Positions 1 through 64,000 of a stretch of DNA of 64,000 bases are shown in pieces. The notes beneath the pieces were generated by a model. The model saw nothing but the letters and a program-made list of their open reading frames with translations, made no database searches and was not told the origin of the DNA. How positions within the stretch are numbered: the first letter of the stretch is position 1; the number at the start of each line of letters is the position of its first letter. The position numbers and the translations under genes were made by a program. Source of the DNA: Bacteroidales bacterium (GTDB taxonomy: Bacteria; Bacteroidota; Bacteroidia; Bacteroidales; UBA7960); contig JAWLHS010000001.1 in the NCBI GenBank assembly GCA_041690235.1, positions 881 through 64,880 on the forward strand, written 5' to 3'.

Positions 1-1
1 G

Positions 2-460
2 GTGAGCAGGACGGATTTTCGAAAATTCCTGGTTTACGCCGCCCTGATCCCGGTCCTGATGTTTGCCCTGGGATGGGCCGTTTCCGGATCGCACAAGCTG
101 CTTTCGAAAGCCCATCCCGATGTATACCTGGCCAATCTGCTGGTTGCCAGACCAGACCTCATGCAGACCACCGACAACATCGATATTGAAACTTTTATGG
201 CCTCCGGAAAAACCCTGGATATGCTGGTCGAGGATGCCGGTATCATACAGGAGAAATTCCGCAAGGGCGGTTGGTTTTTGGGCGGATTTATCGGCTTGGT
301 CATCGGATGGACCCTTTTGAATCAGGTGGTCTTCAGAAAACGAACCATTTACGAGGCCAACCGCGGCAACTGTTTTAGCTGCGGGCGTTGCATGGAATAC
401 TGTCCGGTTGGAAAGCCGGAACACCCCTATCACGCCCAAGCCGATGCACAAAGGGATTGA
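2..460 (+). CDS. membrane-associated 4Fe-4S cluster-binding protein, C-terminal part (5' end lies outside the window)
   Basis: The ORF is open from the window edge. It has two hydrophobic segments (LVYAALIPVLMFALGWAV, WFLGGFIGLVIGWTLL) followed by a ferredoxin-type motif, CFSCGRCMEYCP. Confidence 0.55.
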   Translation: MSRTDFRKFLVYAALIPVLMFALGWAVSGSHKLLSKAHPDVYLANLLVARPDLMQTTDNIDIETFMASGKTLDMLVEDAGIIQEKFRKGGWFLGGFIGLVIGWTLLNQVVFRKRTIYEANRGNCFSCGRCMEYCPVGKPEHPYHAQADAQRD

Positions 461-486
461 ATAGTGAAGCCTTGAATAATTTCAAA

Positions 487-2355
487 ATGAATAGAGAAGA
501 AAAAATAAAGCGAACGAAGCAGGTAGCCATCATTGCCGGGGTGTTCACAGCCCTGGTCAGTCTGTTGCTTTTGCTGAACTATCTGCAAATCAAATCCAGC
601 GACCCCCTGGAAAGCCAAACCCTGAAAACCCTGGTGGACCGCCTTTCAGCAGATCCCGGCAACCATGCACTCATGGAAGAAATCCGTCAGCTTGATTTGC
701 TGGCCCGGAAGGCTTACTTTAACAGCCTCTGGCAGATACGCACCGGAGCCTACCTTCTCCTTTTCGGGGCCATCGTATTGGTCCTGGCCCTGAGGGTTCA
801 CAGCAAGCTGGTCTTCTCCATCGGGAAACCATCCGACGAAAAACCAACAGCCGGCCGGGACAGAAAATTATCGCAACGATGGATTGCGGCAACAGGAGCC
901 ATCATCATCATCGGAGCCGGTATGTCGGCCGTTTTCACCGCCGACTACCTCAGGCCATTCGACACCCTGAAAATGGCAGAAGAAGTTCCAGGCCATGATG
1001 GCATCGAACAGATCGATATTTCCCTGGCAGAGCCCACTGCGAACAGCCCGGAGCCGGAAATGACAACGGGAGGCCCCCCGGCGGGAACTGCAGATGCAGG
1101 CATGGATGCTGATCCCCAGACGCAGGAGATGGTCACGGAAGAAGCATCTGTAGAAACACCGGGTGAAACCACCGCCAGGCAACCCCCACCCCCGTTATTA
1201 ACGGAAGCCTCGGTACGACAAAACCACAACACTTTCAGGGGGCCCTGGGGCACCGGCATCAGTGCCCACGGGAACATCCCCTCTGAATGGGACGCGGCAA
1301 GCGGTGAAAACATCATCTGGAAAACCGAAATCCCCATGCACGGCTACAACTCCCCGGTCCTATGGGACGACAAGCTGTTTATGTCAGGGGCCACCGAAAG
1401 CAGAAGGATGGTCTATTGTTACGACCGCCATACCGGCAGCAAGCAATGGGAAAAGGAGGCCTCCGGAATCCCGGGTTCACCGGCAACACCGCCACGTACA
1501 ACGGATGACACCGGACTGGCAGCGCCGAGCCTGGTGGTCGACGGGCAACGGGTGGTGGCTTTGTTCGGCACGGGCGACATCATTGCCTTCGACCACAACG
1601 GAAACCGTTTATGGGCCAAAAACCTGGGGGTTCCCGCCAATCACTATGGCCACTCTTCTTCATTGTTGATGTGGGACGGGAAGGTGATGGTACAATACGA
1701 CACCCAGGACGGAAGCCGGGTTTTCGCGCTGGAAGCAGCAACGGGACAGATTGCATGGGAAACCCCACGCAGCAACGGGGTAAGCTGGGCCTCCCCCATC
1801 CTGGCGAAAGTCGACGGAACATTTCAACTGATCCTGCTGGCCAACCCCAGCCTTTCCGCCTATGACATCCAAAGCGGACGCCAACTGTGGTCGGTCAATT
1901 GCATGTCGGGCGAGGTGGGTCCTTCTCCGGCTTTTGGCGGGGGACTTGTATATGCTGCCAACGAATACGCCAAAATGGTCGGGGTGGACGCGAAAACGGG
2001 GCAACAGCAGTGGGAAGACAACTATTACCTGCCCGAAGTGGCCAGTCTGCTGTATTTCGACGGACTCCTTTACGTGGCGACCACTTTCGCGGTATTGGCC
2101 TGTTTCGAGGCAAGCAGCGGGGAGTTCTTATGGGAATACGACACGGACGATGGTTTTTATTCTTCTCCGGTCATAGCCGATAACAAATTGTATATTATCG
2201 ACACCAGCGGCAAAGCATATGTCTTTAACCCGGGCAGGGAACCGGATCTGATCGCCACTTCGGAACTCGGGGAAAGGGTGTTCGCCACCCCGGTTTTTGC
2301 GGAGGGAAGATTGTATATCAGGGGAAATCGCCACCTTTACTGTATAGGAAACTAA
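487..2355 (+). CDS. membrane-anchored PQQ-like (BamB-type) beta-propeller repeat protein
   Basis: ATG at 487 (MNREEK), 26 nt after the upstream stop; the 388 start overlaps the upstream gene. Three N-terminal hydrophobic helices and a Pro/Glu/Thr-rich linker precede about 370 aa of repeated propeller blades (e.g. SPVLWDDKLFMSG, GQIAWETPR, GEFLWEYDTDD, SSPVIADNKLYI). Confidence 0.7.
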   Translation: MNREEKIKRTKQVAIIAGVFTALVSLLLLLNYLQIKSSDPLESQTLKTLVDRLSADPGNHALMEEIRQLDLLARKAYFNSLWQIRTGAYLLLFGAIVLVLALRVHSKLVFSIGKPSDEKPTAGRDRKLSQRWIAATGAIIIIGAGMSAVFTADYLRPFDTLKMAEEVPGHDGIEQIDISLAEPTANSPEPEMTTGGPPAGTADAGMDADPQTQEMVTEEASVETPGETTARQPPPPLLTEASVRQNHNTFRGPWGTGISAHGNIPSEWDAASGENIIWKTEIPMHGYNSPVLWDDKLFMSGATESRRMVYCYDRHTGSKQWEKEASGIPGSPATPPRTTDDTGLAAPSLVVDGQRVVALFGTGDIIAFDHNGNRLWAKNLGVPANHYGHSSSLLMWDGKVMVQYDTQDGSRVFALEAATGQIAWETPRSNGVSWASPILAKVDGTFQLILLANPSLSAYDIQSGRQLWSVNCMSGEVGPSPAFGGGLVYAANEYAKMVGVDAKTGQQQWEDNYYLPEVASLLYFDGLLYVATTFAVLACFEASSGEFLWEYDTDDGFYSSPVIADNKLYIIDTSGKAYVFNPGREPDLIATSELGERVFATPVFAEGRLYIRGNRHLYCIGN

Positions 2356-2402
2356 GCCGATTTCGGGCACAAGGCGGCCCGGGCAATTACAGGCATGCAT
2401 CT

Positions 2403-4733
2403 ATGATAGCGCAAACAGATAAAATAATCGCTCAAACGGGAAACGGAAAAGAATCCGTTATCGCGATACTGCAAGCCATCCAGAAGGAATACCATTACCT
2501 TCCGGAAGCAGCGCTGAAACGGGTATGCGAAACGACGGACATTACCGCGGCGGAAATCATCGGGGTGGCCAGCTTTTATTCCCAGTTTCGGTTCCAGCCG
2601 GCCGGCAAGCACCTCGTGAAGGTTTGCGTGGGTACGGCCTGCCATGTGAAGGGAGCCGGACTGGTTTATGATTCCCTGAGACGTGAACTTCATATTGAAG
2701 AAGGCCGGGACACGGACGACAGCCGCACTTTTACGGTGGAGAAGGTCAGTTGCCTGGGATGCTGCACACTGGCACCTGTGGTGCAGATCGACAACACCAC
2801 TTACGGACATGTAAGCCCGGCCACGGCCAAAACCATTATCGAAGATTTTATCAGCCGCGGTGCAGGAAAACAAAAGGGGCCAAAATCCAAGGCCGGCAAA
2901 CAGGCCCTTCAGGGAGAGATTCGTATCGGCCTGGGATCCTGCTGCGTCGCCAGCGGCAGCGATGACATCCGTCAAGCCGTGGAGGAGACCGTGAATAAAG
3001 ACGCCCTGAATGTGAACATTAAACATGTTGGCTGCGTGGGCATGTGCCATCAGGTTCCGCTGGTGGAGATCCTGCCCGAGGGAAAAGCACCGCAACTATA
3101 CGCCAGGGTCACCCCGACAGATATCAGGTATATTGTTGAAAAGCATTTCCAGCCCCACGGTTTTTTTAATCGCCTGAAGAACCGCTTCGAGCACCTGGTT
3201 GAAAACATTCAGCACGAAGGACGCTGGGAGGGCATCGAACGCTACTCCATCAATGTCAGGGAAAAGCACGTCATGGCATTCCTGGGCAACCAGATACCCA
3301 TCGCCACAGAGCACCGTGGCGTGATCAACCCCACCGACATGGAGGAGTATGTGTCCAGGGGCGGCTTTGACGGATTGAAAAAAGCCCTCTCCATGCCCCC
3401 CCCGCAACTGATCGAATTGGTGAAGGCAAGCGGTCTGAAAGGTCGGGGCGGTGCGGGGTTCCCGACCGGACTGAAATGGGAGGCCGTAGCTGGTCAGGAC
3501 GCCCCGGTCAAATACCTGATTTGCAATGGGGACGAAGGTGATCCCGGGGCATTCATGGACCGCATGTTGCTGGAATCCTATCCCTACCGCATCATCGAAG
3601 GCATGCTGATTGCTGCCCGGGCCACCGGGGCCACCCAGGGCTACTTCTATATCCGCGCCGAATACCCGCTGGCCGTGCTGAGGATCCGGGAAGCCCTGGA
3701 GCGATGTACCGCAGAGGGCTGGCTTGGCAGGGATATTGGTGGCTCGGGATTCAGCTTCGACATCCGCATCAAGGAAGGGGCCGGTGCCTTTGTTTGCGGT
3801 GAGGAGACGGCACTGATCGCTTCGATGGAAGGAAGGCGCGGCTTTCCAAGGCTCAGGCCACCTTACCCGGCGGAACGGGGACTATGGGACCGTCCGACAC
3901 TCATCAACAACACCGAAACCTTTGCCCAGTTGCCCTATATTCTGAGCCATGGACATGAAAAGTTCGCCGCCATAGGAACCTCATCCAGCAAGGGCACCAA
4001 GGTGTTCGCCCTGGCAGGCAAGGTCAGCAGGGGCGGTTTGATCGAAGTGCCCATGGGCATCAGCGTCCGCCAAATCGTCGACGACATAGGAGGAGGGGTA
4101 CCGGGTGGCCACAAACTGAAGGCCGTACAAATCGGCGGACCTTCAGGGGGGTGTGTTCCTCATTTTCTGGCGGACCGGCCGGTGGACTTTGAATCGCTGG
4201 GAGAGGTCGGGGCCATGATGGGGTCCGGCGGACTGGTTGTGTTGGATGAAACGGACTGCATGGTCGACATCGCAAAATATTTCCTTTCATTTACCCAGAG
4301 TGAGTCCTGCGGAAAATGTACGTTCTGCAGGGTGGGCACCCGGCGCATGCTGGATATTATGGAAAGACTTTGTGAAGGGAAAGCCGTGGAGGAAGACCTG
4401 GAAGAGCTGGAAACACTGGCAGAATGGACAAAAAAAGGAAGCCTTTGCGGATTGGGAAAAACAGCTCCCAACCCAGTACTGTCCACCCTCCACTACTTCC
4501 GGGAGGAGTACCTGGCCCACATCAAAGGCAGGTGTCCGACAGGAAGTTGCAAGGCACTGATCACTTATTCGGTAAACGACAACTGCATCGGATGTACCAT
4601 CTGTGCCCAGCAATGCCCGGAAGATGCCATTGCATTCGATCCCCACAAAAAACATGAAATTGACACCACGCGATGCACCAAATGCGATATCTGTCGTCAG
4701 GCCTGCCCGGAAGATGCCATCAGTGTAAATTGA
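2403..4733 (+). CDS. fused NuoE-like / NuoF-like NADH-binding FMN Fe-S flavoprotein (HydC-HydB, Bfu-type)
   Basis: N-terminus has the thioredoxin-like 2Fe-2S motif (CVGTACHV ... SCLGCCTLAP), then a second 2Fe-2S-like domain (GSCCVASG ... GCVGMCHQVP). The NuoF core follows (GRGGAGFPTGLKWE, YLICNGDEGDPGAFMDR, GAGAFVCGEETALI, ESCGKCTFCRVG). The C-terminus has two ferredoxin motifs (CIGCTICAQQCP, CTKCDICRQACP). Confidence 0.85.
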   Translation: MIAQTDKIIAQTGNGKESVIAILQAIQKEYHYLPEAALKRVCETTDITAAEIIGVASFYSQFRFQPAGKHLVKVCVGTACHVKGAGLVYDSLRRELHIEEGRDTDDSRTFTVEKVSCLGCCTLAPVVQIDNTTYGHVSPATAKTIIEDFISRGAGKQKGPKSKAGKQALQGEIRIGLGSCCVASGSDDIRQAVEETVNKDALNVNIKHVGCVGMCHQVPLVEILPEGKAPQLYARVTPTDIRYIVEKHFQPHGFFNRLKNRFEHLVENIQHEGRWEGIERYSINVREKHVMAFLGNQIPIATEHRGVINPTDMEEYVSRGGFDGLKKALSMPPPQLIELVKASGLKGRGGAGFPTGLKWEAVAGQDAPVKYLICNGDEGDPGAFMDRMLLESYPYRIIEGMLIAARATGATQGYFYIRAEYPLAVLRIREALERCTAEGWLGRDIGGSGFSFDIRIKEGAGAFVCGEETALIASMEGRRGFPRLRPPYPAERGLWDRPTLINNTETFAQLPYILSHGHEKFAAIGTSSSKGTKVFALAGKVSRGGLIEVPMGISVRQIVDDIGGGVPGGHKLKAVQIGGPSGGCVPHFLADRPVDFESLGEVGAMMGSGGLVVLDETDCMVDIAKYFLSFTQSESCGKCTFCRVGTRRMLDIMERLCEGKAVEEDLEELETLAEWTKKGSLCGLGKTAPNPVLSTLHYFREEYLAHIKGRCPTGSCKALITYSVNDNCIGCTICAQQCPEDAIAFDPHKKHEIDTTRCTKCDICRQACPEDAISVN

Positions 4734-4766
4734 AACCAAACCATGCCACCCGATTGAAAAACAAAG

Positions 4767-6323
4767 ATGATCAAAATAACCATCAATAACAGGGAAGTCG
4801 AAGCCGAAGAGGGCAGCATGTTGCTGGAAGTCTCTGTCGGGGCGGGCTTTCCCATTCCAGCCATGTGTTACAACGGGCAGGAGGAACACTTTACTTCCTG
4901 CATGATATGCCTGGTGAAGGAACGCACCACCGGAAAACTCCTGCCCTCCTGTTCGGTCCGGGTGGCTCCCGGAATGGATATCGTAACAGAGGATGACGAG
5001 ATCAGGACCGCTCGAAAAACAGCCCTGGAATTGCTCCTGTCTGAACACGTCGGTGACTGTGAAGCCCCCTGCCGTATTGCTTGTCCGGCCTTCATGGATA
5101 TTCCCCGAATGAACCGCCTGATTGCAGCCGGGCAGGTTCAACAAGCCCTTGAGGTGGTACGTCGCGACATCGCCCTGCCCGCAGTCCTTGGAAGAATCTG
5201 TCCCGCTCCCTGCGAAGGGGCATGCAAGCGCAGGCCCATCGACCAGCCGGTGGCCATATGCCTGCTGAAACGCTTTACTGCCGATGAATCCGGCCCCTTA
5301 ATGCTGCCGGAAACGGCGACCACCGGCAAAAAAGTGGCCATCATCGGGGCGGGGCCTGCCGGGCTGTCGGCGGCATTCTACCTGCAGCAAAAAGGCATAC
5401 AGGCGGTGATTTTCGACCGCAACCCACTCCCGGGGGGGAGCCTGCAATACGAAATTCCGGATGAAAAACTGGACAAATCCGTGCTTGCCGGAGAGATTTC
5501 ATTGATTCGTCAGACAGGCGTGCAGTTCAGGCCGGACCAACTGATTGATGCAACCGCTTTCGAAAGGCTCCGCAGGGATTACGATGCGGTGGTCGTGGCC
5601 ACCGGGAACCATTCAGCCGCCCTGGATTCCTGGGGTATTGAACACAACGGAAAGCAGTTGCAGGCAGACAAATCGACCCATCAGACCGGGCTCGAAGGTG
5701 TGTTCGCCATAGGCAACGCCAACCGGCCCGGAAAACTCGCCATCCGTTCGGCGGCCCAGGGCAAGGAAGTGGCAAAAAGCATTGAGCAGTTATTCAGCGG
5801 GGAACCGGTGAGGGGAGAAACCAGGCGGTTTAACTCCAGTTTCGGCCGACTGATGGAAGAGGAATTTCCAGAATACCTGAAAGAAGGCAGCCCTGACAAG
5901 CGGCAGCAAGCCCGGGGAAAGCCGGGCAACGGTTTCGACCCCGACCAGGCCCGCATGGAAGCCGCACGGTGTATGCACTGCGACTGCCGCAAACCGGACC
6001 ATTGCAAGCTCAGGGATTATGCCGGGATGTACAAGGCCTCCAGGCGACGCTTCTCTTACTCCAGTCGAAAACCCGTGAGAAAGTTCATGCAGGATGAGGG
6101 GGTTGTCTATGAGCCGGGAAAGTGTATTAAGTGCGGTATCTGTGTGAGACTCACCGCCAGGCACCAGGAAACCTTCGGATTTACATTTATTGGCAGGGGT
6201 TTTGATGTGGAGATAGGGGTTCCCTTCAACGAAACACTGGATAAAGCCCTGGTAAAAACCGCCCAAGCAGTTGCCCTGGCCTGCCCAACCGGGGCGCTTT
6301 GCTTTTCCAAAAATTCAATATAA
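4767..6323 (+). CDS. chimeric Fe-S flavoprotein: NuoG/HydA-type N-terminal 2Fe-2S domain, GltD-like FAD domain, NuoG-type 4Fe-4S C-terminus
   Basis: N-terminus has a C-x10-C-x2-C-x13-C pattern (CYNGQEEHFTSCMICLV...PSC). GltD-type Fe-S motifs follow (DCEAPCRIACP, ICPAPCEGACKR), then the dinucleotide fold KKVAIIGAGPAGLSAAFYL and GVFAIGNA. The C-terminus has CMHCDC...C and CIKCGICVRL...ACPTGAL. Confidence 0.7.
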   Translation: MIKITINNREVEAEEGSMLLEVSVGAGFPIPAMCYNGQEEHFTSCMICLVKERTTGKLLPSCSVRVAPGMDIVTEDDEIRTARKTALELLLSEHVGDCEAPCRIACPAFMDIPRMNRLIAAGQVQQALEVVRRDIALPAVLGRICPAPCEGACKRRPIDQPVAICLLKRFTADESGPLMLPETATTGKKVAIIGAGPAGLSAAFYLQQKGIQAVIFDRNPLPGGSLQYEIPDEKLDKSVLAGEISLIRQTGVQFRPDQLIDATAFERLRRDYDAVVVATGNHSAALDSWGIEHNGKQLQADKSTHQTGLEGVFAIGNANRPGKLAIRSAAQGKEVAKSIEQLFSGEPVRGETRRFNSSFGRLMEEEFPEYLKEGSPDKRQQARGKPGNGFDPDQARMEAARCMHCDCRKPDHCKLRDYAGMYKASRRRFSYSSRKPVRKFMQDEGVVYEPGKCIKCGICVRLTARHQETFGFTFIGRGFDVEIGVPFNETLDKALVKTAQAVALACPTGALCFSKNSI

Positions 6324-6342
6324 AAACCCGATAAATCAACAG

Positions 6343-7446
6343 ATGATGACCCTTAGCGCCCTTCTATTCCTGCTGTTTTTCATCCCACAAGCCAACCAGT
6401 CCGGCTGGCCCGAATTTCGTGGTGGACAACACCTTCGGGGTACCACCTCAGAAACCATTCCCTTCATGGTGGAGCAGCATTGGGTGTTTCAAACGGGCGA
6501 TGAGATCAAGGCATCCCCCGTCATTCAGGGGAACAGCATCGTGATCGGAAGCACCGACCAACATGTGTATTGCCTTGACATGGAGGGGAAGCTGATTTGG
6601 AAGTTCAAAGCCGGCAATGCCATTGAAGCTTCGGCCCTCATCCGAAACGGAATCGTTTATATCGGTGACCTGCATGGCAATCTTTTTGCGCTTGAATTGG
6701 CCAGCGGAAAACAAATCTGGAAGTACGAAACCCAAAACCAGATCATGGCCGCACCAAACTGGTGGAGCGATGGAGAGCGCACGTACATCCTTGTGGGAGC
6801 ATACGATTATTACCTGCATTGCGTGGATGCGAAAACCGGACAGCCCATCTGGAAGTATGAGGCACAGAACTACCTGAATGCAGCAGTGGCCGTCGAAGGC
6901 AATCTGGCCGTCTTCGGGGGGTGCGACGGACTCCTGCACGTTGTCGACATTGAAACCGGAAATGCAGCATCCGCCATCGAAATCGCCACCTATGTAGCCG
7001 GATCAACCGCATTGGACAATGGCAAGGCTTTTGTTGGTGACTATGACGGCATCTTCAGTTGCATTGACTACCGTTCCGGTCAAATCCAGTGGCAGTTTGA
7101 GAGCCGCGACCGCCAGCTGCCCTTTATCGGCTCCCCGGCCATAACGGATAAGCATGTATTCATTGGCAGCCGCGACCGCTTTGTGTATGGTCTGGATATA
7201 AGCACCGGGTCAGTCATATGGCAGAAAAATACCGGTAGCCGTGTCGATGCCTCCCCGCTTGCAGACCGCCGGAACTTGCTTGTAGCGAATATGCGGGGCG
7301 ATCTTTTGCTTTTCAACCAGGAAACCGGTCAAACCGTCTGGACCTACGAGCTGGGAAGCCCGCTTATCGGACATCCGGCTGTATCGCAGGGAAAAATCAT
7401 TGCCGGCGCACAGGACGGCAATATCTATTGCCTGGGTGCGCCCTGA
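6343..7446 (+). CDS. exported PQQ-like (BamB-type) beta-propeller repeat protein
   Basis: ATG at 6343 gives a signal-peptide-like N-terminus, MMTLSALLFLLFFIPQANQ. About eight repeated blades follow (ASPVIQGNSIVIGSTDQHVYCLD, GKLIWKFK, GKQIWKYE, GQPIWKYE, GQIQWQFE, GSVIWQK, GQTVWTYE). Confidence 0.75.
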   Translation: MMTLSALLFLLFFIPQANQSGWPEFRGGQHLRGTTSETIPFMVEQHWVFQTGDEIKASPVIQGNSIVIGSTDQHVYCLDMEGKLIWKFKAGNAIEASALIRNGIVYIGDLHGNLFALELASGKQIWKYETQNQIMAAPNWWSDGERTYILVGAYDYYLHCVDAKTGQPIWKYEAQNYLNAAVAVEGNLAVFGGCDGLLHVVDIETGNAASAIEIATYVAGSTALDNGKAFVGDYDGIFSCIDYRSGQIQWQFESRDRQLPFIGSPAITDKHVFIGSRDRFVYGLDISTGSVIWQKNTGSRVDASPLADRRNLLVANMRGDLLLFNQETGQTVWTYELGSPLIGHPAVSQGKIIAGAQDGNIYCLGAP

Positions 7447-7452
7447 GCGAGA

Positions 7453-7737
7453 GCCGCACCGGTGAGCGCCGCAACGAAATACGGATCAGCGCGCCAGGGC
7501 GCGAAGCCGGTGCGGAACGAGCGCATTTGAAATTTTGAAGAAATTTTGCAGCGCAAGGGCCGCACCGGCGAGCGCCGCAGCGAAATACGAATCAGCGCCC
7601 CAGGGCGCGAAGCCGGTGCGGAACGAGCGCATTTGAAATTTTGAAGAAATTTTGCAGCGCAAGGGCCGCACCGGCGAGCGCCGCAACGAAATACGAATCA
7701 GCGCCCCAGGGCGCGAAGCCGGTGCGGAACGAGCGCA
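7453..7737. repeat. 106-bp tandem repeat, about 2.7 copies, each unit with a 10-bp inverted repeat and an inner GC hairpin
   Basis: Units start at 7453, 7559 and 7665, so the period is exactly 106. Copies differ at only about 4 positions. Each unit contains CCGCACCGGC ... GCCGGTGCGG, an inner GCGCCC-CA-GGGCGC, and an AT-rich tail ATTTGAAATTTTGAAGAAATTTTGCA. Confidence 0.9.
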
Positions 7738-7801
7738 AGCGCCGTAGCGATGAGCGCCGGTGGAAAGGAATCATGTACAAACGAAATGCGAATTGAACGT
7801 A

Positions 7802-9160
7802 ATGAATATTGCACACATCATACCCGGTTCAGGCGGAAGCTTTTATTGCGGCAACTGCCTGCGCGACAGCAAACTCTTTGAAGCCATGCGGGCCCAGGGC
7901 CACAACGCCATCAAAATCCCCATGTACCTGCCCCTGTTCTCGCAAGATACGACCAATGGCATGACCCCGGTGTTTTACGGGGCCATCAGCATCTATTTGA
8001 AGCAACTGTATCCCGTGTTCCGGCATGCCCCCAAATGGTTCGACCGGCTCCTCAACGCAAAATTCATGCTCCGGTTCGCCGCAAGCCAGGCCAATTCAAC
8101 GAGGGCCAGGGGACTGGAAGACATGACCGTGTCCATGCTCATGGGTGAACATGGGAAGCAGAAAGGGGAACTCGAAAAAATGGTTCACTGGCTCGAAACA
8201 CACTATAAGGCCGATGTCATACACATCTCAAATGCGTTGCTGCTCGGACTGGCCCATAAGCTGAAGGAGCACCTCAGGGTGCCGGTAATCTGCTCCCTGC
8301 AGGACGAAGATACCTGGGTTGACGGGATGGAACCCGAATTTGCAGAAAAAGCCTGGGAACTGATGGCAGAGAAGTCGCGCGACATCGATCTGTTTGTTTC
8401 GGTAAGCCACTACTATACCGAGTTCATGAAACATAAACTCCGTCTGCCGGAAGAAAAGATCACCACCCTTCACCTGGGCGTTGACCCATCCGACTATCAT
8501 TACATCAATGCCGCCGACAAAAGCCGGACCATCGGGTTCCTGTCGAGACTGTGCCGGGAGAACGGACTGGACATCCTGGTGGACGCCTTTGTCCTTTTAA
8601 GGAAACAGCCGGCTTACGAAGATGTGAAGTTGTTGCTAACCGGGGGACAAACAGCGGATGACAATGCCTTTATCAAAGAGCAAAAAAAGAAGTTACAACA
8701 AGCCGGCCTGGAAAAGGCGGTGGAATTCATTCACGACTTTGACCAGGCCACCCGGAAAGACTTCTTCGACCGGGTCATGCTGCTTTCGGTTCCGGTACGC
8801 CACGGGGAAGCGTTTGGGATTTACCTTACCGAGGCCATGGCAGCAGGCATTCCAATCGTTCAACCCGCCCTGGGCGCTTTCCCCGAAATCGTAGAAAAAT
8901 CAGGCGGTGGAATGGTTTATTCCGAAAATACCCCTGAACAACTGGCCGGAGCCCTCGAAGCATTATTCTCGGATAAAGAAAAAAGGCGGCAGTTAAGCCA
9001 AAAGGCAAGACAAAGCATCGAAAAGAAGTTCAATGTCCACAATCTGACCAGGGAAATGACCGCTTTGTACCAACAGGCCATTGATCATAATGCCGGCAAA
9101 ACCCGTAAAACAGAATCTTATGCAAATCCAGGTAAAAAACCTGTACAAGACTTATCGTAA
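7802..9160 (+). CDS. glycosyltransferase family 4 (GT-B, group 1)
   Basis: ATG at 7802 (MNIAHIIPGSGGSFYCGNC). The C-terminal GT-B signature is GEAFGIYLTEAMAAGIPIVQP. The length of about 450 aa is typical. Confidence 0.75.
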   Translation: MNIAHIIPGSGGSFYCGNCLRDSKLFEAMRAQGHNAIKIPMYLPLFSQDTTNGMTPVFYGAISIYLKQLYPVFRHAPKWFDRLLNAKFMLRFAASQANSTRARGLEDMTVSMLMGEHGKQKGELEKMVHWLETHYKADVIHISNALLLGLAHKLKEHLRVPVICSLQDEDTWVDGMEPEFAEKAWELMAEKSRDIDLFVSVSHYYTEFMKHKLRLPEEKITTLHLGVDPSDYHYINAADKSRTIGFLSRLCRENGLDILVDAFVLLRKQPAYEDVKLLLTGGQTADDNAFIKEQKKKLQQAGLEKAVEFIHDFDQATRKDFFDRVMLLSVPVRHGEAFGIYLTEAMAAGIPIVQPALGAFPEIVEKSGGGMVYSENTPEQLAGALEALFSDKEKRRQLSQKARQSIEKKFNVHNLTREMTALYQQAIDHNAGKTRKTESYANPGKKPVQDLS

Positions 9161-9803
9161 CACCCTTGGGGGCATTGAGCGTGAGGTCCTGCGGGGCCTC
9201 AATCTCCAGGTGGGCAGCGGAGAAAAAATCGCAGTTACGGGTCCTTCGGGCAGTGGCAAAACCACCCTGCTGAACCTGATCGGCACCCTTGATAAACCAG
9301 ACAAGGGAGAAATTCACATCGGAAACCTATCATTGTCGGATATGAAAGCCGACCAGATCCTCTCCTTTCGGAACAGAACCGCAGGCTTTGTCTTCCAGCT
9401 GCACCACCTGTTGCCACAGTGCACCCTGCTCGAAAATGTTTTGCTTCCCACCCTGCCATTAAAAGGCGACAAGACCGGCTTCAATGACAGGGCGAAAGAC
9501 CTGCTGAAACTGATGGGCATCTGGGAGCAACGAGACAACAAGCCCGGAGAGTTGTCGGGTGGCGAATGCCAGCGGGCCGCTGTGGCCAGGGCGCTGATCA
9601 ACCAGCCCAGGATTTTGTTGGCCGATGAACCCACCGGGTCGCTGGATGCCAAAAACGCGGACCTGCTGATCGACCTGCTCTCCAGCATCAATAAAGAAAT
9701 GGGCATCACCCTGCTGATCGCAACCCATGCAAAGAGCGTCTCCTCCAGGATGGATCTGGTTTACGGGATCACGGAAGGAAAGCTGGCGTTGCAAAAGGCC
9801 TGA
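9120..9803 (+). CDS. ABC transporter ATP-binding protein (LolD/YbbA/MacB-ATPase type)
   Basis: Walker A GPSGSGKTT, signature LSGGECQR, Walker B ILLADEPTGSLD. The start is ambiguous: TTG 9081, ATG 9090 or ATG 9120. All three overlap the 3' end of the glycosyltransferase gene. Confidence 0.9.
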   Translation: MQIQVKNLYKTYRNTLGGIEREVLRGLNLQVGSGEKIAVTGPSGSGKTTLLNLIGTLDKPDKGEIHIGNLSLSDMKADQILSFRNRTAGFVFQLHHLLPQCTLLENVLLPTLPLKGDKTGFNDRAKDLLKLMGIWEQRDNKPGELSGGECQRAAVARALINQPRILLADEPTGSLDAKNADLLIDLLSSINKEMGITLLIATHAKSVSSRMDLVYGITEGKLALQKA

Positions 9804-9892
9804 ACCGGCCCCCTTTTAAGGCGGCAGTCAGCGGCAATACCCGGCGCTTCTGCAACCTGCTGAATGACCTTGGAACAAATAAGATTTCAATA

Positions 9893-12800
9893 ATGACATT
9901 GTTTCGGCTTATCATCCGCACACTGAAGCATTACCTCGGCACCAACCTGGCCACCGCGGCAGGGATCGCCATTTCCACGGCGGTCATTTGCGGGGCACTG
10001 ATCATTGGCGACTCCCTCAGAAAAAGCCTCTTGCACGTGGTGGATGTCCGCCTGGGCCAAATCACCCACACCATTACGGCCGGGGAACGCATGTTCACCC
10101 GTGGTTTTGCCGAAAACCTGGATGATATCGGCGGACTGGCGGCTGCTCCCGCCCTGAAAAGCGAGGCCGTGGTGACGGTTCAGGGGAACGATCAGCGCGT
10201 CAGCAAGGTACAGGCATGGGGGGTGGACAGTCGGTTCGGGATGGTACTTGGGGCCCCGGACGAATATTTTGAGATGGGCCCGGGGGAGGCCATCATTAGC
10301 CTGAACCTGGCCACGCGTCTGGGACTAGAACCCGGTGATTTCTTTCTGATGCGGATCCGCCAAACCGGACCCATCCCCGCCAATACCCCATTCGTTTCGG
10401 AGGGGGACCAAACCATCTCACGAAGGGTAAAGGTTAAAGCCATTGCCGGCAGGGAGGATTTTGGTCATTTCAGCCTCCGCCCATCACAATCGGCCCCCCT
10501 GAATCTATTTGTGGATCTCGAATGGCTGAACGAAGTGATGAACCTGGAAAACATGGCCAATCTGGTGGCATTGGATGCCGGGACTGCAATGATGAGCTCC
10601 CGCATTACGGAATTGGTCCGGCAATCCTGGCAGCCCGAAGACGGCCATATGAAACTGGAATATCAGGCGTCCGGCAGCTGGAGGCTGACCTCTGAAAGGG
10701 TTTTTTTTGAAAACTACCTGGCTGACAGGATTGAGGCGCTCTTCCCTGAATCGGAATTCTCTCTGACCTATTTTGTAAACGAACTGGAGCACCGTGATCG
10801 TGTAACGCCCTATTCCTTTGTTGCTGCAGTGGACCGGACCGGCCACCCCCTGCTCGCCCCAAATGAAACCCTGATCAACCAGTGGCTGGCCGATGACCTC
10901 ATGGCAAAAACAGGCGACACCCTGCGAATGCGCTATTTTGAGGTCGGCCCCCTGAGGGAATTAAAAGAAAAGGAAGCTGTTTTCATTGTGAAAGGCATTC
11001 TTCCTATGGACCAGGCTGAAGCCGACGGTTATCTGATGCCGGATCTTCCCGGACTCTCCGGTGCAGGAAGCTGCAGTGACTGGGATACAGGCATCCCCAT
11101 CAACCTGGATGCCATCCGCCCAAAGGATGAGCATTACTGGGAGGTTTATAAAGGCGCTCCTAAAGCCTATATTTCCCTGGACAGGGGAAGGTCCCTCTGG
11201 GAAAACCGCTTTGGAAACCTTACCAATGTCATGATCCCAGGCAGTCCATCGGATGGCCCGCAGATAAAGGAAAGGCTCGGCCAACACATCGACCCTTTCA
11301 GGCTGGAGTTCCAGGTTAATCCCGTAAGAGAGCAGGGACTGGAAGCAGCGAGGGGCGGGGTCGATTTCGGGCAATTGTTTGCCGGACTGGGCATGTTTAT
11401 CATTCTTGCCGGACTCCTCCTGACGGTGCTATTGTTGAATTTCAGTCTGGAAAAGAGAAAAACCCAGTTGCAGTTGATGGCCTCCCTGGGCTTCCCGGAA
11501 AAGCTGATCAGGAAAATCCTGGTAACAGAGGCATTGGCTGTAGCAGTCCTTGGAGCCCTTGCCGGATTGGCTGTATCCATAGCATACAGCAGGCTGGTGT
11601 TTATGGGATTAAACCGGATATGGCATGACATTGTCAGGACGGATGTGTTGCAGCTGTATTACAACCCCTGGATGCTGGTCGCCGGACTTATTGCGGGCAT
11701 CTCGCTTGGAATGGGTGTGGTCCTGTTCGGCATTCGAAGCATGCTGAAAAAAAACATCAGGAAAACGGAAACCGGTTCTCAAAAACGGCCTTCCCGGAAA
11801 CCGGGACGGCAGCTCCCGGTCTGGTTGTCCGCCGCATTCCCGGCCACTTCTCTGCTGCTGGCGGGTTATCTGGGAGCCACTTCACAATTTACACAGGTTT
11901 TGGCTTGGTTTCTCGCAGGAGGAATTCTATTGATCGGACTCCTCTTGCTGGCACACACATATTTATATCTTCCGATGCGGGTGTCCTCGGAAACATTAAA
12001 CCTAAACCGGTTGAGCCGAAAAAATATCAGGAGAAACCCGGCCCGCAGTTTTACCATCATCGCCCTGCTGGCCCTGGGCAGCTTCGTTATCGTAGTCACG
12101 GCCGCCAACCGAAAAGACCTGTCTACAGACGCGCTTGCCCCCACGGGCGGAACAGGTGGCTTTCTGTTCATGGCAGAAACCACCGCACCAGTCTTGAGAA
12201 ACCTTAACGGGAACGATACCAGGCTGGAGCTCGGCATCCCCGAAGCGGCCTCCTTCGTGCAGTTCTTATCGGTCTATGACGACGATGCCTCCTGCCTGAA
12301 TCTGAACCGGGTCGAGAACCCCCGCATCCTGGCCACCGACCCGGAACAACTTTTGGGCAGGTTCTCCTTCAAGGCCGTGCATCCCCGGGCAAACAAACAG
12401 GAGCCATGGGGCTCGCTGAACGCCGATCTGAACGGAGTGATCCCGGCCATTGCCGACCAAAGCGTGATCCAGTGGGGCCTGGGGAAAAAACTGGGAGACA
12501 CCCTGACTTACATCAATGCCCGTGGTCATGAGGTGAGGCTTTTGCTGATCGGCGGACTGGCCAATTCGGTGTTTCAGGGAAATGTCATCATTTCATCGGC
12601 GAATTTCCTGGAGCATTTCCCCTCATCGGGGGGGTCCGATGTTTTTCTGGTAGAAGCCCCTGCCCCGGAGGAGGCTGCTCTTCTCCAGGAGCTCGGTTTC
12701 ATATTCCGGGACCATGGCTGGGAAATGCGCAGTGCCCGGGACAAGCTGGCAGCGTTCAATAGCGTGGAAAACACCTACCTTGGCATCTTTTTTCTCATGG

Positions 12801-13156
12801 GGGCCTTTGGCATGTTGCTGGGGACCGTCGGACTGGCCATTATTCTGGCAAAAAGCATGCTTGAACGGCGCAGCGAAACAGCCCTGCTCAGGGCCCTTGG
12901 CTACCCTTTTCGAACCCTGGTGCGGCTTTTTTCATCCGAATACTTCATTTTGTTTATTGCCGGGATGCTGGCAGGAACCCTGGCCGCCATCCTCGCAACC
13001 CTCCCCACCTTCCTGGAAGGCAGTCAAAATATTCCCCTGGGTTTTCTGGCCCTGGTTCTTGGGGTTCTTTTCCTGAACGGAGCGGCCTGGATTCTGATCA
13101 TTCCCGCCGCAATGATCAAAAAAATGTTGCTGACCGAAGCCCTTCGCAATGAGTAA
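9893..13156 (+). CDS. large FtsX-family ABC transporter permease (YbbP-like, two FtsX modules)
   Basis: The protein is 1087 aa. It has an N-terminal TM helix, a large extracytoplasmic region, a central TM bundle, a second extracytoplasmic region and a C-terminal TM bundle. It directly follows the ATPase gene. Confidence 0.85.
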   Translation: MTLFRLIIRTLKHYLGTNLATAAGIAISTAVICGALIIGDSLRKSLLHVVDVRLGQITHTITAGERMFTRGFAENLDDIGGLAAAPALKSEAVVTVQGNDQRVSKVQAWGVDSRFGMVLGAPDEYFEMGPGEAIISLNLATRLGLEPGDFFLMRIRQTGPIPANTPFVSEGDQTISRRVKVKAIAGREDFGHFSLRPSQSAPLNLFVDLEWLNEVMNLENMANLVALDAGTAMMSSRITELVRQSWQPEDGHMKLEYQASGSWRLTSERVFFENYLADRIEALFPESEFSLTYFVNELEHRDRVTPYSFVAAVDRTGHPLLAPNETLINQWLADDLMAKTGDTLRMRYFEVGPLRELKEKEAVFIVKGILPMDQAEADGYLMPDLPGLSGAGSCSDWDTGIPINLDAIRPKDEHYWEVYKGAPKAYISLDRGRSLWENRFGNLTNVMIPGSPSDGPQIKERLGQHIDPFRLEFQVNPVREQGLEAARGGVDFGQLFAGLGMFIILAGLLLTVLLLNFSLEKRKTQLQLMASLGFPEKLIRKILVTEALAVAVLGALAGLAVSIAYSRLVFMGLNRIWHDIVRTDVLQLYYNPWMLVAGLIAGISLGMGVVLFGIRSMLKKNIRKTETGSQKRPSRKPGRQLPVWLSAAFPATSLLLAGYLGATSQFTQVLAWFLAGGILLIGLLLLAHTYLYLPMRVSSETLNLNRLSRKNIRRNPARSFTIIALLALGSFVIVVTAANRKDLSTDALAPTGGTGGFLFMAETTAPVLRNLNGNDTRLELGIPEAASFVQFLSVYDDDASCLNLNRVENPRILATDPEQLLGRFSFKAVHPRANKQEPWGSLNADLNGVIPAIADQSVIQWGLGKKLGDTLTYINARGHEVRLLLIGGLANSVFQGNVIISSANFLEHFPSSGGSDVFLVEAPAPEEAALLQELGFIFRDHGWEMRSARDKLAAFNSVENTYLGIFFLMGAFGMLLGTVGLAIILAKSMLERRSETALLRALGYPFRTLVRLFSSEYFILFIAGMLAGTLAAILATLPTFLEGSQNIPLGFLALVLGVLFLNGAAWILIIPAAMIKKMLLTEALRNE

Positions 13157-13272
13157 TCTGCAACATGGCCTGGCCTGAAAAAGAACCGGTTTGATAAGCG
13201 TCATGGTTCATTGCAACTATTTCAATATTTAGTTACCTTGCAAGGAGTTATGGTATTGAGAAACATCTTCAG

Positions 13273-14772
13273 ATGATACAGGATTTCATACTGAATATTG
13301 CCCTGCTGCTCATTCTTGCATTCGTCTATGGGGTTTTTGCGTATTTGCCGGGGCAAAGCCGCCTGGTCAACCGGTCACTACTCGGCCTTTGGTTCGGGCT
13401 AATCGCCGTGGCGGGAATGTTGATGCCCTTTGTTTATTCCGAGGGGGCGATTTTTGACGGACGGTCGGTGATTCTTGCCCTTGCCGGGTTGTATGGCGGC
13501 TGGTTACCCGCTTTGATTTCTGCCGTGATCGCCGGTTCCTACAGAATCTTCCTGGGCGGGGCCGGGATGTGGGCCGGCCTGGCAACCATTGTTTTTTGCT
13601 CCATGGCGGGACTGTTTTTCAGGTGGCGGTATGCCAACCAGCCGGAACGGATTGATTTGCTTTCCCTTTACGGAATCGGTGTGCTTGTGCACTTGATCAT
13701 GCTTGCCTGCCAGTTGCTGTTCCCATGGCCCACCGGCCTGGCCATCATCAGCCGTATCTGGCTGCCGGTGATGCTGCTGTTCCCGCTTGCATTCGTAATC
13801 ATAGGCCAGACCCTGGGCGGTATCGGCAGACGCATCAAGGCCGAACAGGAAACGCGTGAGGCAGAATCCCGCTACAGGGCCTTGTTCAACAGCATCAGGG
13901 ATGCCATCCTGGTGGCCGATACCAGACGGTTTATTACGCATTGCAATCCGGCATTTACTGATTTGTTCGGCTATACACTCCAGGAGATCAGGGGCAAAAA
14001 AACCCTCACCATCTACAAAAACGAAGATCAATTCAGGGCGTTGGGACAGGCCATCACGGAAGAAGACGGGGCCAGGCCGATCCTCCACACCGTGGATTAT
14101 CAGAAAAAGGACGGGACGGTGTTCCCCGGGGAAACCGCCGTGTTTTTGCAAAAAGACAGCGCAGGGAAGGTTTCAGGGTTTATCGGGCTGATCAGGGATG
14201 TTTCGGACAGGATGCTGGCAGAGACCACCATGCGGATTAGCGAGAAGAAGTACCGGATGGCCTTTAAAACCATTCCGGATGCCCTCTCCATCAATCGCTT
14301 ATCCGACGGATTGTTCATTGAAATCAACGAAAGTTTTACCCGAACAATCGGCTATGCGCCCGAAGAGATCATTGGAAAAACAGCAGGCGAAGTCGAGATA
14401 TGGGCCGACCCGTCCGACAGGAACAAGCTGGTCGACGGCTTGAAAAAGCATGGGCACGTGGAAGGTTTGGAAGCAAGGTTCCGCATGAAAGACGGGAAGA
14501 TTGTCCACGGCTTGATGTCAGCGGCCTTCATCAGCCTGAACGGCGAGCTCCACATCCTGTCCATTACAAGGGACCACTCAGAGCGAAAACGGGCCGAAAT
14601 GGAATTGCGGAAGCTAAAGGATGAGCTGGAACAAAAGGTGGATGAAAAGACCAGTGAATTGCAGGAAAGGGTCAGGGAGCTGGAGCGCTTTCGCCAAGCG
14701 ACCATCGACCGTGAGCTCCGGATAAAGGAACTGCGTGATGAAATTAAAAGGCTGAAAGGGAACAAGCAATGA
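13273..14772 (+). CDS. 5TMR-LYT (LytS/YhcK-type) membrane sensor with two PAS domains and a C-terminal coiled coil; no kinase domain
   Basis: The N-terminal 190 aa are multi-TM with GRSVILALAGLYGGWLPALISAVIAGSYRIFLGG. Two PAS-like blocks follow (ESRYRALFNSIRDAILV..., EKKYRMAFKTIPDALSI...). The protein ends in the coiled coil ELRKLKDELEQKVDEKTSELQERVRELERF. No H-box or ATPase motifs are present. Confidence 0.75.
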   Translation: MIQDFILNIALLLILAFVYGVFAYLPGQSRLVNRSLLGLWFGLIAVAGMLMPFVYSEGAIFDGRSVILALAGLYGGWLPALISAVIAGSYRIFLGGAGMWAGLATIVFCSMAGLFFRWRYANQPERIDLLSLYGIGVLVHLIMLACQLLFPWPTGLAIISRIWLPVMLLFPLAFVIIGQTLGGIGRRIKAEQETREAESRYRALFNSIRDAILVADTRRFITHCNPAFTDLFGYTLQEIRGKKTLTIYKNEDQFRALGQAITEEDGARPILHTVDYQKKDGTVFPGETAVFLQKDSAGKVSGFIGLIRDVSDRMLAETTMRISEKKYRMAFKTIPDALSINRLSDGLFIEINESFTRTIGYAPEEIIGKTAGEVEIWADPSDRNKLVDGLKKHGHVEGLEARFRMKDGKIVHGLMSAAFISLNGELHILSITRDHSERKRAEMELRKLKDELEQKVDEKTSELQERVRELERFRQATIDRELRIKELRDEIKRLKGNKQ

Positions 14773-17030
14773 AACGGATGGGTAAAGAATATGTGCCGCT
14801 GCTTGTTCTGTTGTGCCTTTGGGGTGGAAGACTAAGCGGGGCCGGAAATGCGGATTCCCTGTATTCTCACAGGCAATTCATCACCATTGCCTCCGAGCCG
14901 GATTATCCCCCTTATTGTATTGTGGACGAAAACGGGATGGCCGACGGGTTTTCCATTGACCTGTTTAAAGCAGCGGCCGGGGCCGTCGGATTGGATGTCC
15001 GGATTAAGATCGGCCTGTGGGACATCATCCGGCAGGATCTGGCAGCAGGCCGGATCGATGCATTGCCCCTGGTTGGCAGAACGCCTGAACGGGAAGCCCT
15101 CTATGACTTTACCCTGCCTTATCTTTCACTGCACGGGGCCGTATTTGCGCGCAAAGGACGCACGGACATCCGTTCGGTCAGTGACCTGAGGGACAAGGAA
15201 GTGGTGGTCATGAAGGGAGACAATGCGGAGGAGTTCCTCCTGCGTGAAAACATCACCGATCATATGATTACCACCCACACTTTTGAGGAGGCCTTCAGAA
15301 AGCTTGCAGCGGGAGAGCACGACGCCGTGGTCACCCAACGGATCACCGGTCTGCGGCTTCTTGAAAACATGGGCATCAGGTCGGTCGAACCCCTGGATAT
15401 CCGTCTTCCGGCCTTTCGCCAGGATTTTTGCTTTGCGGTGCAGAAAGGTGACACCACGCTACTTAACCTGTTAAACGAAGGGCTTTCTGTTGTGATCGCA
15501 GATGGCACTTTTGATGAGATCCGCCTGAAATGGTTCGGTCCCGCCATCAAGGAGGAGCTTGACCTGCGCGACATGATACGGATTGCCCTGACATTCATCC
15601 TCCCGTTTCTCGTCGTTTTCTCCATTGCCGCCGTGGTTTTTCTCCGCCGTGAGGTCCGACGAAAAACAAGGCGCCTGAACACCGAGGTTTCGGAACATAA
15701 AAAAACACTGCAAAGCCTCCGCAAACAGCAATTGCTCCTGGAAGAAAGCAGGGGACAGCTCCAATTGATTCTGAACTCCACGGCTGAAGGCATATTCGGA
15801 GTGGACAGCAATGGGAAATGCATATTCTGCAATGAGGCCAGCCTGCGCATCCTCGGGTATGACAACGACACAGAACTGATCGGCAAGGACATGCATCGCC
15901 TGATCCATCACAGCAGGGAAGACAAGACCCCTTATCCGGCTGAGAATTGTCCCGTTGCCCGGGCTTTCCTCCATGGGGAGGAAGTCCATGTGGAAGAGGA
16001 TGTTTTCTGGCGCTCCGACAACACCCCTGTTCCGGTCGATTACTGGTCCTATCCCATCCGTAAGGACAAGCGGGTGGAGGGCTCCGTCACGACCTTTTTC
16101 GACATCACCGACAGAAGGAAACTTGTTTCCGAACTCCGCGGGGCCGAGAAAGAATTGAGGGCCCTGGCCGATAACCTGGAAAAAAAGGTGAACGAGCGAA
16201 CCGCAGAACTGGAGGGAAAGGTGCGGGAACTCGACAAAAGCCAGAAAGCCATGCTTTATATGGTAGAGGACTTGAACGAGCTTACCCGGGAGCTGAGGAC
16301 TGAACAGGAGAAGCTGGAATATTCCAACAAGGAGCTGGAGTCATTTTCCTATTCTGTCTCGCATGACCTTCGCGCCCCCCTAAGGGCCATTGACGGTTTT
16401 TCGAAGTTTTTGCTGGAAGATTACAGCGAGCGGCTCGATGCGGAAGGACAACGGCTCTTGAAAGTAATCAAAGAAAATGCCCGCAAAATGGACAAACTGA
16501 TCTCCGACCTGCTGAGTTTATCTCGCCTGTCCAGGACTGAAGTCCGGTTGACCAGGGTGGACATGCGGCAATTGGCCGCATCGGTATTCAACGAACAAAC
16601 CATGGCAGATGCCGGTGAATCATTTAACCTGACCCTGGGCGACTTGCCCGTCGTATTGGCTGATCCTGCCTTAATGAAACAGGTCTGGGAAAACCTGATA
16701 AGCAATGCAATCAAATACAGCTCAAAATCCAGAACAAAAAAAATTGAGATTGCTTGTGTGGAAAACGATGAAACCTTCCAATTTTCCATCAGGGACTACG
16801 GGGCCGGATTCGAAAAGAAATACAAGAACAAACTGTTCGGGGTTTTTCAAAGACTTCATAAAGCAGCGGATTATCCGGGAACAGGCATCGGGCTTTCCAT
16901 TGTCCAACGGATCATTGCCCGCCACGGCGGAGAAGTCTGGGCCGAGGGAGACGTTAACAAGGGCGCTGTTTTCGGTTTTTCCCTGCCCAAAAAAGCGGAA
17001 GAAACCCAGCCCGGAACCCATCCGATCTAA
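14769..17030 (+). CDS. sensor histidine kinase with periplasmic solute-binding (SBP family 3) domain, PAS, HisKA and HATPase_c
   Basis: Order of domains: signal/TM, SBP_bac_3-like region (ASEPDYPPYCIVDENG...), a TM helix, PAS, coiled coil, H-box FSYSVSHDLRAPL, then ATPase motifs NLISNAIKY, RDYGAGF, GTGIGLSIV. The ATG overlaps the upstream stop (ATGA at 14769-14772). Confidence 0.9.
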   Translation: MKRMGKEYVPLLVLLCLWGGRLSGAGNADSLYSHRQFITIASEPDYPPYCIVDENGMADGFSIDLFKAAAGAVGLDVRIKIGLWDIIRQDLAAGRIDALPLVGRTPEREALYDFTLPYLSLHGAVFARKGRTDIRSVSDLRDKEVVVMKGDNAEEFLLRENITDHMITTHTFEEAFRKLAAGEHDAVVTQRITGLRLLENMGIRSVEPLDIRLPAFRQDFCFAVQKGDTTLLNLLNEGLSVVIADGTFDEIRLKWFGPAIKEELDLRDMIRIALTFILPFLVVFSIAAVVFLRREVRRKTRRLNTEVSEHKKTLQSLRKQQLLLEESRGQLQLILNSTAEGIFGVDSNGKCIFCNEASLRILGYDNDTELIGKDMHRLIHHSREDKTPYPAENCPVARAFLHGEEVHVEEDVFWRSDNTPVPVDYWSYPIRKDKRVEGSVTTFFDITDRRKLVSELRGAEKELRALADNLEKKVNERTAELEGKVRELDKSQKAMLYMVEDLNELTRELRTEQEKLEYSNKELESFSYSVSHDLRAPLRAIDGFSKFLLEDYSERLDAEGQRLLKVIKENARKMDKLISDLLSLSRLSRTEVRLTRVDMRQLAASVFNEQTMADAGESFNLTLGDLPVVLADPALMKQVWENLISNAIKYSSKSRTKKIEIACVENDETFQFSIRDYGAGFEKKYKNKLFGVFQRLHKAADYPGTGIGLSIVQRIIARHGGEVWAEGDVNKGAVFGFSLPKKAEETQPGTHPI

Positions 17031-17069
17031 AGGAAAACCATTACTTTTAGGGGTTAAAAAAAAGATTCA

Positions 17070-17519
17070 ATGGAAAACATAAGTGAGGTTGAAATCCTGA
17101 TCGTTGAAGACAACCCCAATGATGCCGAAATGGCACTCCGGGCATTGCGCAAGAACAACCTCGCCAATAAAGTCCTTGTGGTGGGCGATGGTGAAGAAGC
17201 CCTGGATTTTATTTATTGCAGGGGCGCGTATGAGAAAAAAGACCCCTGTCTTTTGCCCAAAATCATACTGCTTGACCTGAAGCTTCCGAAGGTCGACGGA
17301 CTGGAAGTGTTGAGGGTAATAAAAAACGACCCTGCAAAGAAAACAATACCAATTATCATCCTCACTTCTTCAAAGGAAGAAAAGGATATCGTAGCCAGCT
17401 ATCAGCTGGGGGTAAACAGCTATATCATCAAACCGGTCGAATTTGAAAAATTCGTGGAGGCCGTCAGGGACGTCGGCCTTTACTGGTTGTTGCTGAACGA
17501 GCCACCGAAAACAGGCTGA
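17070..17519 (+). CDS. single-domain response regulator (CheY-like receiver)
   Basis: Receiver motifs: ILIVEDNPNDAEM, phospho-acceptor region IILLDLKLPKVDG, and IIILTSS ... K. The protein is 149 aa with no output domain. Confidence 0.9.
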   Translation: MENISEVEILIVEDNPNDAEMALRALRKNNLANKVLVVGDGEEALDFIYCRGAYEKKDPCLLPKIILLDLKLPKVDGLEVLRVIKNDPAKKTIPIIILTSSKEEKDIVASYQLGVNSYIIKPVEFEKFVEAVRDVGLYWLLLNEPPKTG

Positions 17520-17541
17520 TGCCCCCCCCGGCACGCCCGTT

Positions 17542-18057
17542 TCAAACCCTGGCCTTTATCACCGGGTTCAGGTATTCATCTTCAAGCAAAGCCATCACCC
17601 AGATGGAACGGTACTCTTCGCCCGATTTCACACAATCCCTGATGAGTCCCTCCCTTTTAAAACCCTCCGACTCATACAACTTTATCGCCCTGAAGTTGTC
17701 TGAGATCACATCAAACCACAGACGGTGAACCCTCAGCTTTTCAAAGCACAGGCTTTTAACCAGCCGAATGGTGTCACGCCCGAAACCGTTTTCTTTCCGC
17801 GAAATGGCGAGTCTTCTGAATTCTATGGAGTTGTTGTCATCTCCCAGTCCGGCCAAAATGGCATAACCAATCAACATGCCATCGGTCCGATCAAAAACCG
17901 ACAGGTGAACCTTGCTTCCGTCCAATAGTATGGCTTCGTGTTTTTCCCTCTGGTAAGACCCGATAAAGCGGGCGTTGGCCTGCTCAATGTCCATGATCCG
18001 GGGAAGATCCTCAGATCGGGTTGGTTTCAGCAGCACCTTTTCGGTTTGAAGGACCAT
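17542..18057 (-). CDS. GNAT family N-acetyltransferase (RimJ/RimL-like)
   Basis: 171 aa, with an acetyl-CoA-binding-type motif RRLAISRKENGFGRDTIRL and the typical GNAT C-terminal half (NFRAIKLYESEGFKREG). Confidence 0.8.
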   Translation of the reverse strand: MVLQTEKVLLKPTRSEDLPRIMDIEQANARFIGSYQREKHEAILLDGSKVHLSVFDRTDGMLIGYAILAGLGDDNNSIEFRRLAISRKENGFGRDTIRLVKSLCFEKLRVHRLWFDVISDNFRAIKLYESEGFKREGLIRDCVKSGEEYRSIWVMALLEDEYLNPVIKARV

Positions 18058-18192
18058 TTGGATAATTGGATGTCATTTTCTTTCGGGCTACAAATATATT
18101 ATTTTTATGACCTTAAAATAGTTTTCCGCCTATTTTTTTATTTTCGACAGATGGGTTCAAAACCCGCGAAAGGCCCTTTTTACCCGAACCAT

Positions 18193-20430
18193 CTAGAAAT
18201 AATAATGGATCTTCAGCCCCGTCATGAAATGCCTCGGCATGCCCGGATAGTAATACCTCGGGGGATTATTCCCAAAGGAGGGGGCATTGACAAGGATCAT
18301 GGAGGCATAATGTTGATTTGTCATATTATTCACCTTCACGAATGCATTGAAATGCCATTGCCGGAGTGTCCCCTGATAGCCTGCCGTCAGATCCAGCAGG
18401 GCGTAAGCTTCAGTATAACGGCTGTTCGCATCGTCCATCGGCATTTCCCCGACATAGTGAAAATGGCCCTGTGCATAGAGTCCCCCCGCAAACCCGGCAT
18501 CGGCACCCAACCCGAGCACAAGGGCAGGAATTCCGGGTACCTGGTTGCCCGAATAATCGGTTTCGCGGTCAACAAAATCAGTGAAACGAAAATGATTGAC
18601 CGTCAGCACCGGGCGAAGGGAAAGCTCTGTGGGACGCCACCAGCTTCCCGTCTCTTTCAGTCCAACCCTCCCCCGACTTCTCCTGTGAAGCGGCTGACCA
18701 AAAGCAAACCCATCATCCGCCGACCGGGGATCACGCAACAAAACCAGCTGAATTTCAGCTTCAAGGCCCCGGTGGACCGACTCACCTGCATTTTTTCCAA
18801 CCCAGGCATCTGCTCCCACCCTTTCGGCCACAAGCAGATCTTCAACCCGCATGCGGTAAGCGCTCAGGTCATAAAAAACCCGGTGTCCCCATAAATTGCC
18901 CCTTAAACCTGCCTCAACGCTCCAGCTTGTCTCCGGACGGATACCGGGGTTAACAAACCCTTCAGGGGTCAGCGTCTCCGAAAGGGCTGGGGGTGAAAAC
19001 CCATGGCTCAGGGTTACAAACAGGGCCTGAAAGGGAAGGTAACGGTAGTTGGCGCTTACCCGCGGGGACAATATGACCCCGTAGTTGTACACTTCAGATC
19101 GGTCCATTCCGCCAATCAGCGACAAATCCGAATAGCCTGTCCGGCTGGTATGCACATTAAGTCCCGCGGATGCATTGAGGCGGCCCACTTCCACTTCGCT
19201 TTGCAAAAAGAAGTTTGCGGTCCGGATCAGCTCCTGGTGATCACTGATCTGATCGCCCTGCACCCCCACCCCTCCGATATTCTCGTATGTTCCATACCGA
19301 AAATCCTCGAAAAACAGTTCCGCCCCACCCATCACCTCAATGGCCGCCTGGCCCAGGCGCAGGTAATAACTTCCTTTTATGCGGCTTCCGGCACTTTTCC
19401 GTTGCTCAAACAACACATCGAAGGGACGCATTTCCTTCTCATTGTGAAGGGTGGAAAAAAGTCCCGCCTGAAGCGTAAACCTTTCGCTGAACCGATGCAG
19501 GCCTGAAACACCGGCCAGCAGTTTTTCCGTATCCTCATACCCTTTGGTGCGCAACCAATTCTGTGCGGCGGATCGTGGTGCGGTAAAATGAGTCATGCTG
19601 TCTACCGAACTGGGGATATGCCCTTTCATGTCCGACCAGGCCACCAGGGCGGTAAACAAGGTACGGTCGGCCAGACGCCATTGGGTCACAGAGGTCAGTG
19701 CATCCCGGCGGTAAGAATTGTTTTCCCGGAAACCCTCATTCCGGGTCCGGCTGTAAAGCAAACTGGAGGCCAGGCGATCATTGCCCCCATCAAAACTGAT
19801 CACATTACTTAACAGCCCATAGGATCCGGCCCGGGTGGATACCCCGATGGATGGCGCACGACCAAAAGGCTGTCGGGCAGTGATATTGACAGTCCCTCCC
19901 AAACCTGCGCCATAAGCACTCGAGGCCGGCCCCTTGGTAATTTCTATCCGTTCGATGACCGAAGGGTCAATATGCTCCAGGATGGAGATGCCGGAACCAT
20001 TGGTAAGTGGGATTTGATTCAGGTAGGCACGGATCTTTCCCGTGGCGTAAGGCACCCTGGCCCCGATGCCCCGAATGGTGATCCGGCTGGTATTCAATGT
20101 TCCCATATGGGCAAACACACCCGAAGCCTGGTTCAGCAGGGGCAATACAGTCAATGAATTCTCCCTTTCTATCCGACCCGGTGGGATCATGCTGACCGAT
20201 CCGGGCATGTCGAGCAGCCGGCGGGAAGTGTTGAAGGCGGTAACGGTTACTTCCGACAGGGACCGGATCTCTGTCACAATTACAGTATCCCCGCTTGCAG
20301 AATCCCCGTTCGCCTGCATGGGCAGTAAAACGCCCACAGACCGGGAGAAAGCGCTTTTATTGCTGGGAAAACCCTGCCCGTATGGGAGCAGAATCGCCAA
20401 CAAGAATAAAAAACCAAACATCTTTCCCAT
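18193..20430 (-). CDS. TonB-dependent receptor
   Basis: Signal peptide, plug region (LLDMPGSVSMI, ITIRGIG), a long beta-barrel, and a C-terminus ending ...GLKIHYYF with a terminal aromatic residue. Confidence 0.85.
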   Translation of the reverse strand: MGKMFGFLFLLAILLPYGQGFPSNKSAFSRSVGVLLPMQANGDSASGDTVIVTEIRSLSEVTVTAFNTSRRLLDMPGSVSMIPPGRIERENSLTVLPLLNQASGVFAHMGTLNTSRITIRGIGARVPYATGKIRAYLNQIPLTNGSGISILEHIDPSVIERIEITKGPASSAYGAGLGGTVNITARQPFGRAPSIGVSTRAGSYGLLSNVISFDGGNDRLASSLLYSRTRNEGFRENNSYRRDALTSVTQWRLADRTLFTALVAWSDMKGHIPSSVDSMTHFTAPRSAAQNWLRTKGYEDTEKLLAGVSGLHRFSERFTLQAGLFSTLHNEKEMRPFDVLFEQRKSAGSRIKGSYYLRLGQAAIEVMGGAELFFEDFRYGTYENIGGVGVQGDQISDHQELIRTANFFLQSEVEVGRLNASAGLNVHTSRTGYSDLSLIGGMDRSEVYNYGVILSPRVSANYRYLPFQALFVTLSHGFSPPALSETLTPEGFVNPGIRPETSWSVEAGLRGNLWGHRVFYDLSAYRMRVEDLLVAERVGADAWVGKNAGESVHRGLEAEIQLVLLRDPRSADDGFAFGQPLHRRSRGRVGLKETGSWWRPTELSLRPVLTVNHFRFTDFVDRETDYSGNQVPGIPALVLGLGADAGFAGGLYAQGHFHYVGEMPMDDANSRYTEAYALLDLTAGYQGTLRQWHFNAFVKVNNMTNQHYASMILVNAPSFGNNPPRYYYPGMPRHFMTGLKIHYYF

Positions 20431-20558
20431 TCTGAATGCCCGCTTCTTAAAGGGCCGGCTGTTAATCGAACAAAAAAGTCCGGATTGGGTTCATTGCCAC
20501 TATAAAAACTGTATTTTTACGGGTTCAATTTGTCTAACCCCCGTAATTGTTTTTTAAA

Positions 20559-21794
20559 ATGACGAAGATTCGATTTTCGGTTCCACCCTTTCTGGCCCTG
20601 CTGGCCACACTTTTTCTTGTTGGCTGCACACCCTCTGAAGAACGGATAAGGAGCAAAGCCGCTGCCATTCACAGCGAGGTGCTTACCCTCGACAGTCATA
20701 CCGACACCCCCCTGATGTTGTTCCGCGAGGATTTCGACATCAGTCAACGCAATGATCCCCGCAACCGCGGAGGCAAAATTGATTTTCCCCGCATGGAGGA
20801 AGGCGGACTGGACGCTGCTTTTTTTGCTGTTTTCGTCGGACAGGGGGCGCGGGACCCTGAATCATACGAAGCGGCAAAAAGCAGGGCACTCGACATCTTT
20901 GACCGCGTCCACCGTGCCCTGGCACAAAACCAGGATGTGGCGGGACTCGCACTCACTGCCGAGGATGCAACCCGTTTGCAGAAAGAAGGTAAACGGGCCA
21001 TTTACATTGGGGTTGAAAACGGATACCCGCTTGGAACGGACCTCTCCCTGTTGCAAACTTTTTATGACCTGGGGGGCCGGTATCTGGGTCTTTCACATAC
21101 CCGCAACAACCAATTGTGCGATTCTTCCACCGACCGGGAAGGGGAAGAACATGGCGGATTGTCTGATTTCGGGAAAGATGTGGTTCAAAAACTCAACCGG
21201 CTGGGCATGATGGTCGACGTAAGTCATATTTCCGACAAGGCATTTTACGACGTAATTGAAATCACCCAAACCCCCATTATCGCCTCTCACTCCAATGCAA
21301 GGGCCCTGTGCGAAAGCCCAAGAAACCTGGACGACGACATGCTGTTGGCCCTGGCAGAGAACGGGGGCGTCATCCAGTTGTGTATCCTGAGTTCATACAT
21401 TAAGGATTTTGAACCCGATCTGGAAAGGGATTCTGCCTTCGCGGAACTCCGCGCCAGGTATAACGATTTTGAGAATCTCACCGATGAAGAAATGACGATT
21501 GTGCGTAGTGAATGGGACCGTCTGAGCGAAGAGTATCCCAGGGCAATGGCCACGGTGTCGGATCTGGTCGATCACGTAGACCACATCGTGGATTTGATCG
21601 GAATCGACTATGTGGGAATAGGAACCGATTTTGACGGCGGCGGCGCCCTGGAAGATTGCTATGACGTATCGGAACTTCCGAATATTACCCTTGAACTGGT
21701 TCGTCGCGGGTATAGTAAAAAGGACATCGAAAAAATCTGGTCAGGCAATTTTATGCGGGTTTTCCGGGAAGTCGAAGCCTTTGCCGGAATTTAA
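20559..21794 (+). CDS. membrane dipeptidase (peptidase M19 family), lipoprotein-type signal
   Basis: ATG at 20559 (the track start at 20547 is TTG). Lipobox FLVGC. M19 motifs LDSHTDTPL, VDVSHISD, ASHSNARAL, GIGTDFDGGG. Confidence 0.85.
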   Translation: MTKIRFSVPPFLALLATLFLVGCTPSEERIRSKAAAIHSEVLTLDSHTDTPLMLFREDFDISQRNDPRNRGGKIDFPRMEEGGLDAAFFAVFVGQGARDPESYEAAKSRALDIFDRVHRALAQNQDVAGLALTAEDATRLQKEGKRAIYIGVENGYPLGTDLSLLQTFYDLGGRYLGLSHTRNNQLCDSSTDREGEEHGGLSDFGKDVVQKLNRLGMMVDVSHISDKAFYDVIEITQTPIIASHSNARALCESPRNLDDDMLLALAENGGVIQLCILSSYIKDFEPDLERDSAFAELRARYNDFENLTDEEMTIVRSEWDRLSEEYPRAMATVSDLVDHVDHIVDLIGIDYVGIGTDFDGGGALEDCYDVSELPNITLELVRRGYSKKDIEKIWSGNFMRVFREVEAFAGI

Positions 21795-21862
21795 CCCAAT
21801 GCCTGCCGGATCGACCCCGCATTTAACGGTTGTTTAAAACCTGAAAGTTTGTATATTTACCA

Positions 21863-21895
21863 CCCGGATGGCAGAGATTGCTTTCCGGGTTTTTT
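21863..21895 (+). terminator. putative rho-independent terminator after the dipeptidase gene
   Basis: Stem CCCGGA (21863-21868) pairs with TCCGGG (21884-21889), with inner GCA/TGC pairs. A run of six T at 21890-21895 follows. Confidence 0.4.
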
Positions 21896-21927
21896 AAATC
21901 ACCGGGGATTAAATAAAATCTTGAAAA

Positions 21928-22383
21928 ATGAAGAAAAAAGGATTTTTGCTCGCATCTGTGATGATGTTGTCTGTCATGGCAATGGGGCAGGCAGGCCAGG
22001 TGGTCGGCTTTTGGCTGACCGGCGACAAGGACTCCCAGGTGGAGATCCTAAGAAAAACGGACAACAAATATTACGGCAGGATTGTATGGCTGGATGAACC
22101 GCTCAATGACGAGGGAAGGCCAAAAGTCGACGACAAGAATCCCGACAAGGCCAAGCATACCACCCCCCTCATCGGACTGGAAATCCTGAAGGGTTTTTCA
22201 TACAACGATTCGAAAAAGGAATGGGCCGGAGGAACCATCTATGATCCCCAGAACGGAAAAACGTACGACTGCTATATGTGGTTTGATGGCAACAACACCC
22301 TGAAAATCAAGGGATATGTCCTTGGCATGCGCTTTTTAGGCCGGGAAACCACCTGGACGCGCGAGGCCCGCAAGCGGGATTAA
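21928..22383 (+). CDS. DUF2147 domain-containing exported protein
   Basis: Signal peptide, then GFWLTGDKDSQVEI...YYGRIVWL and GGTIYDPQNGKTYDCYMWF...LKIKGY. I recognise this pattern as DUF2147. Confidence 0.75.
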   Translation: MKKKGFLLASVMMLSVMAMGQAGQVVGFWLTGDKDSQVEILRKTDNKYYGRIVWLDEPLNDEGRPKVDDKNPDKAKHTTPLIGLEILKGFSYNDSKKEWAGGTIYDPQNGKTYDCYMWFDGNNTLKIKGYVLGMRFLGRETTWTREARKRD

Positions 22384-22622
22384 ACACCTGAAAATACAGC
22401 CCCGGTTCCGGGGCGTACGATGGCGGACAATCGTGTCCGGCAAGGGACAATCTGTCGCCTGCCCAGAGCCCTTGTTGTCCATTTCAAAAAGCCTTTCTTG
22501 CTGACTCTTAATTTATTAACAACAACAGGCACACTTATTGTTGTATGCAATAAACACCAAGGGGCTTCCCGCCCCCGAATGTCCTTTTGCATGCATTTGT
22601 AACCCTTAAAAAACAACAAAAA

Positions 22623-23057
22623 ATGAGAACATTATTTACCATCGGGCTGCTTGCCTTGCTTCCGTTTATCGGTTTGGCCCAACAGGCGGATGAAAGCGCT
22701 GTAAAAAAAGTAATTACCCAGGCCTATATTGAGGGCATCCAGAACCAGGGCGACATTGAGGCTGTCCGACAAGGCTTTCACCCCGATTTTGAGATGCTGA
22801 TCAATCGCAACGGACAATTATCAAAGTTTCCCATCTCCGCCTGGATCGAACGCCTCGAACAAAGAAAAGCCAACCCATCCGGTTCCGCCCAGCCTCCTGT
22901 TAGCGGAAAGTTCCTGGATGTGAGCATTACGGGCAATGCAGCCATTGTTTCATTGGAACTGCACAGGGAAAACAAACTGATCTTTACCGACTACATATCA
23001 CTCTACAAGTTCGGATCCCAATGGAAGATTGTATCCAAAATTTACCACCAGCATTAA
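22623..23057 (+). CDS. NTF2-like / putative lumazine-binding family protein, exported
   Basis: ATG at 22623 (the track start at 22587 is TTG). Signal peptide MRTLFTIGLLALLPFIGLAQQ. The size and pattern are SnoaL/NTF2-like (VITQAYIEGIQNQGD..., FTDYISLYKFGSQWKIVSKIY). Confidence 0.6.
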   Translation: MRTLFTIGLLALLPFIGLAQQADESAVKKVITQAYIEGIQNQGDIEAVRQGFHPDFEMLINRNGQLSKFPISAWIERLEQRKANPSGSAQPPVSGKFLDVSITGNAAIVSLELHRENKLIFTDYISLYKFGSQWKIVSKIYHQH

Positions 23058-23116
23058 CGGGATGTCCAAGAGACAAAAGCAGAAAGCGGCCGGTAACAGG
23101 TTTTTGCCGGCCGCTT

Positions 23117-24004
23117 TTATTTTACAGCACGCAAAAACAAATTGACACCGATGGGTTCGGTAATCACAGTAGCCTTTCCCGATGGGATACCGGCCTGGTG
23201 CGCAAAGCCCAGCAGTTCCTCCTCAGATCGATGATATAAAAACCAATCACCAAGCACCTCCATGATCTTTCGGGATGGGTTTTCCACGTTGAAGTTGCCA
23301 ATAATCATTTCACCACCCGGACGAACATATTCATAGAATTTCTTTGCCAGGTATACAAAGTGTTTGTCCTTAAAATAGTCAAACAGCCCCGCACTCCAAA
23401 TCAAATCGTAAGACTTTTCCGGCATATACCGGATCACGTTCTTGTTTTCAAACCTTAAACAATGCAGGTAATCCCTGTTCTTGTTTTTGGCATAATCGAT
23501 GGCCCGCTGATCCAGGTCGATCAGGTCAAATACCAAATGGTTTTCCCCGACATCCCGGAGGTATTCATTGACCTCCGTGGCCGGTCCGCTGCCAAGAATT
23601 AAAACGGACTTTTGCCCTTCACCGGCCTTTTCATTTAACTGGTGTAATATTTCAATGGCCAGCTTCTTGCGATTTACAACGGCAATCACAGCCGGAAACC
23701 GGTGCGCAAATTCATCCCATTTCTTATACCTTGAATCTGAACTGATGTATTTCTGGTAGATTTTCTCAATAATAAAGAAATCCCCGCTATACCCAAATGG
23801 TTTTGAATAACAAAAGCCAATGATGCTTGCCGGTGTCAGAATAGGCTTCATTGCACGGCGGAATGCATCTATTTCATCCGCCTTGATCAGATCAACAAAC
23901 CCGAGCACTTCTTCATATTCATCGGGATCGGGTCCGTTTTTCTCGAACAACATATTGGCGAAGGTTTCCAATCCAATCGCATCAATACTTGACCTATTCT
24001 CCAT
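23117..24004 (-). CDS. class I SAM-dependent methyltransferase with an N-terminal extension
   Basis: ATG at 24004 (24007 is GTG). SAM-binding motif I is VLILGSGPATEV, followed by DLIDLD and LIWSAGLFDYF. The N-terminal region carries KPFGYSGDFFIIEKIY. Confidence 0.7.
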   Translation of the reverse strand: MENRSSIDAIGLETFANMLFEKNGPDPDEYEEVLGFVDLIKADEIDAFRRAMKPILTPASIIGFCYSKPFGYSGDFFIIEKIYQKYISSDSRYKKWDEFAHRFPAVIAVVNRKKLAIEILHQLNEKAGEGQKSVLILGSGPATEVNEYLRDVGENHLVFDLIDLDQRAIDYAKNKNRDYLHCLRFENKNVIRYMPEKSYDLIWSAGLFDYFKDKHFVYLAKKFYEYVRPGGEMIIGNFNVENPSRKIMEVLGDWFLYHRSEEELLGFAHQAGIPSGKATVITEPIGVNLFLRAVK

Positions 24005-24029
24005 CACTTGCGGGAATTATCGGCTTGGC

Positions 24030-24782
24030 CTAAATATTCATCTTTGACTCAAATGCTTCCTTGTACTCTTTCTCGACAATAATGACAGACATCTTGTCGG
24101 CAATAATGATCTCCGGGAATTTCGCGATAAAGATCTTGTCAAGGTTCACAATATGGTCGCGGCTTACCCTTACAAATTTTTCGGAAGGGAAGTGATTGGC
24201 AATCTCGTCAAGCGTACTCCGGATCAGAACGTTTTCGTTCCGCATGTGCGCCTTGCAGTTTTCCCCGCTTTGCTCTACAAAATATAAGTCGGGAAGCTTG
24301 ATCTTCTCCAACCCCTTGTCAGAGTCAACCATGATCAGTTCTTCACTTTCTTCGTTGAGCCTGAAAAATTTATTAAACTGGTCGCTCTCGATCCGGGATT
24401 TCAAATCGTTTTCAAATTTAAACCGGGCGATTTCAATGTTCGTTTGTAGTTCCTTTTCTGTGAAGGGTTTCAAAATATACCCGTAAGGCAGGGAAATTTT
24501 CGCCTTTTCGACCGTGGCAAAATCGGCATTGGCAGTCAGGTAAATAATCGGAACATTGTGCTTCTCCCCAATGATGGTTGCGGCTTCAATACCCGTCATC
24601 TCCCCTTTTAAAATGATATCCATTAAAATCAGGTCGGGCAGGTTTTTTTCCACCTCAGCGATGGCCGCCGGGCCGGTAGCAACCGTATTTTGCACTTTAT
24701 ACCCAATACTAATCAGGCTTTCTTCAATGTCTGCTGCAACAAGGAATTCATCCTCCACAACAAGAATATTTAATGCTGGCAT
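24030..24782 (-). CDS. LytR/AlgR-family response regulator (REC + LytTR DNA-binding domain)
   Basis: Receiver motifs ILVVEDEFLVA and LILMDIILKGEMTG. The LytTR-type C-terminus reads LYFVEQSGENCKAHMRNENVLIRSTLDEIANHFPSEKFVRVSRDHIVNLDKI. Confidence 0.9.
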   Translation of the reverse strand: MPALNILVVEDEFLVAADIEESLISIGYKVQNTVATGPAAIAEVEKNLPDLILMDIILKGEMTGIEAATIIGEKHNVPIIYLTANADFATVEKAKISLPYGYILKPFTEKELQTNIEIARFKFENDLKSRIESDQFNKFFRLNEESEELIMVDSDKGLEKIKLPDLYFVEQSGENCKAHMRNENVLIRSTLDEIANHFPSEKFVRVSRDHIVNLDKIFIAKFPEIIIADKMSVIIVEKEYKEAFESKMNI

Positions 24783-24793
24783 ATCTGGACTAA

Positions 24794-25852
24794 TTAGTTT
24801 TTAAATCGGATTGTGTATTTGGTTCCATTCGAAAAATCGTACTCAAGTGTTCCGTCAATCTGCTGGACAAGCTTGGAAACGATCCGCATGCCCAGAGAAT
24901 TGGAGCTTTCCAGGGTCCTGGTTCCATCCATCCCAACGCCGTCATCGGCGACATTCAGGGTAAATTCATTGCCATTCTGAATGCCCAGCTGGATGGAAAT
25001 TTTTCCCCCATCCCGGCCCTTGAAGGCATGCTTAAAGGAGTTAGAGATTAACTCGTTGATAATAAGACCACAGGGAATTCCGACGTCAATCGGGAGAAAT
25101 ACATCCTCTATGTCATAATCAAAAGTGACTTTCCCCTGAAGATCGGAATAGGTCCTGGACAAATTATTGGTCAGACTCTGCACGTAATTGCCAAATTTAA
25201 TATTGGCCAGGGTTTCATTACGGTAAAGGTTTTCATGGATCAAAGCCATCGAACGGATTCTGTTCTGGCTCTCCCCCAGAACGGTCTTCAGCCTGGGATC
25301 ATCAACCAGGCGCTCCTGCATTTTCAGGATGCTGGATATGATCTGCATATTGTTCTTCACCCTGTGATGCACTTCCTTGAGCAGAATATCTTTTTCGGCA
25401 AGGGACTTTTTCAGATTGGATTCCGCAATGCTCCTTTTAAGTTCTTTTTCCTCCAGGGCCTTTTCCATCAATATATTCCCGGCGAGTTCATCAATCAGGC
25501 CATATAGTTTTTTCGGATCAACGGGTTTCACCAGGTAACCGTTTACTCCCAGGTTAATGGCCTCCAGAAAGTATTCCTTAATACTGTATGCCGACATGAC
25601 GATCACATTCACCTCGGGGTCAAATTCCTTGATGTTACGGATCATCTCCAGGCCGTTCATAATGGGCATGCTGATGTCGGTAATGACCAGATCGGGCTTA
25701 TGCTCCTTGTAAATCTCCAACCCTTCCTGCCCGTTTTCGGCAACAAAAAATTGCTGAACCCTCTTGGATAAGCGGCGCTGGTATAAGGCCCGGATGGTTT
25801 CGTTATCCTCGACGAACAGCAGGGATATTTGATGGGCTTGAATCTCTTCCAT
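24794..25852 (-). CDS. response-regulator receiver fused to a HisKA_2-type histidine kinase
   Basis: ATG at 25852 (MEEIQ...) avoids overlap with the upstream gene. Receiver motifs LLFVEDNETIRA and LVITDISMPIMNG. The HisKA_2 H-box is EVHHRVKNNMQIISSIL. ATPase motifs are INELISNSFKHAF and VADDGVGMD. Confidence 0.85.
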   Translation of the reverse strand: MEEIQAHQISLLFVEDNETIRALYQRRLSKRVQQFFVAENGQEGLEIYKEHKPDLVITDISMPIMNGLEMIRNIKEFDPEVNVIVMSAYSIKEYFLEAINLGVNGYLVKPVDPKKLYGLIDELAGNILMEKALEEKELKRSIAESNLKKSLAEKDILLKEVHHRVKNNMQIISSILKMQERLVDDPRLKTVLGESQNRIRSMALIHENLYRNETLANIKFGNYVQSLTNNLSRTYSDLQGKVTFDYDIEDVFLPIDVGIPCGLIINELISNSFKHAFKGRDGGKISIQLGIQNGNEFTLNVADDGVGMDGTRTLESSNSLGMRIVSKLVQQIDGTLEYDFSNGTKYTIRFKN

Positions 25853-25865
25853 GTATTCTGTTGGT

Positions 25866-27752
25866 TTAAGCCTCTTTTTCTGAATCAATGTATTGCGAGA
25901 TCAACTCAATAAAATCTTTAATATTAAATGGTTTGGCGATATAGTCGGTACAACCGGCCTCAATACTCTTTTCCCTGTCTCCATCCATGGCATATGATGT
26001 CTGGGCGATCACAGGCACATCGGGACGGATTTTCCGGATGAGCGGGGTGGCTTCAAACCCACTCATTACCGGCATTCTGACATCCATCAGGATCAAATCA
26101 ATTTCTTGCTCCTTCTTACATTCTGCAACAGCTTCCTGTCCGTTCTTTGCCCAGATCAGTGTAACACCGGTCTTCTTCAGGGCTGTCTTAATCAGTAAGA
26201 AGTTAGTGGTTACGTCCTCCGCGACGAGAATCACTTTGTCTTTCCAGTTGAAATCCATTGGAATATTGATTTTAGAATGTCGTTTAATGGTGCTGCGATC
26301 ATCCTTGTTTATAGGAAGGGTAAAGCAGAATACAGAGCCTTGTCCCATGTCACTCTCCACCCAGATATCCCCCCCGAACAAGTTCACAAAAGCTTTGGAA
26401 ATGGCCAGGCCAAGACCTGTTCCTTCATGCTTGGGCCGGTGATCGATGGTGGCCTGCATGAAGCGTTCAAAAATGTATTGTTGTTGCTCATAATCAAGGC
26501 CAACCCCTGTATCCTTGACATAGAACACCAGAAACTCCTCATGCACGGCATACCCCACCTCCACATATCCCTGGTAAGTAAATTTACAGGCATTGCCCAC
26601 CAGGTTAATCAGGACCTGCTTTAACCGGGTACGGTCTGAGATCAGAATATCATTCCCCTTCTCAAGACTGTAATTGCTCCGGAGTTCGAAGCGGCGTCCG
26701 CTAACCTGGTTGTCTTTCAGCAACAACTCATTGACCTCGTCCAATAACTCATTGATGGAAAACTCATTGGAACTCAACGAGAGCATTCCCGCTTCAACCT
26801 TGGAAATGTCAATAATGTCATTGATCAGTGCAAGCAAATGATTGCCGTTTTTATTGATGACCTCAATGAATTCTTTTAACTCCTCTTTGTCTTCCGTTTC
26901 CAGAAGAAGTTGCGAGAATCCCAGAATTCCATTCATGGGGGTACGGATCTCATGACTCATATTGGCCAGGAAAGCAGATTTTAGTTTGTCTGATTGCTCA
27001 GCCCTTTCCTTGGCTTCGTTCAGCTGGCTGGTGCGTTCCCTGACCTTGCGCTCGAGGGTGCGATTGGCTTCTTCCACTTCCGCCTTCCTTTTATCGAGCT
27101 GCTTGTTCAGGAAAAAGTCGCGCCGGGCAAAATATTCAATGTTGTAGGCGGCAAACATCCCGATCAGGTTGGCCGAAACGAAAAAAAAGTTGTTATTGAT
27201 AATCACCAAAGCCCCCGTCTCTGAATAGAAAATAGCACCGATATTGTAAATGGCCAGGATGAGCCAGCCGCCAAGGGTGGCCATCAAAAAACGAAGTTTA
27301 ATGAAGAAATAACCGGCCGTAAACACCAGCATGACCCCGCCGTAATAAGCATAATAATCCGGCACCAATACAAGCATCAGACTAATTCCGGCTCCTCCCA
27401 GCACAAAGGAAATAAACACCAGAAGCTGCCAGACATTTCTGAAAAACTTAAAAAAGGAAAAGATCAGCACCAGGAAGAGGAATGGGACGACCACCCCGAA
27501 CCTGACTATGAAAAACACTTCCTGGTACATGGGTACAACCATGGAGTCGAGCAAGCCAAAGACCCCGTAAAGGGCCGCAAGCAAAACAAAGGACACCCGA
27601 AACTGAACCAGGGAATCGCGGAAATATTTTGACAAAAACTCATTTTCCCGTCCATCACGGAATGCAAGGGTAATGGGATTCAGGTTCATGCGCCTGGTCC
27701 CGGGAACCTCCTTGGTATTGTCTGATGACAGGTTGGGAGTATGCTGCTTCAT
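25866..27752 (-). CDS. hybrid sensor histidine kinase (multi-TM sensor, HisKA, HATPase_c, C-terminal receiver)
   Basis: The first ATG is at 27752 (27776 is TTG). About six TM helices and a coiled coil precede the H-box [19 protein letters not shown]. ATPase motifs are [17 protein letters not shown] and [10 protein letters not shown]. The receiver shows [10 protein letters not shown] and [13 protein letters not shown]. Confidence 0.85.
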
Positions 27753-28064
27753 CAAAGCGATTAAAAGTGGGTCCAAAATACGTAATTCCGGCTAATTGCA
27801 GCACAAAAAAAACGTATTTCTTACTATTAATTCTTAGAGGTATACGCAGAATCCCTTTCGAGGTTATGGATGCTTTGTCTTTTTTTCCAAAAGACGTTTT
27901 TTCTTCATTTTTCCAACGATCGGTTGACCCACAGCCTCCGGGATCCAAGGGCCATTGAGGAGTCCAGCCGGGCAGGAACCGACCAACCACCCATCCCACA
28001 AAAAACAAGCTGCGGGTGATGCCGTTTTACTTACCTTTACCAGGTTTTTAAAACTGGTTTTTCG

Positions 28065-28718
28065 ATGGATTGGAACGCGTTTTTTGAGTTGTTTTACGCC
28101 AATATGCTGGCCTCCACCTGGCCGGAGATAGTGGCTGTTGTTTTCGGAATCCTGAGTGTTTGGTTTGCCCGTCAGGCCAACCTGCTGGTCTATCCGACGG
28201 GAATCATAAGCACCGTGATTTATGTCTATATCTGCTTCTCCATCCAGCTATATGCCGACATGGGGATCAATCTTTTTTACACGGGTATGAGCATTTACGG
28301 TTGGTATATGTGGACCCGCAAAGATGCACTCCGGCGGGTAAGGCCAATCAGGTGGAACACCCGCAGTCAGCAGCTGCAGGGAATACTGATGATCCCCTTG
28401 CTTTTTGTGATTGTTTTCGGCCTGATTTACCTGGCCAAGCGGGATGATGCCGCTTATATGCAGTCCTATATCCCTTATGTCGACTCCTTTACGACTTCCA
28501 TTTTTTTGATCGCCATGTGGTATATGGCCAGAAAAAAGATCGAGAACTGGATTTACTGGATCGCCGGGAACATCATTTCCATTCCGCTTTATTTTGTAAA
28601 GGGACTGGTCTTTACCAGTTTCCAGTTTACCGTTTTCCTGGTTTTGGCGGTCATGGGACTGCACAACTGGATCAGGCTGTACAACGAGGGACGTGAGCGG
28701 GAACAAAAATTCCTGTAG
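28065..28718 (+). CDS. pnuC: nicotinamide riboside transporter PnuC
   Basis: 217 aa polytopic membrane protein with PnuC-typical motifs (SVWFARQANLLVYPTGIIS, LYADMGINLFYTGMSIYGWYMW, WIAGNIISIPLYF). Confidence 0.85.
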   Translation: MDWNAFFELFYANMLASTWPEIVAVVFGILSVWFARQANLLVYPTGIISTVIYVYICFSIQLYADMGINLFYTGMSIYGWYMWTRKDALRRVRPIRWNTRSQQLQGILMIPLLFVIVFGLIYLAKRDDAAYMQSYIPYVDSFTTSIFLIAMWYMARKKIENWIYWIAGNIISIPLYFVKGLVFTSFQFTVFLVLAVMGLHNWIRLYNEGREREQKFL

Positions 28719-28754
28719 TTTTCAGGGCTTCTGCAAACCCCTTACGGGCGTGGC

Positions 28755-29153
28755 TTATAACAATTCCTTCACCACGAACTCCATGACCTGGATATCTGCC
28801 CTGGACCAGTCCAGAGAAAAAAGTTCCGGCGCTGTGAACCAGGCCGTTTCGTGATGCTCGCGGGCACGAAGATTGCATTGTCTCAGGCGGCAGAGAAAAG
28901 GAATCAAAACGATGGTGGATTCGGGGTAGCTGTGGGTAAATTCCGGAAGCCTTGAAACGATGCTCACTTTCAAATTCAGTTCCTCAGCGAGTTCCCTGTG
29001 AAGACATGCCTCCTCCGATTCTCCGGGTTCCAGTTTACCACCCGGAAATTCCCATTGAAGGGGTTGACTGGAGTGGCGGCCCCTTCTGGCGGCAAACACC
29101 TTCCCTTCACGGATGATGACCGCGCATGTGACCCGGACAGGTGGTGAGGTCAT
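28755..29153 (-). CDS. Nudix hydrolase (MutT-like nucleoside triphosphate pyrophosphohydrolase)
   Basis: Nudix box GGKLEPGESEEACLHRELAEELNL. The start overlaps the pth stop (ATGA at 29150-29153). Confidence 0.85.
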   Translation of the reverse strand: MTSPPVRVTCAVIIREGKVFAARRGRHSSQPLQWEFPGGKLEPGESEEACLHRELAEELNLKVSIVSRLPEFTHSYPESTIVLIPFLCRLRQCNLRAREHHETAWFTAPELFSLDWSRADIQVMEFVVKELL

Positions 29154-29716
29154 TTCCGCTTATTGTATAAATTCATGGTGCGTTCCACCCCCTGAAGTCC
29201 GAAACTCAAAACAATCTCGCAGGCCAGGTCAAGGCTGGGCCCGATAAGCGCCAGTTCATCCGCATCCCATTTCCCCAACACATACTGTGACTGGAAGCCT
29301 TTTGGAAAATCGCTTCCGATCCCGAATCGCAGGCGGGCAAAAGCATCGCTCCCCAACATATCAATGATGCTGCCCAAACCGTTGTGTCCTCCGGCACCTC
29401 CCTTGGCACGCAAACGTAAGCTGCCCGCGGGAAGGGCGATGTCATCCGCGATGACAAGCAGGTTCTCAATTTCGATTTTTTCCTTGTCCATCCAGTAGTA
29501 AACCGGACGGCCACTCAGGTTCATGTAAGTGGAAGGCTTGATTAGTATAAAAGTCCGCCCCTTATGGCGAAAGCTGGCCTTGTCACCATAACGGGCGGGA
29601 GAAAACACGGCCTCATGCTTTTGGGCAAGCCTGTCGGCAACCATAAACCCAATGTTATGGCGTGTTTCAGCGTAGTCGGGGCCAATATTCCCCAATCCTG
29701 CGATTAGGTATTTCAA
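29150..29716 (-). CDS. pth: peptidyl-tRNA hydrolase
   Basis: N-terminal signature LIAGLGNIGPDYAETRHNIGF, plus GGHNGL. 188 aa. Confidence 0.95.
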   Translation of the reverse strand: MKYLIAGLGNIGPDYAETRHNIGFMVADRLAQKHEAVFSPARYGDKASFRHKGRTFILIKPSTYMNLSGRPVYYWMDKEKIEIENLLVIADDIALPAGSLRLRAKGGAGGHNGLGSIIDMLGSDAFARLRFGIGSDFPKGFQSQYVLGKWDADELALIGPSLDLACEIVLSFGLQGVERTMNLYNKRK

Positions 29717-29724
29717 TACGAAGC

Positions 29725-30387
29725 TTATTCGGTTTTTTCGTCGGATCCGGATTCAGCATCCCCTTCGGCATCGCCTTCAGTTGCTTCTCCCTCTTCCTCC
29801 TCAGCGCCTTCTTCCACCTCATCTCCAACAGGAGCCATCATGGCAGCCCGGGCAGATTTAACCATGGCAACCACTGAAGAAGCAGGATCCAAAAAGCTGA
29901 GTTTGTCCCTGCTCAGCTGTCCGACTTTGACAGAATCGCCAATCTCAAGTTTGGAAATATTAATGTCAATTTCATCGGGAAGATCAACCGGCAAGGCCTG
30001 AACCAGCAATTTGCGGAGTTTGATTTGCATTTTCCCCCCTTTGATCACGCCGGGACTGTCGCCGATGATATTTATGGGTACGCTGATCTTTACTGGTTTA
30101 TCAGGAAAAATCTCCAAAAAATCAACATGAAGGATCTTGTCGTTCACCGGATGAAACTGAATGTCCTGCAAAATGGCATCAAACTTCTTTCCTTTGATGT
30201 CAAGTTTAATCAGGCATGAATGGGGGGTGTAAACGATGTCTTTGAAACTGATGGCAGGGATTACAAACTGAATTTGTTCCTTCCCTCCATAAATTACGCA
30301 TGGCACCAGGTCTTCCCGGCGAAGGCGTCTAGCATCTTTTTTCCCTACGTTCTCGCGCGGAGAACCGCTCACAGATACTGTTCTCAT
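29725..30387 (-). CDS. rplY: 50S ribosomal protein L25 / general stress protein Ctc
   Basis: L25/Ctc pattern (RRLRREDLVPCVIYGG, HPVNDKILHVDF) with an acidic C-terminal tail. It lies immediately upstream of pth, as is usual. Confidence 0.9.
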   Translation of the reverse strand: MRTVSVSGSPRENVGKKDARRLRREDLVPCVIYGGKEQIQFVIPAISFKDIVYTPHSCLIKLDIKGKKFDAILQDIQFHPVNDKILHVDFLEIFPDKPVKISVPINIIGDSPGVIKGGKMQIKLRKLLVQALPVDLPDEIDINISKLEIGDSVKVGQLSRDKLSFLDPASSVVAMVKSARAAMMAPVGDEVEEGAEEEEGEATEGDAEGDAESGSDEKTE

Positions 30388-30499
30388 AATTCAAAATGGG
30401 TTAAAATAAACATTGGTCCGGGAAGCACACTGCTCCCGCAAATAAAGGATGCAAAGATAGCACTTAAACACAAAACAACCGGCATCGGGGTCAGAAAAT

Positions 30500-31444
30500 T
30501 TACAAAATGGTCGAGAATTCGAAGTGCGTGCTGATGGATTCATGGTTGTGAACCCGGTGAATGACATCCGCAAAAAGTTTGGAACAGGAAAGCACCGTGA
30601 CCTTCGGGCATTCTTTTCTCAACGGGATGGTATCAGAGACCAGCACTTCATCGAACAGGCTGTTCTGAATCAATTCATAGGCCCGGCCGCTAAAAACGGG
30701 GTGGGTGCAAATGGCCCGGACACTATTGGCCCCATTTTCCAGCATCATGGTTCCGGCTTTGACAATGGAACCGCCTGTATCGATAATATCATCGACCAAT
30801 ACGACGTCTTTTCCCTTTACATCACCAATCAGTGTCATCTTTTCCACCTCATTGGCCTTGGTCCGCTGCTTATAGCATATGACCAACTCCCTGTTCAGGA
30901 ATTTCGCGTAGGCGGCTGCACGACGTGTTCCGCCCGTATCGGGCGAGGCCATCACCAGGTTTGGAAGGTTCAGCTTTTTAATATGGGGTACGAAAATGGC
31001 AGAAGCATACAAATGATCCACCGGCACATCAAAAAAGCCCTGGATCTGATCTGCATGAAGATCCATGGTGATGATGCGGCTGGCTCCGGCCGACATTAAA
31101 AGGTTGGCCATTAACTTTGCACCAATCGACACCCTCGGCTTGTCCTTGCGGTCCTGCCGCGCATAACCGAAATAAGGAATAACAGCCACTACCTGATTGG
31201 CAGAAGCACGCCTTGCCGCATCAACCATTAACAACAACTCCATGATATTGTCTGCAGGAGCGAAAGTGCTCTGAATAATGAACACATCATTTCCCCTGAG
31301 GGTCTCCTCGTAGGAGGTCTGCACCTCCCCGTCTGAAAAGCGGGAAATAATCTCCTTACCAAGGGGCTTCCCGTATTCTTCCGCAATTCTCTGGGCCAGG
31401 TAGCGGGAAGCTGAACCGGTGAATAACTTCACATGTGAAGGCAT
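30500..31444 (-). CDS. prs: ribose-phosphate pyrophosphokinase
   Basis: ATG at 31444 (31468 is TTG). Motifs DLHADQIQGFF and VVLVDDIIDTGGS, with an N-terminus VKLFTGSASRYLAQRIA. Confidence 0.95.
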   Translation of the reverse strand: MPSHVKLFTGSASRYLAQRIAEEYGKPLGKEIISRFSDGEVQTSYEETLRGNDVFIIQSTFAPADNIMELLLMVDAARRASANQVVAVIPYFGYARQDRKDKPRVSIGAKLMANLLMSAGASRIITMDLHADQIQGFFDVPVDHLYASAIFVPHIKKLNLPNLVMASPDTGGTRRAAAYAKFLNRELVICYKQRTKANEVEKMTLIGDVKGKDVVLVDDIIDTGGSIVKAGTMMLENGANSVRAICTHPVFSGRAYELIQNSLFDEVLVSDTIPLRKECPKVTVLSCSKLFADVIHRVHNHESISTHFEFSTIL

Positions 31445-31540
31445 ATTCTTGCTTTTTGGGGTAGGCAATGATTGGACCGTTCAAGCAAAATTAGGAATAA
31501 AAACCCAATTCAACGGAAACGCCACGGGTTTTTCTTTTTT

Positions 31541-31571
31541 TTTGCCGGATCAAATGGAATGATTAAATTTG
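31541..31571 (+). promoter_or_regulatory. Bacteroidota-type promoter for tRNA-Leu (TTTG -33, TAAATTTG -7)
   Basis: TTTG at 31541-31544, a 19-nt spacer, then TAAATTTG at 31564-31571. This matches the Bacteroides TTTG / TAnnTTTG consensus and lies 33 nt before the tRNA 5' end. Confidence 0.5.
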
Positions 31572-31603
31572 CAGGCCGGATAAACGCTTCCTGTCCCCCC
31601 ATT

Positions 31604-31687
31604 GCCCGGGTGGCGGAATTGGTAGACGCGTTGGTCTCAAACACCAATGATAGCAATATCGTGCCGGTTCGATCCCGGCCCCGGGTA
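31604..31687 (+). tRNA. tRNA-Leu (anticodon CAA)
   Basis: Folded by hand. Acceptor GCCCGGG/CCCGGGT, D-arm GCG-GAATTGGTAGA-CGC, anticodon stem TTGGT/ACCAA with loop CTCAAAC. The long variable arm is GATA-GCAA-TATC and the T-arm is GCCGG-TTCGATC-CCGGC, with discriminator A. CCA is not encoded. Confidence 0.9.
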
Positions 31688-31694
31688 CTTTAAA

Positions 31695-31726
31695 CCCCTT
31701 GCAACAATTTGTTGGCAAGGGGTTTT
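31695..31726 (+). terminator. rho-independent terminator after tRNA-Leu (may also serve the convergent minus-strand gene)
   Basis: CCCCTTGCAAC (31695-31705) pairs with GTTG-g-GCAAGGGG (31711-31722), with one bulged G. TTTT follows, and AAA precedes the stem. Confidence 0.6.
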
Positions 31727-31756
31727 ATGTTTTGTGGAGCAAACAGTACACATGGT

Positions 31757-32023
31757 TTAGGTTTCTTCCGGTTTTTCCTTTCTGAATACAAGCGGGATTT
31801 GGTGGTTTCCGGGCGCACCAATCTCCATTAGTTTCCAGTCCTTGTCGTATGCCTCAATTTTTCGCCTGAGCACTTCAACACGGTCGGTTGAAGGATCCTC
31901 ACCTTCCCATTCGACAACTTCAACGCGGTATTTCAAGGTGCGTTTCCTTCCATTAATACGAACATCGATCTCAACGTTCTGCTGTGCATCCACGTCGGGA
32001 ATCAGGATTACAATCTCTCTCAT
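31757..32023 (-). CDS. small hypothetical protein (88 aa), last gene of the lipoprotein-permease operon
   Basis: The ORF starts 14 nt after the permease stop on the same strand. It is charged and soluble, and I recognise no motif. Confidence 0.5.
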   Translation of the reverse strand: MREIVILIPDVDAQQNVEIDVRINGRKRTLKYRVEVVEWEGEDPSTDRVEVLRRKIEAYDKDWKLMEIGAPGNHQIPLVFRKEKPEET

Positions 32024-32037
32024 GGGGGTAAAATGTT

Positions 32038-34521
32038 TTATTCATATTTCAGTGACTCCGTGGCATTCATCCGGGAGGCCTTCCATGCATGCACGCCCAC
32101 TGCCAGCAGGGCGATGCCCGTGGCGGTGAGCCCTGCAACCAGCAAAGGCCATATGCTTAAATCAATGTGATAGGCAAAGCCTGAAAGCCAGCGGTTCATC
32201 AGAACCCAGGCCAGGCTGGAAGCAATGGCCATGGCAATCAGGATCAGCCAAATGAATTCTCTGCCAAGCATCCTGAGCACATCGGCAAACCTGGCTCCCA
32301 GCACTTTGCGGATGCCGATTTCCCGGGTGCGCTGCTCTGCCGAAAAGGCAGACAAGCCATACAGCCCCAAAAAGGCGATTACAATACAAAGCCACGCAAA
32401 AGCCGCAAAGAAAATGCCCAGCACCTTTTGCGAATCATACATGCCGGCAATGACCTGGTCCAACACATGGTATTCCAGCGGTTGGTTAGGTGCAAAAGTT
32501 GTCCAGGTCTCCTCGAGGGTATGAATGCCCTCTGAAAAGCGTTCGCCCCTGACTTTTGCAAGCAGGTAATTGCCTGCTTGCTGCATGGGATAAAAAACCA
32601 TTGGCTCAATCGGCTTGACCAGGGTGGTATAATGGAAGTCCCTGACCACCCCGATGACTTTGCGGTTTTCGGAGCTGGTGCCGTCGGGCCAAACAAAGCC
32701 TGAGGTAATTTCCTTGCCCAGGGCATTGTCCCAGCCAAAATACCTGACAGCGGCCTGGTTGACCACCACAGCTTCCACATAATCAGTCTGGTAATCCCGG
32801 TCAAAGAATCTTCCCTCATGCATTTCCATTTCCATGAAATCCAGGAAATCCGGACTGACCTGGACCACATTTGCCGAGTAAGAGGTGTACCCGGTTTGTG
32901 TTTCTACGTTGAGGCCGTTGAACATGGTCAAAATGGAAGGAAAATAGTTTGAAACGGCCGCCTTTTCGATCATGGCACTTTGGCTTAACTGGTCCTTCAG
33001 GGTTTCTGCACCCTGTCGGCTGGCGTTGTCCTGAAGCTCCACGACCACGACATGTTCCCGGTCGAACCCAAGGTTTTTGTCGTTGATATACTTCAATTGA
33101 CTGTTTACAATCAGGGTGGCGGCGATCATGAACACAGAGATGGCGAACTGCACGATGATCAGACCTTTTTTAAGGGTAAGGGTCTTGCGGCCTGGCTGGA
33201 AGCGGTGGGCCAGTGCCTGCAGGGGGGTGAATGACGACAGGTAGACGGCCGGGTAGCCACCGGCGATCAACCCGACAAAAACGGCCACTCCAAGCAGGAT
33301 CAGCAGCAGTTGCGGATTGGAGAAGACATTGACTGATACGCTGGCATTCAGCAGGTTGTTCACTTGGGGCAGCAGGAGTTCCACCAGCAGCAGGGCCAGC
33401 AAAAGGGCCACGATGGTCGTGATGATTGATTCAACAAAAAACTGCCGCACCAGGGTACCCTTGGATGCCCCCATCATCTTTTTCACACCAACCTCCTTGC
33501 TTCGGCGCGCGAATCGGCTGATGGCGATGTTGGTGTAGTTGATGGCCGCCAGCACAAGCAGGAACACAGCGATCAGGATAAAAATCCGTATCAGTTCCGG
33601 ACTCATCATGGTCACGGCCCCCGTATCGGAAGTCATTTCATAGGGGAGCTTCGACTTAAGGTGGATGTCAGCCATCGGCTGAAAGATCAGCAGGCTTTGT
33701 TCAATCCCTGTGGAACGGGCCTGGGAGGCAATGTGGTTCTGATAAAATTCAGGCCAGGTGGTTTCCATGAATTCATCCGGGTCAAATCCTTCGGCTGCCT
33801 TTAAGTATGTCCATACCAATCGGGCCCCATGCGACGTTTCCAGCATCTGCCAGCTAGCCCCCCGCATAAATCCGGCTTCAATCAAGTGATTCAGGTGCGG
33901 CATGGTGGCCATCGAAAAAAGCCCGGTGAACTGAAAATGACTGTTAATCGGGACGTCCTCAATGACGGCGGTGACCCTGAACGAACCGGCACCCTCCAGT
34001 TGGACAGTTTTTCCCAGCGCGGATTCCTCCCCAAAATACCGTGCCGCCATGCCTTGTGTCATGACCAGTGAAAACGGCTCATTCAGCGCCTGCCCGGGCT
34101 GCCCTTCAATAAACCGGAAGGTAAAGAAATCAAACATGGTGGAATCCACCCCGAACACCCCTTCTTCAAAGAACTGCTTGTCTTCGTATCGGTAAATGAT
34201 ATTCCGGAAAAAATAGCCTGCCGGAAAAACCCTCAAAAAGTCGTTGATCTCGGGAAGCTGGCTTTTCATCAGGGGCCCCAGCGGCACAGAATTGATGGCC
34301 AGTTGCATTCGTTCCCCCTCCGCGGTCGTCAGGTCCGTGCCGACCCGGTAGATCCGGTCATGATCGGTATGGTGCCGGTCATAACTGGACTCAAAAATCA
34401 GGTACAGGAATATGAGCAGTGCGGCCGCCATCCCAAGGGCCAATCCGACTACATTGATTAAAGTGTACAGGCGCTCCTTCAGCAGCCTGCGCAAGGTGAT
34501 CCTAAACTCGTTCCTTTTCAT
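32038..34521 (-). CDS. MacB/FtsX-family ABC transporter permease (double FtsX module, no adjacent ATPase)
   Basis: 827 aa. The N-terminus ITLRRLLKERLYTLINVVGLALGMA is typical of Bacteroidota MacB-like permeases. It has two extracytoplasmic domains and two 3-4-TM FtsX bundles, and a C-terminus ending SLKYE. Confidence 0.85.
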   Translation of the reverse strand: MKRNEFRITLRRLLKERLYTLINVVGLALGMAAALLIFLYLIFESSYDRHHTDHDRIYRVGTDLTTAEGERMQLAINSVPLGPLMKSQLPEINDFLRVFPAGYFFRNIIYRYEDKQFFEEGVFGVDSTMFDFFTFRFIEGQPGQALNEPFSLVMTQGMAARYFGEESALGKTVQLEGAGSFRVTAVIEDVPINSHFQFTGLFSMATMPHLNHLIEAGFMRGASWQMLETSHGARLVWTYLKAAEGFDPDEFMETTWPEFYQNHIASQARSTGIEQSLLIFQPMADIHLKSKLPYEMTSDTGAVTMMSPELIRIFILIAVFLLVLAAINYTNIAISRFARRSKEVGVKKMMGASKGTLVRQFFVESIITTIVALLLALLLVELLLPQVNNLLNASVSVNVFSNPQLLLILLGVAVFVGLIAGGYPAVYLSSFTPLQALAHRFQPGRKTLTLKKGLIIVQFAISVFMIAATLIVNSQLKYINDKNLGFDREHVVVVELQDNASRQGAETLKDQLSQSAMIEKAAVSNYFPSILTMFNGLNVETQTGYTSYSANVVQVSPDFLDFMEMEMHEGRFFDRDYQTDYVEAVVVNQAAVRYFGWDNALGKEITSGFVWPDGTSSENRKVIGVVRDFHYTTLVKPIEPMVFYPMQQAGNYLLAKVRGERFSEGIHTLEETWTTFAPNQPLEYHVLDQVIAGMYDSQKVLGIFFAAFAWLCIVIAFLGLYGLSAFSAEQRTREIGIRKVLGARFADVLRMLGREFIWLILIAMAIASSLAWVLMNRWLSGFAYHIDLSIWPLLVAGLTATGIALLAVGVHAWKASRMNATESLKYE

Positions 34522-35015
34522 TATTTCTGTATCTCATTGATTTTCCATTCCCCTTCCTGCCGGGCCAGCGCAAACACCTTGGTGCTTTTCATGGGATCAT
34601 CATATCCGGAGTCATAATGCCAGCAGGTCTCCACCCAGGCGGTTTCCTCTGTTTCGGCAAGGGTTCCGGTTACATGAAACCCCTGGTCAGGGGCTTCGTG
34701 TATCCCAGCGAATATGGCGAGGCGTCCTGACAGTCCTGCTCTTATTCCGTTCAGATCTTGTTGGGTGGAAGCCGAAAGCAGCATATACGCATTTTTGGCG
34801 GCTTCGTTGTCAAAGCGGGGCGGGGCGGCATCAAAGAAGTTCTCACAAAACAATGCCACCACCTCCTCCGGTGTGTGCAGACACATGCTGGTTTCACCGG
34901 CTGACGCGACGGCATGCTCCGTGCGCGCGCGCGTCTTCCCGACGGGCGATTCAGAGCATGCCGGCAGGAGCATGGCAATCAGGATAAGGAAATACAATTG
35001 GTCCCTTGCTTTCAT
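34521..35015 (-). CDS. hypothetical lipoprotein
   Basis: Signal peptide with lipobox LLPAC. The stop overlaps the permease start by 1 nt (TAATG at 34521). Confidence 0.55.
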   Translation of the reverse strand: MKARDQLYFLILIAMLLPACSESPVGKTRARTEHAVASAGETSMCLHTPEEVVALFCENFFDAAPPRFDNEAAKNAYMLLSASTQQDLNGIRAGLSGRLAIFAGIHEAPDQGFHVTGTLAETEETAWVETCWHYDSGYDDPMKSTKVFALARQEGEWKINEIQK

Positions 35016-35511
35016 GTTGTCGGATGGTTTTTCCCAAGGCTTGGATACAAAACATTACAAATCACGTGCTAAGGATTACAACATGCTTATTTATAAATTA
35101 TTAAATATCGGATGGAGGGGCTGATGGTGGGACGGATGTACTGAAACGGACAGGTTTGTACGCAAACGTACACCTCAGATATCAGCCTGGAAGCACAATC
35201 GGGAAATTCACCATGCGCGTGCGCTCACGTGCTTTTCGGAAGGAGCGCGCAAATAAGAGAGCGCAGAATGGATTGTGCACAAAAAAAAGGAGCCCCGTTA
35301 AGGGCCCCTTTTCCCACAATTTATAACCACAAAACCAATTCACAATTAACCAAAATGATTCAATTGGTTTAAGCATCTCTGCTCGGAACAAATGTACCCG
35401 ATAATCTGTTGCCCCCACGGATAAAAAAAGTTAAAGCGTGTTAAATTCTGTTAAACAAGATTTTCTTGCCTGTTTAGCACGTAATTTTGTGTTGCACCCA
35501 TTTGAAAAGAA

Positions 35512-35532
35512 TCCGGACAGGGATTGTCCGGA
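35512..35532 (+). promoter_or_regulatory. perfect 8-bp inverted repeat overlapping a direct repeat, 37 nt upstream of the histidine kinase start (possible operator)
   Basis: TCCGGACA (35512-35519) pairs with TGTCCGGA (35525-35532), with a 5-nt loop. CCGGACAG occurs twice (35513-35520 and 35528-35535). Confidence 0.3.
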
Positions 35533-35568
35533 CAGAACCATTCCTGAGAATTGTCGACCATTGACTGA

Positions 35569-37191
35569 ATGAAAAAGCGGTTTATTTTCCTGGTTATTAT
35601 ATCAATTACCATTTCCCTGCTGGGTTTGATTGGAATCCAGCTTTACTGGATCCGAAACGCCGTTTCGGTCAAAGAGGTAAACTTTGATCGTGGGGTCAGT
35701 GAGGCGGTCAGCCGTGCCATATACAAGTTCAATAAAATGGAACTGACCCGCAAGGCCATGGTTCAAAGGGAAAGGGGCCAGCAAATGAATTCATTGTTTC
35801 AAATGCTGGATTCGCTCAACAGGGTGCACTACCAGCAAATGGTGGCCCAACAGCCCACTGCCGCCGATCATTTCCTGACCGACACCCTGAACCCCGTCTT
35901 CTGGCAGGAATTTCAGATGAACATCAACCTTCAGGGGGATGTTGGAATCAACCCAGCCGATACTTTACAAGGGCAGGCTTTACCTCCCTCGACCGGCGGG
36001 GGAAGGGGTTACCTGCCGGGGCCGGACCAGCGCGCCCAGGAGGACCCCTCCAGCATTTTTTTTAGCCGGAGCCGAATCATCAACGACCTGTTCGATGATA
36101 TGTTTTCAAACCGATATGCACTGCAAATTTCTGCCGAAGAGACCACAAAAACACTTGATTCCCTGCTGGGAAATGAGCTGCAAGGTCACGGAATCAAAAC
36201 GAAATATGAGTTCGGGGTGTTTAATCCGGTGATGAACACCCTTACCAGCGAGAAAACCGGAGAATACAGCGACAACCTGCTTCAAAGTCCCTACTTTTTT
36301 AGTCTTTTTCCCAACGATATTTTCCTGAATCCCGATTATTTATTGCTTTATTTCCCGGAGCAGCAGAGATACATCTTTTCACAGATGAATGCCATGCTCG
36401 CCACCTCAACTTTGCTGATTTTCATTATCATATCCTCCTTCGCATTTACCATCCTTACGGTCATCAGGCAAAAGAAACTGTCCATCATGAAGAATGACTT
36501 TATTAATAACATGACCCATGAATTAAAAACCCCTATATCCACCATCTCATTGGCCTGCCAGGCCCTTAGCGACAAAGATGTGCAAAAATCGGAAGACCTT
36601 TACCAGAGCTACATCAACGTGATTGATGACGAAAACAAGCGCCTGGGGCATATGACCGAGAAGGTTCTGCAAACTGCTTTGATTGAAAAAGGCAGGATCA
36701 ATCTGAACAAGACGGGCATGGATGTACATGAACTCATTCTGGACACCATTCGTAAGATTGGTCTGCAAGTGGAATCCCGCAGTGGTACCATCAATACAGA
36801 TCTTCAGGCCGCTTACCCCTTCCTGAAAGCAGATAAGGTGCACCTGGCCAATGTCTTTTTCAACCTGCTCGACAATGCCAACAAATACGCACCAGTCAAC
36901 CCCCGGATCCGTGTTTCTACCGAAAACTCCAGCCATGGAATTCTTGTCCATGTGGAGGATAACGGAATCGGCATAAGCCGTGCCAATCAAAAGAAAATTT
37001 TTGATAACTTGTACCGGATTTCAACGGGCAATATTCATGATGTGAAAGGTTTTGGCCTCGGACTGAGTTACGTAAAAGCCATCGTTGAAAAACACGGAGG
37101 ATGGGTTGCGGTTAGCAGTGAGCTGAAAAAAGGATCCCGTTTCACTGTTTTCATCCCGTTTGGATTTAACAACACCTCCGCATCTGGATAA
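35569..37191 (+). CDS. sensor histidine kinase (two TM helices flanking a roughly 250-aa extracytoplasmic domain; HisKA + HATPase_c)
   Basis: H-box FINNMTHELKTPISTI. ATPase motifs FNLLDNANKYAP, VEDNGIGI and GFGLGLSYVKAIVEKHGG. Confidence 0.9.
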   Translation: MKKRFIFLVIISITISLLGLIGIQLYWIRNAVSVKEVNFDRGVSEAVSRAIYKFNKMELTRKAMVQRERGQQMNSLFQMLDSLNRVHYQQMVAQQPTAADHFLTDTLNPVFWQEFQMNINLQGDVGINPADTLQGQALPPSTGGGRGYLPGPDQRAQEDPSSIFFSRSRIINDLFDDMFSNRYALQISAEETTKTLDSLLGNELQGHGIKTKYEFGVFNPVMNTLTSEKTGEYSDNLLQSPYFFSLFPNDIFLNPDYLLLYFPEQQRYIFSQMNAMLATSTLLIFIIISSFAFTILTVIRQKKLSIMKNDFINNMTHELKTPISTISLACQALSDKDVQKSEDLYQSYINVIDDENKRLGHMTEKVLQTALIEKGRINLNKTGMDVHELILDTIRKIGLQVESRSGTINTDLQAAYPFLKADKVHLANVFFNLLDNANKYAPVNPRIRVSTENSSHGILVHVEDNGIGISRANQKKIFDNLYRISTGNIHDVKGFGLGLSYVKAIVEKHGGWVAVSSELKKGSRFTVFIPFGFNNTSASG

Positions 37192-37222
37192 TGGATCATA
37201 AACAAGAACCCACCTTACCCAC

Positions 37223-37936
37223 ATGGAAAAGCCATCGATCAAAATTCTGCTTGCCGAGGACGACCCCAATCTTGGAACCATTTTAAAGGCCTATCTCGAG
37301 GCCAAAGGATTTCCCACCACCTTGTGCGTCAACGGAGAAGACGCTTACAACACTTACCTGAAAGAAAGCTTCAACTTTTGTATTCTTGATGTCATGATGC
37401 CGATAAAAGACGGCTTTTCCGTGGCCCGTGACATTCGTAAAGTGGATAAGAAGATTCCCATTCTCTTCCTCACGGCCAAAACCATGCAGGAAGACATCAT
37501 CGAGGGACTGACAATCGGGGCAGATGACTACCTGACCAAACCTTTCAGCATGGAAGAGTTGTTACTGCGCATCAATGCCATTTATCGAAGGACTTATTCC
37601 GAGAAGCCGGGGGATTCTGAAAAAACCTTTTTTCATGTTGGAAAATACACATTTGACTATTCACGACAGATTTTGAAGCTGGGAAACCAGGAGCAGAAGC
37701 TCACATCCAAAGAGGCGCAATTACTGAAAATGCTTTGTGACCGGACCAACGAAGTGCTCGATCGGTCAGAGGCCCTGAACAAGATCTGGCTTGACGACAA
37801 TTATTTTAACGCCAGGAGCATGGATGTATACATTGCCAAGCTGCGGAAATACCTGAAAGACGATCCCGGTGTGGAACTCCTGAACGTCCATGGCCGCGGG
37901 TTCAAGTTGTTGTCGCAAAGCGGGAAAAGTGAATAA
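37223..37936 (+). CDS. OmpR-family response regulator (REC + winged-helix)
   Basis: Receiver motifs ILLAEDDPNLG, CILDVMMPIKDG and ILFLTAK. The C-terminal trans_reg_C pattern reads LTSKEAQLLKMLCDR...VLDRSEALNKIW...RSMDVYIAKLRKYL. Confidence 0.9.
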   Translation: MEKPSIKILLAEDDPNLGTILKAYLEAKGFPTTLCVNGEDAYNTYLKESFNFCILDVMMPIKDGFSVARDIRKVDKKIPILFLTAKTMQEDIIEGLTIGADDYLTKPFSMEELLLRINAIYRRTYSEKPGDSEKTFFHVGKYTFDYSRQILKLGNQEQKLTSKEAQLLKMLCDRTNEVLDRSEALNKIWLDDNYFNARSMDVYIAKLRKYLKDDPGVELLNVHGRGFKLLSQSGKSE

Positions 37937-37945
37937 GACAGGTTC

Positions 37946-40297
37946 CTATTCATATTTCAGCGCATCCGAAGGATTGGCCAGCGAAACCCGGATTGCATGG
38001 TAACTCACAGACAGGGTCGTGATAATCACAGCCACCAAGCCACCTACTACCAGCGGGAGGAGTTTCATATCCAATTTATAAGGGAATGAGCTCAACCACC
38101 TGTCCATAAAATACCAGGCCAGGGGTGCCCCAACCAGAAACCCGATACCAACCAGAATATAAAAATCTTTCAGGAGCATCAAGGTAATTCGCAGCGTTCC
38201 GGCACCCAGCACCTTCCTGACGGCAATCTCTCTCGAGCGTTGTTCCGCCATAAAGGACGCCAGTCCGAATAAGCCGAGGCATGCAATGAATATCGAAAAT
38301 CCTGAAAAAAGCAGGATGATCGCCCCGAAACGCTCCTCTTCCTGATAGTTGCGGTCAAACTCGCGGTCAAGAAAATAGGGGCGAAAAAAACGGTCGGGGA
38401 CAAAGGAATAATACACCTCCTCCAGAAAGGACATCAGGCCGGGAATATCCTTTCCCGTATTCTTAATTGAAACCCGTTGAGACCGGGGTTCATCCCAGCA
38501 AACAACAAAGGGACCGATCAGTTGCTGAAGGGAGTTGAAATGAAAGTCCGGGATAATCCCGATAATGCGGCGCCCGTTGATCTCCTGTCCGATTACATCC
38601 TCATGGCTTCCCTGCAATTCAAAAAAAGGAATGGCTGACTCATTGATGATGATCACCTGCTGGTGTTCCGACCTGAGACCGGGATCGAAATGCCTTCCGG
38701 CAATCACATCTATGCCCAGCAGCTCAAGGTAGTCATGATGGGCGGGCAGAAAAGTATATTGTTTCCTGACCCCGTTGATGGTAGTGCTTTCCTGCCAGCT
38801 GATGCTTCCGGGACTGGCATTTGAATAGCTAAGCTGAATTACGTCCGGGTGCTCCAGGATGGCGTTTTTAAAGGCTTCCTTTCGGCTGTTTGGGGGACCC
38901 TGGAAATAGATTATATTTTCTTTTTCAAATCCCAGGTCCTGGCTTTTCATATAGTTGACCTGCTTGTATACCAAAATGGTCGAAGCAATCAATGCGATAG
39001 ATACCGAAAATTGAAAAACAATCAGGGCCTTTCTGAAAAAAACCCCTTTCCTGCCCCGGGTTTTTTCCCCTTTTAAGGTTGATATGGGCTGAAAAGCAGT
39101 TAAATAAATGGCAGGGTAAATGCCGGACAAAAAACCAACCAACAAAACACTTGTCAGCAGCAAAAGCAACAGGGTGCCCGCACCAATATCCCTGGTATTA
39201 AAAACCGTACCTGCCAGACTGTTGAAGTGCGGCAAAAAGATCTCTATGAAAATCATTGCCAAAAGTACGGCAAGCCCCGTGGTTAGCACGGATTCAAACA
39301 GGAACTGACCGATGAGTTTTTTACGGGTGCTCCCAAGTAATTTTCTGACACCCACTTCTTTGGAACGGTTCGCGGCACGGGCGGTGGAAAGATTGATGAA
39401 ATTAATGACGGCAATGGCCAGAACAATCAAGGCGAGCAGGGTAAAAGCCCTCACGGAGCGGTGACTGCCATGCCTTACCGGCGGTTCGTGGACCAGGTCA
39501 TCGGCAAAGAAAATATCAGAAAGGGGACGCAGGTGGTATTTTAAGGGGAAGGGCTCCCCGGAAAAGTCAAGGAAATAATCCTGTATCACCTTGTTTATCC
39601 TCGCTTCGGTTTCCATGATATCTGCATCGGGATGCAATCTGAAAAAGGTAAAGTAATTCCATCCGCCAAAAGTGTTCAGGGCGCCTGGATCGTTCCACAG
39701 CTCGGCCAGAAGCGGAAAAGGCACGATGCCGTTCAAAGGGATGTGAAAGTAGCGCGGATCCTCAATGACACCGGTTACCTGTAATGTGATGTTGTTCCTG
39801 AACAAGAGGGTTTGTCCCACTACATCCGTTGTACCATACAATATCACCGCCTGTTTCCGGGTGAGAACAATGGAGCGCGGATCAGAAAGGGCCTTTCCCG
39901 GATGCCCTGCAATGAATTGAACAGGAAACAAATCAAAAAAGGTGCTGTCGGCCATGATCACCTCGCTTACGGGAACCACCCGCTCCGCTATGGTGAAGTC
40001 CGCGTCATCCAGCCAATACATATCCACCCTGCAAAAGGTTTCTATTTCCGGGATCCGCTCCGCCAGAAAAGGGCCCTGGAAACTTCCCTGAATGGCCCAG
40101 TCATCAGCCTCAAGGCGAAAAATCTGATGCCGGTCATCCACCCACCGGTCATACAAGTTCTGGTCAACAACATAAATGCCAACGAAAGCAAATACGGTAA
40201 TGCCCAGGCCAAAGCCAAGAATGTTAATCAAGGTGTAAAACTTTTGCCTGAGTATATTGCGGATGCTGATCTTCAAATTGTGGAGCGTCATATGCAT
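37946..40297 (-). CDS. MacB/FtsX-family ABC transporter permease (double FtsX module, no adjacent ATPase)
   Basis: The start is ATG 40297 or 40291 (40312 is GTG). The N-terminus is LKISIRNILRQKFYTLINILGFGLG and the C-terminus ends ALKYE. It is a paralogue of 32038-34521. Confidence 0.85.
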   Translation of the reverse strand: MHMTLHNLKISIRNILRQKFYTLINILGFGLGITVFAFVGIYVVDQNLYDRWVDDRHQIFRLEADDWAIQGSFQGPFLAERIPEIETFCRVDMYWLDDADFTIAERVVPVSEVIMADSTFFDLFPVQFIAGHPGKALSDPRSIVLTRKQAVILYGTTDVVGQTLLFRNNITLQVTGVIEDPRYFHIPLNGIVPFPLLAELWNDPGALNTFGGWNYFTFFRLHPDADIMETEARINKVIQDYFLDFSGEPFPLKYHLRPLSDIFFADDLVHEPPVRHGSHRSVRAFTLLALIVLAIAVINFINLSTARAANRSKEVGVRKLLGSTRKKLIGQFLFESVLTTGLAVLLAMIFIEIFLPHFNSLAGTVFNTRDIGAGTLLLLLLTSVLLVGFLSGIYPAIYLTAFQPISTLKGEKTRGRKGVFFRKALIVFQFSVSIALIASTILVYKQVNYMKSQDLGFEKENIIYFQGPPNSRKEAFKNAILEHPDVIQLSYSNASPGSISWQESTTINGVRKQYTFLPAHHDYLELLGIDVIAGRHFDPGLRSEHQQVIIINESAIPFFELQGSHEDVIGQEINGRRIIGIIPDFHFNSLQQLIGPFVVCWDEPRSQRVSIKNTGKDIPGLMSFLEEVYYSFVPDRFFRPYFLDREFDRNYQEEERFGAIILLFSGFSIFIACLGLFGLASFMAEQRSREIAVRKVLGAGTLRITLMLLKDFYILVGIGFLVGAPLAWYFMDRWLSSFPYKLDMKLLPLVVGGLVAVIITTLSVSYHAIRVSLANPSDALKYE

Positions 40298-40404
40298 GAA
40301 TTGATGGTTCACGACATATATTCAAAAAGCACGCCATTAAGATTATATCGCTTTACATCAGGGACTTCACATTGAGGCGGTAAACAAGGTGAAGCAAAAA
40401 TGAA

Positions 40405-40445
40405 CGGTTCCGGACACCTGGCGGTAGGCCAGGTGTCCGGAACCG
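40405..40445 (-). terminator. strong hairpin terminator downstream of the 40472-41059 gene
   Basis: Perfect 18-bp stem: CGGTTCCGGACACCTGGC (40405-40422) pairs with GCCAGGTGTCCGGAACCG (40428-40445), with a 5-nt loop. On the minus strand it is followed by GTTCATTTTTGC. Confidence 0.65.
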
Positions 40446-40471
40446 GATCATAAAGTGAAAACTGGATTTCC

Positions 40472-41059
40472 CTATAAGGGATTCGTCAGGTCAAAATCGG
40501 CCTGGAATATAATTTCGTCCTCATACTGCAACTGGTAGGAAAAGTTGGTCATGGCTTCATCCATCACGATGTTCCACTGACGGCCAATGGTGTCCTGCAA
40601 CAGTTCAACGGTATAGTCATCGGCTGGAAAATACTGTCTGAAAGCGGTACCGCTGCCGTCTGAATAGCCCCCGTATAATGTGCTTTCTTCTGGTGTGCCG
40701 TCCGGATGCCGATGGTCGTGGCGAAACCGCAGCCTTCCGTCCTCCACAACAAACATCCAGGTACGTGAGGTATCATCGCTGAGGTGAAAAGGAATGTAAA
40801 CATGATCCTCCTCGCATTCGGTCACATGCATTACAAAATCCAGATGACCCCAGCTTTCACGGCCGGGTGCCATATAGGTTTCACGGCCCCGGAACGATTG
40901 GCCGCAAAGACTGGCCAGGTTGTCCAGGAAAGCCTCCTCTTCGGGAGAAAGGGCTGCCGAAAGCATCTCATCCGCTTGCTGATCGCCTGTTTGCGTGGCG
41001 GGGCCACAGGCAGAAAGCAATAAGGCAATCACAAATACAAAAATCAAATTTCGCTTCAT
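40472..41059 (-). CDS. hypothetical lipoprotein
   Basis: ATG at 41059 gives MKRNLIFVFVIALLLSACG (lipobox LSAC). No motif recognised; the central part is His/Asp-rich. Confidence 0.55.
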   Translation of the reverse strand: MKRNLIFVFVIALLLSACGPATQTGDQQADEMLSAALSPEEEAFLDNLASLCGQSFRGRETYMAPGRESWGHLDFVMHVTECEEDHVYIPFHLSDDTSRTWMFVVEDGRLRFRHDHRHPDGTPEESTLYGGYSDGSGTAFRQYFPADDYTVELLQDTIGRQWNIVMDEAMTNFSYQLQYEDEIIFQADFDLTNPL

Positions 41060-41299
41060 AATGGGTTGGGTTTGGGGGTGAATATTGTTTGGGACTACGA
41101 ACTTACGCTTTTTTTTCACGCCGCGTCAAAAAAGTGGAGGGCGGAGGACATCGGACGAATCCTTCAACTCCACTGCAAACAAATGATTCACCTGCGAACT
41201 TTTCTCAGCCCGGCTTGTTATCTTTGGGTGCTTCATGCATCGGAAACAATGTTTTTTTGTCGGATGGTGAAAGCCTGATGACTGGCCAAATGCCCCAAT

Positions 41300-42325
41300 A
41301 TGAAAGATGCAAATCCGCTGAGTGGAAAACTGAAAGAAAGCGGGCCGCCGGGATTTTACGACCTGAAAAAAGTCTGGAACCCCACCTTCTTCCAGGGGAA
41401 CAGGGCAAAAAACAGGTACTTCGAAGGCTGGTACTTTAAAAACCTCAGTCCGGATATCGGCCAAAGCTGGGCTTTCATTCCCGGCATTTCCCTTGCGCCG
41501 GACGATGAGCACTCATTTGTACAGGTGATTGACGGCAAAAAAGGCAAAACCTGGTACTATCGTTACCCAATCAGCGCATTTGCATTCTCCAAAAAGGATT
41601 TTTACATCCGCATTGGTGACAGCACCTTTTCAAAAACACATCTGCATCTGCAACTTGAAGGAGATACCGGCCGCTTCCAGGGAAAACTGTCCTTTTCAGG
41701 GCAAACCCCATATAAAGCCGGCCTGCTTCACCCGGGCATCATGGGTTGGTACCGGTATGTTCCATTCATGGAGTGCTATCACGGTGTGGTCAGCCTTGAT
41801 CACCAACTGCACGGCTCCCTGAACATCTGTGGCAGCGAACGATCATTTGAAGGGGGGAGGGGATATATTGAAAAAGACTGGGGGTCTTCCATGCCCAAAT
41901 CCTGGATCTGGATGCAAACCAATCACTTTGAAACCCCACGAACATCCTTCATGCTTTCAGTAGCCAACATCCCCTGGATCGGAAAATCTTTTACGGGTTT
42001 CCTTGGCTTTTTGTTATACAACGGGAAACGCTTTGATTTTGCCACCTATACCGGCGCAAAATTACTGGTGGTGGACAACAACCCGGAAGAGATCCGGATT
42101 GTGATTCAACACAAAGCCCAAACCCTCACCATTTCCGGTAAAAAGGCGAAATCCGGTCAGCTCAAAGCCCCGGTATTGGGAACCATGCAAAGGGTCATTC
42201 ACGAAAGCATCGACTCGGTCATCCGGATAAAACTGACCACGACCGGAGGAAGGGTGGTTTTCGAAGGCCAGGGGAAAAACGCCGGACTCGAATTGGTTGG
42301 TGACACTGAAAGCCTGAAACCCTGA
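41300..42325 (+). CDS. tocopherol cyclase (VTE1) family protein
   Basis: YFEGWYFKN matches the FFEGWYF motif. YIEKDWGSSMPKSWIWMQTN matches the [20 protein letters not shown] region that I recall from plant VTE1. Confidence 0.7.
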   Translation: MKDANPLSGKLKESGPPGFYDLKKVWNPTFFQGNRAKNRYFEGWYFKNLSPDIGQSWAFIPGISLAPDDEHSFVQVIDGKKGKTWYYRYPISAFAFSKKDFYIRIGDSTFSKTHLHLQLEGDTGRFQGKLSFSGQTPYKAGLLHPGIMGWYRYVPFMECYHGVVSLDHQLHGSLNICGSERSFEGGRGYIEKDWGSSMPKSWIWMQTNHFETPRTSFMLSVANIPWIGKSFTGFLGFLLYNGKRFDFATYTGAKLLVVDNNPEEIRIVIQHKAQTLTISGKKAKSGQLKAPVLGTMQRVIHESIDSVIRIKLTTTGGRVVFEGQGKNAGLELVGDTESLKP

Positions 42326-42372
42326 GTGTTTGAAAAATCCCCTGTTCCAATCCCTTATTTGTCATGGAGGGG

Positions 42373-42404
42373 TTTGAATAAACCACTCATCTTTACTATA
42401 TTTG
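42373..42404 (+). promoter_or_regulatory. Bacteroidota-type promoter for the suf operon (TTTG -33, TATATTTG -7)
   Basis: TTTG at 42373-42376, a 20-nt spacer, then TATATTTG at 42397-42404, 65 nt upstream of the sufB ATG. Confidence 0.5.
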
Positions 42405-42468
42405 CGGATTAATTTAAACTTAATATAAATTAGGGGCGGGGTCCCACCACCCCGGTTGTCATTGCAGC

Positions 42469-43917
42469 ATGGAAGACAAAAACAATAACATACTGGACGA
42501 ACTTACCGGCTCAGATTATAAATTCGGATTCTACACCGACCTGGAAATGGACCAGGCCCCGAAAGGACTCACGGAAGATACCGTCCGGTTTATTTCGGCT
42601 AAAAAAAACGAACCGGCGTTCATGCTTGAGTTCCGCCTGAAGGCGTTCCGTCACTGGTTAACCCTCAAAGAGCCCAGGTGGGCGCATGTTGAATACCCGG
42701 CCATCGACTACCAAGACATCATTTACTATTCCGCCCCTAGAAAAAGTCCGAAGTTTGAAAGCCTCGACCAGGTTGATCCCGAATTGCTGGAAACCTTTGA
42801 GAAACTTGGCATTCCGCTTGAAGAACAAAAAATGCTGGCAGGTGTGGCAGTGGATGCCGTAATGGACAGTGTTTCAGTGGCAACCACTTTCAGGGAGGCG
42901 CTGGCCGAAAAAGGGATTATTTTCTGTTCCTTCAGCGAAGCCCTGCAAAAACACCCGGATCTGGTACAACAATACATGGGCACGGTGGTCTCCTACACAG
43001 ATAACTTCTACGCAGCCCTGAATTCAGCCGTTTTCAGCGATGGATCTTTCGTTTTCATTCCAAAGGGAGTCCGTTGCCCAATGGAGCTTTCAACCTACTT
43101 CCGGATCAACGCTGCCAATACCGGGCAGTTTGAACGCACCCTGATCGTAGCGGAAGAGGGGAGCTACGTAAGCTATATGGAAGGCTGCACCGCTCCCATC
43201 CGGGACGAAAACCAGCTGCATGCGGCCATTGTGGAAATCATCGCACACGATGATGCCGAAGTAAAGTATTCGACCGTTCAGAATTGGTGGCCAGGCAACA
43301 AAAAGGGCAAGGGGGGAGTGTATAACTTTGTAACCAAAAGGGGCATTTGCGAGGGTGTACGGTCCAAAATCTCATGGACCCAGGTAGAGACTGGTTCAGC
43401 CATCACCTGGAAGTACCCCAGCCTCATCCTGAAAGGAGACAACTCATCAGGCGAGTTCTACTCGGTGGCCGTCACGAACAACTTCCAGCAGGCCGATACA
43501 GGCACCAAAATGATTCACTTGGGGAAAAACACCCGCAGCACCATCATATCCAAGGGGATTTCCGCAGGGAGAAGCAACAATAGTTACCGCGGTCTGGTAA
43601 AGACGGTTCGAAGAGCCAGCGGGGCCAGAAATTTTTCTCAATGCGACTCGCTGTTGCTGGGCGACAAATGCGGAGCCCATACCTTCCCCTATATAGAAGT
43701 CGGAAACAGTTCTTCGATCGTTGAGCACGAAGCAACCACAAGCAAAATATCGGAAGACCAGCTTTTTTATTGCCTGCAGCGGGGCATAGAGTTGGAAAAC
43801 GCCATCGGACTGATCGTTAACGGTTATGCCAAGGAGGTTCTTAGCAAGCTCCCCATGGAGTTCGCTGTTGAAGCCCAAAAACTTTTGTCGATCAGCCTTG
43901 AAGGCAGTGTTGGCTAA
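42469..43917 (+). CDS. sufB: Fe-S cluster assembly scaffold protein SufB
   Basis: 482 aa. It shows the typical SufB sequence ([50 protein letters not shown]) and is followed by sufC and sufD. Confidence 0.95.
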
Positions 43918-43953
43918 AAACAAGCAATCTATTTACTTTTTATACTTTCATTC

Positions 43954-44718
43954 ATGTTAAGCATCCGCAATTTGAGCGTTTCCATCAAAGGAAAAACCAT
44001 TCTCCACCATTTTAACCTGGAGGTTAAAGAAGGTGAGATCCACGCCATCATGGGGCCCAACGGTACAGGGAAAAGTACTTTGGCGGCCGTAATCGCAGGA
44101 AAAGAAATGTTCGACGTCGATGAAGGCGAGATTACCTACAGGGGGCAAAATCTTTTTGATATGGCACCTGAGATCCGGGCCCGCGAAGGCATTTTCCTGG
44201 GCTTTCAATATCCAGTCGAGATCCCCGGGGTAAGCATGGCCAACTTCATGCGTACCGCCATGAACGAGAAGCGCAAGCACTTTAAGCTGGAGCCTCTGAC
44301 CGGGGCGGAATTTCTGAAAATAATGGAAGAAAAGAAAAAGCTGGTCGACATCCAGTCCAAACTCACCAACCGGTCCGTGAATGAAGGGTTTTCGGGCGGG
44401 GAAAAAAAGAAGAACGAGATTTTCCAAATGGCTTTGCTCGAACCGCGGCTGGCCATACTGGATGAAACCGATTCCGGTCTCGACATCGATGCCCTGAAAG
44501 TGGTTGCCAACGGGGTAAACAAGCTGAGGCGCAAAGACAATGCCACTGTGGTGATTACACATTATCAGCGGCTGCTGGACTATATTATTCCCGATGTTGT
44601 GCACGTGCTTTTCGATGGTCGGATCGTCAAAAGCGGTGGCAAAGAGCTGGCCCTTGAGCTCGAGAAAAAGGGATACGAGTGGATCAAGAAGGAAGCAGGC
44701 ATCAACGCCCAGGCCTGA
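43954..44718 (+). CDS. sufC: Fe-S cluster assembly ATPase SufC
   Basis: Walker A GPNGTGKST, signature FSGGEKKKNEI, Walker B AILDETDSGLDIDAL. 254 aa. Confidence 0.95.
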   Translation: MLSIRNLSVSIKGKTILHHFNLEVKEGEIHAIMGPNGTGKSTLAAVIAGKEMFDVDEGEITYRGQNLFDMAPEIRAREGIFLGFQYPVEIPGVSMANFMRTAMNEKRKHFKLEPLTGAEFLKIMEEKKKLVDIQSKLTNRSVNEGFSGGEKKKNEIFQMALLEPRLAILDETDSGLDIDALKVVANGVNKLRRKDNATVVITHYQRLLDYIIPDVVHVLFDGRIVKSGGKELALELEKKGYEWIKKEAGINAQA

Positions 44719-44802
44719 CCCTGGGTTTTCCTCCTCCCAAAACGTCGCTAAATGGCCTTTCACCCGCAACCTGGCTCATTTTTGTTTTACGAATAACAGA
44801 CC

Positions 44803-46212
44803 ATGGACACCACAACACATACACCCCCAATAAAAGAGCAGCTGCTGGCGCTTTACCGGGAGCATGCAGAAGCCATTAAAGGCCAGGCCTCCCCCCTGGT
44901 AAACCGACTTCGCCAAAACGCGCTGGCCCGGTTTGAAAAAAACGGTTTTCCCACGACCGAATTGGAAAACTGGCGCTTTACAGACCTGGAGCCTTTGCTG
45001 AATACCGAGTTTGTTTTCGACTTCGACAACAAAAGCCGTAGTGCGGATATCGACAAAATATTCACCTGTGATGTATACGACCTTGACACATTCAGTGTTA
45101 CTTTGCTGAACGGATGGTTTATTTATAAAAATGCGCCCCTCACCAGGCTTCCCAATGGCGCCATCATCGGAAGCCTGGCCAAGGCCATGGAGGTTTATCC
45201 CGACCTGGTCGACCGCTATTTGGGGAAGGCCGTTAAAATAGAGGATTCCGGGCTGGCTGCGCTGAACACCGCCTTTCTGCAGGATGGCTTGTTTATTTAT
45301 GTGCCCCAGGGCGTAATCATTGACAAGCCCATTCAGCTGATCAATATTGTCAATACAAACGTTCCCGTTTTCATCCAACCCCGTCACCTGGTGATTGCCG
45401 AAAAAAATGCCGGACTGACCCTGGTGCACTGCGACCATTCCCTCACCCACAAAGTAAGCTTTACCAACACCGTGGTGGAAATGTTTGCTGAAGAGAATGC
45501 AAGCATTGAGCACTATAAGATACAGAACAAGGGCCGCAACTCTGCCCTGGTTTCATCCAATTATTTCGTTCAGAAAAAAGACAGCCGGGTGTTATCCAAT
45601 ATCATTACCCTGAACGGCGGTTTTACAAAAAACATCATGGATGTTACCCTGACGCAGCCCGGATGCCATTCAGAGCACAGCGGGCTTTATCTGGCAGACA
45701 GCAATCAGCATGTCGACAACCAACTGCTGATTGACCATGCTGCCCCGGACTGCACCAGCAACCAGCTATTCAAAGGGATTCTTGACGATCAGGCCAGCGC
45801 GGTGTTTAGCGGGAAGGTAATGGTCAGAAGGGACGCCCAGCGAACCCTCGCCTACCAAAACAACAAAAACCTCCTGCTTACAGATGATGCCAGGGCCAAC
45901 ACCCAACCCCATCTGGAAATTTATGCCGATGATGTAAAGTGCAGCCACGGGGCAACCGTGGGACAGCTTGACCCGGAGGCCATGTTCTATCTCAGGTCAA
46001 GGGGACTTTGCGAGCGGACTTCCCGGCAGTTAATGATGTATGCCTTCGCCATGGAGATTGTGCAGAAAATATCGATCGAAGCCTTGCAGCAACGCCTCGA
46101 CCAAATGGTTGAAAAGCGCCTCAGGGGAGAACTTTCCATCTGTGACCAATGTGTCTTGCATTGCGACAGCAAGGAGCCAACCACATTCAATATAGACCTG
46201 AGCAAAATTTAA
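44803..46212 (+). CDS. sufD: Fe-S cluster assembly protein SufD
   Basis: SufB/SufD-family beta-helix core (NQLFKGILDDQASAVFSGKVMVRRDAQRTLAYQNNKNLLL, CSHGATVGQLD). Its position after sufC fits. Confidence 0.9.
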   Translation: MDTTTHTPPIKEQLLALYREHAEAIKGQASPLVNRLRQNALARFEKNGFPTTELENWRFTDLEPLLNTEFVFDFDNKSRSADIDKIFTCDVYDLDTFSVTLLNGWFIYKNAPLTRLPNGAIIGSLAKAMEVYPDLVDRYLGKAVKIEDSGLAALNTAFLQDGLFIYVPQGVIIDKPIQLINIVNTNVPVFIQPRHLVIAEKNAGLTLVHCDHSLTHKVSFTNTVVEMFAEENASIEHYKIQNKGRNSALVSSNYFVQKKDSRVLSNIITLNGGFTKNIMDVTLTQPGCHSEHSGLYLADSNQHVDNQLLIDHAAPDCTSNQLFKGILDDQASAVFSGKVMVRRDAQRTLAYQNNKNLLLTDDARANTQPHLEIYADDVKCSHGATVGQLDPEAMFYLRSRGLCERTSRQLMMYAFAMEIVQKISIEALQQRLDQMVEKRLRGELSICDQCVLHCDSKEPTTFNIDLSKI

Positions 46213-46224
46213 ATCAACCGGCCC

Positions 46225-47445
46225 ATGACCCTGAACCAGGAACAAATACGGCGCGATTTTCCGGCCTTGAACCAACAGGTGAACGGCAGGCCCCTGATCT
46301 ATCTCGACAATGCGGCCACTACCCAGAAACCAAGGGTGGTCATTGAGCGCCTTACGCATTATTATACCAGCGAAAACAGCAATATTCACCGCGGAGCCCA
46401 TTTCCTGAGCCAAAGAGCCACCGAAGCTTATGAGGGGGCCCGTCAGACAATAAAAAATTTCCTGAATGCCCCCCATCAGCGCCAGGTTGTTTTTACCAGG
46501 GGGACCACGGAATCCATCAATCTGGTTGCCAGCTCTTTCTGTAAGAAATTCGTCCAACCCGGAGATGAAGTCCTCATCTCTGCCCTGGAGCACCACTCCA
46601 ATATCGTCCCCTGGCAGATCGCCTGCCAGGACAACAGGGCCGTGTTAAAGGTGATTCCCATCAACGAAAAGGGGGAACTGGACATGGATGCCTATAAAAA
46701 GTTGCTGAACAAAAGAACCCGTATCGTTGCCGTGGCCCATGTCAGCAACGCCCTGGGCACCATCAATCCCATCCGCGAAATAATCGGCCTTGCCCACAAA
46801 CAAAATATCCCGGTGTTGATTGACGGTGCCCAGGCAACACCCCATCTGACGGTCGACGTACAGGCGCTCGACTGCGACTTTTACTGCATGTCTGCCCACA
46901 AGGTTTACGGGCCCATGGGAGTGGGTGTCCTATACGGGAAAGAGGAGTGGCTGGAGAAGCTCCCTCCTTACCAGGGCGGAGGAGAAATGATCAGGGAAGT
47001 CAGTTTTGACAAAACAACCTATAACGAATTGCCGTTTAAATTCGAAGCAGGCACTCCAAACGTCGGGGATGTGCTGGGAATGGAAGCTGCCCTGAAGTAC
47101 CTCGGAGGGTTTAACGCCAGTGACATCAGGGACTATGAGGAAAACCTGCTGAACCATACCATTGAAAGCCTGCAGAAGCTGGAGAAAATCAGGTTTATCG
47201 GGACAGCAAAGGAGCGGACAGGCGTGGTCTCTTTTCTTTTCGAAGACATACACCCTTATGACACAGGCATTATCCTGGACAAGCTGGGGATTGCCGTGCG
47301 TACCGGACACCATTGCGCTCAGCCATTGATGGCATTTTACAAGGTCCCGGGAACGGTTCGCGTTTCACTGGCCCTTTACAATACCACGCAGGAAATTGAT
47401 GAACTGGTGGTCGCACTGGGAAGGGTGCGGGACATGTTTGGATAA
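46225..47445 (+). CDS. sufS: cysteine desulfurase SufS (class V PLP aminotransferase, group II)
   Basis: PLP-lysine region SAHKVYGPMGVGVLYG and active-site loop VRTGHHCAQPL. N-terminus is FPALNQQVNGRPLIYLDNAATTQKP. Confidence 0.9.
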   Translation: MTLNQEQIRRDFPALNQQVNGRPLIYLDNAATTQKPRVVIERLTHYYTSENSNIHRGAHFLSQRATEAYEGARQTIKNFLNAPHQRQVVFTRGTTESINLVASSFCKKFVQPGDEVLISALEHHSNIVPWQIACQDNRAVLKVIPINEKGELDMDAYKKLLNKRTRIVAVAHVSNALGTINPIREIIGLAHKQNIPVLIDGAQATPHLTVDVQALDCDFYCMSAHKVYGPMGVGVLYGKEEWLEKLPPYQGGGEMIREVSFDKTTYNELPFKFEAGTPNVGDVLGMEAALKYLGGFNASDIRDYEENLLNHTIESLQKLEKIRFIGTAKERTGVVSFLFEDIHPYDTGIILDKLGIAVRTGHHCAQPLMAFYKVPGTVRVSLALYNTTQEIDELVVALGRVRDMFG

Positions 47446-47460
47446 AACAAATCAATTCGT

Positions 47461-47934
47461 ATGGAATACCAAAAGGCAAGGGCCATCTTTCGTTCGCTGA
47501 CAAAAACTTACAGCACTTTTTTCCTGGCAATGATCCTCCTCCTGGTCGTTGCCTCCCTGATGCTCAGTGCGGGGGGTCCTCTTTCGGACAGATTTGGAGA
47601 ATGGCAGGTTGTTCATAAGGCCATTGGCATCGGCCTGGCCATCGTCTTTGTTCCGCTGGCCTATGGCTATCCACAGAAACTGATACGACGGATTGAAGCC
47701 GATTGGAAGCTGGACCTGAAGGTCAGCCTCTACCGCCAGGCTGTAATCCTCCGACTGGCCATTGTCGCAAGCGTCTTTCTGATCAATGCGATTTTTTTTC
47801 TCATAACGGGCGATAATGACCTGATTATGGTGCTGGCAATCATCCTGGTATTCTTCATTCTCAGCAGGCCGACACCCTTCAGGGCAGCGGCTGACATGGG
47901 ATTGTCGGATGAAGAAAAGCTGCAGCTCATGTAA
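47461..47934 (+). CDS. hypothetical 4-TM membrane protein embedded in the suf operon
   Basis: 157 aa with four hydrophobic helices. The gaps are 15 nt after sufS and 17 nt before the next ORF. No motif recognised. Confidence 0.5.
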   Translation: MEYQKARAIFRSLTKTYSTFFLAMILLLVVASLMLSAGGPLSDRFGEWQVVHKAIGIGLAIVFVPLAYGYPQKLIRRIEADWKLDLKVSLYRQAVILRLAIVASVFLINAIFFLITGDNDLIMVLAIILVFFILSRPTPFRAAADMGLSDEEKLQLM

Positions 47935-47951
47935 GTGAAGCGGCAAACACC

Positions 47952-48431
47952 ATGGCCCCATCCGACGAAAACAACAAGCAAATAACACCTGAACATCGAA
48001 ACAGACCCATGGAAATCAAAGAAATTGAACAACAGGTAATCGGAGAGTTTGAATTGTTCGAAGATTGGATGGATAAATACAACTACCTGATCGAACTGGG
48101 AAAGGAATTGCCCCCCCTGGATCCCAGCCACAAGGAAGAAAAACACCTGATCAAGGGTTGCCAGGCCCAGGTATGGCTGAAGGCGGAGTATCGGGACGGA
48201 AACGTAATGTTCTCAGCCGATAGCGATGCACTGATCACCAAAGGCATCGTGGCCTTGCTGATCCGGGTGCTTTCTGGCCATCCGCCCGAAGAGATCCTGG
48301 CGGCTGATTTGTCATTCATTGATGAAATCGGGCTGAAGGAACATTTGTCGCAAACCCGGTCAAACGGACTGGTGAATATGATCAAACAGATGAAGCTGTA
48401 TGCCCTGGCGTTTCAGGCCAAATCGAAATAA
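47952..48431 (+). CDS. sufE: cysteine desulfuration protein SufE
   Basis: KYNYLIELGKELP and the active-site Cys motif KGCQAQVWL. An alternative start at ATG 48009 would give the more usual length of about 140 aa. Confidence 0.85.
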   Translation: MAPSDENNKQITPEHRNRPMEIKEIEQQVIGEFELFEDWMDKYNYLIELGKELPPLDPSHKEEKHLIKGCQAQVWLKAEYRDGNVMFSADSDALITKGIVALLIRVLSGHPPEEILAADLSFIDEIGLKEHLSQTRSNGLVNMIKQMKLYALAFQAKSK

Positions 48432-48439
48432 TCCCAAAA

Positions 48440-48766
48440 ATGCCCGATATGAAACATCACACAACGGAGCTGGAGGGCCGGATCATTACGGAACTCAAAA
48501 CGGTCTTTGACCCGGAGATCCCCTTGAATGTATATGACCTCGGACTGATCTATAAGATTGACATCGGGGAGAATGGACGGGTGACCATCGCCATGACACT
48601 GACCAACCCGAATTGCCCGGTGGCTGACCAGCTGCTGGAGGAAGTTGAAAAATCGGTGTTAAAGGTTGATGGGGTGCATGGGGTAGACCTCAAGCTGGTA
48701 TTTGAACCCGAGTGGAATAAGGACATGATGTCGGAGGCGGCCATGCTGGAACTTGGGTTATTGTAG
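48440..48766 (+). CDS. DUF59 / MIP18-family Fe-S cluster assembly protein (SufT-like)
   Basis: VFDPEIPLNVYDLGLIY and TLTNPNCPVADQL, which is the DUF59 pattern. 108 aa, at the end of the suf operon. Confidence 0.8.
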   Translation: MPDMKHHTTELEGRIITELKTVFDPEIPLNVYDLGLIYKIDIGENGRVTIAMTLTNPNCPVADQLLEEVEKSVLKVDGVHGVDLKLVFEPEWNKDMMSEAAMLELGLL

Positions 48767-48906
48767 AAGAAGGGGTCCGCTGCCATCGCCCGCCCGGGAA
48801 AAGATCCCCATAGGCCTTGGCAAAGTATTCTTTTTTTTCTTTGGAAAAAGATTGTATTTTTGGCCAACAAACCCCAATCAATTCATTCACATAAACATTG
48901 CGAAAA

Positions 48907-49287
48907 ATGAATATTCCGGACGATTTAAAGTATACCAAGGACCATGAATGGGTGAAGGTGGAGGGAGACCTGGCCATTATCGGGATTACAGATTTTGCTC
49001 AGAACGAACTCGGCGACATCGTTTACGTGGAAGTTGGCACCCTTGGAGAGACCCTCGACCAGGAAGAAACCTTCGGCACCATTGAAGCCGTGAAAACGGT
49101 TTCAGACTTGTTCATGCCCGTTGGCGGAGAAATTACTGCCTTTAACGACGACATCGAATCAAGCCCTGATATTGTCAATAAAGACCCATATGGCAAGGGA
49201 TGGATTATTAAAGTAAAAATGTCGGACGCCGCAGAAGTTGAATCCCTTTTGACTTCAAAACAATACAGGGAACACACCGGGGCATAA
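48907..49287 (+). CDS. gcvH: glycine cleavage system H protein
   Basis: ATG at 48907. [28 protein letters not shown], and the lipoyl-lysine region [21 protein letters not shown] -7-like box lies at 48855-48862. Confidence 0.9.
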
Positions 49288-49326
49288 GCCGGCCGCAAAG
49301 CCGCTAACCCGGATTCAGGGGGATGT

Positions 49327-49719
49327 ATGAGGGTTTCTTATTTTCTGCCGGCCCTGGGATGGGCTTTGATTGTGCTGGCGGCCATCAGTATGCCTGCCAG
49401 CCGTATCCCCGGGTCAGACCTCTTAAAACTTCCCCATATTGATAAACTGATTCACGGCCTGCTGTTCATGGTCTTCGCCATTTTGCTGGCCTATGGGTTT
49501 TTCAGACAAAACAAACAGCGCATTCCCGGGAAATATTATTTGATCCTGACCCTTTCGATTGGCATCATTTATGGCCTGGCCACTGAGCTGATGCAATTCT
49601 GGATGCTGCCGGGCCGCCACGGAAACCTGGGAGACTTTATCGCCAACACAATTGGAACGATTTTTGGACTCTTATTATTCAGGGCATTTATTGCCGGTCG
49701 TTTAAAAAAACCGGCCTAA
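49327..49719 (+). CDS. VanZ family membrane protein
   Basis: 130 aa with 4 TM helices. Shows the VanZ-like pattern DKLIHGLLF ... ELMQFWMLPGRHGNLGDFIANTIG. Confidence 0.7.
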   Translation: MRVSYFLPALGWALIVLAAISMPASRIPGSDLLKLPHIDKLIHGLLFMVFAILLAYGFFRQNKQRIPGKYYLILTLSIGIIYGLATELMQFWMLPGRHGNLGDFIANTIGTIFGLLLFRAFIAGRLKKPA

Positions 49720-49847
49720 TCAGGTCCAATCAGGCCAGCCCCTTTGTTTTGTTTTGTAAATAATTTGTATATTAGCGCAATCTTTTGGGCACACCATTTT
49801 GACCTTAAAGCGGTAACGCCAAACCCCAAAAAAACCAACAATACCAC

Positions 49848-50522
49848 ATGGAAGCAAAAAAAACACCTAAAGCCGATCTGGAGAATAAACGGCGTACTTT
49901 CCTGCAGATTGGGATTGCCCTTACGCTTGTTGCCGTTCTGTTGGCTTTCGAATGGAAGCAGTACGAGCGGCCCGATTACGATCTGGGGACCCTGGAAATG
50001 GATTTTATCGAGGAAGAAGAAATCCCGATCACGCGCCAGGAGCAACCTCCACCACCCCCCCCGCCAGAAGCATCCACCGAGCTGATCATCGTTGATGACG
50101 ACGTGGAAATTGAAGAAGAGTTCACCATCGACGTAGAGGCGGATGTATTTACCGAAGTGCAGGAGTTTACCCCCATCGTTGTCCAGGAAGAAGAGATTGA
50201 AGAAGATGTAATCTTTACCGTTGTTGAAGACCAGCCAGCCTTTCCGGGTGGTGAGGAAGCACGTATCCGCTACCTCCAGGAAAACCTGCGCTACCCGCAA
50301 ATGGCCAGGGAAGCAGGGATCCAGGGTACCGTCTTTGTAACCTTTGTTGTTGAAAGGGACGGCAGCGTTACCGACGTCAGGGTTCTGCGTGGCATCGGCG
50401 GGGGTTGCGACGAAGAGGCCGTCAGGGTGGTAAGGAACATGCCGCGCTGGCAACCCGGTCGCCAAAGGGGTCAGCCGGTCAGGGTTCAGTTTAACATGCC
50501 CATTCGCTTCGTACTCAACTAA
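49848..50522 (+). CDS. tonB: energy transducer TonB
   Basis: N-terminal TM anchor, Pro-rich spacer QEQPPPPPPPEA, and the C-terminal TonB domain (PAFPGGEEA..., AREAGIQGTVFVTFVVERDGSVTDVRVLRG). Confidence 0.85.
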   Translation: MEAKKTPKADLENKRRTFLQIGIALTLVAVLLAFEWKQYERPDYDLGTLEMDFIEEEEIPITRQEQPPPPPPPEASTELIIVDDDVEIEEEFTIDVEADVFTEVQEFTPIVVQEEEIEEDVIFTVVEDQPAFPGGEEARIRYLQENLRYPQMAREAGIQGTVFVTFVVERDGSVTDVRVLRGIGGGCDEEAVRVVRNMPRWQPGRQRGQPVRVQFNMPIRFVLN

Positions 50523-50546
50523 GCAAGCCTTCTTAAAAAAATTCAG

Positions 50547-50580
50547 ACCGCTGTGCGCTTACTGCACAGCGGTTTTTTTT
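50547..50580. terminator. bidirectional rho-independent terminator between convergent tonB and recG
   Basis: Perfect 10-bp stem: ACCGCTGTGC (50547-50556) pairs with GCACAGCGGT (50564-50573). It is followed by eight T and preceded by an A-run. Confidence 0.75.
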
Positions 50581-50585
50581 GGTTC

Positions 50586-52691
50586 TTAGCTGATGCGGCT
50601 CCAGAAAATCTTCTCCGGGAAAAGGGCCTTCAGCCTGAGCGCCGCCACGCGGTTCTCATCATCCGAAAGCGCCGGGTCGCGCTCCAGCAAGTCCCTGGCA
50701 TGCTGCCTGGCAAGCTTCAGTATGGCCTCATCCCTGGCCAGATCTGCCATTTTCAGGTCGGGCAGCCCGCTTTGCTGGGTTCCCTGAATGTCACCGGGGC
50801 CCCGTAGCTGCAAATCCATCTCCGCAATCTGAAATCCGTCGTTGGTGGATACCAGGCCCTGGATCCGTTTGCGGGCGTCTCCGCTCAATTCTCCCCTGGT
50901 CATCAGGATGCAATAGCTCTGATCGCCGCCCCTGCCAACGCGTCCCCTGAGCTGATGCAACTGCGAAAGACCAAAACGTTCGGCACTCTCAATGACCATA
51001 ACGGTGGCATTGGGAACGTTTATGCCCACCTCAATGACCGTGGTGGCCACCATGATCTGGGTTTCGCCCCTGACAAAGCGCTGCATTTCGAAATCTTTAT
51101 CGGCGGGTTTCATCTTGCCATGCAGGATGCTTACCCCGTAAGCAGGCATGGGAAATTCCCTGACGATGCTTTCGTATCCATCGGTCAGATCCTTCAAATC
51201 CAGGCTTTCCGATTCCTGTATCAATGGATATACAACATAAACCTGCCGGCCTTTTTTGATCTGCTCGCGCATAAACCCAAAAACCTTCAGGCGGTGGTTG
51301 TCGTATTGGTGGATCGTCCTGATGGCTTTTCTGCCCGGGGGCAGCTCATCAATCACCGACACATCGAGGTCGCCGAAAAGGGTCATGGCCAGGGTACGTG
51401 GAATGGGGGTGGCGGTCATCACCAAAACATGAGGCGGCACCTTGCTTTTGGACCATAACCTGGCACGCTGGGCCACCCCGAAACGATGCTGTTCGTCCAC
51501 GACCACCAGGCCCAGTTTCTCGAAACGAACCACGTCTTCTATCAGGGCATGGGTGCCAATTATGATTTGCAGGCTGCCGTCCTTCAGGCCTTGCAGAACT
51601 TCCCTGCGCTGGGCAGAGCGTGAAGAACCGGTCAGCAAGCCCACCCTGATTCCAAGTCCGTCAAGCATCGAACCAATCGACTCAAAATGTTGAAAGGCGA
51701 GAATCTCGGTCGGTGCCATGAGGCATGCCTGAAAACCATTGTCCAGGGCCATCAGCATGCTCATGACCGCGACCACTGTTTTCCCGCTTCCAACGTCTCC
51801 CTGCAACAGGCGGTTCATCTGCTTGCCGGATAATGTGTCGGTGCGGATTTCCTTCAGCACCCGTTTTTGTGCCCCGGTCAGCGCAAAAGAAAGACTGTTG
51901 TGGAAAAAGGCATTAAACAGTTCGCCAATAACAGGAAACACATGACCCCCGGTCTTTTCCATGCGAAGCTGGCGCGTACGAAGCAGGCTGAGTTGTATGT
52001 AAAACAACTCCTCAAACTTAATCCGTGCAATGGCCTTTTTGAGCATGAGGGGATCGGACGGGAAGTGGATGTTGGAAAGGGTGTCCTTCCTGGAGGGGAG
52101 CTTGAGCACACTTAAAACAGACTGGGGCAGTGTCTCCCCAATATGAGGGAGGGCCTGGGGCAGCAGGGTTCTGACCAGCCTGCTGATGCCCCTGCTGTCG
52201 AGGCCCCTGGACTTAAGCTTCTCGGTCGAGGCGTAAACGGCCTGCATGGCAGACAACTGGTTGATGGCTCCCGGGCTTGCCGGCTCAATCTCAGGATGGG
52301 CTATGTTCCACTTGCGGCCAAACAAGGCGGGCTTTCCGAATACAATATATTCCACACCGGGCTTGTAAAGGTTTTTTAACCATTTAAACCCCCTGAACCA
52401 AACCAACTCCAGCTGACCGCTTGAGTCTGACAACACGGCCGTCATCCGGGTGGTCCGGCGCTCCCCGTGAAGCTGAATATTTGAAATGGTTCCGCGAATC
52501 TGGACATAGGGCATTTCCCCCCTGATCTCCTTTATCTGGAAAAACCTGCTCCGGTCTATATAGCGGAAAGGATAAAAACACAGCAGGTCGTCGAAGGTAT
52601 CAATCCCGGCCTCCTTTCTCAGCAAGTCGGCACGCAGGGGGCCAACGCCCTTTAAAAACTCAATGGGGGTGTCCAGATAATGCACGCTCAT
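50586..52691 (-). CDS. recG: ATP-dependent DNA helicase RecG
   Basis: ATG at 52691 (MSVHYLDTPIEFLKGVGP). Helicase motifs GDVGSGKT, VVDEQHRFG, MTATPIPRT, QLHQLRGRVGRG. Confidence 0.95.
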   Translation of the reverse strand: MSVHYLDTPIEFLKGVGPLRADLLRKEAGIDTFDDLLCFYPFRYIDRSRFFQIKEIRGEMPYVQIRGTISNIQLHGERRTTRMTAVLSDSSGQLELVWFRGFKWLKNLYKPGVEYIVFGKPALFGRKWNIAHPEIEPASPGAINQLSAMQAVYASTEKLKSRGLDSRGISRLVRTLLPQALPHIGETLPQSVLSVLKLPSRKDTLSNIHFPSDPLMLKKAIARIKFEELFYIQLSLLRTRQLRMEKTGGHVFPVIGELFNAFFHNSLSFALTGAQKRVLKEIRTDTLSGKQMNRLLQGDVGSGKTVVAVMSMLMALDNGFQACLMAPTEILAFQHFESIGSMLDGLGIRVGLLTGSSRSAQRREVLQGLKDGSLQIIIGTHALIEDVVRFEKLGLVVVDEQHRFGVAQRARLWSKSKVPPHVLVMTATPIPRTLAMTLFGDLDVSVIDELPPGRKAIRTIHQYDNHRLKVFGFMREQIKKGRQVYVVYPLIQESESLDLKDLTDGYESIVREFPMPAYGVSILHGKMKPADKDFEMQRFVRGETQIMVATTVIEVGINVPNATVMVIESAERFGLSQLHQLRGRVGRGGDQSYCILMTRGELSGDARKRIQGLVSTNDGFQIAEMDLQLRGPGDIQGTQQSGLPDLKMADLARDEAILKLARQHARDLLERDPALSDDENRVAALRLKALFPEKIFWSRIS

Positions 52692-52848
52692 AAATAGCAC
52701 ACTGCTTTGAACCAAAATTAATAAAACCATGGGGCATCAATAAAAAAAATTGTTATTTATAGATAAGTGTTTTTAATTTTGAGGAAGCGACCGGAACTGC
52801 GGGAATATATTTCGTTGCCGGTGCAATGAATTCACTTAAATCCAATCC

Positions 52849-53817
52849 ATGAAAATATTGGTTTTTGGCGCAGGGGTGATCGGGACAACTTTTGCCTGGC
52901 AAATATCAGAAGCCGGATATGATGTAAGCCTGCTGGTTCGCAAACAACGGCTGACCCGGTACAGCCATTCCGGAGTCACCGTCAACTGTACCGACATGAG
53001 GGGCAAACGAAAAGAATTTGTAAAAACGGTTTTCCGGCCCAAAACGGTAGACCGGATCGATGGGTCGATCCATTATGACCTGATTATTGTGGCCGTAAAA
53101 AACTTTCAGCTGAACGAGGTGGTCCCTTATATTGCCAAATTCTCAGGAAATGCCCATGTGCTTTTCATGGGAAACCTGTGGAATGAGTTTGGCCTGATCA
53201 AAAAACACCTGCCTGAGGGAAGGTTCTTCTTCGGGTTTCCCGCCATGACAGGCGGGGGACGAACCGACAACGGCATCAATTGCCTGTTGTTCAAAAAGGG
53301 AAACACCATGCTCGGGGAACCCGGCGGCAAGACCAGCCAGCGCCTGAGAGACACGGCCGAAATATTGGGAATGTCAGGGTTGCAGCCGAAAATTTCCTCC
53401 AACATCGTCCATTGGATCAAAGCCCAATCTATCTGGCCTGCCGGAACCTTCGGGGCCTTATGCAAATCCGGAAGCGCACGGAAGTTCAGCGAAAACAATA
53501 ACCTGATCAGGCAAAGTGTCCAGGCCATCAGGGAGGGATTTAAGGTCTGCGAAGCCCAGGGAATAAATCCCGGAAGAATATTTCCCTTCAACCTGTTCTT
53601 TCTTCCCGGATTTCTCCTGATCCCCCTGCTGAAACGATCCTACAATCCCGAAATGCAGGAGGCGGTTGACGGCCGTATGAAGCACGGGTTCGATGAGATG
53701 AAGAAACAATACCTCGATGTGCTGAACGACGGAAAATCCCTGGATATCGACATGCCCATCTGGGCGTCTTTTGAAAAGTTCATCCGTGAAGCGGAGAAGA
53801 AACGGTCAGATGCCTGA
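52849..53817 (+). CDS. ketopantoate reductase (ApbA/PanE) family oxidoreductase
   Basis: N-terminal Rossmann fold MKILVFGAGVIGTTFAWQISEAGYDV. The 322-aa length and layout are typical of the family. Confidence 0.7.
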   Translation: MKILVFGAGVIGTTFAWQISEAGYDVSLLVRKQRLTRYSHSGVTVNCTDMRGKRKEFVKTVFRPKTVDRIDGSIHYDLIIVAVKNFQLNEVVPYIAKFSGNAHVLFMGNLWNEFGLIKKHLPEGRFFFGFPAMTGGGRTDNGINCLLFKKGNTMLGEPGGKTSQRLRDTAEILGMSGLQPKISSNIVHWIKAQSIWPAGTFGALCKSGSARKFSENNNLIRQSVQAIREGFKVCEAQGINPGRIFPFNLFFLPGFLLIPLLKRSYNPEMQEAVDGRMKHGFDEMKKQYLDVLNDGKSLDIDMPIWASFEKFIREAEKKRSDA

Positions 53818-53843
53818 TTGATTCATGTTTCAAATGAAAACAA

Positions 53844-54515
53844 ATGGAACGAGCCAAATTTGTTTTTTTCCTGGTTCTGTTTGCCCTTTTTTTCAACCCG
53901 AACATTCGGGCACAGGGCATCCGTATGCGGCCGACAGACCGGCTGATGGCGGGAGTGTTTACCGACCACTGGCGTCATGTTCCGGGTTCGGTGGATCCGG
54001 CGGCCATCAACAGGGGCTTCGACCTTTTTTTGTTGCAGGACATGCCCCTGGGTACTTCCAGGTTCAGCGTGGCCGGGGGACTGGCTTTTTTTTCTCACAA
54101 CCTGTACACTGACCATCGCTATGAAAAAACCAATGGAACCTTTGACTTTGTTCCCATTCGGCAGGAATACAAAAACAACAAGCTAAACCTGAACTACCTG
54201 GGGATTCCTGTAGAATTGCGTTTCCGCGGACGGGACCGGGACAGGGGACTGAGGCTCTATTTGGGATTTTCAGCGGCCGTCCTGGTACAGGCACATACCA
54301 AGTTCCGTGGATTGGATCCTGCAGGGATCGGTGAGATCAAGGTGAAAGAAAACCAGCCCGATCAGATCCGGCCATTCATGATGCATGCCCATTTTCGGGT
54401 CGGCATTGGAAAATGGAGTGTTTATGCCAGGGTTCCGCTGAGCGAGGTGTTTCAAGACAATTCAGCCACCGGCATGACACCGGTTTCCCTTGGCCTTGGC
54501 CTGTCCATCTACTGA
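53844..54515 (+). CDS. outer-membrane beta-barrel protein (PorT/OMP_b-brl family)
   Basis: Signal peptide, alternating beta-strand pattern, NLNYLGIPVELRF, and a terminal LGLGLSIY. Confidence 0.6.
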   Translation: MERAKFVFFLVLFALFFNPNIRAQGIRMRPTDRLMAGVFTDHWRHVPGSVDPAAINRGFDLFLLQDMPLGTSRFSVAGGLAFFSHNLYTDHRYEKTNGTFDFVPIRQEYKNNKLNLNYLGIPVELRFRGRDRDRGLRLYLGFSAAVLVQAHTKFRGLDPAGIGEIKVKENQPDQIRPFMMHAHFRVGIGKWSVYARVPLSEVFQDNSATGMTPVSLGLGLSIY

Positions 54516-55139
54516 TTAAACCTGCAATAACAAGTACAGGCCCAGCATCACACCCATTCCGGTCAAAAAACCGGCATAGACCTGTGCGGGTCTGTGGGCA
54601 TCAAGTTTGATGCGGGCTGCTCCAACCAGTCCTGCAATCAAAAAGACAAGGAGGATCAGCCAGGAAATATCAATCCGGAGAAACAAAGAGGTGGCAATCA
54701 AAAATCCGGAGAAGCCCCCCAGGGACATCATGTGGATGCTGATCTTCCACAGAAAGGTAATGACCAGGCAAAGAAGCACCATCAGGGTGGCCCCCATCAT
54801 ATAATAATAGATCAGCGCGGGCAGGGATATCTGACGCATCAGATAATAGGTCAGAAAAAAGAGAAGGGAGGAAAGCAACAACGGAAACAGCCGCTCATTG
54901 CGTTCGTTTAGCAGCAAATCCCCGATCAGGCCCGTCCGCTTCAAAAAAACGATGGCCAGGGCGGGAGCCAGGGCGGTATTGATAAATACCATCAACAGGA
55001 TAAACCGCTTGGCCTGGGGGGGAACGGCGAAGCTGATATTGGTATCAAGCTGAAACAAAAGCAGTATCCCCAGGCTGGGCATCACAAGGGGGTGGAACAC
55101 CACGGAAAAGAAATGGGCCAGGGTGGTTTCTGCCTTCAT
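54516..55139 (-). CDS. polytopic membrane protein, PAP2-like
   Basis: ATG at 55139, one nt after the rpoN stop. Six TM helices. KISIHMMSLGG and ARIKLDAHRPAQV resemble the PAP2 SGH and SRxxxxxHxxxD motifs, but the match is weak. Confidence 0.45.
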   Translation of the reverse strand: MKAETTLAHFFSVVFHPLVMPSLGILLLFQLDTNISFAVPPQAKRFILLMVFINTALAPALAIVFLKRTGLIGDLLLNERNERLFPLLLSSLLFFLTYYLMRQISLPALIYYYMMGATLMVLLCLVITFLWKISIHMMSLGGFSGFLIATSLFLRIDISWLILLVFLIAGLVGAARIKLDAHRPAQVYAGFLTGMGVMLGLYLLLQV

Positions 55140-55140
55140 A

Positions 55141-56631
55141 TCAGGATAGTTCCTTTCTAAGGCGTGCAACCGGGATGTCCAGCTGTTCGCGGTATTTGGC
55201 AACCGTGCGCCGGGCAATGCTATACCCCTTCTCCTTCAGGATGGCGGCCAGCTCATCATCTGTCAGGGGTTTGGTCTTTTCCTCACCCTCAATACAATCC
55301 TGCAGGATCTTTTTTACCTCCCGCGTGCTTACCTCCTCGCCCGATTCGGTCTGGAGCGATTCAGAAAAGAAAGTTTTCAAAAGGAAGGTCCCGAATGGGG
55401 TCTGCACATACTTGCTGTTGGCCACCCTTGAAATGGTGGAGATATCCAAATGAACCATCTCGGCAATGTCCTTAAGGATCATTGGCCGCAAGGTGGTTTC
55501 GTCCCCGGTCAGAAAATACTCCCTCTGAAACTCCAGAATGGCCTGCATGGTCACCATCAGGGTATTCTGGCGCTGCCGGATTGCATCAATAAACCACTTG
55601 GCACTGTCCAGCTTCTGCTTCACGAAGGTGATGGCTTCCTTCTGTCTGGCGTCTGCCTTTCCTTTGGCCTCGGCCATGGTTTCAAGCATCTCGGAATATG
55701 TCCTGTTTATTCGAAGATCCGGCGCATTGCGGGAGGTCAGGCTCAATTCCAGCACACCGTTGTAATTCGTGACAATAAAATCCGGCACAATGTACTGGGA
55801 TATTTTTCCCGAATCCTGCAGGGACCCTCCTGGCTTGGGATTGAGTTTCAGGATCTCGTCGATGGCCTCTTTGAGTTCCTCCTCAGAGAAGTGGTGCTTC
55901 TTTCGGATCTTTTCATAATGCTTGCGCGTAAAGTCGTTGAAGCTTTTCTCAAGCAGCAGGGTGGCGTTTTCGAGGGGCCGGGTCCGAGGGGTTTTTCGAC
56001 GGATCTGTAAAAGCAGGCATTCCTGAAGGTCCCTCGCCCCCACCCCGGGGGGGTCGAAACCCTGAATGGTCCGAATCAGGCCGAGGACTTCCTTGAAACT
56101 GGATTCTATGTTCAGCGAGAAAGCCAAATCGTCGATCAGGGAGTGAATGTCCCGCTGGAGGTAGCCAGAATCGTCAATATTGCCAATGATATGCCTGGCG
56201 ATCAGCATTTCCCGTTCTGATAGGGAGCGAAGCCCGAGCTGGGACAGCAAATGCTCCTGGAAGCTGTCGCCCGAAGAAAACGGGATTTCCTTGCGTTCAT
56301 CGTCCGAGCTGGCATTGTTGGCGTTCAGCCTGTAAGAAGGCGTGTCGTCCTCATCCATATAGTCGCTCAGGTCAAACTCATCGTTCGGGTCTGTCTCGGG
56401 TGTGTCTGAGGCAATATCCTCGTCGCGATCGTCATCATAGGCCTCATAGTCATCCTCCTGCTGGCTGTCAGGCTCTCCGTCAAGGCCCTCCTCCAGGGCG
56501 GGGTTCTCTTCAATTTCCTGTTTGATGCGCTGCTCCAGCAGCAGGGCAGGAACCTGCAGCAACTTCATAAGCTGTATCTGCTGGGGAGACAGCTTTTGCA
56601 TCAATTTTTGCTGAAGTTTCTGCTGGAGCAT
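55141..56631 (-). CDS. rpoN: RNA polymerase sigma-54 factor
   Basis: Gln-rich N-terminus (MLQQKLQQKLMQKLSPQQIQLMKLLQ), acidic region, and the C-terminal RpoN box ARRTVAKYR. Confidence 0.95.
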   Translation of the reverse strand: MLQQKLQQKLMQKLSPQQIQLMKLLQVPALLLEQRIKQEIEENPALEEGLDGEPDSQQEDDYEAYDDDRDEDIASDTPETDPNDEFDLSDYMDEDDTPSYRLNANNASSDDERKEIPFSSGDSFQEHLLSQLGLRSLSEREMLIARHIIGNIDDSGYLQRDIHSLIDDLAFSLNIESSFKEVLGLIRTIQGFDPPGVGARDLQECLLLQIRRKTPRTRPLENATLLLEKSFNDFTRKHYEKIRKKHHFSEEELKEAIDEILKLNPKPGGSLQDSGKISQYIVPDFIVTNYNGVLELSLTSRNAPDLRINRTYSEMLETMAEAKGKADARQKEAITFVKQKLDSAKWFIDAIRQRQNTLMVTMQAILEFQREYFLTGDETTLRPMILKDIAEMVHLDISTISRVANSKYVQTPFGTFLLKTFFSESLQTESGEEVSTREVKKILQDCIEGEEKTKPLTDDELAAILKEKGYSIARRTVAKYREQLDIPVARLRKELS

Positions 56632-56734
56632 TGCCTTTGGTTTAATTTACTGAATGTCACCCGTATGTGTCTTTCCATCAGGCCCCAAACGGCAGCCAAA
56701 TTAGGCATTTTTTTTTATTTGGAAAACCACTGTT

Positions 56735-58144
56735 TTAAAATTCTGCATTTTGCGGGGTGCGCGGAAAGGGAATCACGTCACGGATGTTCCCCATACCGGA
56801 AATAAACAACATCAATCGTTCAAACCCTAGTCCGAAACCACTGTGCGGGGCTGTTCCGAACATCCTGGTTTCCAGATACCACCAGACATCCTTCTCGTGT
56901 ATGCCCATCTCCCGGATGCGGCCCGTCAACTTATCGTAATTCTCCTCGCGCTGGGAACCCCCGATGATCTCTCCGATCTTTGGAAACAACACATCCATGG
57001 CCCGGACGGTTTTCCCATCGTCGTTGAGTTTCATATAAAAGGCTTTGATGTCGCGTGGATAATCGGTCAGAATGACCGGCTTTTTAAAGTGTTGCTCTAC
57101 GAGGTATCGCTCGTGTTCGGATTGCAGGTCCACACCCCAGCTAACCGGAAATTCAAAAACCCTGCCGGAAGCAACAAGAATGTCGACCGCTTCGGTATAG
57201 CTCAACCTGACAAACTCATTGTCGACCACAAACCGCAGACGGTCCATGAGTTCCGCATCATACATTTTCTGCAAAAAGGCCAGGTCATCTTCACAATGTG
57301 CAAGCACATAAGAAATAAGGTATTTGAGAAATTCTTCGGCCAGATCCATGTTGTCATGGATATCATAAAAGGCCATCTCCGGTTCGATCATCCAAAATTC
57401 CGACAAATGGCGGGTGGTGTTGGAGTTTTCGGCACGGAAAGTCGGCCCGAACGTATAGATGTTCGACAAGGCCAGCGCACCCAATTCCCCTTCCAGCTGC
57501 CCGGAGACAGTGAGGTTGGTTTCCTTGCCAAAGAAATCACGGGAAAAATCCACCCGGCCGTCTTCTTTTCGTGGGATATTGTCCAGATCAAGGGTGGTGA
57601 CCCTGAACATGGCACCGGCCCCTTCAGCGTCAGACCCGGTGATTACGGGGGTATGCAAATAATAAAAGCCCTTGTCGTTGTAAAATTGATGGATGGCGAA
57701 TGAAAGGGCGTGACGCAACCTGAAAATGGCGCCGAAGGTATTCGTACGCGGCCTTAAGTGAGCGATCTCACGCAAAAACTCCAGGGAATGTCCCTTTTTT
57801 TGCAAGGGGTATTTTTCAGGGTCGGCGCCCCCGTATAAAGTGATTTCCGTTGCTGAAATCTCCACGGGTTGACCCTGTCCTTTTGATTCCACCAGCAAAC
57901 CGTTCACTGAGATACAGGAACCGGTGGTAATCTGCCTGAGCAGTTCATCGTTTTGGAATGCCTGCACATCAACCACCACCTGGATGTTGTGAATAATGGA
58001 CCCGTCGTTCAGGGCGATAAATGCCACATTTTTGTTTCCCCGCTTGGTGCGAACCCATCCCTTGACGTTGATTTCCGTGTCGATCAGCTGGCGGGGACTC
58101 CCCTTCAGCAAGCCTTCAACCCGTTGTCTTTTTATTTGCTTCAT
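56735..58144 (-). CDS. asnS: asparagine--tRNA ligase
   Basis: Class II aaRS motifs with the AsnRS-typical [27 protein letters not shown] and GFGLGFERL. 469 aa. Confidence 0.95.
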
Positions 58145-58383
58145 TTTACAGATATTGATTTCACGGGAGTTCTAACAACCTCCTTCAGCCTGCAAAATTA
58201 CATACAATTTCGGACATTTTTCCCACGCATTCACCAGTCCCCTTTTGTTTAAGCGTGCAAACAAGCGGTTGATCAATCCGAAGAATTCCTCCGGATGATT
58301 TAGAAAAGAAAAAAAAACTCCTTAATATTGCCTTTCTTCCGGAACCAGAATAATATTGTATAGAAATAATAATCCTTTTTGTT

Positions 58384-61323
58384 ATGAAGCAAAAATGCAT
58401 CATTTTCCTGACCCTGTTGCTGCTGGCCGGCGGCGCCTATGCCCAGCGCATAACTGTCAGGGGGACCGTCCGGTCGATCATGGAAGACAATATCACCATG
58501 CCCGGAGTCACCATCATGGTAGAAGGCACCACACAGGGAACCATTACCGACATTGAAGGGAGGTATGCCATTGAAGTCGAACCCGACGCCAACCTTGTTT
58601 TTTCCTATGTAGGAATGGAAACCCAGGTGGTTCCCGTTCAGGGCCGCACCACCATTGATGTAGGGATGCGGATGGACGTGGCCCGGCTGGGAGAAGTGGT
58701 TGTGGTCGGTTACGGCACAGAGTCGAGCCGCCTGATATCGGGCTCAATGGGCGTTGTCGGAGAAGGAGAGATTCGTGACATCCCGCTGCGAACCGTCGAC
58801 GGTGTGTTACAGGGACGCTCTGCCGGGGTACAGATCAGTCAAAGTTCCGGAACACCGGGATCTGCCGCATCCGTGCGCATCAGGGGGAACAGTTCCATCA
58901 CGGCAGGAAACGAACCCCTGTATGTCATCGATGGCATACCTCTTACCACCGGAAACTACGGACAGGTCGGGTTCAGCGGACAGGGCATCACGGCCCTTTC
59001 TGACATCAACCCCAACGACATCGAATCCATCACGGTCCTGAAAGATGCTTCAGCGGCGGCGATCTACGGAGCCAGGGCCACCAACGGGGTCATCCTGATC
59101 ACCACCCGCAGGGGGGCTCAGAAGGAAACCACCATCAACTTTAACGCCAGCGTAGGAATGCAGGAGGTGGTGGAACTCCAGGAAATGCTGAATGCAGAGC
59201 AATGGCACGACTACCGGGGCACTCAGCCTGAACCGGGAGAACCCCTTGTCGACACCGACTGGCTCAGCCAGGTCTTCCGGACCGCCCCCATGTCAAACTA
59301 TGAACTGTCGGCCACCGGCGGGGGGGAGAATACGAACTTCTTTGTTTCAGGAAACTATTTTAACCAGGAAGGGATATTGCTTGGCACCTCTTACGAACGC
59401 CTGAACACCCGCCTGAACCTGGACCACCGCATCAGTGACCGGGCAAGCATGGGCGTGAGCTTCGGGGCCAGTTATTCCCTGAACAACCGGGTTGAAGGCG
59501 ACCAGTCGCTCAACGGGGTACTGCCCAACGCCTTGACCATGCCACCCATCCACCCGGTTTACAACGAAGACGGTTCCTATAATGAACACGGGCCCTATGC
59601 CAACCCGGTTGCCATCGGGAAAGAAGCCATCAATGAAGCACACTCCTACCGTACCATTGGAAACGCTTTCCTGGACTACCGGATATTCGATAAGCTGAGT
59701 TTCAACACAAAGTGGGGCTTTGACCTTCTGAGCCTGCGTGAACACAGTTACGACCCGCCCACGACCAGGCAGGGGGCCAGGTCGAACGGCATCGGACTGG
59801 AAGCCCAGAATAATGTAATGAATATCGTGTCCAATAATGTGCTCAGATACGTCAACACTTTTTCTGCAGTTCATAACGTGGAAGCCCTGGCCGGATACTC
59901 GTTCGAAATCTTCCAGCGCAGAAACCAGTTCTCACGCGGGGTGGACTTCCCCGGACCGTACTTCGAATACATCAGCGAGGCAGCCACCATCACGGATGCT
60001 TATGCCAGGGCCGTAAACCGGGGCATCAACTCTTATTTCGGTCAGGCCAAATACAACTATGATTACAAATACATCTTCTCATTCAGCGGGCGCCTTGATG
60101 GTTCCTCCAAGTTCGGGGAAAACAACCGCTACGGGTTTTTTCCAGCCGCATCCCTTGCCTGGCGCATTTCGGAGGAAGGTTTCTTTCAAAACATGAATAC
60201 CCCTTTCAATGAGTTCCGGCTCAGGTTAAGCTACGGACTGACCGGGAACGATGGAATTCCCGATTTTGCCTTCCTGAACCTCTACCGGGGCGGGGCCAAT
60301 TACCTGGGACAGGCCGGCATTGCGCCCTCCCAGCTTCCCAACCCTGACCTGAAGTGGGAAACCACCTCCCAGCGTAACATCGGAATGGACGTTGGACTGT
60401 GGAACGACAGGCTGGAAGTCTCCGTCGATTATTACAACAACCAAACCAAAGACCTGCTCTTCAGCCGTCCGGTCTCCATGACCTCTGGATATTCCAGCAT
60501 CACATCCAACATCGGCGAACTCGAAAACAAAGGGGTGGAACTTTCCATTTCCTCTGTCAACCTGCAGTCGGCCGACCTCGAATGGATAACCCGGCTAAAC
60601 CTCAGTCACAACCGCAACCAGGTGCTTTCCCTTTATAAGGATCAGCCCCTTGACAACCTGGGAAGAGGAAGCAACAGCGTCAGGGTGGGCGAACCCATGG
60701 GCATTTTCTTTGGTTACAGAAGCCTGGGCGTGGACCCCTCCACCGGGGAAATGGTATTTGACGATGTGAACGGGGACGGCCTGATCAATGCCGATGACCG
60801 TGTGAAGATTGGAGATCCCAATCCGGATTTGACCGGCGGACTAACCAATAACCTGCGGTACAAACAATTCGATTTGTCTGTTTTCCTTCAATTCTCCTAT
60901 GGCAACGACATTTTCAATGGGAACCGCCTGTACATCGAGTCCATGAAAGGCTCGGACAACCAAAGCATCGCCATTCTTGACCGGTGGCGGCAACCGGGCG
61001 ACAGGACCCACGTACCCCGGGTGACCGAAACCGACCCCAATAACAACAACCGCATTTCTTCACGATTTATAGAAGACGGTTCCTACCTGCGGGTCAAAAA
61101 CCTCACCCTCTCCTACAGCCTCAAAAGGGAAACTGCGGAAAAACTGCGCATCAGGAGTGCCCGGATCTATGTAAGCGGACAAAACCTGCTCACCTTTACC
61201 AATTATAGCGGGATGGATCCGGAGGTCAACTATGCAGGGGCTGACAACCTGCGCATCGGTACCGATTTCTTTACCCACCCCCATGCACGCACCGTCTCAC
61301 TGGGAATCAACTTAGGACTCTAA
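58384..61323 (+). CDS. SusC/RagA-family TonB-linked outer membrane protein
   Basis: Signal peptide, CarboxypepD_reg-like domain (VRGTV...PGVTIMVEGTTQGTITDIEGRYAI), plug (ITVLKDASAAAIYGARATNGVILITT), a roughly 980-aa barrel, and a C-terminal SLGINLGL. Confidence 0.9.
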   Translation: MKQKCIIFLTLLLLAGGAYAQRITVRGTVRSIMEDNITMPGVTIMVEGTTQGTITDIEGRYAIEVEPDANLVFSYVGMETQVVPVQGRTTIDVGMRMDVARLGEVVVVGYGTESSRLISGSMGVVGEGEIRDIPLRTVDGVLQGRSAGVQISQSSGTPGSAASVRIRGNSSITAGNEPLYVIDGIPLTTGNYGQVGFSGQGITALSDINPNDIESITVLKDASAAAIYGARATNGVILITTRRGAQKETTINFNASVGMQEVVELQEMLNAEQWHDYRGTQPEPGEPLVDTDWLSQVFRTAPMSNYELSATGGGENTNFFVSGNYFNQEGILLGTSYERLNTRLNLDHRISDRASMGVSFGASYSLNNRVEGDQSLNGVLPNALTMPPIHPVYNEDGSYNEHGPYANPVAIGKEAINEAHSYRTIGNAFLDYRIFDKLSFNTKWGFDLLSLREHSYDPPTTRQGARSNGIGLEAQNNVMNIVSNNVLRYVNTFSAVHNVEALAGYSFEIFQRRNQFSRGVDFPGPYFEYISEAATITDAYARAVNRGINSYFGQAKYNYDYKYIFSFSGRLDGSSKFGENNRYGFFPAASLAWRISEEGFFQNMNTPFNEFRLRLSYGLTGNDGIPDFAFLNLYRGGANYLGQAGIAPSQLPNPDLKWETTSQRNIGMDVGLWNDRLEVSVDYYNNQTKDLLFSRPVSMTSGYSSITSNIGELENKGVELSISSVNLQSADLEWITRLNLSHNRNQVLSLYKDQPLDNLGRGSNSVRVGEPMGIFFGYRSLGVDPSTGEMVFDDVNGDGLINADDRVKIGDPNPDLTGGLTNNLRYKQFDLSVFLQFSYGNDIFNGNRLYIESMKGSDNQSIAILDRWRQPGDRTHVPRVTETDPNNNNRISSRFIEDGSYLRVKNLTLSYSLKRETAEKLRIRSARIYVSGQNLLTFTNYSGMDPEVNYAGADNLRIGTDFFTHPHARTVSLGINLGL

Positions 61324-61335
61324 ACCAAGAAAAAG

Positions 61336-62688
61336 ATGAAAAAGACAGTAATAATCTCCGCAATCATTGCATTGTTTCTCCCGGCCTGCGAGATCCTCGA
61401 GGTAGATCCGTCACACTCCATGCCAGCCGACCAGGCCATTACCGATGCCACAGGGGTACAAAGGGGCATTCTGGGCTGTTACGACGCCATGCAGGGTGTA
61501 GGACATTATGGTCGCAACTACATTGTGGTGGGCGATCTGACAACCGACATTCTGACCTGGTCTGGCACCACGGCGGGCTACAATCAAATCAACAACAACA
61601 CCATTCTTGCCGACAACGTAATCGTTGAGGGCATTTGGGCAAGTATATACAACGGACTGAACCGGATCAACAACGTCATTGTCCAGATACCGGGCGTGGA
61701 AAACATGACAACGGAAGGGAAAAACAAAGCCCTGGCCGAGCTCTATTTCCTGCGGGCCCTGCATCACTATGACCTGGTCAGGCTGTTCGGGGACATCCCG
61801 ATGCGGACCGCACCGGTATTTGCCGATGAAGCAAGCCTTAATGTGCCAAGAGATCCGGTCAGCGAGGTGATGCAGCTGGTTCATGACGACCTGGACTTTG
61901 CCATCCTGCACCTGGCCCCGGAGATTACCCGTGGCAAGGCATCCAAAGCAGCCGCACAGGCGCTGAAGGCAAGGGTTTCACTACATTCCTATTTCATGAC
62001 ATCCCAAACCAGCTACCTGAACGATGCCAAAACCCATGCCTCGGCAGTTATTGACCATCCCGGACTGGAACTTGAAACCAATTACCAGGTGCTGTTCTCA
62101 GGGGAATCTAACAGTGAAGCCATTTTTGAGGTGGAGTTCAATGAACAGGACCGCAACCGATATGCAGAGTATTTTTTTCATACCTCCATGAGCGGACGCT
62201 ACGAATTTTCCCCGACCCCCTCTTTTATTGACTCTTTCGCCCCGGATGACATCCGGAAAGATGTCATTATCGGCACAGCACTGGGCAATCCATTTGCCAA
62301 TAAATACAACGATATTGTTTCAGGTACGGATAATGCACCCGTACTGCGCCTGGCAGAAATGTACCTGATCAGGGCCGAAGCGGAAACCGAGTTGCAGGGC
62401 AACCCGGCCAGCATCCGCCGGGATATTGATGCCATCAGGGTAAGGGCCGGACTCTTACCAACGACCATATCCGACAACAATTACCAGGCATTCAGGCTGG
62501 AAATTGAATCCCAGCGGATGAAAGAGTTTGCTTTCGAAGGCCATCGATGGTTTGACCTGATCAGAACCGGAAGGGCCCTGGCCGTCCTCGAAAACCTGAA
62601 CTCTGAGAACCAAACCCTGTTCCCGATTCCGCTGACAGAGATTCTGGCAAACGACAACCCGGGAATGACCCAAAACCCCGGCTACTAA
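61336..62688 (+). CDS. RagB/SusD-family nutrient-binding outer membrane lipoprotein
   Basis: Lipobox LPAC. SusD-like pattern (RAEAETEL, EFAFEGHRWFDLIRTG, LFPIP). It starts 12 nt after susC. Confidence 0.9.
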   Translation: MKKTVIISAIIALFLPACEILEVDPSHSMPADQAITDATGVQRGILGCYDAMQGVGHYGRNYIVVGDLTTDILTWSGTTAGYNQINNNTILADNVIVEGIWASIYNGLNRINNVIVQIPGVENMTTEGKNKALAELYFLRALHHYDLVRLFGDIPMRTAPVFADEASLNVPRDPVSEVMQLVHDDLDFAILHLAPEITRGKASKAAAQALKARVSLHSYFMTSQTSYLNDAKTHASAVIDHPGLELETNYQVLFSGESNSEAIFEVEFNEQDRNRYAEYFFHTSMSGRYEFSPTPSFIDSFAPDDIRKDVIIGTALGNPFANKYNDIVSGTDNAPVLRLAEMYLIRAEAETELQGNPASIRRDIDAIRVRAGLLPTTISDNNYQAFRLEIESQRMKEFAFEGHRWFDLIRTGRALAVLENLNSENQTLFPIPLTEILANDNPGMTQNPGY

Positions 62689-62733
62689 AACCCCGGCTAC
62701 CAAACCAGAGTGCAAACCCAAACACATGGAACA

Positions 62734-63609
62734 ATGAATGCAAAAACCAACAACCTTCTCATACTGATGGCCGCAGGGCTCATGGTCCTGTCCATCCACT
62801 CCTGCAAAGATGATCCGGTTCAGATTCCGGAGGCCAGCACCCAGGCCATGTTTTCCTGGGAGATTGACACCCTCCGGGAAGGTGATGCAATCACCGGCTT
62901 CGGCGTTCAGTTTACCAACCAGTCAATCCTGGCCCAGTCGTACCATTGGGACTTTGGAAACGGAGAAACGGCTACAGAAGAAAACCCCTATGTGACCTAT
63001 ACCGAATCCGGACAATATACCGTGACCCTGACAGTGACCAGCGCCTACGACTTGCATTACAACCGCCTGGAACGCACGGCAAACATCACCCTGGCCACCG
63101 GGGCCCTGCCACTGCCCTATATGGAGGATTTTACATCAACCGAGGATATTCCTGAAATGATGACAGTTTGGGATCTTGACGGGGACGGATTTAACTGGTA
63201 CTGGTCAAGCCTGGATGGCATTGGTCATTTGCGCAGCCAGTCGTGGGATCCTGATGAGGGGGCACTGACGCCCGACAACTGGGTGATCACCCCCCACCTT
63301 GAGCTGGGCAGTCTGCAAGGGGACGAACAGATTACCCTGAACTACTGGGTCGGCGTTATGGCCAACACACCAGCCTACCGCCAGGAGCACTACGGGGTGC
63401 TTATTTCGGAGACGGGAACGGAGGCGGAGGACTTCGAGCTGGTGTTTGAAGAAACTTTTGCCCAGGATACCCCGAGGCTGACCCCCCTTCTTCGCACGAT
63501 AGACCTTTCTGCATACCAGGGAAAAACAGTCTTCATCGCCATCAGGCATTTCGATGTCAGCGACAACGACCGCATGTTCCTTGATAAAATTGAAGTCATC
63601 AAAGAATAA
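62734..63609 (+). CDS. PKD domain plus choice-of-anchor-J / cleaved-adhesin-like domain lipoprotein
   Basis: ATG at 62734 gives lipobox SIHSC. PKD motif YHWDFGNGETATEENPYVTYTESGQYTVTLTV. The C-terminal half has WDLDGDGFNWYW and IAIRHF. Confidence 0.65.
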   Translation: MNAKTNNLLILMAAGLMVLSIHSCKDDPVQIPEASTQAMFSWEIDTLREGDAITGFGVQFTNQSILAQSYHWDFGNGETATEENPYVTYTESGQYTVTLTVTSAYDLHYNRLERTANITLATGALPLPYMEDFTSTEDIPEMMTVWDLDGDGFNWYWSSLDGIGHLRSQSWDPDEGALTPDNWVITPHLELGSLQGDEQITLNYWVGVMANTPAYRQEHYGVLISETGTEAEDFELVFEETFAQDTPRLTPLLRTIDLSAYQGKTVFIAIRHFDVSDNDRMFLDKIEVIKE

Positions 63610-63612
63610 CCC

Positions 63613-64000
63613 ATGAAGACACAGGCAAAACACCACATCCTCCTGTTGGCTCTCGCGCTCTGTATGTCCTGCAACCCGTCACAAGAGCGGCAGGAACCCC
63701 CGGGACAACCAAAGGGATCATTAATGATCATCGGGGGCGGCAGTCGTCCGGTGGAACTGGTTCAACGCATGATTGCAGAGGCAGGGCTACTGCAGGATGG
63801 CTACGCAGTCATTCTCCCCATGTCGAGCGCCGAACCCGACTCGGCCATCATCTGGTCCGGCGAGCAGTTTCTTGCACAAGGCGTCACGGCCCTTGCCGGC
63901 TTCAATATTCTGCCAGGGGTGCCGGCCACCCAGGGCCAGCTGGACTCAATAGCGGGAGCCGCACTGATCTATATCAGCGGGGGAAACCAGAACCGTTTTA
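63613..64000 (+). CDS. peptidase S51 family (cyanophycinase-like), lipoprotein-type signal; 3' end outside the window
   Basis: My own translation from ATG 63613: MKTQAKHHILLLALALCMSCNPSQ...GSLMIIGGGSRP...YAVILPMSS...ALIYISGGNQNRF. The IIGGG and SGGNQ motifs are characteristic of cyanophycinase/S51. The ORF is open to the window end. Confidence 0.65.
   Translation, partial: MKTQAKHHILLLALALCMSCNPSQERQEPPGQPKGSLMIIGGGSRPVELVQRMIAEAGLLQDGYAVILPMSSAEPDSAIIWSGEQFLAQGVTALAGFNILPGVPATQGQLDSIAGAALIYISGGNQNRF

Follow-up and report, generated by a model that had tools for sequence, protein, structure and literature searches.

A conserved Bacteroidota gene cluster combining a predicted electron-bifurcating core with a NapH-like membrane protein and exported propellers

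Gene content and extent of the locus

The analysed window comprises 64,000 nt of contig JAWLHS010000001.1 (assembly GCA_041690235.1) from a Bacteroidales bacterium. The ORF table lists five same-strand genes at its start, separated by 26, 47, 33 and 19 nt. Both the coordinates and the gaps given in the original prediction were thereby reproduced, and its domain calls for genes (i) to (v) were all recovered in domain searches. Gene (i) is cut by the window edge. The gene caller of the public record lets gene (ii) begin at TTG 457, overlapping the stop of (i); under either start, the gap between the two genes is 26 nt or less. The five genes and those following them in the cluster are listed below.

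2 to 460, + strand: gene (i), C-terminal 152 aa of a 448-aa NapH/NosH-like membrane polyferredoxin
487 to 2355, + strand: gene (ii), TM-anchored propeller, 622 aa (alternative TTG start at 457)
2403 to 4733, + strand: gene (iii), predicted BfuC-BfuB fusion, 776 aa
4767 to 6323, + strand: gene (iv), predicted BfuA without NADPH domain, 518 aa
6343 to 7446, + strand: gene (v), secreted eight-bladed PQQ_2/ACSF4-type propeller, 367 aa
7802 to 9160, + strand: GT4-family glycosyltransferase, 452 aa, co-conserved downstream in Bacteroidota
9120 to 9803, + strand: LolD/FtsE-like ABC ATPase, 227 aa
9893 to 13156, + strand: duplicated FtsX/MacB-type permease, 1087 aa

The upstream part was supplied by contig L001, which is nearly identical, with 2 mismatches over 14,733 nt. 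It contains the complete NapH-like gene, directly upstream of it a gene for a Tat-type four-cluster ferredoxin, and genes for three more membrane-anchored or exported propellers (P407, P475 and NHL). In Bacteroidota, the cluster comprises 12–13 genes in the order P407-P475-NHL-Cys4-Fd-NapH-(ii)-(iii)-(iv)-(v)-GT4-ABC-FtsX, with genes (i) to (v) at its centre and an eight-gene core extending from P475 to (iv). The five genes of the operon originally proposed are real, but they are only part of the unit. The ABC ATPase yielded 228 bits against TIGR02211 and did not reach the cut-off of 307.75. The permease, which is the final conserved gene, is matched twice by PF02687 (FtsX) and weakly by MacB_PCD.

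Median intergenic gaps were estimated at 12–74 nt. At the homologous locus L003, several adjoining genes overlap by 4 nt and the start of the GT4 gene overlaps the stop of the (v) homologue. A scan of the + strand, whose model does not cover Bacteroidota promoters, revealed no convincing internal terminator: the 25 terminator-like sites (17.4 ± 4.0 in shuffled sequences) are all weak and located within ORFs. Three related genomes have the cluster divided between (iii) and (iv), hence strict co-transcription is not required. Inserted selfish genes are tolerated in the intergenic regions.

Conservation of the cluster

Nearly all of about 80 species-representative loci of sufficient length keep the 13-gene order, which is retained where the identity of (iv) is only 36–44%. 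The order of the five genes recurs in essentially every one of these loci and again at 36–42% identity of (iv), far beyond chance. Cultured carriers of the cluster include Draconibacterium, Maribellus and Mariniphaga. The core from P475 to (iv) recurs in an unrelated genome with 68% GC (L091), where GT4, ABC, FtsX and propeller (v) are missing. The propeller genes and the NuoEF/GltD genes are thus co-conserved, as the claim of joint packaging implied. Full-text literature searches found no description of the cluster and no characterised homologue, in agreement with the earlier failure to match it to a described complex. We conclude that the cluster is conserved in Bacteroidota and undescribed.

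The electron-bifurcating core

The product of (iii) consists of a NuoE domain (PF01257, 2e-50), a thioredoxin-like 2Fe-2S domain, a NuoF domain (PF01512, PF10589) and a C-terminal 2x[4Fe-4S] domain predicted to dock ferredoxin. It carries a NuoE-type [2Fe-2S] site, the NuoF FMN/NAD(H) site and an N3-type [4Fe-4S] site, and the motifs GRGGAGFPTG, ESCGKCTFCR and H..GRCP...CK are present. An end-to-end alignment of residues 172–775 was obtained with NfnB, StnB and HydB from bifurcating enzymes of solved structure (E 1e-212 to 1e-185). Read against PMC9304861 and PMC11829005, the sequence of (iii) represents a complete BfuC-BfuB core as known from the electron-bifurcating enzymes of the Bfu family.

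In the product of (iv), Fer2_4 and Fer4_20 domains and an FAD Rossmann fold are followed by NuoG-type clusters. The sites found are a [2Fe-2S], two GltD-type [4Fe-4S], the FAD Rossmann motifs (GAGPAG ... VFAIGN) and the further cysteine sites CxxCxCx5C and CxxCxxC...CP. Residues 1–282 match residues 3–288 of NfnA and the alignment restarts at chain residue ~426, the NADPH Rossmann domain of ~140 aa being cleanly deleted. The same deletion is present in 18 of 18 aligned family members, and the ~515-aa architecture was found in more than 120 representatives at 50% clustering. The initial description of (iv) as a chimeric GltD-like protein was correct in its GltD likeness and can be made fuller: the domain pattern identifies (iv) as an NfnA/StnC-type BfuA that retains the Fe-S chain and FAD fold, with the NADPH domain and the C-terminal molybdopterin-like half removed. 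Since the NADPH-binding domain is lost, (iv) is without a nicotinamide third substrate. The earlier statement that none of the usual catalytic partners of such modules is present was upheld.

The closest characterised relatives are the Nfn-Bfu, StnABC and NfnABC enzymes (PDB 9bov, 9n5u, 8oh5; PMC11829005, PMC12018979, PMC7483475). Among PDB entries, (iii) is most similar to NfnB and (iv) to NfnA of the solved NfnABC/StnABC enzymes; (iii) aligns with NfnB/StnB along its whole length and carries the NfnC/StnA equivalent as an N-terminal fusion, while (iv) has in common with NfnA/StnC the N-terminal [2Fe-2S], two GltD-type [4Fe-4S], the FAD fold and NuoG/HydA-type clusters. From these matches, (iii) and (iv) could be taken for an ordinary transhydrogenase acting on NADPH, NAD+ and ferredoxin and lying among membrane genes by chance. 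We regard this as highly improbable, because the family-wide deletion of the NADPH domain contradicts it; an FNR-like gene that lies upstream in L001 and might in principle provide an NADPH site in trans is not conserved across loci. In addition, BfuC and BfuB are fused here and, in contrast to the soluble three-gene operon of Nfn/Stn, the genes are embedded among those of membrane and periplasmic proteins.

A BfuBC core amid membrane-complex genes, and a third substrate that is neither H2 nor NADP, are also features of the predicted membrane-bound Nuo-Bfu and Mbh-Bfu (PMC9304861). However, a NapH-type Fe-S protein here takes the place of the complex-I/Mbh-type pumping modules as membrane partner, and the electron sink or source would be periplasmic. 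Seventeen BfuB clades were without assigned function in the survey of Schut et al. 2022 (PMC9304861).

Membrane and periplasmic iron-sulfur proteins

In the part of (i) that lies in the window, a single CxxCxxCxxxCP motif and two TM segments are present. The complete gene (L001, 6712–8058) encodes 448 aa with a predicted signal-like N-terminus, ~7 TM helices and three CxxxCP-type motifs; two CxxCxxCxxxCP [4Fe-4S] sites are predicted on the cytoplasmic side. The protein matches PF12801 (Fer4_5) with 1.6e-14, and 135 of 474 positions are at least 95% conserved among 62 orthologues. Against curated NapH (TIGR02163) it reached 51.9 bits, far below the cut-off of 213.

The ferredoxin encoded directly upstream bears the Tat motif NRRQFI. 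Among 57 orthologues, R7, R8 and F10 are at least 95% conserved and the four Cys motifs are all conserved; the Tat motif is also present in L091. Based on this conserved twin-arginine signal, the ferredoxin should be periplasmic. Its score against curated NapG is far below the cut-off. Each of 58 loci contains a gene for a small Cys4 protein. The Tat ferredoxin and the NapH-like protein form a plausible iron-sulfur path across the membrane, and their recovery together with three further propellers strengthens the idea of cross-membrane electron flow. The redox system had been called trans-envelope; the evidence reaches the periplasm, but not the outer membrane, for which no component was found. 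To our knowledge, the mechanism by which electrons pass the membrane in NapH-type proteins has not been established for any family member.

According to an earlier proposal (PMC8238504), NapH-like proteins act as modular conduits for electrons across the membrane, and some have PQQ-type propellers as partners. NapGH/NosGH and the present system share a polytopic Fer4_5 protein that has CxxxCP motifs and a pair of [4Fe-4S] clusters on the cytoplasmic side, an adjoining gene for a Tat-exported four-cluster ferredoxin and a link to a periplasmic enzyme, in some known systems a propeller (NosZ, NirS, ExaA). In contrast, NapAB, NosZ, NirS, reductive dehalogenase, FMN-binding domain and ApbE are absent here, (i) has ~7 TM helices with its second cluster after an extra TM hairpin, and uniquely a Bfu module is encoded alongside as candidate NADH-oxidising cytoplasmic partner. 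The best PDB match of the Tat ferredoxin is 9mqx_E (E 1e-4), from the polyferredoxin 'nanowire' of WOR-Bfu (PMC12318220), where a four-cluster polyferredoxin links a Bfu core to its catalytic partner. That enzyme is soluble and ends in a tungstopterin enzyme, whereas the ferredoxin described here is Tat-signalled and would lie on the other side of the membrane.

The real partner of the NapH-like protein could also be a quinone. In such a system it would provide a menaquinone/menaquinol site as in NapGH and the quinone pool would be the third, high-potential partner of the Bfu enzyme, either with NADH reducing ferredoxin and menaquinone (Fix/EtfABCX-like) or with NADH and reduced ferredoxin reducing menaquinone (as proposed for Nuo-Bfu); the Tat ferredoxin and propellers would form a separate quinol-dependent periplasmic branch of the same membrane subunit. 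The third substrates predicted for Bfu enzymes include quinones (PMC9304861), (iv) is without any soluble-substrate site and both chain ends converge on the NapH-like protein. Nevertheless, we consider this unlikely, as the cluster contains no proton-pumping or other quinone-reactive subunit and the co-conservation of propellers and Bfu genes even in a distant phylum would be left unexplained.

Propeller proteins

Five propellers are encoded in the cluster, each with a predicted signal peptide or TM anchor. The product of (ii) has hydrophobic helices at 12–30, 84–102 and 133–151, an E/P/T/A-rich linker (160–245) and an eight-bladed PQQ_2 propeller (E 2e-33) predicted to face the periplasm. The protein, together with its pocket motif NHYGHSSS, is conserved in 66 orthologues and belongs to the eight-gene core in L091. 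The product of (v) combines a hydrophobic N-terminus with a PQQ_2/ACSF4 propeller (4e-69) and is conserved in 69 orthologues. In one MAG, (v) is fused in frame to (iv) via its own signal/TM segment. This would agree with (iv) on the cytoplasmic and (v) on the periplasmic side coming together at the membrane, although the fusion, seen on one MAG contig, could be a sequencing error.

P475 was modelled as an eight-bladed propeller, and 139 of its 475 residues are at least 95% conserved, including H115, H163, H185, C188, C218, H260, C313, C385 and C470. Its central pocket is ringed by invariant His, Cys and Met, and P475 is the likeliest candidate for a catalytic subunit. The NHL propeller has an invariant GCCNP. 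Fold searches with the propellers gave only generic matches (BamB, tetrathionate hydrolase, TRIM NHL domains), from which no redox cofactor or substrate could be assigned. Scores were below curated cut-offs for BamB and far below them for PQQ dehydrogenases.

The label 'BamB-like' is therefore justified for the fold, but not for membership. BamB and PQQ_2-type eight-bladed propellers, including the cofactor-free tetrathionate hydrolase (PDB 6l8a), share fold and Pfam family (PQQ_2) with the cluster propellers; the latter differ in not being BAM-type lipoproteins, the conserved His/Cys/Met-rich pocket of P475 is missing in BamB, and identity to tetrathionate hydrolase is only 15%. Still, the fold resemblance and the lack of a recognisable redox cofactor site would suit two unrelated neighbours, in which propellers, GT4, ABC and FtsX serve envelope biogenesis with BamB-like scaffolds, the Fe-S genes encode an independent redox enzyme and adjacency is due to inheritance. 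GT4 and FtsX-type ABC transporters have typical envelope functions, and the tolerated selfish genes agree with such a mixture. We deem it improbable: besides the low BamB scores, propeller and redox genes are interleaved (P475, NHL, Cys4, Fd, NapH, propeller, Bfu, Bfu, propeller) and joined by stop/start overlaps, and the interleaved core persists in the 68% GC genome without GT4/ABC/FtsX.

Proposed electron route

Our preferred reading, with a probability of roughly 0.45, is that the cluster encodes an Fe-S electron route from a cytoplasmic NADH/ferredoxin enzyme to a periplasmic propeller assembly. Oxidation of NADH, probably jointly with reduced ferredoxin (confurcation), would take place on (iii). 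From there, the Fe-S chain and FAD of (iv) would hand the electrons on to the NapH-like protein at its cytoplasmic clusters. The electrons would then cross the membrane to the Tat ferredoxin, possibly via the small Cys4 protein, and reduce a substrate held by the propeller assembly, with P475 as putative catalytic subunit and the NHL propeller and (ii) as partners. GT4, ABC, FtsX, P407 and (v) would be Bacteroidota-specific accessories, perhaps for assembly or substrate handling. The synteny, the recurring core, the close gene spacing and the Bfu identity of (iii) and (iv) speak for this reading; the NapG and NapH scores far below cut-off, the merely generic fold matches of the propellers and the split cluster in three genomes speak against it.

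Bfu enzymes are reversible, so that gene content does not fix the direction of flow. A periplasmic propeller enzyme might instead oxidise a low-potential donor and pass electrons inward through Tat ferredoxin, NapH-like protein and (iv) to the Bfu core, where bifurcation to NAD+ and ferredoxin would follow, in the same direction as NADPH use in Nfn-Bfu. In characterised Bfu enzymes, the mid-potential donor indeed enters at the BfuA side and the core reduces NAD+ and ferredoxin (PMC11829005), and some NapH-like systems are paired with periplasmic oxidases, e.g. ExaA-type PQQ propellers (PMC8238504). This direction appears rather doubtful, however, since a donor of ~-400 mV on a propeller without known cofactor has no precedent, PQQ-dehydrogenase models matched poorly, and the potentials of PQQ chemistry are far too positive for the reduction of NAD+ or ferredoxin.

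The cluster thus combines components of known kinds, a Bfu module and NapGH-like proteins, in an arrangement for which the full-text searches gave no prior description.

Gene content and extent of the cluster

The cluster occupies the start of the window with five genes on the same strand, for which the ORF table gave the same boundaries and the same gaps (26, 47, 33 and 19 nt) as the original prediction. The predicted domain content of each gene was confirmed by both Pfam and NCBIfam.

Cluster genes in the window (coordinates, strand, product)
2–460, +, (i), the part within the window of a NapH-like membrane Fe-S protein, 4Fe-4S motif between hydrophobic segments
487–2355, +, (ii), three predicted TM helices, E/P/T/A-rich linker and PQQ_2 propeller
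2403–4733, +, (iii), NuoE (PF01257), thioredoxin-like 2Fe-2S domain, NuoF (PF01512, PF10589) and 2x[4Fe-4S] tail
4767–6323, +, (iv), Fer2_4, Fer4_20, FAD Rossmann fold and NuoG-type clusters
6343–7446, +, (v), secreted PQQ_2/ACSF4 propeller

An NCBI MAG contig (L001) with an exact copy of protein (iii) is identical to the window except for two mismatches over 14,733 nt and adds 7.6 kb upstream. Extension in this direction, as had been proposed, recovered the complete protein (i) of 448 aa together with further cluster genes 5' of it.

Cluster genes recovered on L001 (location, product)
Upstream, same strand, P407, secreted PQQ_2 propeller of 407 aa
Upstream, same strand, P475, TM-anchored PQQ_2 propeller of 475 aa
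Upstream, same strand, NHL protein, TM-anchored, 311–320 aa
5894–6082, Cys4 ORF, about 62 aa, between the 311-aa gene and the ferredoxin gene, uncalled in the public record
6149–6715, Tat ferredoxin, 188 aa from an ATG 30 codons 5' of the public start
Same strand, complete (i), Fer4_5/NapH-like, 448 aa

The packaging of a cytoplasmic redox module with a membrane Fe-S protein and exported propellers is upheld by these data, but the unit is larger than the five genes originally assumed. On L001, the cluster is preceded by genes for an ArsP-type permease, a 72-aa ORF, an FNR-like flavoprotein (218 aa) and a ProC-like reductase (1–1968), an arrangement found in this genome only.

The late ferredoxin start in the public record drops the twin-arginine signal, the motif of which reads NRRQFI in the longer form. 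Conservation is at least 95% among 57 orthologues at R7, R8 and F10 and in each of the four Cys motifs. The small Cys4 protein, for which family searches gave no match, was found in 58 of 58 loci with the pattern M-[DN]-R-[RK]-x-F, a hydrophobic helix and C-x5-7-C-x2-C-x5-6-C.

A promoter and terminator scan of the window was uninformative: the counts were near shuffle expectation, and Bacteroidota promoters lie outside the model of the scan. Elsewhere in the window, SusC/SusD, TonB-dependent receptor and Suf genes are in keeping with a Bacteroidota genome.

Conservation and gene order

Protein (iv) has hundreds of homologues of about 515 aa with 52–73% identity, and when one genome was scanned per species, at least 566 stretches proved to encode relatives of it. 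The best 80 of these belong almost entirely to Bacteroidota (Draconibacterium, Mariniphaga, Maribellus, Tangfeifania and other Bacteroidales), together with one Chlorobiota-labelled MAG. Comparison of all cluster proteins with these 80 loci by tblastn yielded a single fixed order wherever the contig was long enough: P407, P475, NHL, Cys4, Tat ferredoxin, (i), (ii), (iii), (iv), (v), a GT4 glycosyltransferase gene, an ABC ATPase gene and a double-FtsX permease gene. The neighbours 5' of P407 and 3' of FtsX differ between loci. Estimated intergenic gaps have medians of 12–74 nt, and in one locus (L003) several cluster genes overlap by 4 nt.

In many loci, the wider gaps hold inserted selfish genes, which leave the gene order undisturbed. 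From their N-terminal sequences we take these to be four-helix-bundle/23S-IVS, GxxExxY, IS200/RAYT-like and YhcG-like genes. Several Prolixibacteraceae (L024, L030, L046, L050, L063, L071, L082) encode a secreted protein of about 358 aa between the homologues of (iii) and (iv). In L002, a gene for a SASA-family esterase (PF03629, 15050–16465) lies between the ABC and FtsX genes, which may hint at glycan or lipid chemistry beside GT4. The spacer of 355 nt between (v) and GT4 in the window contains 2.7 tandem copies (97% matches) of a 106-bp unit (7453–7737), of which the window holds no further copy; in other genomes, the two genes either overlap or are only a short distance apart. The FtsX gene of the window is followed by genes for two sensor proteins (13273–17030), one with 5TMR-LYT and two PAS domains (13273–14772) and one with a periplasmic SBP_bac_3 domain, PAS and histidine kinase. 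Neither had a match at other loci, so neither seems to be part of the conserved cluster. Two more MacB_PCD/FtsX permease genes in the window (32038–34521 and 37946–40312, both on the minus strand) indicate that this genome has many FtsX-type transporters.

When 1.84 billion representatives were searched exhaustively with HMMER, the architecture of (iv) of about 515 aa proved very diverse, being present in most of the best 150 matches, down to 37% identity. Two distant members, with 36% (tblastn) and 44% (HMMER) identity, are still encoded in the same cluster. A genome with 68% GC (L091) has an eight-gene core of P475, NHL with GCCNP, Cys4, Tat ferredoxin, the NapH-like protein, the TM-anchored propeller, a BfuCB protein and a BfuA-like protein; this locus is without GT4, ABC and FtsX genes and without a homologue of (v). 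Given the fixed order in Bacteroidota, the distant members and the core in L091, the co-conservation of propeller and NuoEF/GltD genes, on which the original prediction depended, is decisively upheld. Physical linkage is not absolute, because in three related genomes the (iv)-to-FtsX block is parted from the upstream half and follows hemN-hemY-hemH. The propeller genes and the Fe-S genes may simply be neighbours, although the presence of the interleaved core across phyla argues against such a reading.

The cytoplasmic Bfu module

Protein (iii) has the features of the bifurcating (Bfu) family. The BfuB part with its B1 cluster is recognised by PF01512 (1.7e-45) and PF10589 (9.5e-32), and an alignment with Tsib NfnB includes the motifs GRGGAGFPTG and ESCGKCTFCR...C. 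Residues 172–775 align end-to-end with NfnB, StnB and HydB of solved bifurcating enzymes (E-values from 1e-212 to 1e-185), an alignment that takes in the FMN/NAD(H) loop, the B1 cluster, the Cys/His B2 site and the two C-terminal ferredoxin-docking clusters. The modules of BfuB that non-bifurcating NuoF proteins lack, namely the thioredoxin-like domain, the B2 (Zn) site and the B3/B4 2x[4Fe-4S] part, are all present, with Fer4_21 at 725–774 and a conserved H..GRCP...CK motif. Residues 1–150 represent NuoE/BfuC with its C1 cluster (PF01257 at 6–148, 2.1e-50), fused to the BfuB N-terminus. Judged by sequence, (iii) is a complete BfuBC core as defined previously (PMC9304861, PMC11829005), in one chain. 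The cytoplasmic part agrees with the Bfu family on every testable point, and tightly coupled bifurcating or confurcating activity, a further mark of the family, may belong to it.

Protein (iv) provides the BfuA features. Fer2_4 at 1–75 represents the [2Fe-2S] cluster A1, 18 homologues share without exception the CxxCxCx5C and CxxCxxC...CP motifs of the [4Fe-4S] clusters that lead to B1, and residues 402–512 align with HydA1 of 8a6t. A GltD/NfnB-type FAD domain with its two [4Fe-4S] clusters is indicated by Fer4_20 (1.9e-17) and an FAD Rossmann fold. The closest PDB matches are NfnA and StnC (9bov_A, 9n5u_A, 8oh5_C). Residues 1–282 align with NfnA 3–288, after which the match picks up again at chain residue ~426; it follows from this jump that the NADPH-binding Rossmann domain is missing. 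In line with this, a second GxGxxG was not found in (iv), and the NADP(H)-binding domain is missing from all 18 aligned family members. The same 18 homologues keep the junction DAVVVATG ... T..VFAIGN, in which the GD motif reads GN. The C-terminal molybdopterin-like half of NfnA/StnC is missing as well. The chimeric GltD-like protein originally described is thus right as to its GltD-type FAD and Fe-S parts and is more exactly a truncated NfnA.

In NfnABC, electrons pass from NADPH to FAD, along A7-A6-A3-A2-A1 to B1/FMN/C1 and via B3/B4 to ferredoxin (PMC11829005). Compared to that enzyme, (iv) keeps the Fe-S chain and the FAD fold while the nicotinamide site is gone, so that (iv) resembles an adaptor, the FAD end of which must be turned towards another partner. 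A plain Nfn/Stn transhydrogenase was rejected on account of the deletion of the NADPH domain across the whole (iv) family. The idea that the FNR-like gene of L001 provides an NADPH site in trans was likewise rejected, as the FNR-like and ProC-like genes occur in no other locus; the variable genes upstream of P407 also speak against it.

Rare fusions support a modular view of (iv). In L092, a relative of 1133 aa (1690–5091) joins the NADPH-less architecture of (iv) to a second, complete GltD-like module with an NAD(P)H domain; a NuoF-like gene lies beside it, and membrane genes are apparently absent from the vicinity. In L091 (10001–12856), (iv) has a C-terminal URO-D/MtaA-like domain, a weak match (2.6e-7 in Pfam, 17.7 bits against mtaA_cmuA). 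In L090, a MAG contig labelled Syntrophothermus sp., the homologues of (iv) and (v) are encoded as one ORF of 867 aa, joined via the signal/TM segment of the propeller (1305–3908), which is either a real cytoplasm-TM-periplasm fusion or the result of a lost stop codon.

The (iv)-to-FtsX block lies directly after hemN, a protoporphyrinogen-oxidase-like gene and hemH in L059, L070 and L077 (~5800–9800). With the URO-D match weak and the hem adjacency confined to one lineage, a link to tetrapyrrole metabolism is a lead only.

The membrane Fe-S protein and the Tat ferredoxin

For the complete protein (i), the sequence predicts a signal-like N-terminus, about seven TM helices, three CxxxCP-type motifs and, facing the cytoplasm, two CxxCxxCxxxCP sites. 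PF12801 is matched with 1.6e-14 (54 bits, cut-off 22). The best NCBIfam matches are NapH/MauN and NosR, all under their cut-offs (TIGR02163, 51.9 against 213; NapH PRK09477, 46 against 234). The ferredoxin scores 17.6 bits against the mauM_napG model, which has a cut-off of 178.85. Apart from the polyferredoxin 9mqx_E, PDB sequence searches with both proteins returned generic Fe-S motifs only. Neither the window nor any other locus examined encodes NapAB, NosZ or another known terminal reductase. The pair would work like NapGH/NosGH, of which it is not a member according to curated scores and from which it differs in having no known terminal enzyme. According to an earlier proposal, NapH-like proteins serve as modular conduits that carry electrons across the membrane and are paired with periplasmic reductases or oxidases, PQQ-type propellers among them (PMC8238504).

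The propeller proteins

The four PQQ_2 propellers are distant paralogues with 21–25% identity. All of the cluster propellers stay below the curated thresholds both for BamB and for PQQ dehydrogenases. BamB was rejected for (ii) and (v), with 82.8 and 151.3 bits in TIGR03300 (cut-off 285.2); lipoprotein character is also missing, as (v) lacks a lipobox Cys and the anchor of (ii) consists of three TM helices. PQQ dehydrogenase was rejected as well, with TIGR03075 scores of 46.9 and 73.5 bits (cut-off 480), and P475 gave only 20.7 bits.

P475 is conspicuous among the propellers: 139 of its 475 positions are at least 95% conserved, including H115, H163, H185, C188, C218, H260, C313, C385, C470 and several Met. 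Many of these sit just before the first strand of each blade and, because of this placement, probably line a central pocket. The structural model of P475 (pLDDT 84.6) comprises a TM helix and an eight-bladed propeller, for which Foldseek returned BamB and a cofactor-free tetrathionate hydrolase (~15% identity). The 311-aa protein was modelled (pLDDT 87) as a TM helix with a six-bladed NHL propeller, resembling TRIM NHL domains (TM ~0.7), and its GCCNP insert is invariant. The periplasmic end may be a new kind of enzyme, a chance that is substantial though below even.

Proposed electron path

The analysis establishes the parts list, the predicted sidedness and the co-inheritance of the cluster proteins, and the wiring is inferred as follows. 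NADH, probably together with reduced ferredoxin, would be oxidised on the Bfu core. Electrons would exit by way of (iv), enter the NapH-like protein at its cytoplasmic clusters, go on to the Tat ferredoxin, perhaps also to the Cys4 protein, and finish on a propeller assembly, with P475 as the likeliest catalyst. Alternatively, the true third substrate may be a quinone at the NapH-like protein, or a periplasmic donor may feed an inward flow. The trans-envelope redox system of the original prediction is supported as far as the periplasm, but not for the whole envelope, and the Tat ferredoxin is added to its parts.

The boldest reading, with a rough probability of 0.3, is that the cluster encodes the first Bfu-type (confurcating) enzyme hard-wired across the cytoplasmic membrane, via a NapH-type conduit and a Tat ferredoxin, feeding a new class of periplasmic propeller oxidoreductases. 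On this reading, the system would be a respiratory or detoxifying machine not recognised before, in which low-potential electrons are delivered to P475 with its His/Cys/Met pocket, acting together with the NHL propeller and its vicinal Cys-Cys. It would then also contain the first identifiable cytoplasmic donor for the long-puzzling cytoplasmic clusters of the NapH/NosR family.

Significance

Taken together, the cluster consists of known kinds of parts in a new combination. The original prediction found no match to any described complex, and a full-text literature search likewise gave no paper on this cluster, although absence there is no proof. Bfu enzymes are known as soluble complexes, complex-I/Mbh-like pumps are predicted, and BfuB clades 1–17 were left unassigned by Schut et al. 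(PMC9304861). A third Bfu port in the form of a membrane Fe-S conduit to the periplasm would, if true, extend the family, and functions for some of these unassigned clades might follow. NapH/NosR proteins may obtain and move electrons from quinol or from a cytoplasmic donor, and the cluster is a natural system with a candidate cytoplasmic donor encoded alongside; cultured carriers (Draconibacterium, Maribellus, Mariniphaga) make the question testable. With relatives of (iv) in at least 566 stretches, the system is common among Bacteroidota of sediments and digesters and reaches at least one other lineage, so that a periplasmic redox reaction of ecological weight may hide here.

Follow-up and report, generated by a model that had tools for sequence, protein, structure and literature searches.

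The window, a stretch of 64,000 nucleotides from a Bacteroidales bacterium, opens with a group of genes on the forward strand. Among these is an intact open reading frame for an iron-sulfur flavoprotein of 518 residues, which is the subject of this study; its neighbours and domains are listed in Table 1. In addition, one tRNA-Leu was the sole match when the window was scanned for tRNAs and Rfam families.

Table 1. Position of the genes and of the domains of the 518-residue protein in the window. Motif positions stem from a motif scan and are given as residue numbers.
Feature	Position	Strand	Evidence and remarks
NapH-like membrane polyferredoxin, C-terminal part	2..460	+	Gene cut at window edge; 57% identity to residues 330-461 of the NapH-like protein of locus L001, CFSCxRCxxYCP included
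PQQ_2/BamB-like beta-propeller protein, membrane-anchored	487..2355	+	Pfam PQQ_2; upstream in 63/66 loci
Fused BfuC-BfuB (NuoE-NuoF type), 776 aa	2403..4733	+	Pfam and NCBIfam; alignment to solved B chains
Short BfuA/NfnA-like iron-sulfur flavoprotein, 518 aa	4767..6323	+	Intact ORF; nearest solved relatives 9bov_A, 9n5u_A, 8oh5_C; model pLDDT 93
[2Fe-2S] domain, N-terminal, residues 1-75	4767..4991	+	Pfam Fer2_4, E 1.6e-12; ligands C34-x10-C45-x2-C48-x13-C62
GltD/NfnL-type two-[4Fe-4S] domain, residues 98-174	5058..5288	+	Pfam Fer4_20, E 1.9e-17; DCEAPCRIACP 97-107, CPAPCEGAC 145-153
FAD-type Rossmann domain, part 1, residues 188-280	5328..5606	+	GAGPAG 194-199, D217, GG 223-224, DAVVVATG 273-280 with ATG 278-280
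30-residue junction, residues 281-310	5607..5696	+	Site of the NADPH-binding Rossmann domain (about 150-170 residues) of relatives; alignments
FAD domain, part 2, residues 311-345	5697..5801	+	GVFAIGNA 311-318 with VFAIGN (GD-type motif with Asn317), then helix
NuoG/HydA-type Fe-S region, residues 398-511	5958..6299	+	Alignment to 9bov_A 578-674; Fer4_Nqo3 sub-threshold (451-511); CIKCGIC 453-459, CPTGA 506-510
Exported beta-propeller protein	6343..7446	+	Pfam Beta-prop_ACSF4/PQQ_2; signal-like N-terminal segment MMTLSALLFLLFFIPQANQ; start codon inferred
GT4 glycosyltransferase, LolD-like ABC ATPase, double-FtsX permease	7802..13156	+	Pfam; Bacteroidota-specific cluster extension

The gene directly upstream encodes a protein that consists of a NuoE-like [2Fe-2S] domain (residues 1-150), a thioredoxin-like domain, a NuoF-type FMN/NAD(H) module with a [4Fe-4S] cluster, and a C-terminal ferredoxin-like 2x[4Fe-4S] domain (Pfam 2Fe-2S_thioredx, Complex1_51K, NADH_4Fe-4S, and Fer4_21). 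Its residues 172-775 align end to end with 9n5u_B (E 1e-212), 9bov_B, 8oh5_B, and HydB chains, that is, with NfnB, StnB, and HydB; the domains of a BfuBC core are present, with both subunits in one chain. The alignment to 9n5u_B also shows that AFM, GAFVCGEE, and GGPSG all occur in this protein. AFM, the phenylalanine of GAFVCGEE, and GGPSG are conserved in bifurcating homologues and absent from non-bifurcating ones (PMC12018979); these motifs suggest that BfuCB may bifurcate electrons. In 69 of 73 loci, a BfuCB gene is found upstream in the same orientation. Of the four remaining loci, L014 and L028 also lack every other cluster gene save a weak ABC-type match; L044 and L048 have kept the downstream cluster genes.

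The wider neighbourhood is conserved as well: order and strand are kept for the NapH-like gene in 60/64 loci and for the NapG-like gene in 59/63. The corresponding values for the GT4, LolD-like ATPase, and double-FtsX permease genes are 58/65, 56/59, and 44/50. A homologue of the downstream beta-propeller gene follows in 70 of 73 Bacteroidota loci and is absent from Planctomycetota loci. A core of eight genes also occurs in Planctomycetota and in one divergent member. The NapG-like protein carries twin-arginine motifs in both phyla, and the NapH-like protein combines seven hydrophobic segments (hydropathy scan) with two CxxCxxCxxxC and two CxxxCP motifs; for the truncated product at the window edge, the Fer4_5 and NapH/MauN matches are below cut-off. 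A hydropathy scan of the L001 homologue of the membrane-anchored beta-propeller protein gave three to four N-terminal hydrophobic segments, and no haem motif (CxxCH) was seen in the beta-propeller sequences inspected by eye. No nap genes were found in any locus examined, nor a nitrate or nitrous-oxide reductase or cytochrome gene nearby.

Domain architecture and the missing NADP(H)-binding domain

The sequence-only reading had described a GltD-like FAD/Fe-S module placed between NuoG/HydA-type Fe-S domains, and motifs, Pfam, and the alignment to solved chains all support this arrangement. Every motif it named was found again at the residues listed in Table 1, and one further cluster motif, C402-x2-C405-x-C407-x5-C413, can now be added. 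The proposed mapping of Pfam domains gave Fer2_4, Fer4_20, a sub-threshold Fer4_Nqo3, and a partial Pyr_redox_2, of which only the N-terminal part is matched (residues 188-296). Ligands were mapped by alignment to NfnA of Caldicellulosiruptor saccharolyticus (Csac NfnA). The N-terminal [2Fe-2S] domain is the counterpart of cluster A1 (C4 in StnC numbering). Cluster A6 is assigned to C98, C102, and C153, with E150 or C165 as the fourth ligand, and cluster A7 to C106, C145, C149, and K168, for which the residues in Csac NfnA are C108, C147, C151, and K170 (PMC11829005). The ligand sets C402/C405/C407/C413 and C453/C456/C459/C506 of the NuoG/HydA-type region belong to two [4Fe-4S] clusters, which are A3 and A2 of NfnA. 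The determinants of the FAD-binding Rossmann fold of NfnA and StnC (GAGPAG, D217, GG223-224, G280) are present and conserved, and are modelled with pLDDT values of 94-98. Hence, the predicted chain of cofactors that links the FAD to the BfuBC core in NfnABC and StnABC, comprising the sites A1, A2, A3, A6, and A7 as well as the FAD-type Rossmann fold, is fully kept.

What is missing lies between the two parts of the FAD domain. The spacing between DAVVVATG and GVFAIGNA is 30 residues, compared with 198 in E. coli K-12 GltD, where the second motif is GGGDTA at residue 294, and with 179 in Csac NfnA, as counted from the sequence alignment. The sequence-only reading had put the interval at about 30 residues in this protein and at roughly 190 in E. 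coli GltD. In the alignment to 9bov_A, residues 1-282 of the query match 3-288 and residues 272-515 match 426-674; the same gap appears when the protein is aligned with E. coli GltD or with long-form relatives. GAGPAG is the sole GxGxx[GA] motif, and neither the motif scan nor the structure model contains a second dinucleotide site. The model, computed from an alignment of 127 sequences, has a pLDDT of 93.0 and a pTM of 0.90 and supersedes an earlier one from 31 sequences (pLDDT 66.9). Between residues 281 and 311 it lacks any beta-alpha-beta unit: the junction consists of one short helix and isolated bridges (pLDDT 94-97). Foldseek superposed the model on 9bov_A, 8oh5_C, and 9n5u_A/9n5v_A with TMq values of 0.84-0.87, using 678-708 alignment columns for the 518-residue query, i.e. 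about 165-190 extra columns. These findings show that the NADP(H)-binding Rossmann domain has been lost, cut out at the two flanking 'ATG'-type motifs. An intact second Rossmann fold, named beforehand as the observation that would contradict such a loss, appears neither in the alignments nor in the model, and the difference from StnC/NfnB-type subunits that had been anticipated is evident from the alignment and from a superposition that skips the NADPH domain. The C-terminal Fdh-like domain has been lost too: the protein stops at a point that matches approximately residue 677 of the 1172-1178-residue NfnA/StnC chains, and the Fdh/NuoG-like domain with A4/A5 is absent.

Spread and conservation of the short form

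The short form is a large family in two phyla, occurring in hundreds of genomes of Bacteroidota and Planctomycetota, cultured isolates included. All 120 top homologues have a length of 492-557 residues. Among the matches listed in a pattern scan of species genomes, 576 of 600 encode relatives; the best 80 of these 576 are all near-full-length short-form matches from Bacteroidota, Maribellus luteus, Draconibacterium sediminis, and Mariniphaga sediminis being among them. A sister clade exists in Planctomycetota, its taxonomy being taken from a second homologue search. The interval G280..F313 shows a bimodal length distribution among the query and 150 representatives of clusters at 50% identity: 141 of the 151 sequences have at most 55 residues (mode 30-39), 10 have 155-181, and none lies between. 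In neighbour-joining trees rooted on StnC and Csac NfnA, the long forms are basal and 139-140 short forms fall into one clade; the internal branches of these trees are very short and lack bootstrap support. That the short form stems from a deletion in assembly or sequencing, or is a pseudogene, has a negligible probability: the frame is intact, and hundreds of independent assemblies, among them complete genomes and those of isolates, share the architecture; this also disposes of the concern that the deletion might be unique to one assembly. The conservation described below indicates purifying selection and likewise speaks against such an artefact.

Among the 141 short forms, the cysteines of the [2Fe-2S] site are kept in 137-138 and those of the NuoG/HydA-type region in 139-141, and all A6/A7 cysteines are essentially invariant. 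The three glycines of GxGxxG are kept in 141, 141, and 140 sequences, D/E217 in 136, and the GG motif within the range of 136-141. The majority-residue frequency of the FAD domain (0.50-0.52) is near that of the Fe-S domains (0.54-0.64), whereas the junction, with 0.27, is the least conserved stretch. These values suggest continued selection on the FAD domain, which has probably retained the ability to bind a dinucleotide. A different pattern is seen around the flavin ring. The A7 lysine is a lysine in only 74/141 short forms, and the position of the GD aspartate varies between S, G, D, N, and A; with these neighbouring residues relaxed, some members of the family may lack FAD or carry it in non-catalytic form. 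The arginine that matches R239 of StnC is found in 34/141 short forms compared with 10/10 long forms and 2/2 outgroups; in StnC, R239 is required for NADPH-linked activity (PMC10482914). Two individual observations may be added: the relative P0139 lacks the whole VFAxG(D/N) motif, yet has kept the cluster context, and in P0151 and P0156 the short form is fused to other catalytic modules.

Proposed electron route and alternative explanations

Bfu-family enzymes share a conserved NAD(H)/ferredoxin core and are classified according to the 'third substrate' fed into it by BfuA. In the reading we prefer, with a probability of roughly 0.55, the 518-residue protein is the BfuA-type electron-wire subunit of an NAD(H)/ferredoxin-linked Bfu-family complex whose third partner is not NADP(H) but probably the NapGH-like membrane module. 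BfuC and BfuB, fused in the upstream gene, would constitute the other two subunits. In this complex, the FMN of the BfuB part would be the site of reaction with NAD(H), and the C-terminal 2x[4Fe-4S] domain of BfuCB probably that for ferredoxin. We infer that the complex cannot be an NADPH transhydrogenase. The third redox partner would most likely be the NapH-like membrane polyferredoxin together with the Tat-exported NapG-like ferredoxin of the same cluster, a link to which gene order points; electrons would then move between cytoplasmic NADH/ferredoxin and periplasmic beta-propeller/NHL proteins. The FAD might serve as an electron sink or one-/two-electron converter that ends the A6/A7 branch, its domain might offer a docking surface, or it might be the site for a new small acceptor. 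A further-reaching version of this proposal is possible, though tentative: short BfuA and BfuCB may form the cytoplasmic head of an undescribed membrane-spanning redox machine common to Bacteroidota and Planctomycetota, in which an NADH/ferredoxin module (possibly electron-confurcating) sits on the NapH-like polyferredoxin and passes electrons via the Tat-exported NapG-like ferredoxin to periplasmic beta-propeller/NHL proteins. If true, this would be a new Bfu 'type' with a third substrate outside the cytoplasm.

The conservation of the FAD fingerprint and of the whole FAD domain could also be explained by a soluble NADH(/ferredoxin):X oxidoreductase, whose exposed flavin meets a small acceptor or donor (quinone, polysulfide/disulfide, oxygen/peroxide), the NapGH-like and beta-propeller genes being separate or loosely linked. 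To judge from the NfnL and StnC structures, removal of the NADPH domain should bare the flavin face on which the nicotinamide stacks (PMC10482914); moreover, L014 and L028 carry the short form without the cluster, and the fusions P0151 and P0156 combine it with other catalytic modules. We nevertheless consider this explanation unlikely: the neighbours of the isoalloxazine ring, i.e. the R239 equivalent and the GD aspartate, are not conserved and the junction left in place of the lost domain is the most variable stretch, which argues against a newly evolved substrate pocket, and the synteny with the NapGH-like genes holds in two phyla. The same loss of the catalytic arginine, the relaxed GD aspartate, and the variable A7 lysine would fit a pure iron-sulfur wire, in which the Rossmann fold is a mere scaffold for the A6/A7 domain, the flavin is absent or inert, and electrons leave near A2/A3 at the surface that is covered by the Fdh-like domain in NfnA. 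P0139 with its missing motif points in this direction, long-form sisters in the same type of cluster show that the NADPH site is dispensable, and A2 is the branch point in NfnA and StnC (PMC11829005, PMC12018979). However, GxGxxG, D/E217, and GG persist in 136-141 of the 141 representatives, whose mutual identity is below 50%, conservation of the FAD domain matches that of the Fe-S domains, and invariant A6/A7 cysteines are not expected in a dead-end branch, which makes a pure wire rather unlikely.

Two further explanations have much lower probabilities. A complex I of 11 subunits that lacks NuoEFG is reported for Bacteroidetes, and the pair of proteins contains equivalents of the cofactors of NuoE, NuoF, and the N-terminal part of NuoG; it could therefore be imagined as a detachable NADH-input (N-) module that supplies the NuoEFG function to the respiratory complex. 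Yet the pair does not adjoin nuo genes in any of roughly 90 loci examined, the C-terminal domain of NuoG is missing, the NuoG and NuoF scores of NCBIfam are far below cut-off, and the nearest relatives of both proteins are the bifurcating Nfn/Stn/Hyd enzymes rather than complex I; we regard this role as very improbable. Still less probable is an NADPH-linked transhydrogenase of the Nfn/Stn type that operates via a non-canonical site or a separately encoded domain, although the overall homology to NfnA/StnC and NfnB/StnB and the label 'NADPH-dependent glutamate synthase beta subunit-like' of relatives in the sources would suggest it. The protein has a single dinucleotide-binding motif and no second Rossmann unit in the model, and the arginine required for the NADPH-linked activity of StnC (PMC10482914) is lost. 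A conserved Pyr_redox-type gene that might supply an NADPH domain separately was not found in the cluster among the loci examined; L001 has an NDH-2-like gene and L083 a FAD_oxidored gene, neither of which is conserved.

One observation weighs against the preferred reading: in locus L088, a long-form sister with an NADPH-type domain occupies the same type of cluster, and the domain loss could therefore be neutral trimming that left the function of the cluster unaltered. For annotation, the preferred assignment to a complex with a third partner other than NADP(H) matters. By homology, the two-phylum clade would be filed as Nfn/Stn transhydrogenase or as 'glutamate synthase small subunit-like'; judging by its motifs and alignments, the short-form clade cannot bind NADPH at the canonical site, so that it would be an error to deduce NADPH/ferredoxin coupling from annotation or homology in Prolixibacteraceae, other Bacteroidales, and Pirellulales. 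As a natural minimal BfuA, devoid of the NADPH and Fdh-like domains and accompanied by fused BfuC/BfuB, the protein could help to dissect the Bfu mechanism. In addition, the cytoplasmic electron donor of NapH/NosR/MauN-type polyferredoxins has long been elusive, and the conserved NapGH-like link offers a candidate for it that can be tested.

Comparison with known systems

The closest known systems are NfnA of NfnABC from C. saccharolyticus (9bov/9bp5) and Thermococcus sibiricus (9n5u/9n5v), and StnC of StnABC from Sporomusa ovata (8oh5); E-values of the 518-residue protein to these chains range from 1e-92 to 1e-80. The order of modules is the same, namely a [2Fe-2S] domain, an NfnL/GltD-like insert with two [4Fe-4S] clusters and an FAD fold, and two NuoG-type [4Fe-4S] clusters. 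The Cys3-Lys A7 site is shared, and all are encoded beside a BfuB/BfuC homologue. In contrast, the protein lacks the NADP(H)-binding Rossmann domain of about 150 residues present in Csac NfnA and the Fdh/NuoG-like C-terminal domain (A4/A5; about 280-500 residues), which forms tetramers in StnC. Further differences are the non-conserved equivalent of R239, the fusion of BfuC and BfuB, and a membrane/periplasmic gene cluster instead of a three-gene operon. Long forms of about 645-706 residues (PRK12814-type; e.g. P0229, P0262, P0211), labelled 'putative NADPH-dependent glutamate synthase small subunit' by NCBIfam, share 36-41% identity with the protein. They resemble it in having N- and C-terminal Fe-S modules and no Fdh-like domain, but possess an interval of 155-181 residues with a second Rossmann domain, whose motif is canonical in about half of them and degenerate in the others. 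At least one long form resides in a cluster of the same type, with PQQ_2, NHL, NapG-like, NapH-like, and NuoEF-fusion genes.

The two-cluster Fer4_20 domain and the FAD domain are homologous to the module of GltD, NfnB (NfnL), SudA, and the N-terminal part of dihydropyrimidine dehydrogenase. In all of these, the NADPH domain is present and NuoG-type Fe-S domains are found at neither end. The scores of the protein for glutamate-synthase-type families all stay far below the curated cut-offs (PRK12814, 382 versus 916 bits; PRK12771, 231 versus 516; TIGR01317, 155 versus 448). The [2Fe-2S] and the two [4Fe-4S] motifs are of the same type as the N-terminal Fe-S domains of NuoG, HydA, HoxU, and FdhA, from which the protein differs by the flavin/Fe-S module inserted after the [2Fe-2S] domain and by having no catalytic or molybdopterin-like domain. 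Its first NuoG-type [4Fe-4S] motif is CxxCxCx5C, unlike the corresponding motif of NuoG, which is of the His-containing N5 type; TIGR01973 reaches 87.5 versus 470 bits and covers residues 4-98 only. The neighbouring genes, for their part, resemble NapG/NapH, NosG/NosH, and MauM/MauN in pairing a Tat-signal poly-[4Fe-4S] protein with a membrane protein that has CxxxCP motifs and two CxxCxxCxxxC motifs. The likeness is in architecture only: NapH has four predicted membrane segments compared with seven in the NapH-like protein, and the scores are 44 versus 213 bits (TIGR02163) and 37 versus 234 bits (PRK09477).

In the literature consulted (open-access papers and preprints, and the supplement of PMC9304861), neither a form of NfnA, StnC, or GltD without NADPH domain nor a gene cluster like this one was found.

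Loss of the NADP(H) domain in short BfuA

Short BfuA, an iron-sulfur flavoprotein whose sequence is identical to the record 'MAG: FAD-dependent oxidoreductase [Bacteroidales bacterium]', has no NADP(H) domain and is encoded together with BfuCB, a fusion of BfuC and BfuB. A motif scan located all motifs quoted in the sequence-only reading, and additionally C402-x2-C405-x-C407-x5-C413, which was absent from its list. That reading had also put some 30 residues between the ATG-type and the GD-type motif and had given about 190 for E. coli GltD; the gap is indeed 30, and K-12 GltD has 198, its second Rossmann motif GGGDTA lying at residue 294. In NfnA of Caldicellulosiruptor saccharolyticus (Csac), the same interval, counted from the alignment, comprises 179 residues. 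The top NCBIfam model, PRK12814 (657 positions), scored 382 bits, the cut-off being 916, and its match stops at residue 285.

Features of short BfuA and its surroundings (genes in nucleotides of the window; motifs, domains and ligands in residues of short BfuA)
Feature	Position	Strand	Remark
Short BfuA ORF	4767..6323	+	518 residues
BfuCB	2403..4733	+	776 aa, 33 bases upstream of short BfuA
[2Fe-2S] motif	C34-x10-C45-x2-C48-x13-C62		motif scan
DCEAPCRIACP	97-107		motif scan
CPAPCEGAC	145-153		motif scan
GAGPAG	194-199		motif scan
DAVVVATG	273-280		motif scan
GVFAIGNA	311-318		motif scan
CIKCGIC	453-459		motif scan
CPTGA	506-510		motif scan
Fer2_4	1-75		Pfam
Fer4_20	98-174		Pfam
Pyr_redox_2, first part only	188-296		Pfam
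Fer4_Nqo3, sub-threshold	451-511		Pfam
Cluster A1 ligands	C34, C45, C48, C62		by published structures
Cluster A7 ligands	C106, C145, C149, K168		Csac C108, C147, C151, K170
Cluster A6 ligands	C98, C102, C153		fourth: E150 or C165
Cluster A3 ligands	C402/405/407/413
Cluster A2 ligands	C453/456/459/506
5TMR-LYT/PAS sensor, hybrid SBP_bac_3/PAS histidine kinase	13273..17030	+	directly 3' of the cluster
tRNA-Leu(caa)	31604..31688		the only one
MacB/FtsX-type permease gene	32038..34521	-
MacB/FtsX-type permease gene	37946..40312	-

Alignments with the NfnA and StnC chains fall into two blocks, in which residues 1-282 of short BfuA match chain residues 3-288, and residues 272-515 match 426-674. The stretch around DAVVVATG is thus aligned twice, with the strand preceding the NADPH domain and with the strand closing it; this indicates that the deletion joins two homologous 'ATG'-type motifs flanking the NADPH Rossmann domain. 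From these sequences, we infer a clean excision of one domain. A first structural model was of moderate quality (pLDDT 66.9); a second one, based on a two-phylum alignment of 127 sequences, was confident (pLDDT 93.0, pTM 0.90). In agreement with the proposed lack of a second Rossmann fold, the model has no more than a short helix and isolated bridges between residues 281 and 311. Foldseek superposed the entire model on NfnA/StnC (query-normalised TM 0.84-0.87); its alignments cover 678-708 columns, which means that the NADPH domain of the target is looped out. Short BfuA stops at the start of the Fdh/NuoG-like C-terminal domain of NfnA/StnC, and so lacks this domain too.

Cofactor sites and the fused partner

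Ligands were assigned from the Csac and Thermococcus sibiricus (Tsib) structures (PMC11829005, PMC12018979), the clusters being named as in Csac NfnA. Short BfuA holds the full Fe-S path which links FAD to the BfuBC core in NfnABC/StnABC. Conservation was counted over 141 short and 10 long representatives, i.e. relatives without and with the NADPH domain; apart from the alternative A6 ligand C165, the cluster-ligand cysteines are essentially invariant. The glycines of GxGxxG occur in 141/141, 141/141 and 140/141 short forms; D/E217 is present in 136/141, and the GG motif in 139/141 and 138/141. By sequence, the FAD fold retains its ADP-binding fingerprint. Conservation of the FAD domain is close to that of the Fe-S domains (majority-residue frequencies of 0.50-0.52 versus 0.54-0.64), and much lower in the junction (0.27) and the linkers (0.32-0.36). 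Residues around the flavin ring appear relaxed in the short forms. The arginine equivalent to R239 of Sporomusa ovata StnC, whose mutation cripples Stn activity (PMC10482914), is found in all 10 long forms and in the two outgroups, but only in 34/141 short forms; the GD-motif aspartate (Tsib D466) position holds S, G, D, N or A, and the A7 lysine position K (74/141), E (26) or H (17). Our reading is that the dinucleotide-binding fold is still needed, with putative FAD binding, and that hydride-transfer chemistry with NADPH has probably been lost.

BfuCB comprises a NuoE-type [2Fe-2S] domain, a thioredoxin-like domain, a NuoF FMN module with a [4Fe-4S] site and a C-terminal 2x[4Fe-4S] domain, and its residues 172-775 align end to end with Tsib NfnB (E 1e-212), Csac NfnB, StnB and HydB chains, which identifies it as fused BfuC-BfuB. 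A Lys/Gly-rich linker (approximately residues 150-172) joins the NuoE-like to the NuoF-like part; in contrast, the matched solved Nfn/Stn/Hyd complexes have separate B chains, which align only from BfuCB residue 168 or later. BfuCB carries the motifs AFM, GAFVCGEE (Phe) and GGPSG, which are reported as conserved among bifurcating enzymes and missing from non-bifurcating ones (PMC12018979), and probably bifurcates electrons.

Family and gene cluster

The top 120 homologues share 55-73% identity with short BfuA and all have 492-557 residues. Among the query and its best 150 relatives (one representative per 50%-identity cluster), the length of the interval G280..F313 is bimodal: at most 55 residues in 141 (mode 30-39), 155-181 in 10, and none between. 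A scan of one genome per species, in which relatives were identified among pattern matches, gave at least 576 relatives among the 600 matches listed. The best 80 of these are all near-full-length short-form matches from Bacteroidota, mainly Prolixibacteraceae (Draconibacterium, Maribellus, Mariniphaga, Mangrovibacterium) together with Lewinellaceae and Cytophagales, and include the cultured isolates Maribellus luteus XSD2 and Draconibacterium sediminis JN14CK-3. A search from a divergent member revealed a sister clade in Planctomycetota (Pirellulales, Rhodopirellula, Thermoguttaceae), the top 120 matches all having 517-565 residues. In neighbour-joining trees rooted on StnC and Csac NfnA fragments, long forms are basal and 139-140 short forms constitute a single clade that leaves out one or two short sequences; this topology, with very short internal branches and without bootstrap, is compatible with one ancient loss. 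Several long forms (P0174, P0212, P0245, P0255) have degenerate second Rossmann motifs (GGDAEA, GPLETG, GAGPAS, AAGSPG) in the alignment with long-form relatives, which suggests that selection for NADPH binding was relaxed already before the deletion. Three short-form representatives are extended by fusion: P0151 (1133 aa) by a complete second GltD-like module (full Pyr_redox_2, 2x Fer4), P0156 (951 aa) by a URO-D-like domain, and P0155 (867 aa) by a beta-propeller, which may be a read-through of the adjoining gene.

The co-directional genes of the cluster encode, in order, one or two beta-propellers of the PQQ_2/BamB-like type, a protein with NHL repeats, a small membrane protein, a NapG-like protein (about 190 aa, four Cys motifs), a NapH-like (Fer4_5) polyferredoxin, for which seven membrane segments are predicted, a membrane-anchored beta-propeller, BfuCB and short BfuA; the window starts within the NapH-like gene. 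In Bacteroidota, an exported beta-propeller, a GT4 glycosyltransferase, a LolD-like ABC ATPase and a double-FtsX permease follow 3'. Based on 80 species-level Bacteroidota loci, restricted to those with enough flanking sequence, BfuCB (69/73), NapH-like (60/64) and NapG-like genes (59/63) lie upstream, and the exported propeller gene downstream (70/73). The eight-gene core is also present in Planctomycetota. NapG-like proteins of both phyla have twin-arginine signals (SRRKFIQ, L001:3441-4022; DRRQFIR, L003:3731-4306; DRREFVR, L090:2494-3099) and are therefore predicted to be exported with their clusters already assembled. A long-form sister with an NADPH-type domain occupies the same cluster type; consequently, the cluster is older than the loss, and the NADPH site is dispensable for its function.

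A divergent member, P0198 (locus L085, 38% identity), keeps the NapG-like, NapH-like and BfuCB genes; in place of the propellers, it has four small 2x[4Fe-4S] ferredoxin genes, a DsbD_2-type membrane protein and CarboxypepD_reg-domain proteins. Four Bacteroidota loci have no BfuCB upstream. Two of them (L014, L028) also lack the other cluster genes except for a weak ABC-type match; in L044 (5781-9604) and L048, both Bacteroidales, haem-biosynthesis genes (HemN-like radical SAM enzyme, protoporphyrinogen-oxidase-like flavoprotein, ferrochelatase) precede the short form, and the downstream propeller, GT4 and ABC genes are retained. The NHL/SGL-like periplasmic protein of the cluster (L001:2077-3051) has the Cys-rich motif SGCCNPAHFC; none of the propeller proteins encoded there showed a CxxCH haem motif. 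The sensor and kinase 3' of the cluster may regulate it; this pair was not seen at the corresponding position in loci L001 or L002. GC content is about 0.55 in the first 16 kb of the window and drops to 0.44-0.51 between 20 and 48 kb.

A proposed third electron branch and comparison with Nfn/Stn complexes

We propose, with a probability of about 0.55, that a BfuA-type subunit cooperates with BfuCB and carries a third branch, connected with the NapH-like/NapG-like/propeller module; the first half of this reading, a BfuA homologue without NADPH domain paired with BfuCB, is very probable. NAD(H) would react at the FMN of BfuCB and ferredoxin at its C-terminal domain, and BfuA would carry the mid-potential branch, with a partner other than NADP(H). 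Candidate exits from BfuA are the flavin face and the A2/A3 surface, exposed without the Fdh-like domain. As partner of this branch, the cytoplasmic [4Fe-4S] face of the NapH-like protein is the strongest candidate; such a contact would tie NADH/ferredoxin to the NapG-like ferredoxin exported by Tat and to the propeller/NHL proteins of the periplasm.

A soluble enzyme, whose exposed flavin acts on a new small substrate, would accord with the retained FAD fingerprint and is unlikely given the conserved neighbourhood of membrane redox genes. A protein that serves purely as an Fe-S wire and whose flavin fold is vestigial would suit the relaxed flavin surroundings; this is a little more doubtful still, the glycine motif being nearly invariant. 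That the proteins form a detachable N-module for complex I is very improbable: despite the NuoE- and NuoF-type domains, BfuCB matches NfnB/StnB/HydB far better than complex I NuoF. Persisting NADPH dependence is hardly credible; GAGPAG is the only GxGxx[GA] in the whole of short BfuA. An artefact is practically negligible, as the short architecture is conserved across homologues, species genomes and two phyla.

The three solved chains closest by sequence, Csac NfnA (9bov_A, E 1e-92), Tsib NfnA (9n5u_A, E 1e-80) and S. ovata StnC (8oh5_C, E 1e-80), are large subunits of Bfu-type NADPH:NAD+/ferredoxin transhydrogenases, and short BfuA presumably works like these subunits. However, two defining features of NfnA/StnC, the NADP(H) and the Fdh-like domain, are missing, and short BfuA scores under every curated family cut-off (GltD, PRK12814, NuoG). 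This is why we file it neither as an Nfn/Stn transhydrogenase nor as a glutamate synthase small subunit. At cut-off, neither Pfam nor NCBIfam has a model for the short architecture or for the neighbouring proteins, and the short form is undescribed in the open-access literature searched, including the Bfu classification paper. We consider it of moderate to high interest, because it is abundant, spans two phyla and has a conserved link to a transmembrane redox module.

Follow-up and report, generated by a model that had tools for sequence, protein, structure and literature searches.

In the alpha-hydroxyketone systems CqsA/CqsS of Vibrio and LqsA/LqsS of Legionella, a single enzyme, a PLP-dependent acyl-CoA transferase, synthesizes a fatty-acyl-derived hydrophobic autoinducer, and an adjacent kinase senses it through a six-TM domain with hardly any periplasmic loops. 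In the Phc system of Ralstonia solanacearum/pseudosolanacearum and Cupriavidus, encoded by phcBSRQ together with phcA, PhcB is the signal synthase and the neighboring PhcS is the receptor (PMC8578825). A complete phcBSRQ system with 56-75% identity to that of GMI1000 is reported for Cupriavidus (PMC2842291). Among the loci compared here, those of Cupriavidus and Massilia encode a methyltransferase (463 and 474 aa, respectively), a MASE8 histidine kinase (443 and 447 aa), a REC-HisKA-HATPase protein (381 and 373 aa) and a REC protein (332 and 327 aa); these sizes agree with those published for PhcB, PhcR and PhcQ (PMC8578825), and the methyltransferases are PhcB orthologues.

Here we describe a four-gene cassette in a 64,000-nucleotide stretch of contig JAWLHS010000001.1 from a Bacteroidales bacterium, hereafter termed the window. 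On balance, we think it somewhat probable that the four genes form a single signaling module, with the synthase-receptor pair of the Ralstonia and Cupriavidus Phc system at its core. Because a relative of PhcB is paired with a PhcS-related membrane kinase in an operon conserved among uncultured members of the phylum, Bacteroidota may have a fatty-acid methyl-ester signaling system of their own. The initial annotation had recognized four genes on the minus strand, spaced 13, 11 and 25 nt apart, and had assigned their domains, and both layout and domain make-up are borne out by the open reading frames, by Pfam and by the lengths of homologues (Table 1). The genes are co-directional, the methyltransferase gene is the last of the operon, and the ATG starts from which the gaps are measured are supported by the homologues at locus L005, whose lengths are 628, 352, 250 and 296 aa. 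As read in the translations, the H-box and receiver Asp phospho-acceptor motifs of the signaling proteins are intact.

Table 1. Features of the four-gene cassette and its upstream region, in window coordinates
Feature	Coordinates	Strand	Basis
Hybrid sensor histidine kinase, 628 aa	25866..27752	-	ORF list, Pfam, hydropathy scan
Kinase ORF with TTG as alternative start at 27776	25866..27776	-	
Soluble receiver-kinase REC-HisKA_2-HATPase_c, 352 aa, ATG 25852	24794..25852 (ORF 24794..25888)	-	Pfam
REC-LytTR response regulator, 250 aa	24030..24782	-	Pfam
PhcB-like class I SAM-dependent methyltransferase, 295 aa, ATG 24004	23117..24004	-	Pfam, PhcB homology
Methyltransferase ORF with GTG as alternative start at 24007	23117..24007	-	
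Intergenic region 5' of the operon, common to a divergent pnuC-like gene	27753..28064	.	

Pfam places Methyltransf_25/12/11 at residues 134-235 of the methyltransferase, which leaves an N-terminal extension of ~125 aa. Such an extension, with the motif KPFGYSGDFFIIEKIY, had been noted at the outset and is confirmed, the motif being almost invariant across 25 homologues. Residues ~1-127 form a helical N-terminal lid domain that carries KPFGYSGDF, the Rossmann core displays the motifs LILGSGP, DLIDLD, SAGLFDYFKDK and NPSRKIME, and the AlphaFold model has a pLDDT of 85. Membership of an unrelated family, raised initially as a case against kinship with PhcB, is not borne out: BioC, CheR and trans-aconitate methyltransferase were rejected as identities with scores far under the family cut-offs.

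In the comparison with PhcB that the initial annotation had proposed, BLASTP aligned the window methyltransferase with a 468-aa PhcB-family methyltransferase of Paraburkholderia graminis, encoded at a plasmid locus (L003) with a cluster of phcB-phcS type, at 28% identity over 288 aa (E 1e-31), and with Cupriavidus PhcB (P0327) at E 7e-25; hhalign matched its profile to a PhcB alignment with 99.7% probability (E 1.3e-25, 245 columns). The P. graminis alignment joins residues 28-294 of the window protein to residues 178-461 of its partner, and KPFGYSGDF pairs with KPLGYAGDY in PhcB. These alignments establish homology of the window protein to the catalytic part of PhcB orthologues, made up of their C-terminal ~285 residues. 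The N-terminal ~177 residues of PhcB are missing from the window protein, and PhcB is its nearest characterized relative. Identity to PhcB is just ~27-28%, a level at which the substrate specificity of methyltransferases can shift. Many Bacteroidota homologues carry the JGI name [quoted passage not shown]. The fusion partners seen in the family are KAS III (n=2), acyl-CoA dehydrogenase (n=2) and ACP; one member closes a KS-ACP-MTase PKS as its terminal domain, and one adjoins a fatty-acid desaturase gene. Since the family is fused to KAS III, acyl-CoA dehydrogenase, ACP and PKS modules, fatty-acyl substrates are indicated, and the window enzyme presumably makes a methyl ester derived from a fatty acid.

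In the kinase, Pfam identifies HisKA (H-box MSHEIRTP), HATPase_c and, at the C-terminus, a receiver, all of which follow an N-terminal integral-membrane sensor with about six TM segments; a hydropathy scan places the roughly six hydrophobic segments at residues 50-205, joined by very short loops. Kinase homologues that are 44-74% identical in the sensor region bear precomputed Pfam MASE8 matches, as does PhcS. By hhalign, the window sensor domain matches the PhcS N-termini at E 3e-5 over 180 columns, and an HMM built from 55 MASE8-type domains finds PhcS N-termini at 7e-11, 2e-9 and 7e-3, the top unrelated ORF among 1836 in the same search scoring 0.039. MASE8 was not reported on the window kinase N-terminus by hmmscan, and BLASTP gave no significant match between the window and PhcS sensor domains taken alone, so the homology of the sensors is drawn from profile methods and precomputed matches. 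On these comparisons, the kinase has a MASE8-type membrane domain that is related to the PhcS sensor. Among the four proteins of the cassette, Pfam finds no Hpt partner for the hybrid kinase.

The 352-aa protein has Pfam matches to HisKA_2 (E 6e-29) and REC (3e-28), the H-box HHRVKNN, and PhyK as its best NCBIfam match (E 2e-38); it likely acts midway in the phosphorelay, as a REC-switched kinase or a phosphotransferase. The regulator, with REC (4e-19) and LytTR (3e-11) in Pfam, presumably provides the cassette with its transcriptional output. Its receiver is closest to a PhyR-family receiver model (76 bits, E 4e-21), which would fit a HisKA_2-type partner kinase. Between the 352-aa protein and PhcR, which has a HisKA domain, only the REC domains align; the two window proteins are analogues of PhcR and PhcQ rather than orthologues. 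No PhcA-type LysR gene lies in or beside the cassette.

The promoter presumably lies inside the intergenic region 5' of the operon. The window and locus L005 share a conserved block of ~60 nt (27812-27872 in the window) that includes ATAACCTC-N14-ATACCTC, only a weak LytTR-site candidate. The LytTR direct-repeat boxes that might have been expected upstream of 27752 did not emerge: upstream of the operon, direct repeats with a 19-24 nt register do not exceed shuffled controls, and thus no regulatory site is demonstrated in this region.

Synteny of the methyltransferase with the kinases, the other comparison suggested initially, revealed strict co-conservation. Close homologues of the cassette come from metagenomes or MAGs throughout, and clade 1 denotes metagenome loci whose methyltransferase is 59-69% identical to that of the window. 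Counting only clade-1 loci with enough sequence or upstream DNA, the LytTR gene lies directly upstream of the methyltransferase gene in 25/25, the HisKA_2 gene is present in 20/20 and the MASE8 kinase gene in 16/16, and gene order is identical in all loci with enough sequence. The same order is embedded in no fewer than three distinct flanking contexts, and among the loci compared there is no fifth conserved gene beside the cassette. The four-gene arrangement is not due to chance. In clade 2, a MASE8 hybrid kinase gene follows the methyltransferase gene at 38 of ~43 loci with enough downstream DNA, in phcB-phcS order and with a lone REC gene after it, and in Smithella a MASE8-PAS-GGDEF gene, whose sensor matches the HMM of 55 domains at 2e-83, lies directly upstream of the methyltransferase gene. 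The methyltransferase-MASE8 pair therefore persists though the output module changes. Co-conservation is equally compatible with a sensor that detects the methyltransferase substrate and one that detects the product.

In the mechanism we propose, the methyltransferase would use SAM to methylate a fatty-acid-derived carboxylate, most plausibly that of a 3-hydroxy fatty acyl intermediate; such intermediates are abundant in Bacteroidota, where they go into lipid A and amino-lipids. The resulting hydrophobic methyl ester, diffusible or volatile, would enter membranes, where the hybrid kinase would sense it through its loop-less MASE8 domain of six TM segments. Bound ligand would alter the kinase/phosphatase balance, and phosphoryl groups would pass from the hybrid kinase to the REC-HisKA_2 protein, which might be either a ChpT-like phosphotransferase or another kinase under the control of its own receiver, and onward to the REC-LytTR regulator, which would alter transcription. 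Because the operon ends with the gene for the synthase itself, positive autoregulation is likely, and such a circuit might respond to cell density.

A rather unlikely alternative is that the cassette serves substrate sensing or lipid homeostasis and not cell-cell signaling: the MASE8 kinase would respond to the lipid state of the membrane or to a free fatty acid, exogenous or self-made, and the LytTR regulator would induce the operon so that the methyltransferase, as effector, esterifies the acid to detoxify, neutralize or remodel it. The last place in an operon is typical of a regulated effector, some family members lie beside fatty-acid enzymes and AraC regulators without a kinase, and a membrane-embedded sensor could see a lipid substrate as readily as a product. 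However, a methyltransferase that is a mere regulated output is hard to reconcile with its pairing to MASE8 proteins whose outputs are non-transcriptional, namely the lone REC of clade 2 and the GGDEF of Smithella, and the only characterized relative, PhcB, makes a signal whose receptor is encoded next to it.

That the methyltransferase might instead tailor a secondary metabolite or lipid with no signaling role, under control of an adjacent multi-step two-component system, seems improbable. Natural-product O- and C-methyltransferases do dominate the fold search, and the PKS terminal domain noted above belongs to the family, yet identity to the PDB matches is 13-17% and TM-scores are low, save for one protein of unknown function, and no conserved biosynthetic genes adjoin the cassette, in which only the four genes recur while the flanks vary by locus. 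We regard as highly improbable a protein methyltransferase acting on a signaling protein, as in CheR-like adaptation of the kinase. The co-location with sensory proteins and a weak Pfam match to the CheR SAM-binding domain (E 0.003) point that way, but this match of 17 bits is below the 27-bit cut-off and confined to the generic Rossmann part, CheB, CheW and MCP are all absent, and the fusions and PhcB homology indicate acyl substrates.

The signaling module that we favor shares features with several described systems. With PhyK-PhyR of Alphaproteobacteria (HisKA_2/HWE), the best matches of the second gene's kinase core and of the regulator's receiver suggest that the 352-aa kinase and the LytTR regulator are a cognate pair; scores are nevertheless far under the equivalog cut-offs (132 vs 750 bits and 76 vs 240 bits), and the window has a receiver domain as input and LytTR as output, without an anti-anti-sigma domain, NepR or EcfG. 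As in the Agr, ComCDE and Fsr systems of Firmicutes, a multi-TM membrane kinase and a LytTR regulator are encoded with a putative signal-producing gene, which makes autoregulation plausible. Unlike those systems, the cassette lacks a peptide precursor or processing/export gene, for which gaps of 11-25 nt are too short, has no detected LytTR direct-repeat boxes, contains an inserted receiver-kinase and would signal by a lipid ester instead of a peptide; its kinase has a HisKA DHp domain in Pfam, whereas AgrC-like kinases have an HPK10-type domain. The alpha-hydroxyketone systems follow the same logic as the cassette, with a methyltransferase here in place of the acyl-CoA transferase, the comparison being one of logic.

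Phc is distinguished from the window cassette by several features: the methyltransferase gene is first and not last, PhcB has the additional N-terminal region, PhcS is not a hybrid kinase with a C-terminal REC, PhcR has HisKA and not HisKA_2, PhcQ has no LytTR DNA-binding domain, output being through the LysR protein PhcA, and the hosts are Burkholderiales and not Bacteroidota. The Phc-like methyl-ester circuit first proposed from architecture is supported within limits: the REC-HisKA_2 protein matches PhcR by domain architecture alone, the LytTR regulator is without a Phc counterpart and the genes are ordered differently, but synthase and sensor go past architecture, to homology with PhcB and relatedness to the PhcS sensor domain, respectively. 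Both systems combine, in a single co-directional operon, a methyltransferase with the PhcB catalytic region, an adjacent kinase with a MASE8-type integral-membrane sensor, an extra soluble receiver-kinase and a further receiver protein.

The cassette is, as the initial annotation had read it, a run of four co-directional signalling and methyltransferase genes; the minus-strand open reading frames and their Pfam domains bear this out, and the intergenic gaps of 13, 11 and 25 nt are reproduced with ATG starts. Longer alternative starts (TTG or GTG) exist at 27776, 25888 and 24007, and the ATG starts of the first three genes are favoured because their homologues in L005, a Bacteroidota locus with the same cassette, have the same lengths (628, 352, 250 and, for the methyltransferase, 296 aa). 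Hydropathy places about six hydrophobic segments, joined by very short loops, at residues 50-205 of the hybrid kinase, while H-boxes and receiver aspartate motifs are legible in the cassette translations. The SAM-dependent methyltransferase (hereafter MTase) carries an N-terminal extension of about 125 residues ahead of its Pfam methyltransferase region. The top NCBIfam models for the receiver-kinase and the LytTR regulator are PhyK (E 2e-38) and a PhyR-family receiver (E 4e-21), respectively, both far under the equivalog cut-offs; judged by sequence, the products of the second and third cassette genes appear to be each other's cognate partners.

Features of the cassette and its flanks, with window coordinates (start codon or span)
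Feature	Position	Strand	Description
Hybrid kinase	ATG 27752	-	628 aa; Pfam HisKA, HATPase_c, Response_reg
Receiver-kinase	ATG 25852	-	352 aa; Pfam Response_reg, HisKA_2 (E 6e-29), HATPase_c
LytTR regulator	ATG 24782	-	250 aa; Pfam Response_reg, LytTR (E 3e-11)
MTase	ATG 24004	-	295 aa; Methyltransf_25/12/11 at residues 134-235
Lumazine_bd_2 protein	22587-23057	+	156 aa, secreted; PF12893, NTF2-like; convergent with MTase
Upstream spacer	27753-28064		312 nt, with a G+C-rich stretch
Block shared with L005	27812-27872		about 60 nt
Low-G+C interval	22001-28000		G+C 44-47% across cassette

The MTase and the catalytic part of PhcB, the synthase of the Phc quorum-sensing system of Ralstonia and Cupriavidus, are homologous; the N-terminal ~177 residues of PhcB have no equivalent in the window protein. 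This assignment is drawn from BLASTP, from profile-profile alignment and from low scores for other methyltransferase families, and it supplies the homology that the initial annotation, arguing from architecture, had been unable to verify. In BLASTP, the MTase is 28% identical over 288 residues (E 1e-31) to a 468-aa methyltransferase encoded at L003, a plasmid locus of Paraburkholderia graminis, and it also matches Cupriavidus PhcB (E 7e-25); in hhalign, the MTase and PhcB profiles align over 245 columns with 99.7% probability (E 1.3e-25). The BLASTP alignment pairs window residues 28-294 with residues 178-461 of the L003 protein, KPFGYSGDF facing KPLGYAGDY. With only 295 aa and an alignment beginning at about PhcB residue 178, the window protein does not have the full-length PhcB architecture, and the shared motifs are KP[FL]GY.GD[FY], G.GP..E, AGLFDY..DK and NP.+..ME...W.L..R. 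A search of 5.8 billion proteins returned 2099 MTase homologues; the best 120 of the 2099 are 60-98% identical, and the few of these with an organism name come from MAGs assigned to Bacteroidales, Bacteroidota or Sphingobacteriia. Many homologues bear the JGI label 'extracellular factor (EF) 3-hydroxypalmitic acid methyl ester biosynthesis protein'. Across an alignment of 25 homologues, the N-terminal extension, including KPFGY(S/N)GDFFIIEK, is conserved as strongly as the catalytic core.

The possibility raised at the outset, that the MTase would cluster with an unrelated methyltransferase family, is not borne out. The protein has a class I SAM-dependent Rossmann core with a glycine-rich motif I, as seen in Pfam, in an AlphaFold model (pLDDT 85, alternating beta/alpha core) and in PDB fold matches. 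Methyltransf_25 (35 bits, cut-off 27) and Methyltransf_11 (23.1 bits, cut-off 21.2) pass their gathering scores, and Methyltransf_12 lies right at its own (29.9 bits, cut-off 30). The PDB matches are methyltransferases, the best being 3ocj, a Bordetella protein of unknown function, and the fold search found no characterised close relative. Scores for BioC (22 bits, cut-off 185) and trans-aconitate methyltransferase (16 bits, cut-off 297), the sole models matched in NCBIfam, and for the CheR protein-glutamate methyltransferase in Pfam (17.4 bits, cut-off 27, with CheR_N unmatched), are all under their cut-offs, and no NCBIfam model for ubiquinone/menaquinone (UbiE/UbiG-type) or tRNA methyltransferases matched at E <= 0.01. 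A role in anti-phage defence was also considered and set aside: the MTase gave only a weak generic match to PADLOC mad2, the LytTR regulator a weak, partial match to PDC-M60B (E 1e-4, residues 1-58), and neither kinase protein matched a defence model.

The PhcB orthologues used here are non-Ralstonia proteins, obtained by tblastn on plasmids and by look-up of contigs encoding homologues. At L003, the gene for the 468-aa methyltransferase is followed by genes for a kinase (445 aa), a receiver and a further receiver protein (344 aa), and the methyltransferase is 64-70% identical to proteins of 463-474 aa from Cupriavidus, Massilia, Janthinobacterium and Pseudoduganella. At the Cupriavidus (L011) and Massilia (L012) loci the gene order is MTase, MASE8-HisKA-HATPase kinase (443 and 447 aa), REC-HisKA-HATPase protein (381 and 373 aa) and REC protein (332 and 327 aa), and these were taken as the Phc set because their sizes agree with those published for PhcB (464-468 aa), PhcR (368-374 aa) and PhcQ (336-337 aa), a source that gives no size for PhcS (PMC8578825). 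For Cupriavidus, orthology rests on these gene sizes, on a publication that describes a complete set of phcBSRQ in this genus, at 56-75% identity to R. solanacearum GMI1000 (PMC2842291), and on the published OE1-1 phcB qPCR primer, which translates to YKIKHYLD (residues 172-179) where Cupriavidus has TKVKTYLD (171-178). Searched against genome contigs, the published OE1-1 primer TGGCCGAAAAGAACGAGCAGCTG found only two unrelated loci, L001 and L002, whose ORF layout is not that of phcBSRQ. The phcBSRQ-like cluster of L003 is carried on a conjugative 494-kb plasmid, pPHS1_P, and at its phcR position (9223-9627) lies a 134-aa receiver only, the kinase part being missing.

The wider MTase family, for which a profile search yielded 4780 clusters at E <= 1e-3 among 1.84 billion representatives, points to fatty-acyl substrates, a reading based on the fusions and neighbours of its members. 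It is consistent with PhcB chemistry, the product of PhcB being given as methyl 3-hydroxymyristate (PMC8578825). Longer family members join the MTase module to KAS III in both orders; two others join it to an acyl-CoA dehydrogenase, one of them also with a phosphopantetheine carrier domain. On an IncFII plasmid of Enterobacter ludwigii (L004, 6640-9777), a family MTase about 30% identical to the window protein forms the terminal domain of a trans-AT-like PKS (KS, linker, ACP, MTase), and at L094 (5034-8237) the gene for a 393-aa family MTase is flanked by those for an AraC regulator and a fatty-acid desaturase. Further fusions of the module involve PilZ, AraC and HTH_3 domains. The Enterobacter plasmid is conjugative and its PKS gene adjoins Tn3-family transposase genes; in P0198, a separate protein, AraC HTH domains are fused to a family MTase.

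The second element in common with Phc is the membrane sensor domain of the kinase. Precomputed Pfam assignments place MASE8 at the N-terminus of PhcS as well as of the Bacteroidota kinases. Our own hmmscan of the window kinase N-terminus gave no MASE8 match, even at E 10, a match that the HMMER speed and bias filters may have dropped; for the Paraburkholderia PhcS-like protein, MASE8 was sub-threshold only (E 8e-4), and BLASTP of Bacteroidota against PhcS-type sensor domains alone was not significant. By hhalign, five Bacteroidota domains align collinearly with three PhcS domains over 180 columns (E 3e-5). An HMM built from 55 kinase N-termini and run with filters off (--max) against 1836 ORFs recovered the PhcS N-termini at 7e-11, 2e-9 and 7e-3, the best unrelated ORF scoring 0.039, and matched the sensor of a Smithella cyclase at 2e-83. 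We conclude with moderate confidence that the window kinase and PhcS sensor domains are related, a conclusion taken from the profile methods (hhalign and the HMM) despite the negative hmmscan and BLASTP results. By precomputed Pfam, hhalign and the HMM alike, a PhcS-type (MASE8) sensor kinase lies beside the MTase.

The association of MTase and kinases is conserved, both in homologue look-ups and in metagenomes. The four genes recur in unchanged order in three look-ups based on MTase homologues of 61-73% identity, with one set of flanks syntenic with the window and two sets unrelated. A metagenome scan screened 80 loci by tblastn, grouped by MTase identity into clade 1 (n=30) and clade 2 (n=49); clade 1 counts were read off the tblastn screen table, with loci holding enough sequence as denominators. 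In clade 1 (MTase 59-69% identical), the LytTR gene lies directly upstream in 25/25 loci, the HisKA_2 gene is present in 20/20 and the membrane sensor in 16/16. All-against-all ORF clustering of 35 loci found no fifth conserved gene, only four gene families recurring. In clade 2 (MTase 42-48% identical), the MTase is followed by a hybrid kinase, its membrane domain 32-44% identical to the window's, and then by a stand-alone receiver; of about 43 loci that extend far enough downstream, 38 have this arrangement, which is the phcB-phcS order. On a Smithella MAG contig (L093, 2107-6888), a MASE8-PAS-GGDEF diguanylate cyclase gene is directly upstream of a family MTase, and neighbouring genes encode an AMP-dependent ligase, an ApeP-like protein, a ketoreductase and LolA. 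Two exceptions were seen: L040, with an MTase 53% identical and a MASE8 kinase upstream, lacks the LytTR and HisKA_2 genes, and in L088 (16.8 kb) the surroundings of the MTase hold no MASE8 gene.

The region upstream of the cassette was less informative. LytTR direct-repeat boxes, which the initial annotation suggested seeking upstream of the kinase gene, do not rise above chance: the best 10-mer direct repeats with 19-24 nt spacing were no better than those of shuffled sequences in the window and 14 related loci. One block of the upstream region is shared with L005, the remainder differing. Its ATAACCTC-N14-ATACCTC pattern, with a register of 22 nt, does not reach significance against shuffled sequences, and as a candidate regulatory site the block is only a lead. 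Scans for sigma-70 promoters and terminators, which are ill-suited to Bacteroidota promoters, stayed at chance level. In L005 and L006, a PDZ/alpha-beta-hydrolase gene lies between a pnuC-like gene and the kinase gene; it is absent from the window, where the spacer is what remains when this interval is compared with 2768-4153 of L005. G+C content is lower across the cassette than in most of the window (~50-55%), and this difference, together with flanks that vary between lineages, is compatible with lateral mobility of the cassette. As in the window, a gene of the Lumazine_bd_2 family adjoins the cassette or lies close to it in L005/L006 and L007/L008, whereas L009 has none there; the family may be a loose accessory, for instance one that binds or hydrolyses a hydrophobic molecule, or a coincidence.

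The most economical reading of these data is a four-step scheme. The MTase would produce a hydrophobic fatty-acid methyl ester, which the loop-less membrane domain of the kinase would sense; phosphoryl groups would then reach the LytTR regulator by way of the REC-HisKA_2 protein, and the operon may feed back on itself. What the data establish is homology, domain content and co-conservation; reaction chemistry, phosphotransfer order, autoinduction and a dependence on density are proposed features of the circuit. The main rival, less probable but still plausible, holds that the sensor detects the substrate of the MTase, which would then be the regulated effector; against this, the MTase-MASE8 pair persists with non-transcriptional outputs. 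Building on the synthase-sensor scheme, we suggest, with less than even confidence, that the PhcB-like MTase and its MASE8 receptor form an ancient and widespread synthase-receptor pair, in which MASE8 is a dedicated receptor for fatty-acid methyl esters derived from characteristic 3-hydroxy (iso-branched) fatty acids. Such a pair would underlie true quorum sensing wired to LytTR in Bacteroidota, would occur also in Desulfobacterota (Smithella) and a large environmental-metagenome clade, and would in other lineages be wired to c-di-GMP synthesis or lone receivers.

Bacteroidota are abundant in sediments, digesters and guts, and to our knowledge they have no established self-made autoinducer system. 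The earlier statement that no such circuit has been described in this phylum agrees with our literature search, in which work on Phc covered only Ralstonia and Cupriavidus, no related Bacteroidota system was found, and MASE8 received passing mention only. Gene-level similarity to PhcB is not new, since automated annotation already applies the PhcB name; what appears to be undescribed is the four-gene cassette as a conserved unit, the sensor domain common to it and Phc, and the rewiring to LytTR, lone-REC and GGDEF outputs across phyla. If the proposed scheme is correct, the phylum would possess a dedicated signalling system based on a small molecule of its own making, and MASE8, an orphan sensor domain, would acquire a candidate ligand class. 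A single synthase-receptor pair would also prove to have been rewired to widely differing outputs, namely a LytTR factor, a diguanylate cyclase, a lone receiver or PhcR/PhcQ/PhcA.

Among known systems, the cassette shares a LytTR response regulator with the Agr, Com and Fsr circuits, whereas the peptide precursor and processing/export genes of those circuits are absent from it, its gaps measuring 13, 11 and 25 nt. Relative to Phc, the differences are several. The receiver-kinase has the domain order of PhcR but carries HisKA_2 in place of HisKA, and only the REC domains of the two align (25% identity, E 8e-10); it is not a PhcR orthologue. PhcQ homologues match REC only, without LytTR, whereas the third cassette gene is REC-LytTR; a PhcQ orthologue, with REC, a non-DNA-binding C-terminal region and output via the LysR protein PhcA, was not found, nor was a PhcA-like LysR gene in or beside the cassette in the window and the three homologue look-ups. 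PhcS is not a hybrid kinase, unlike the cassette kinase, and the methyltransferase gene is the first of the Phc genes but the last of the cassette.
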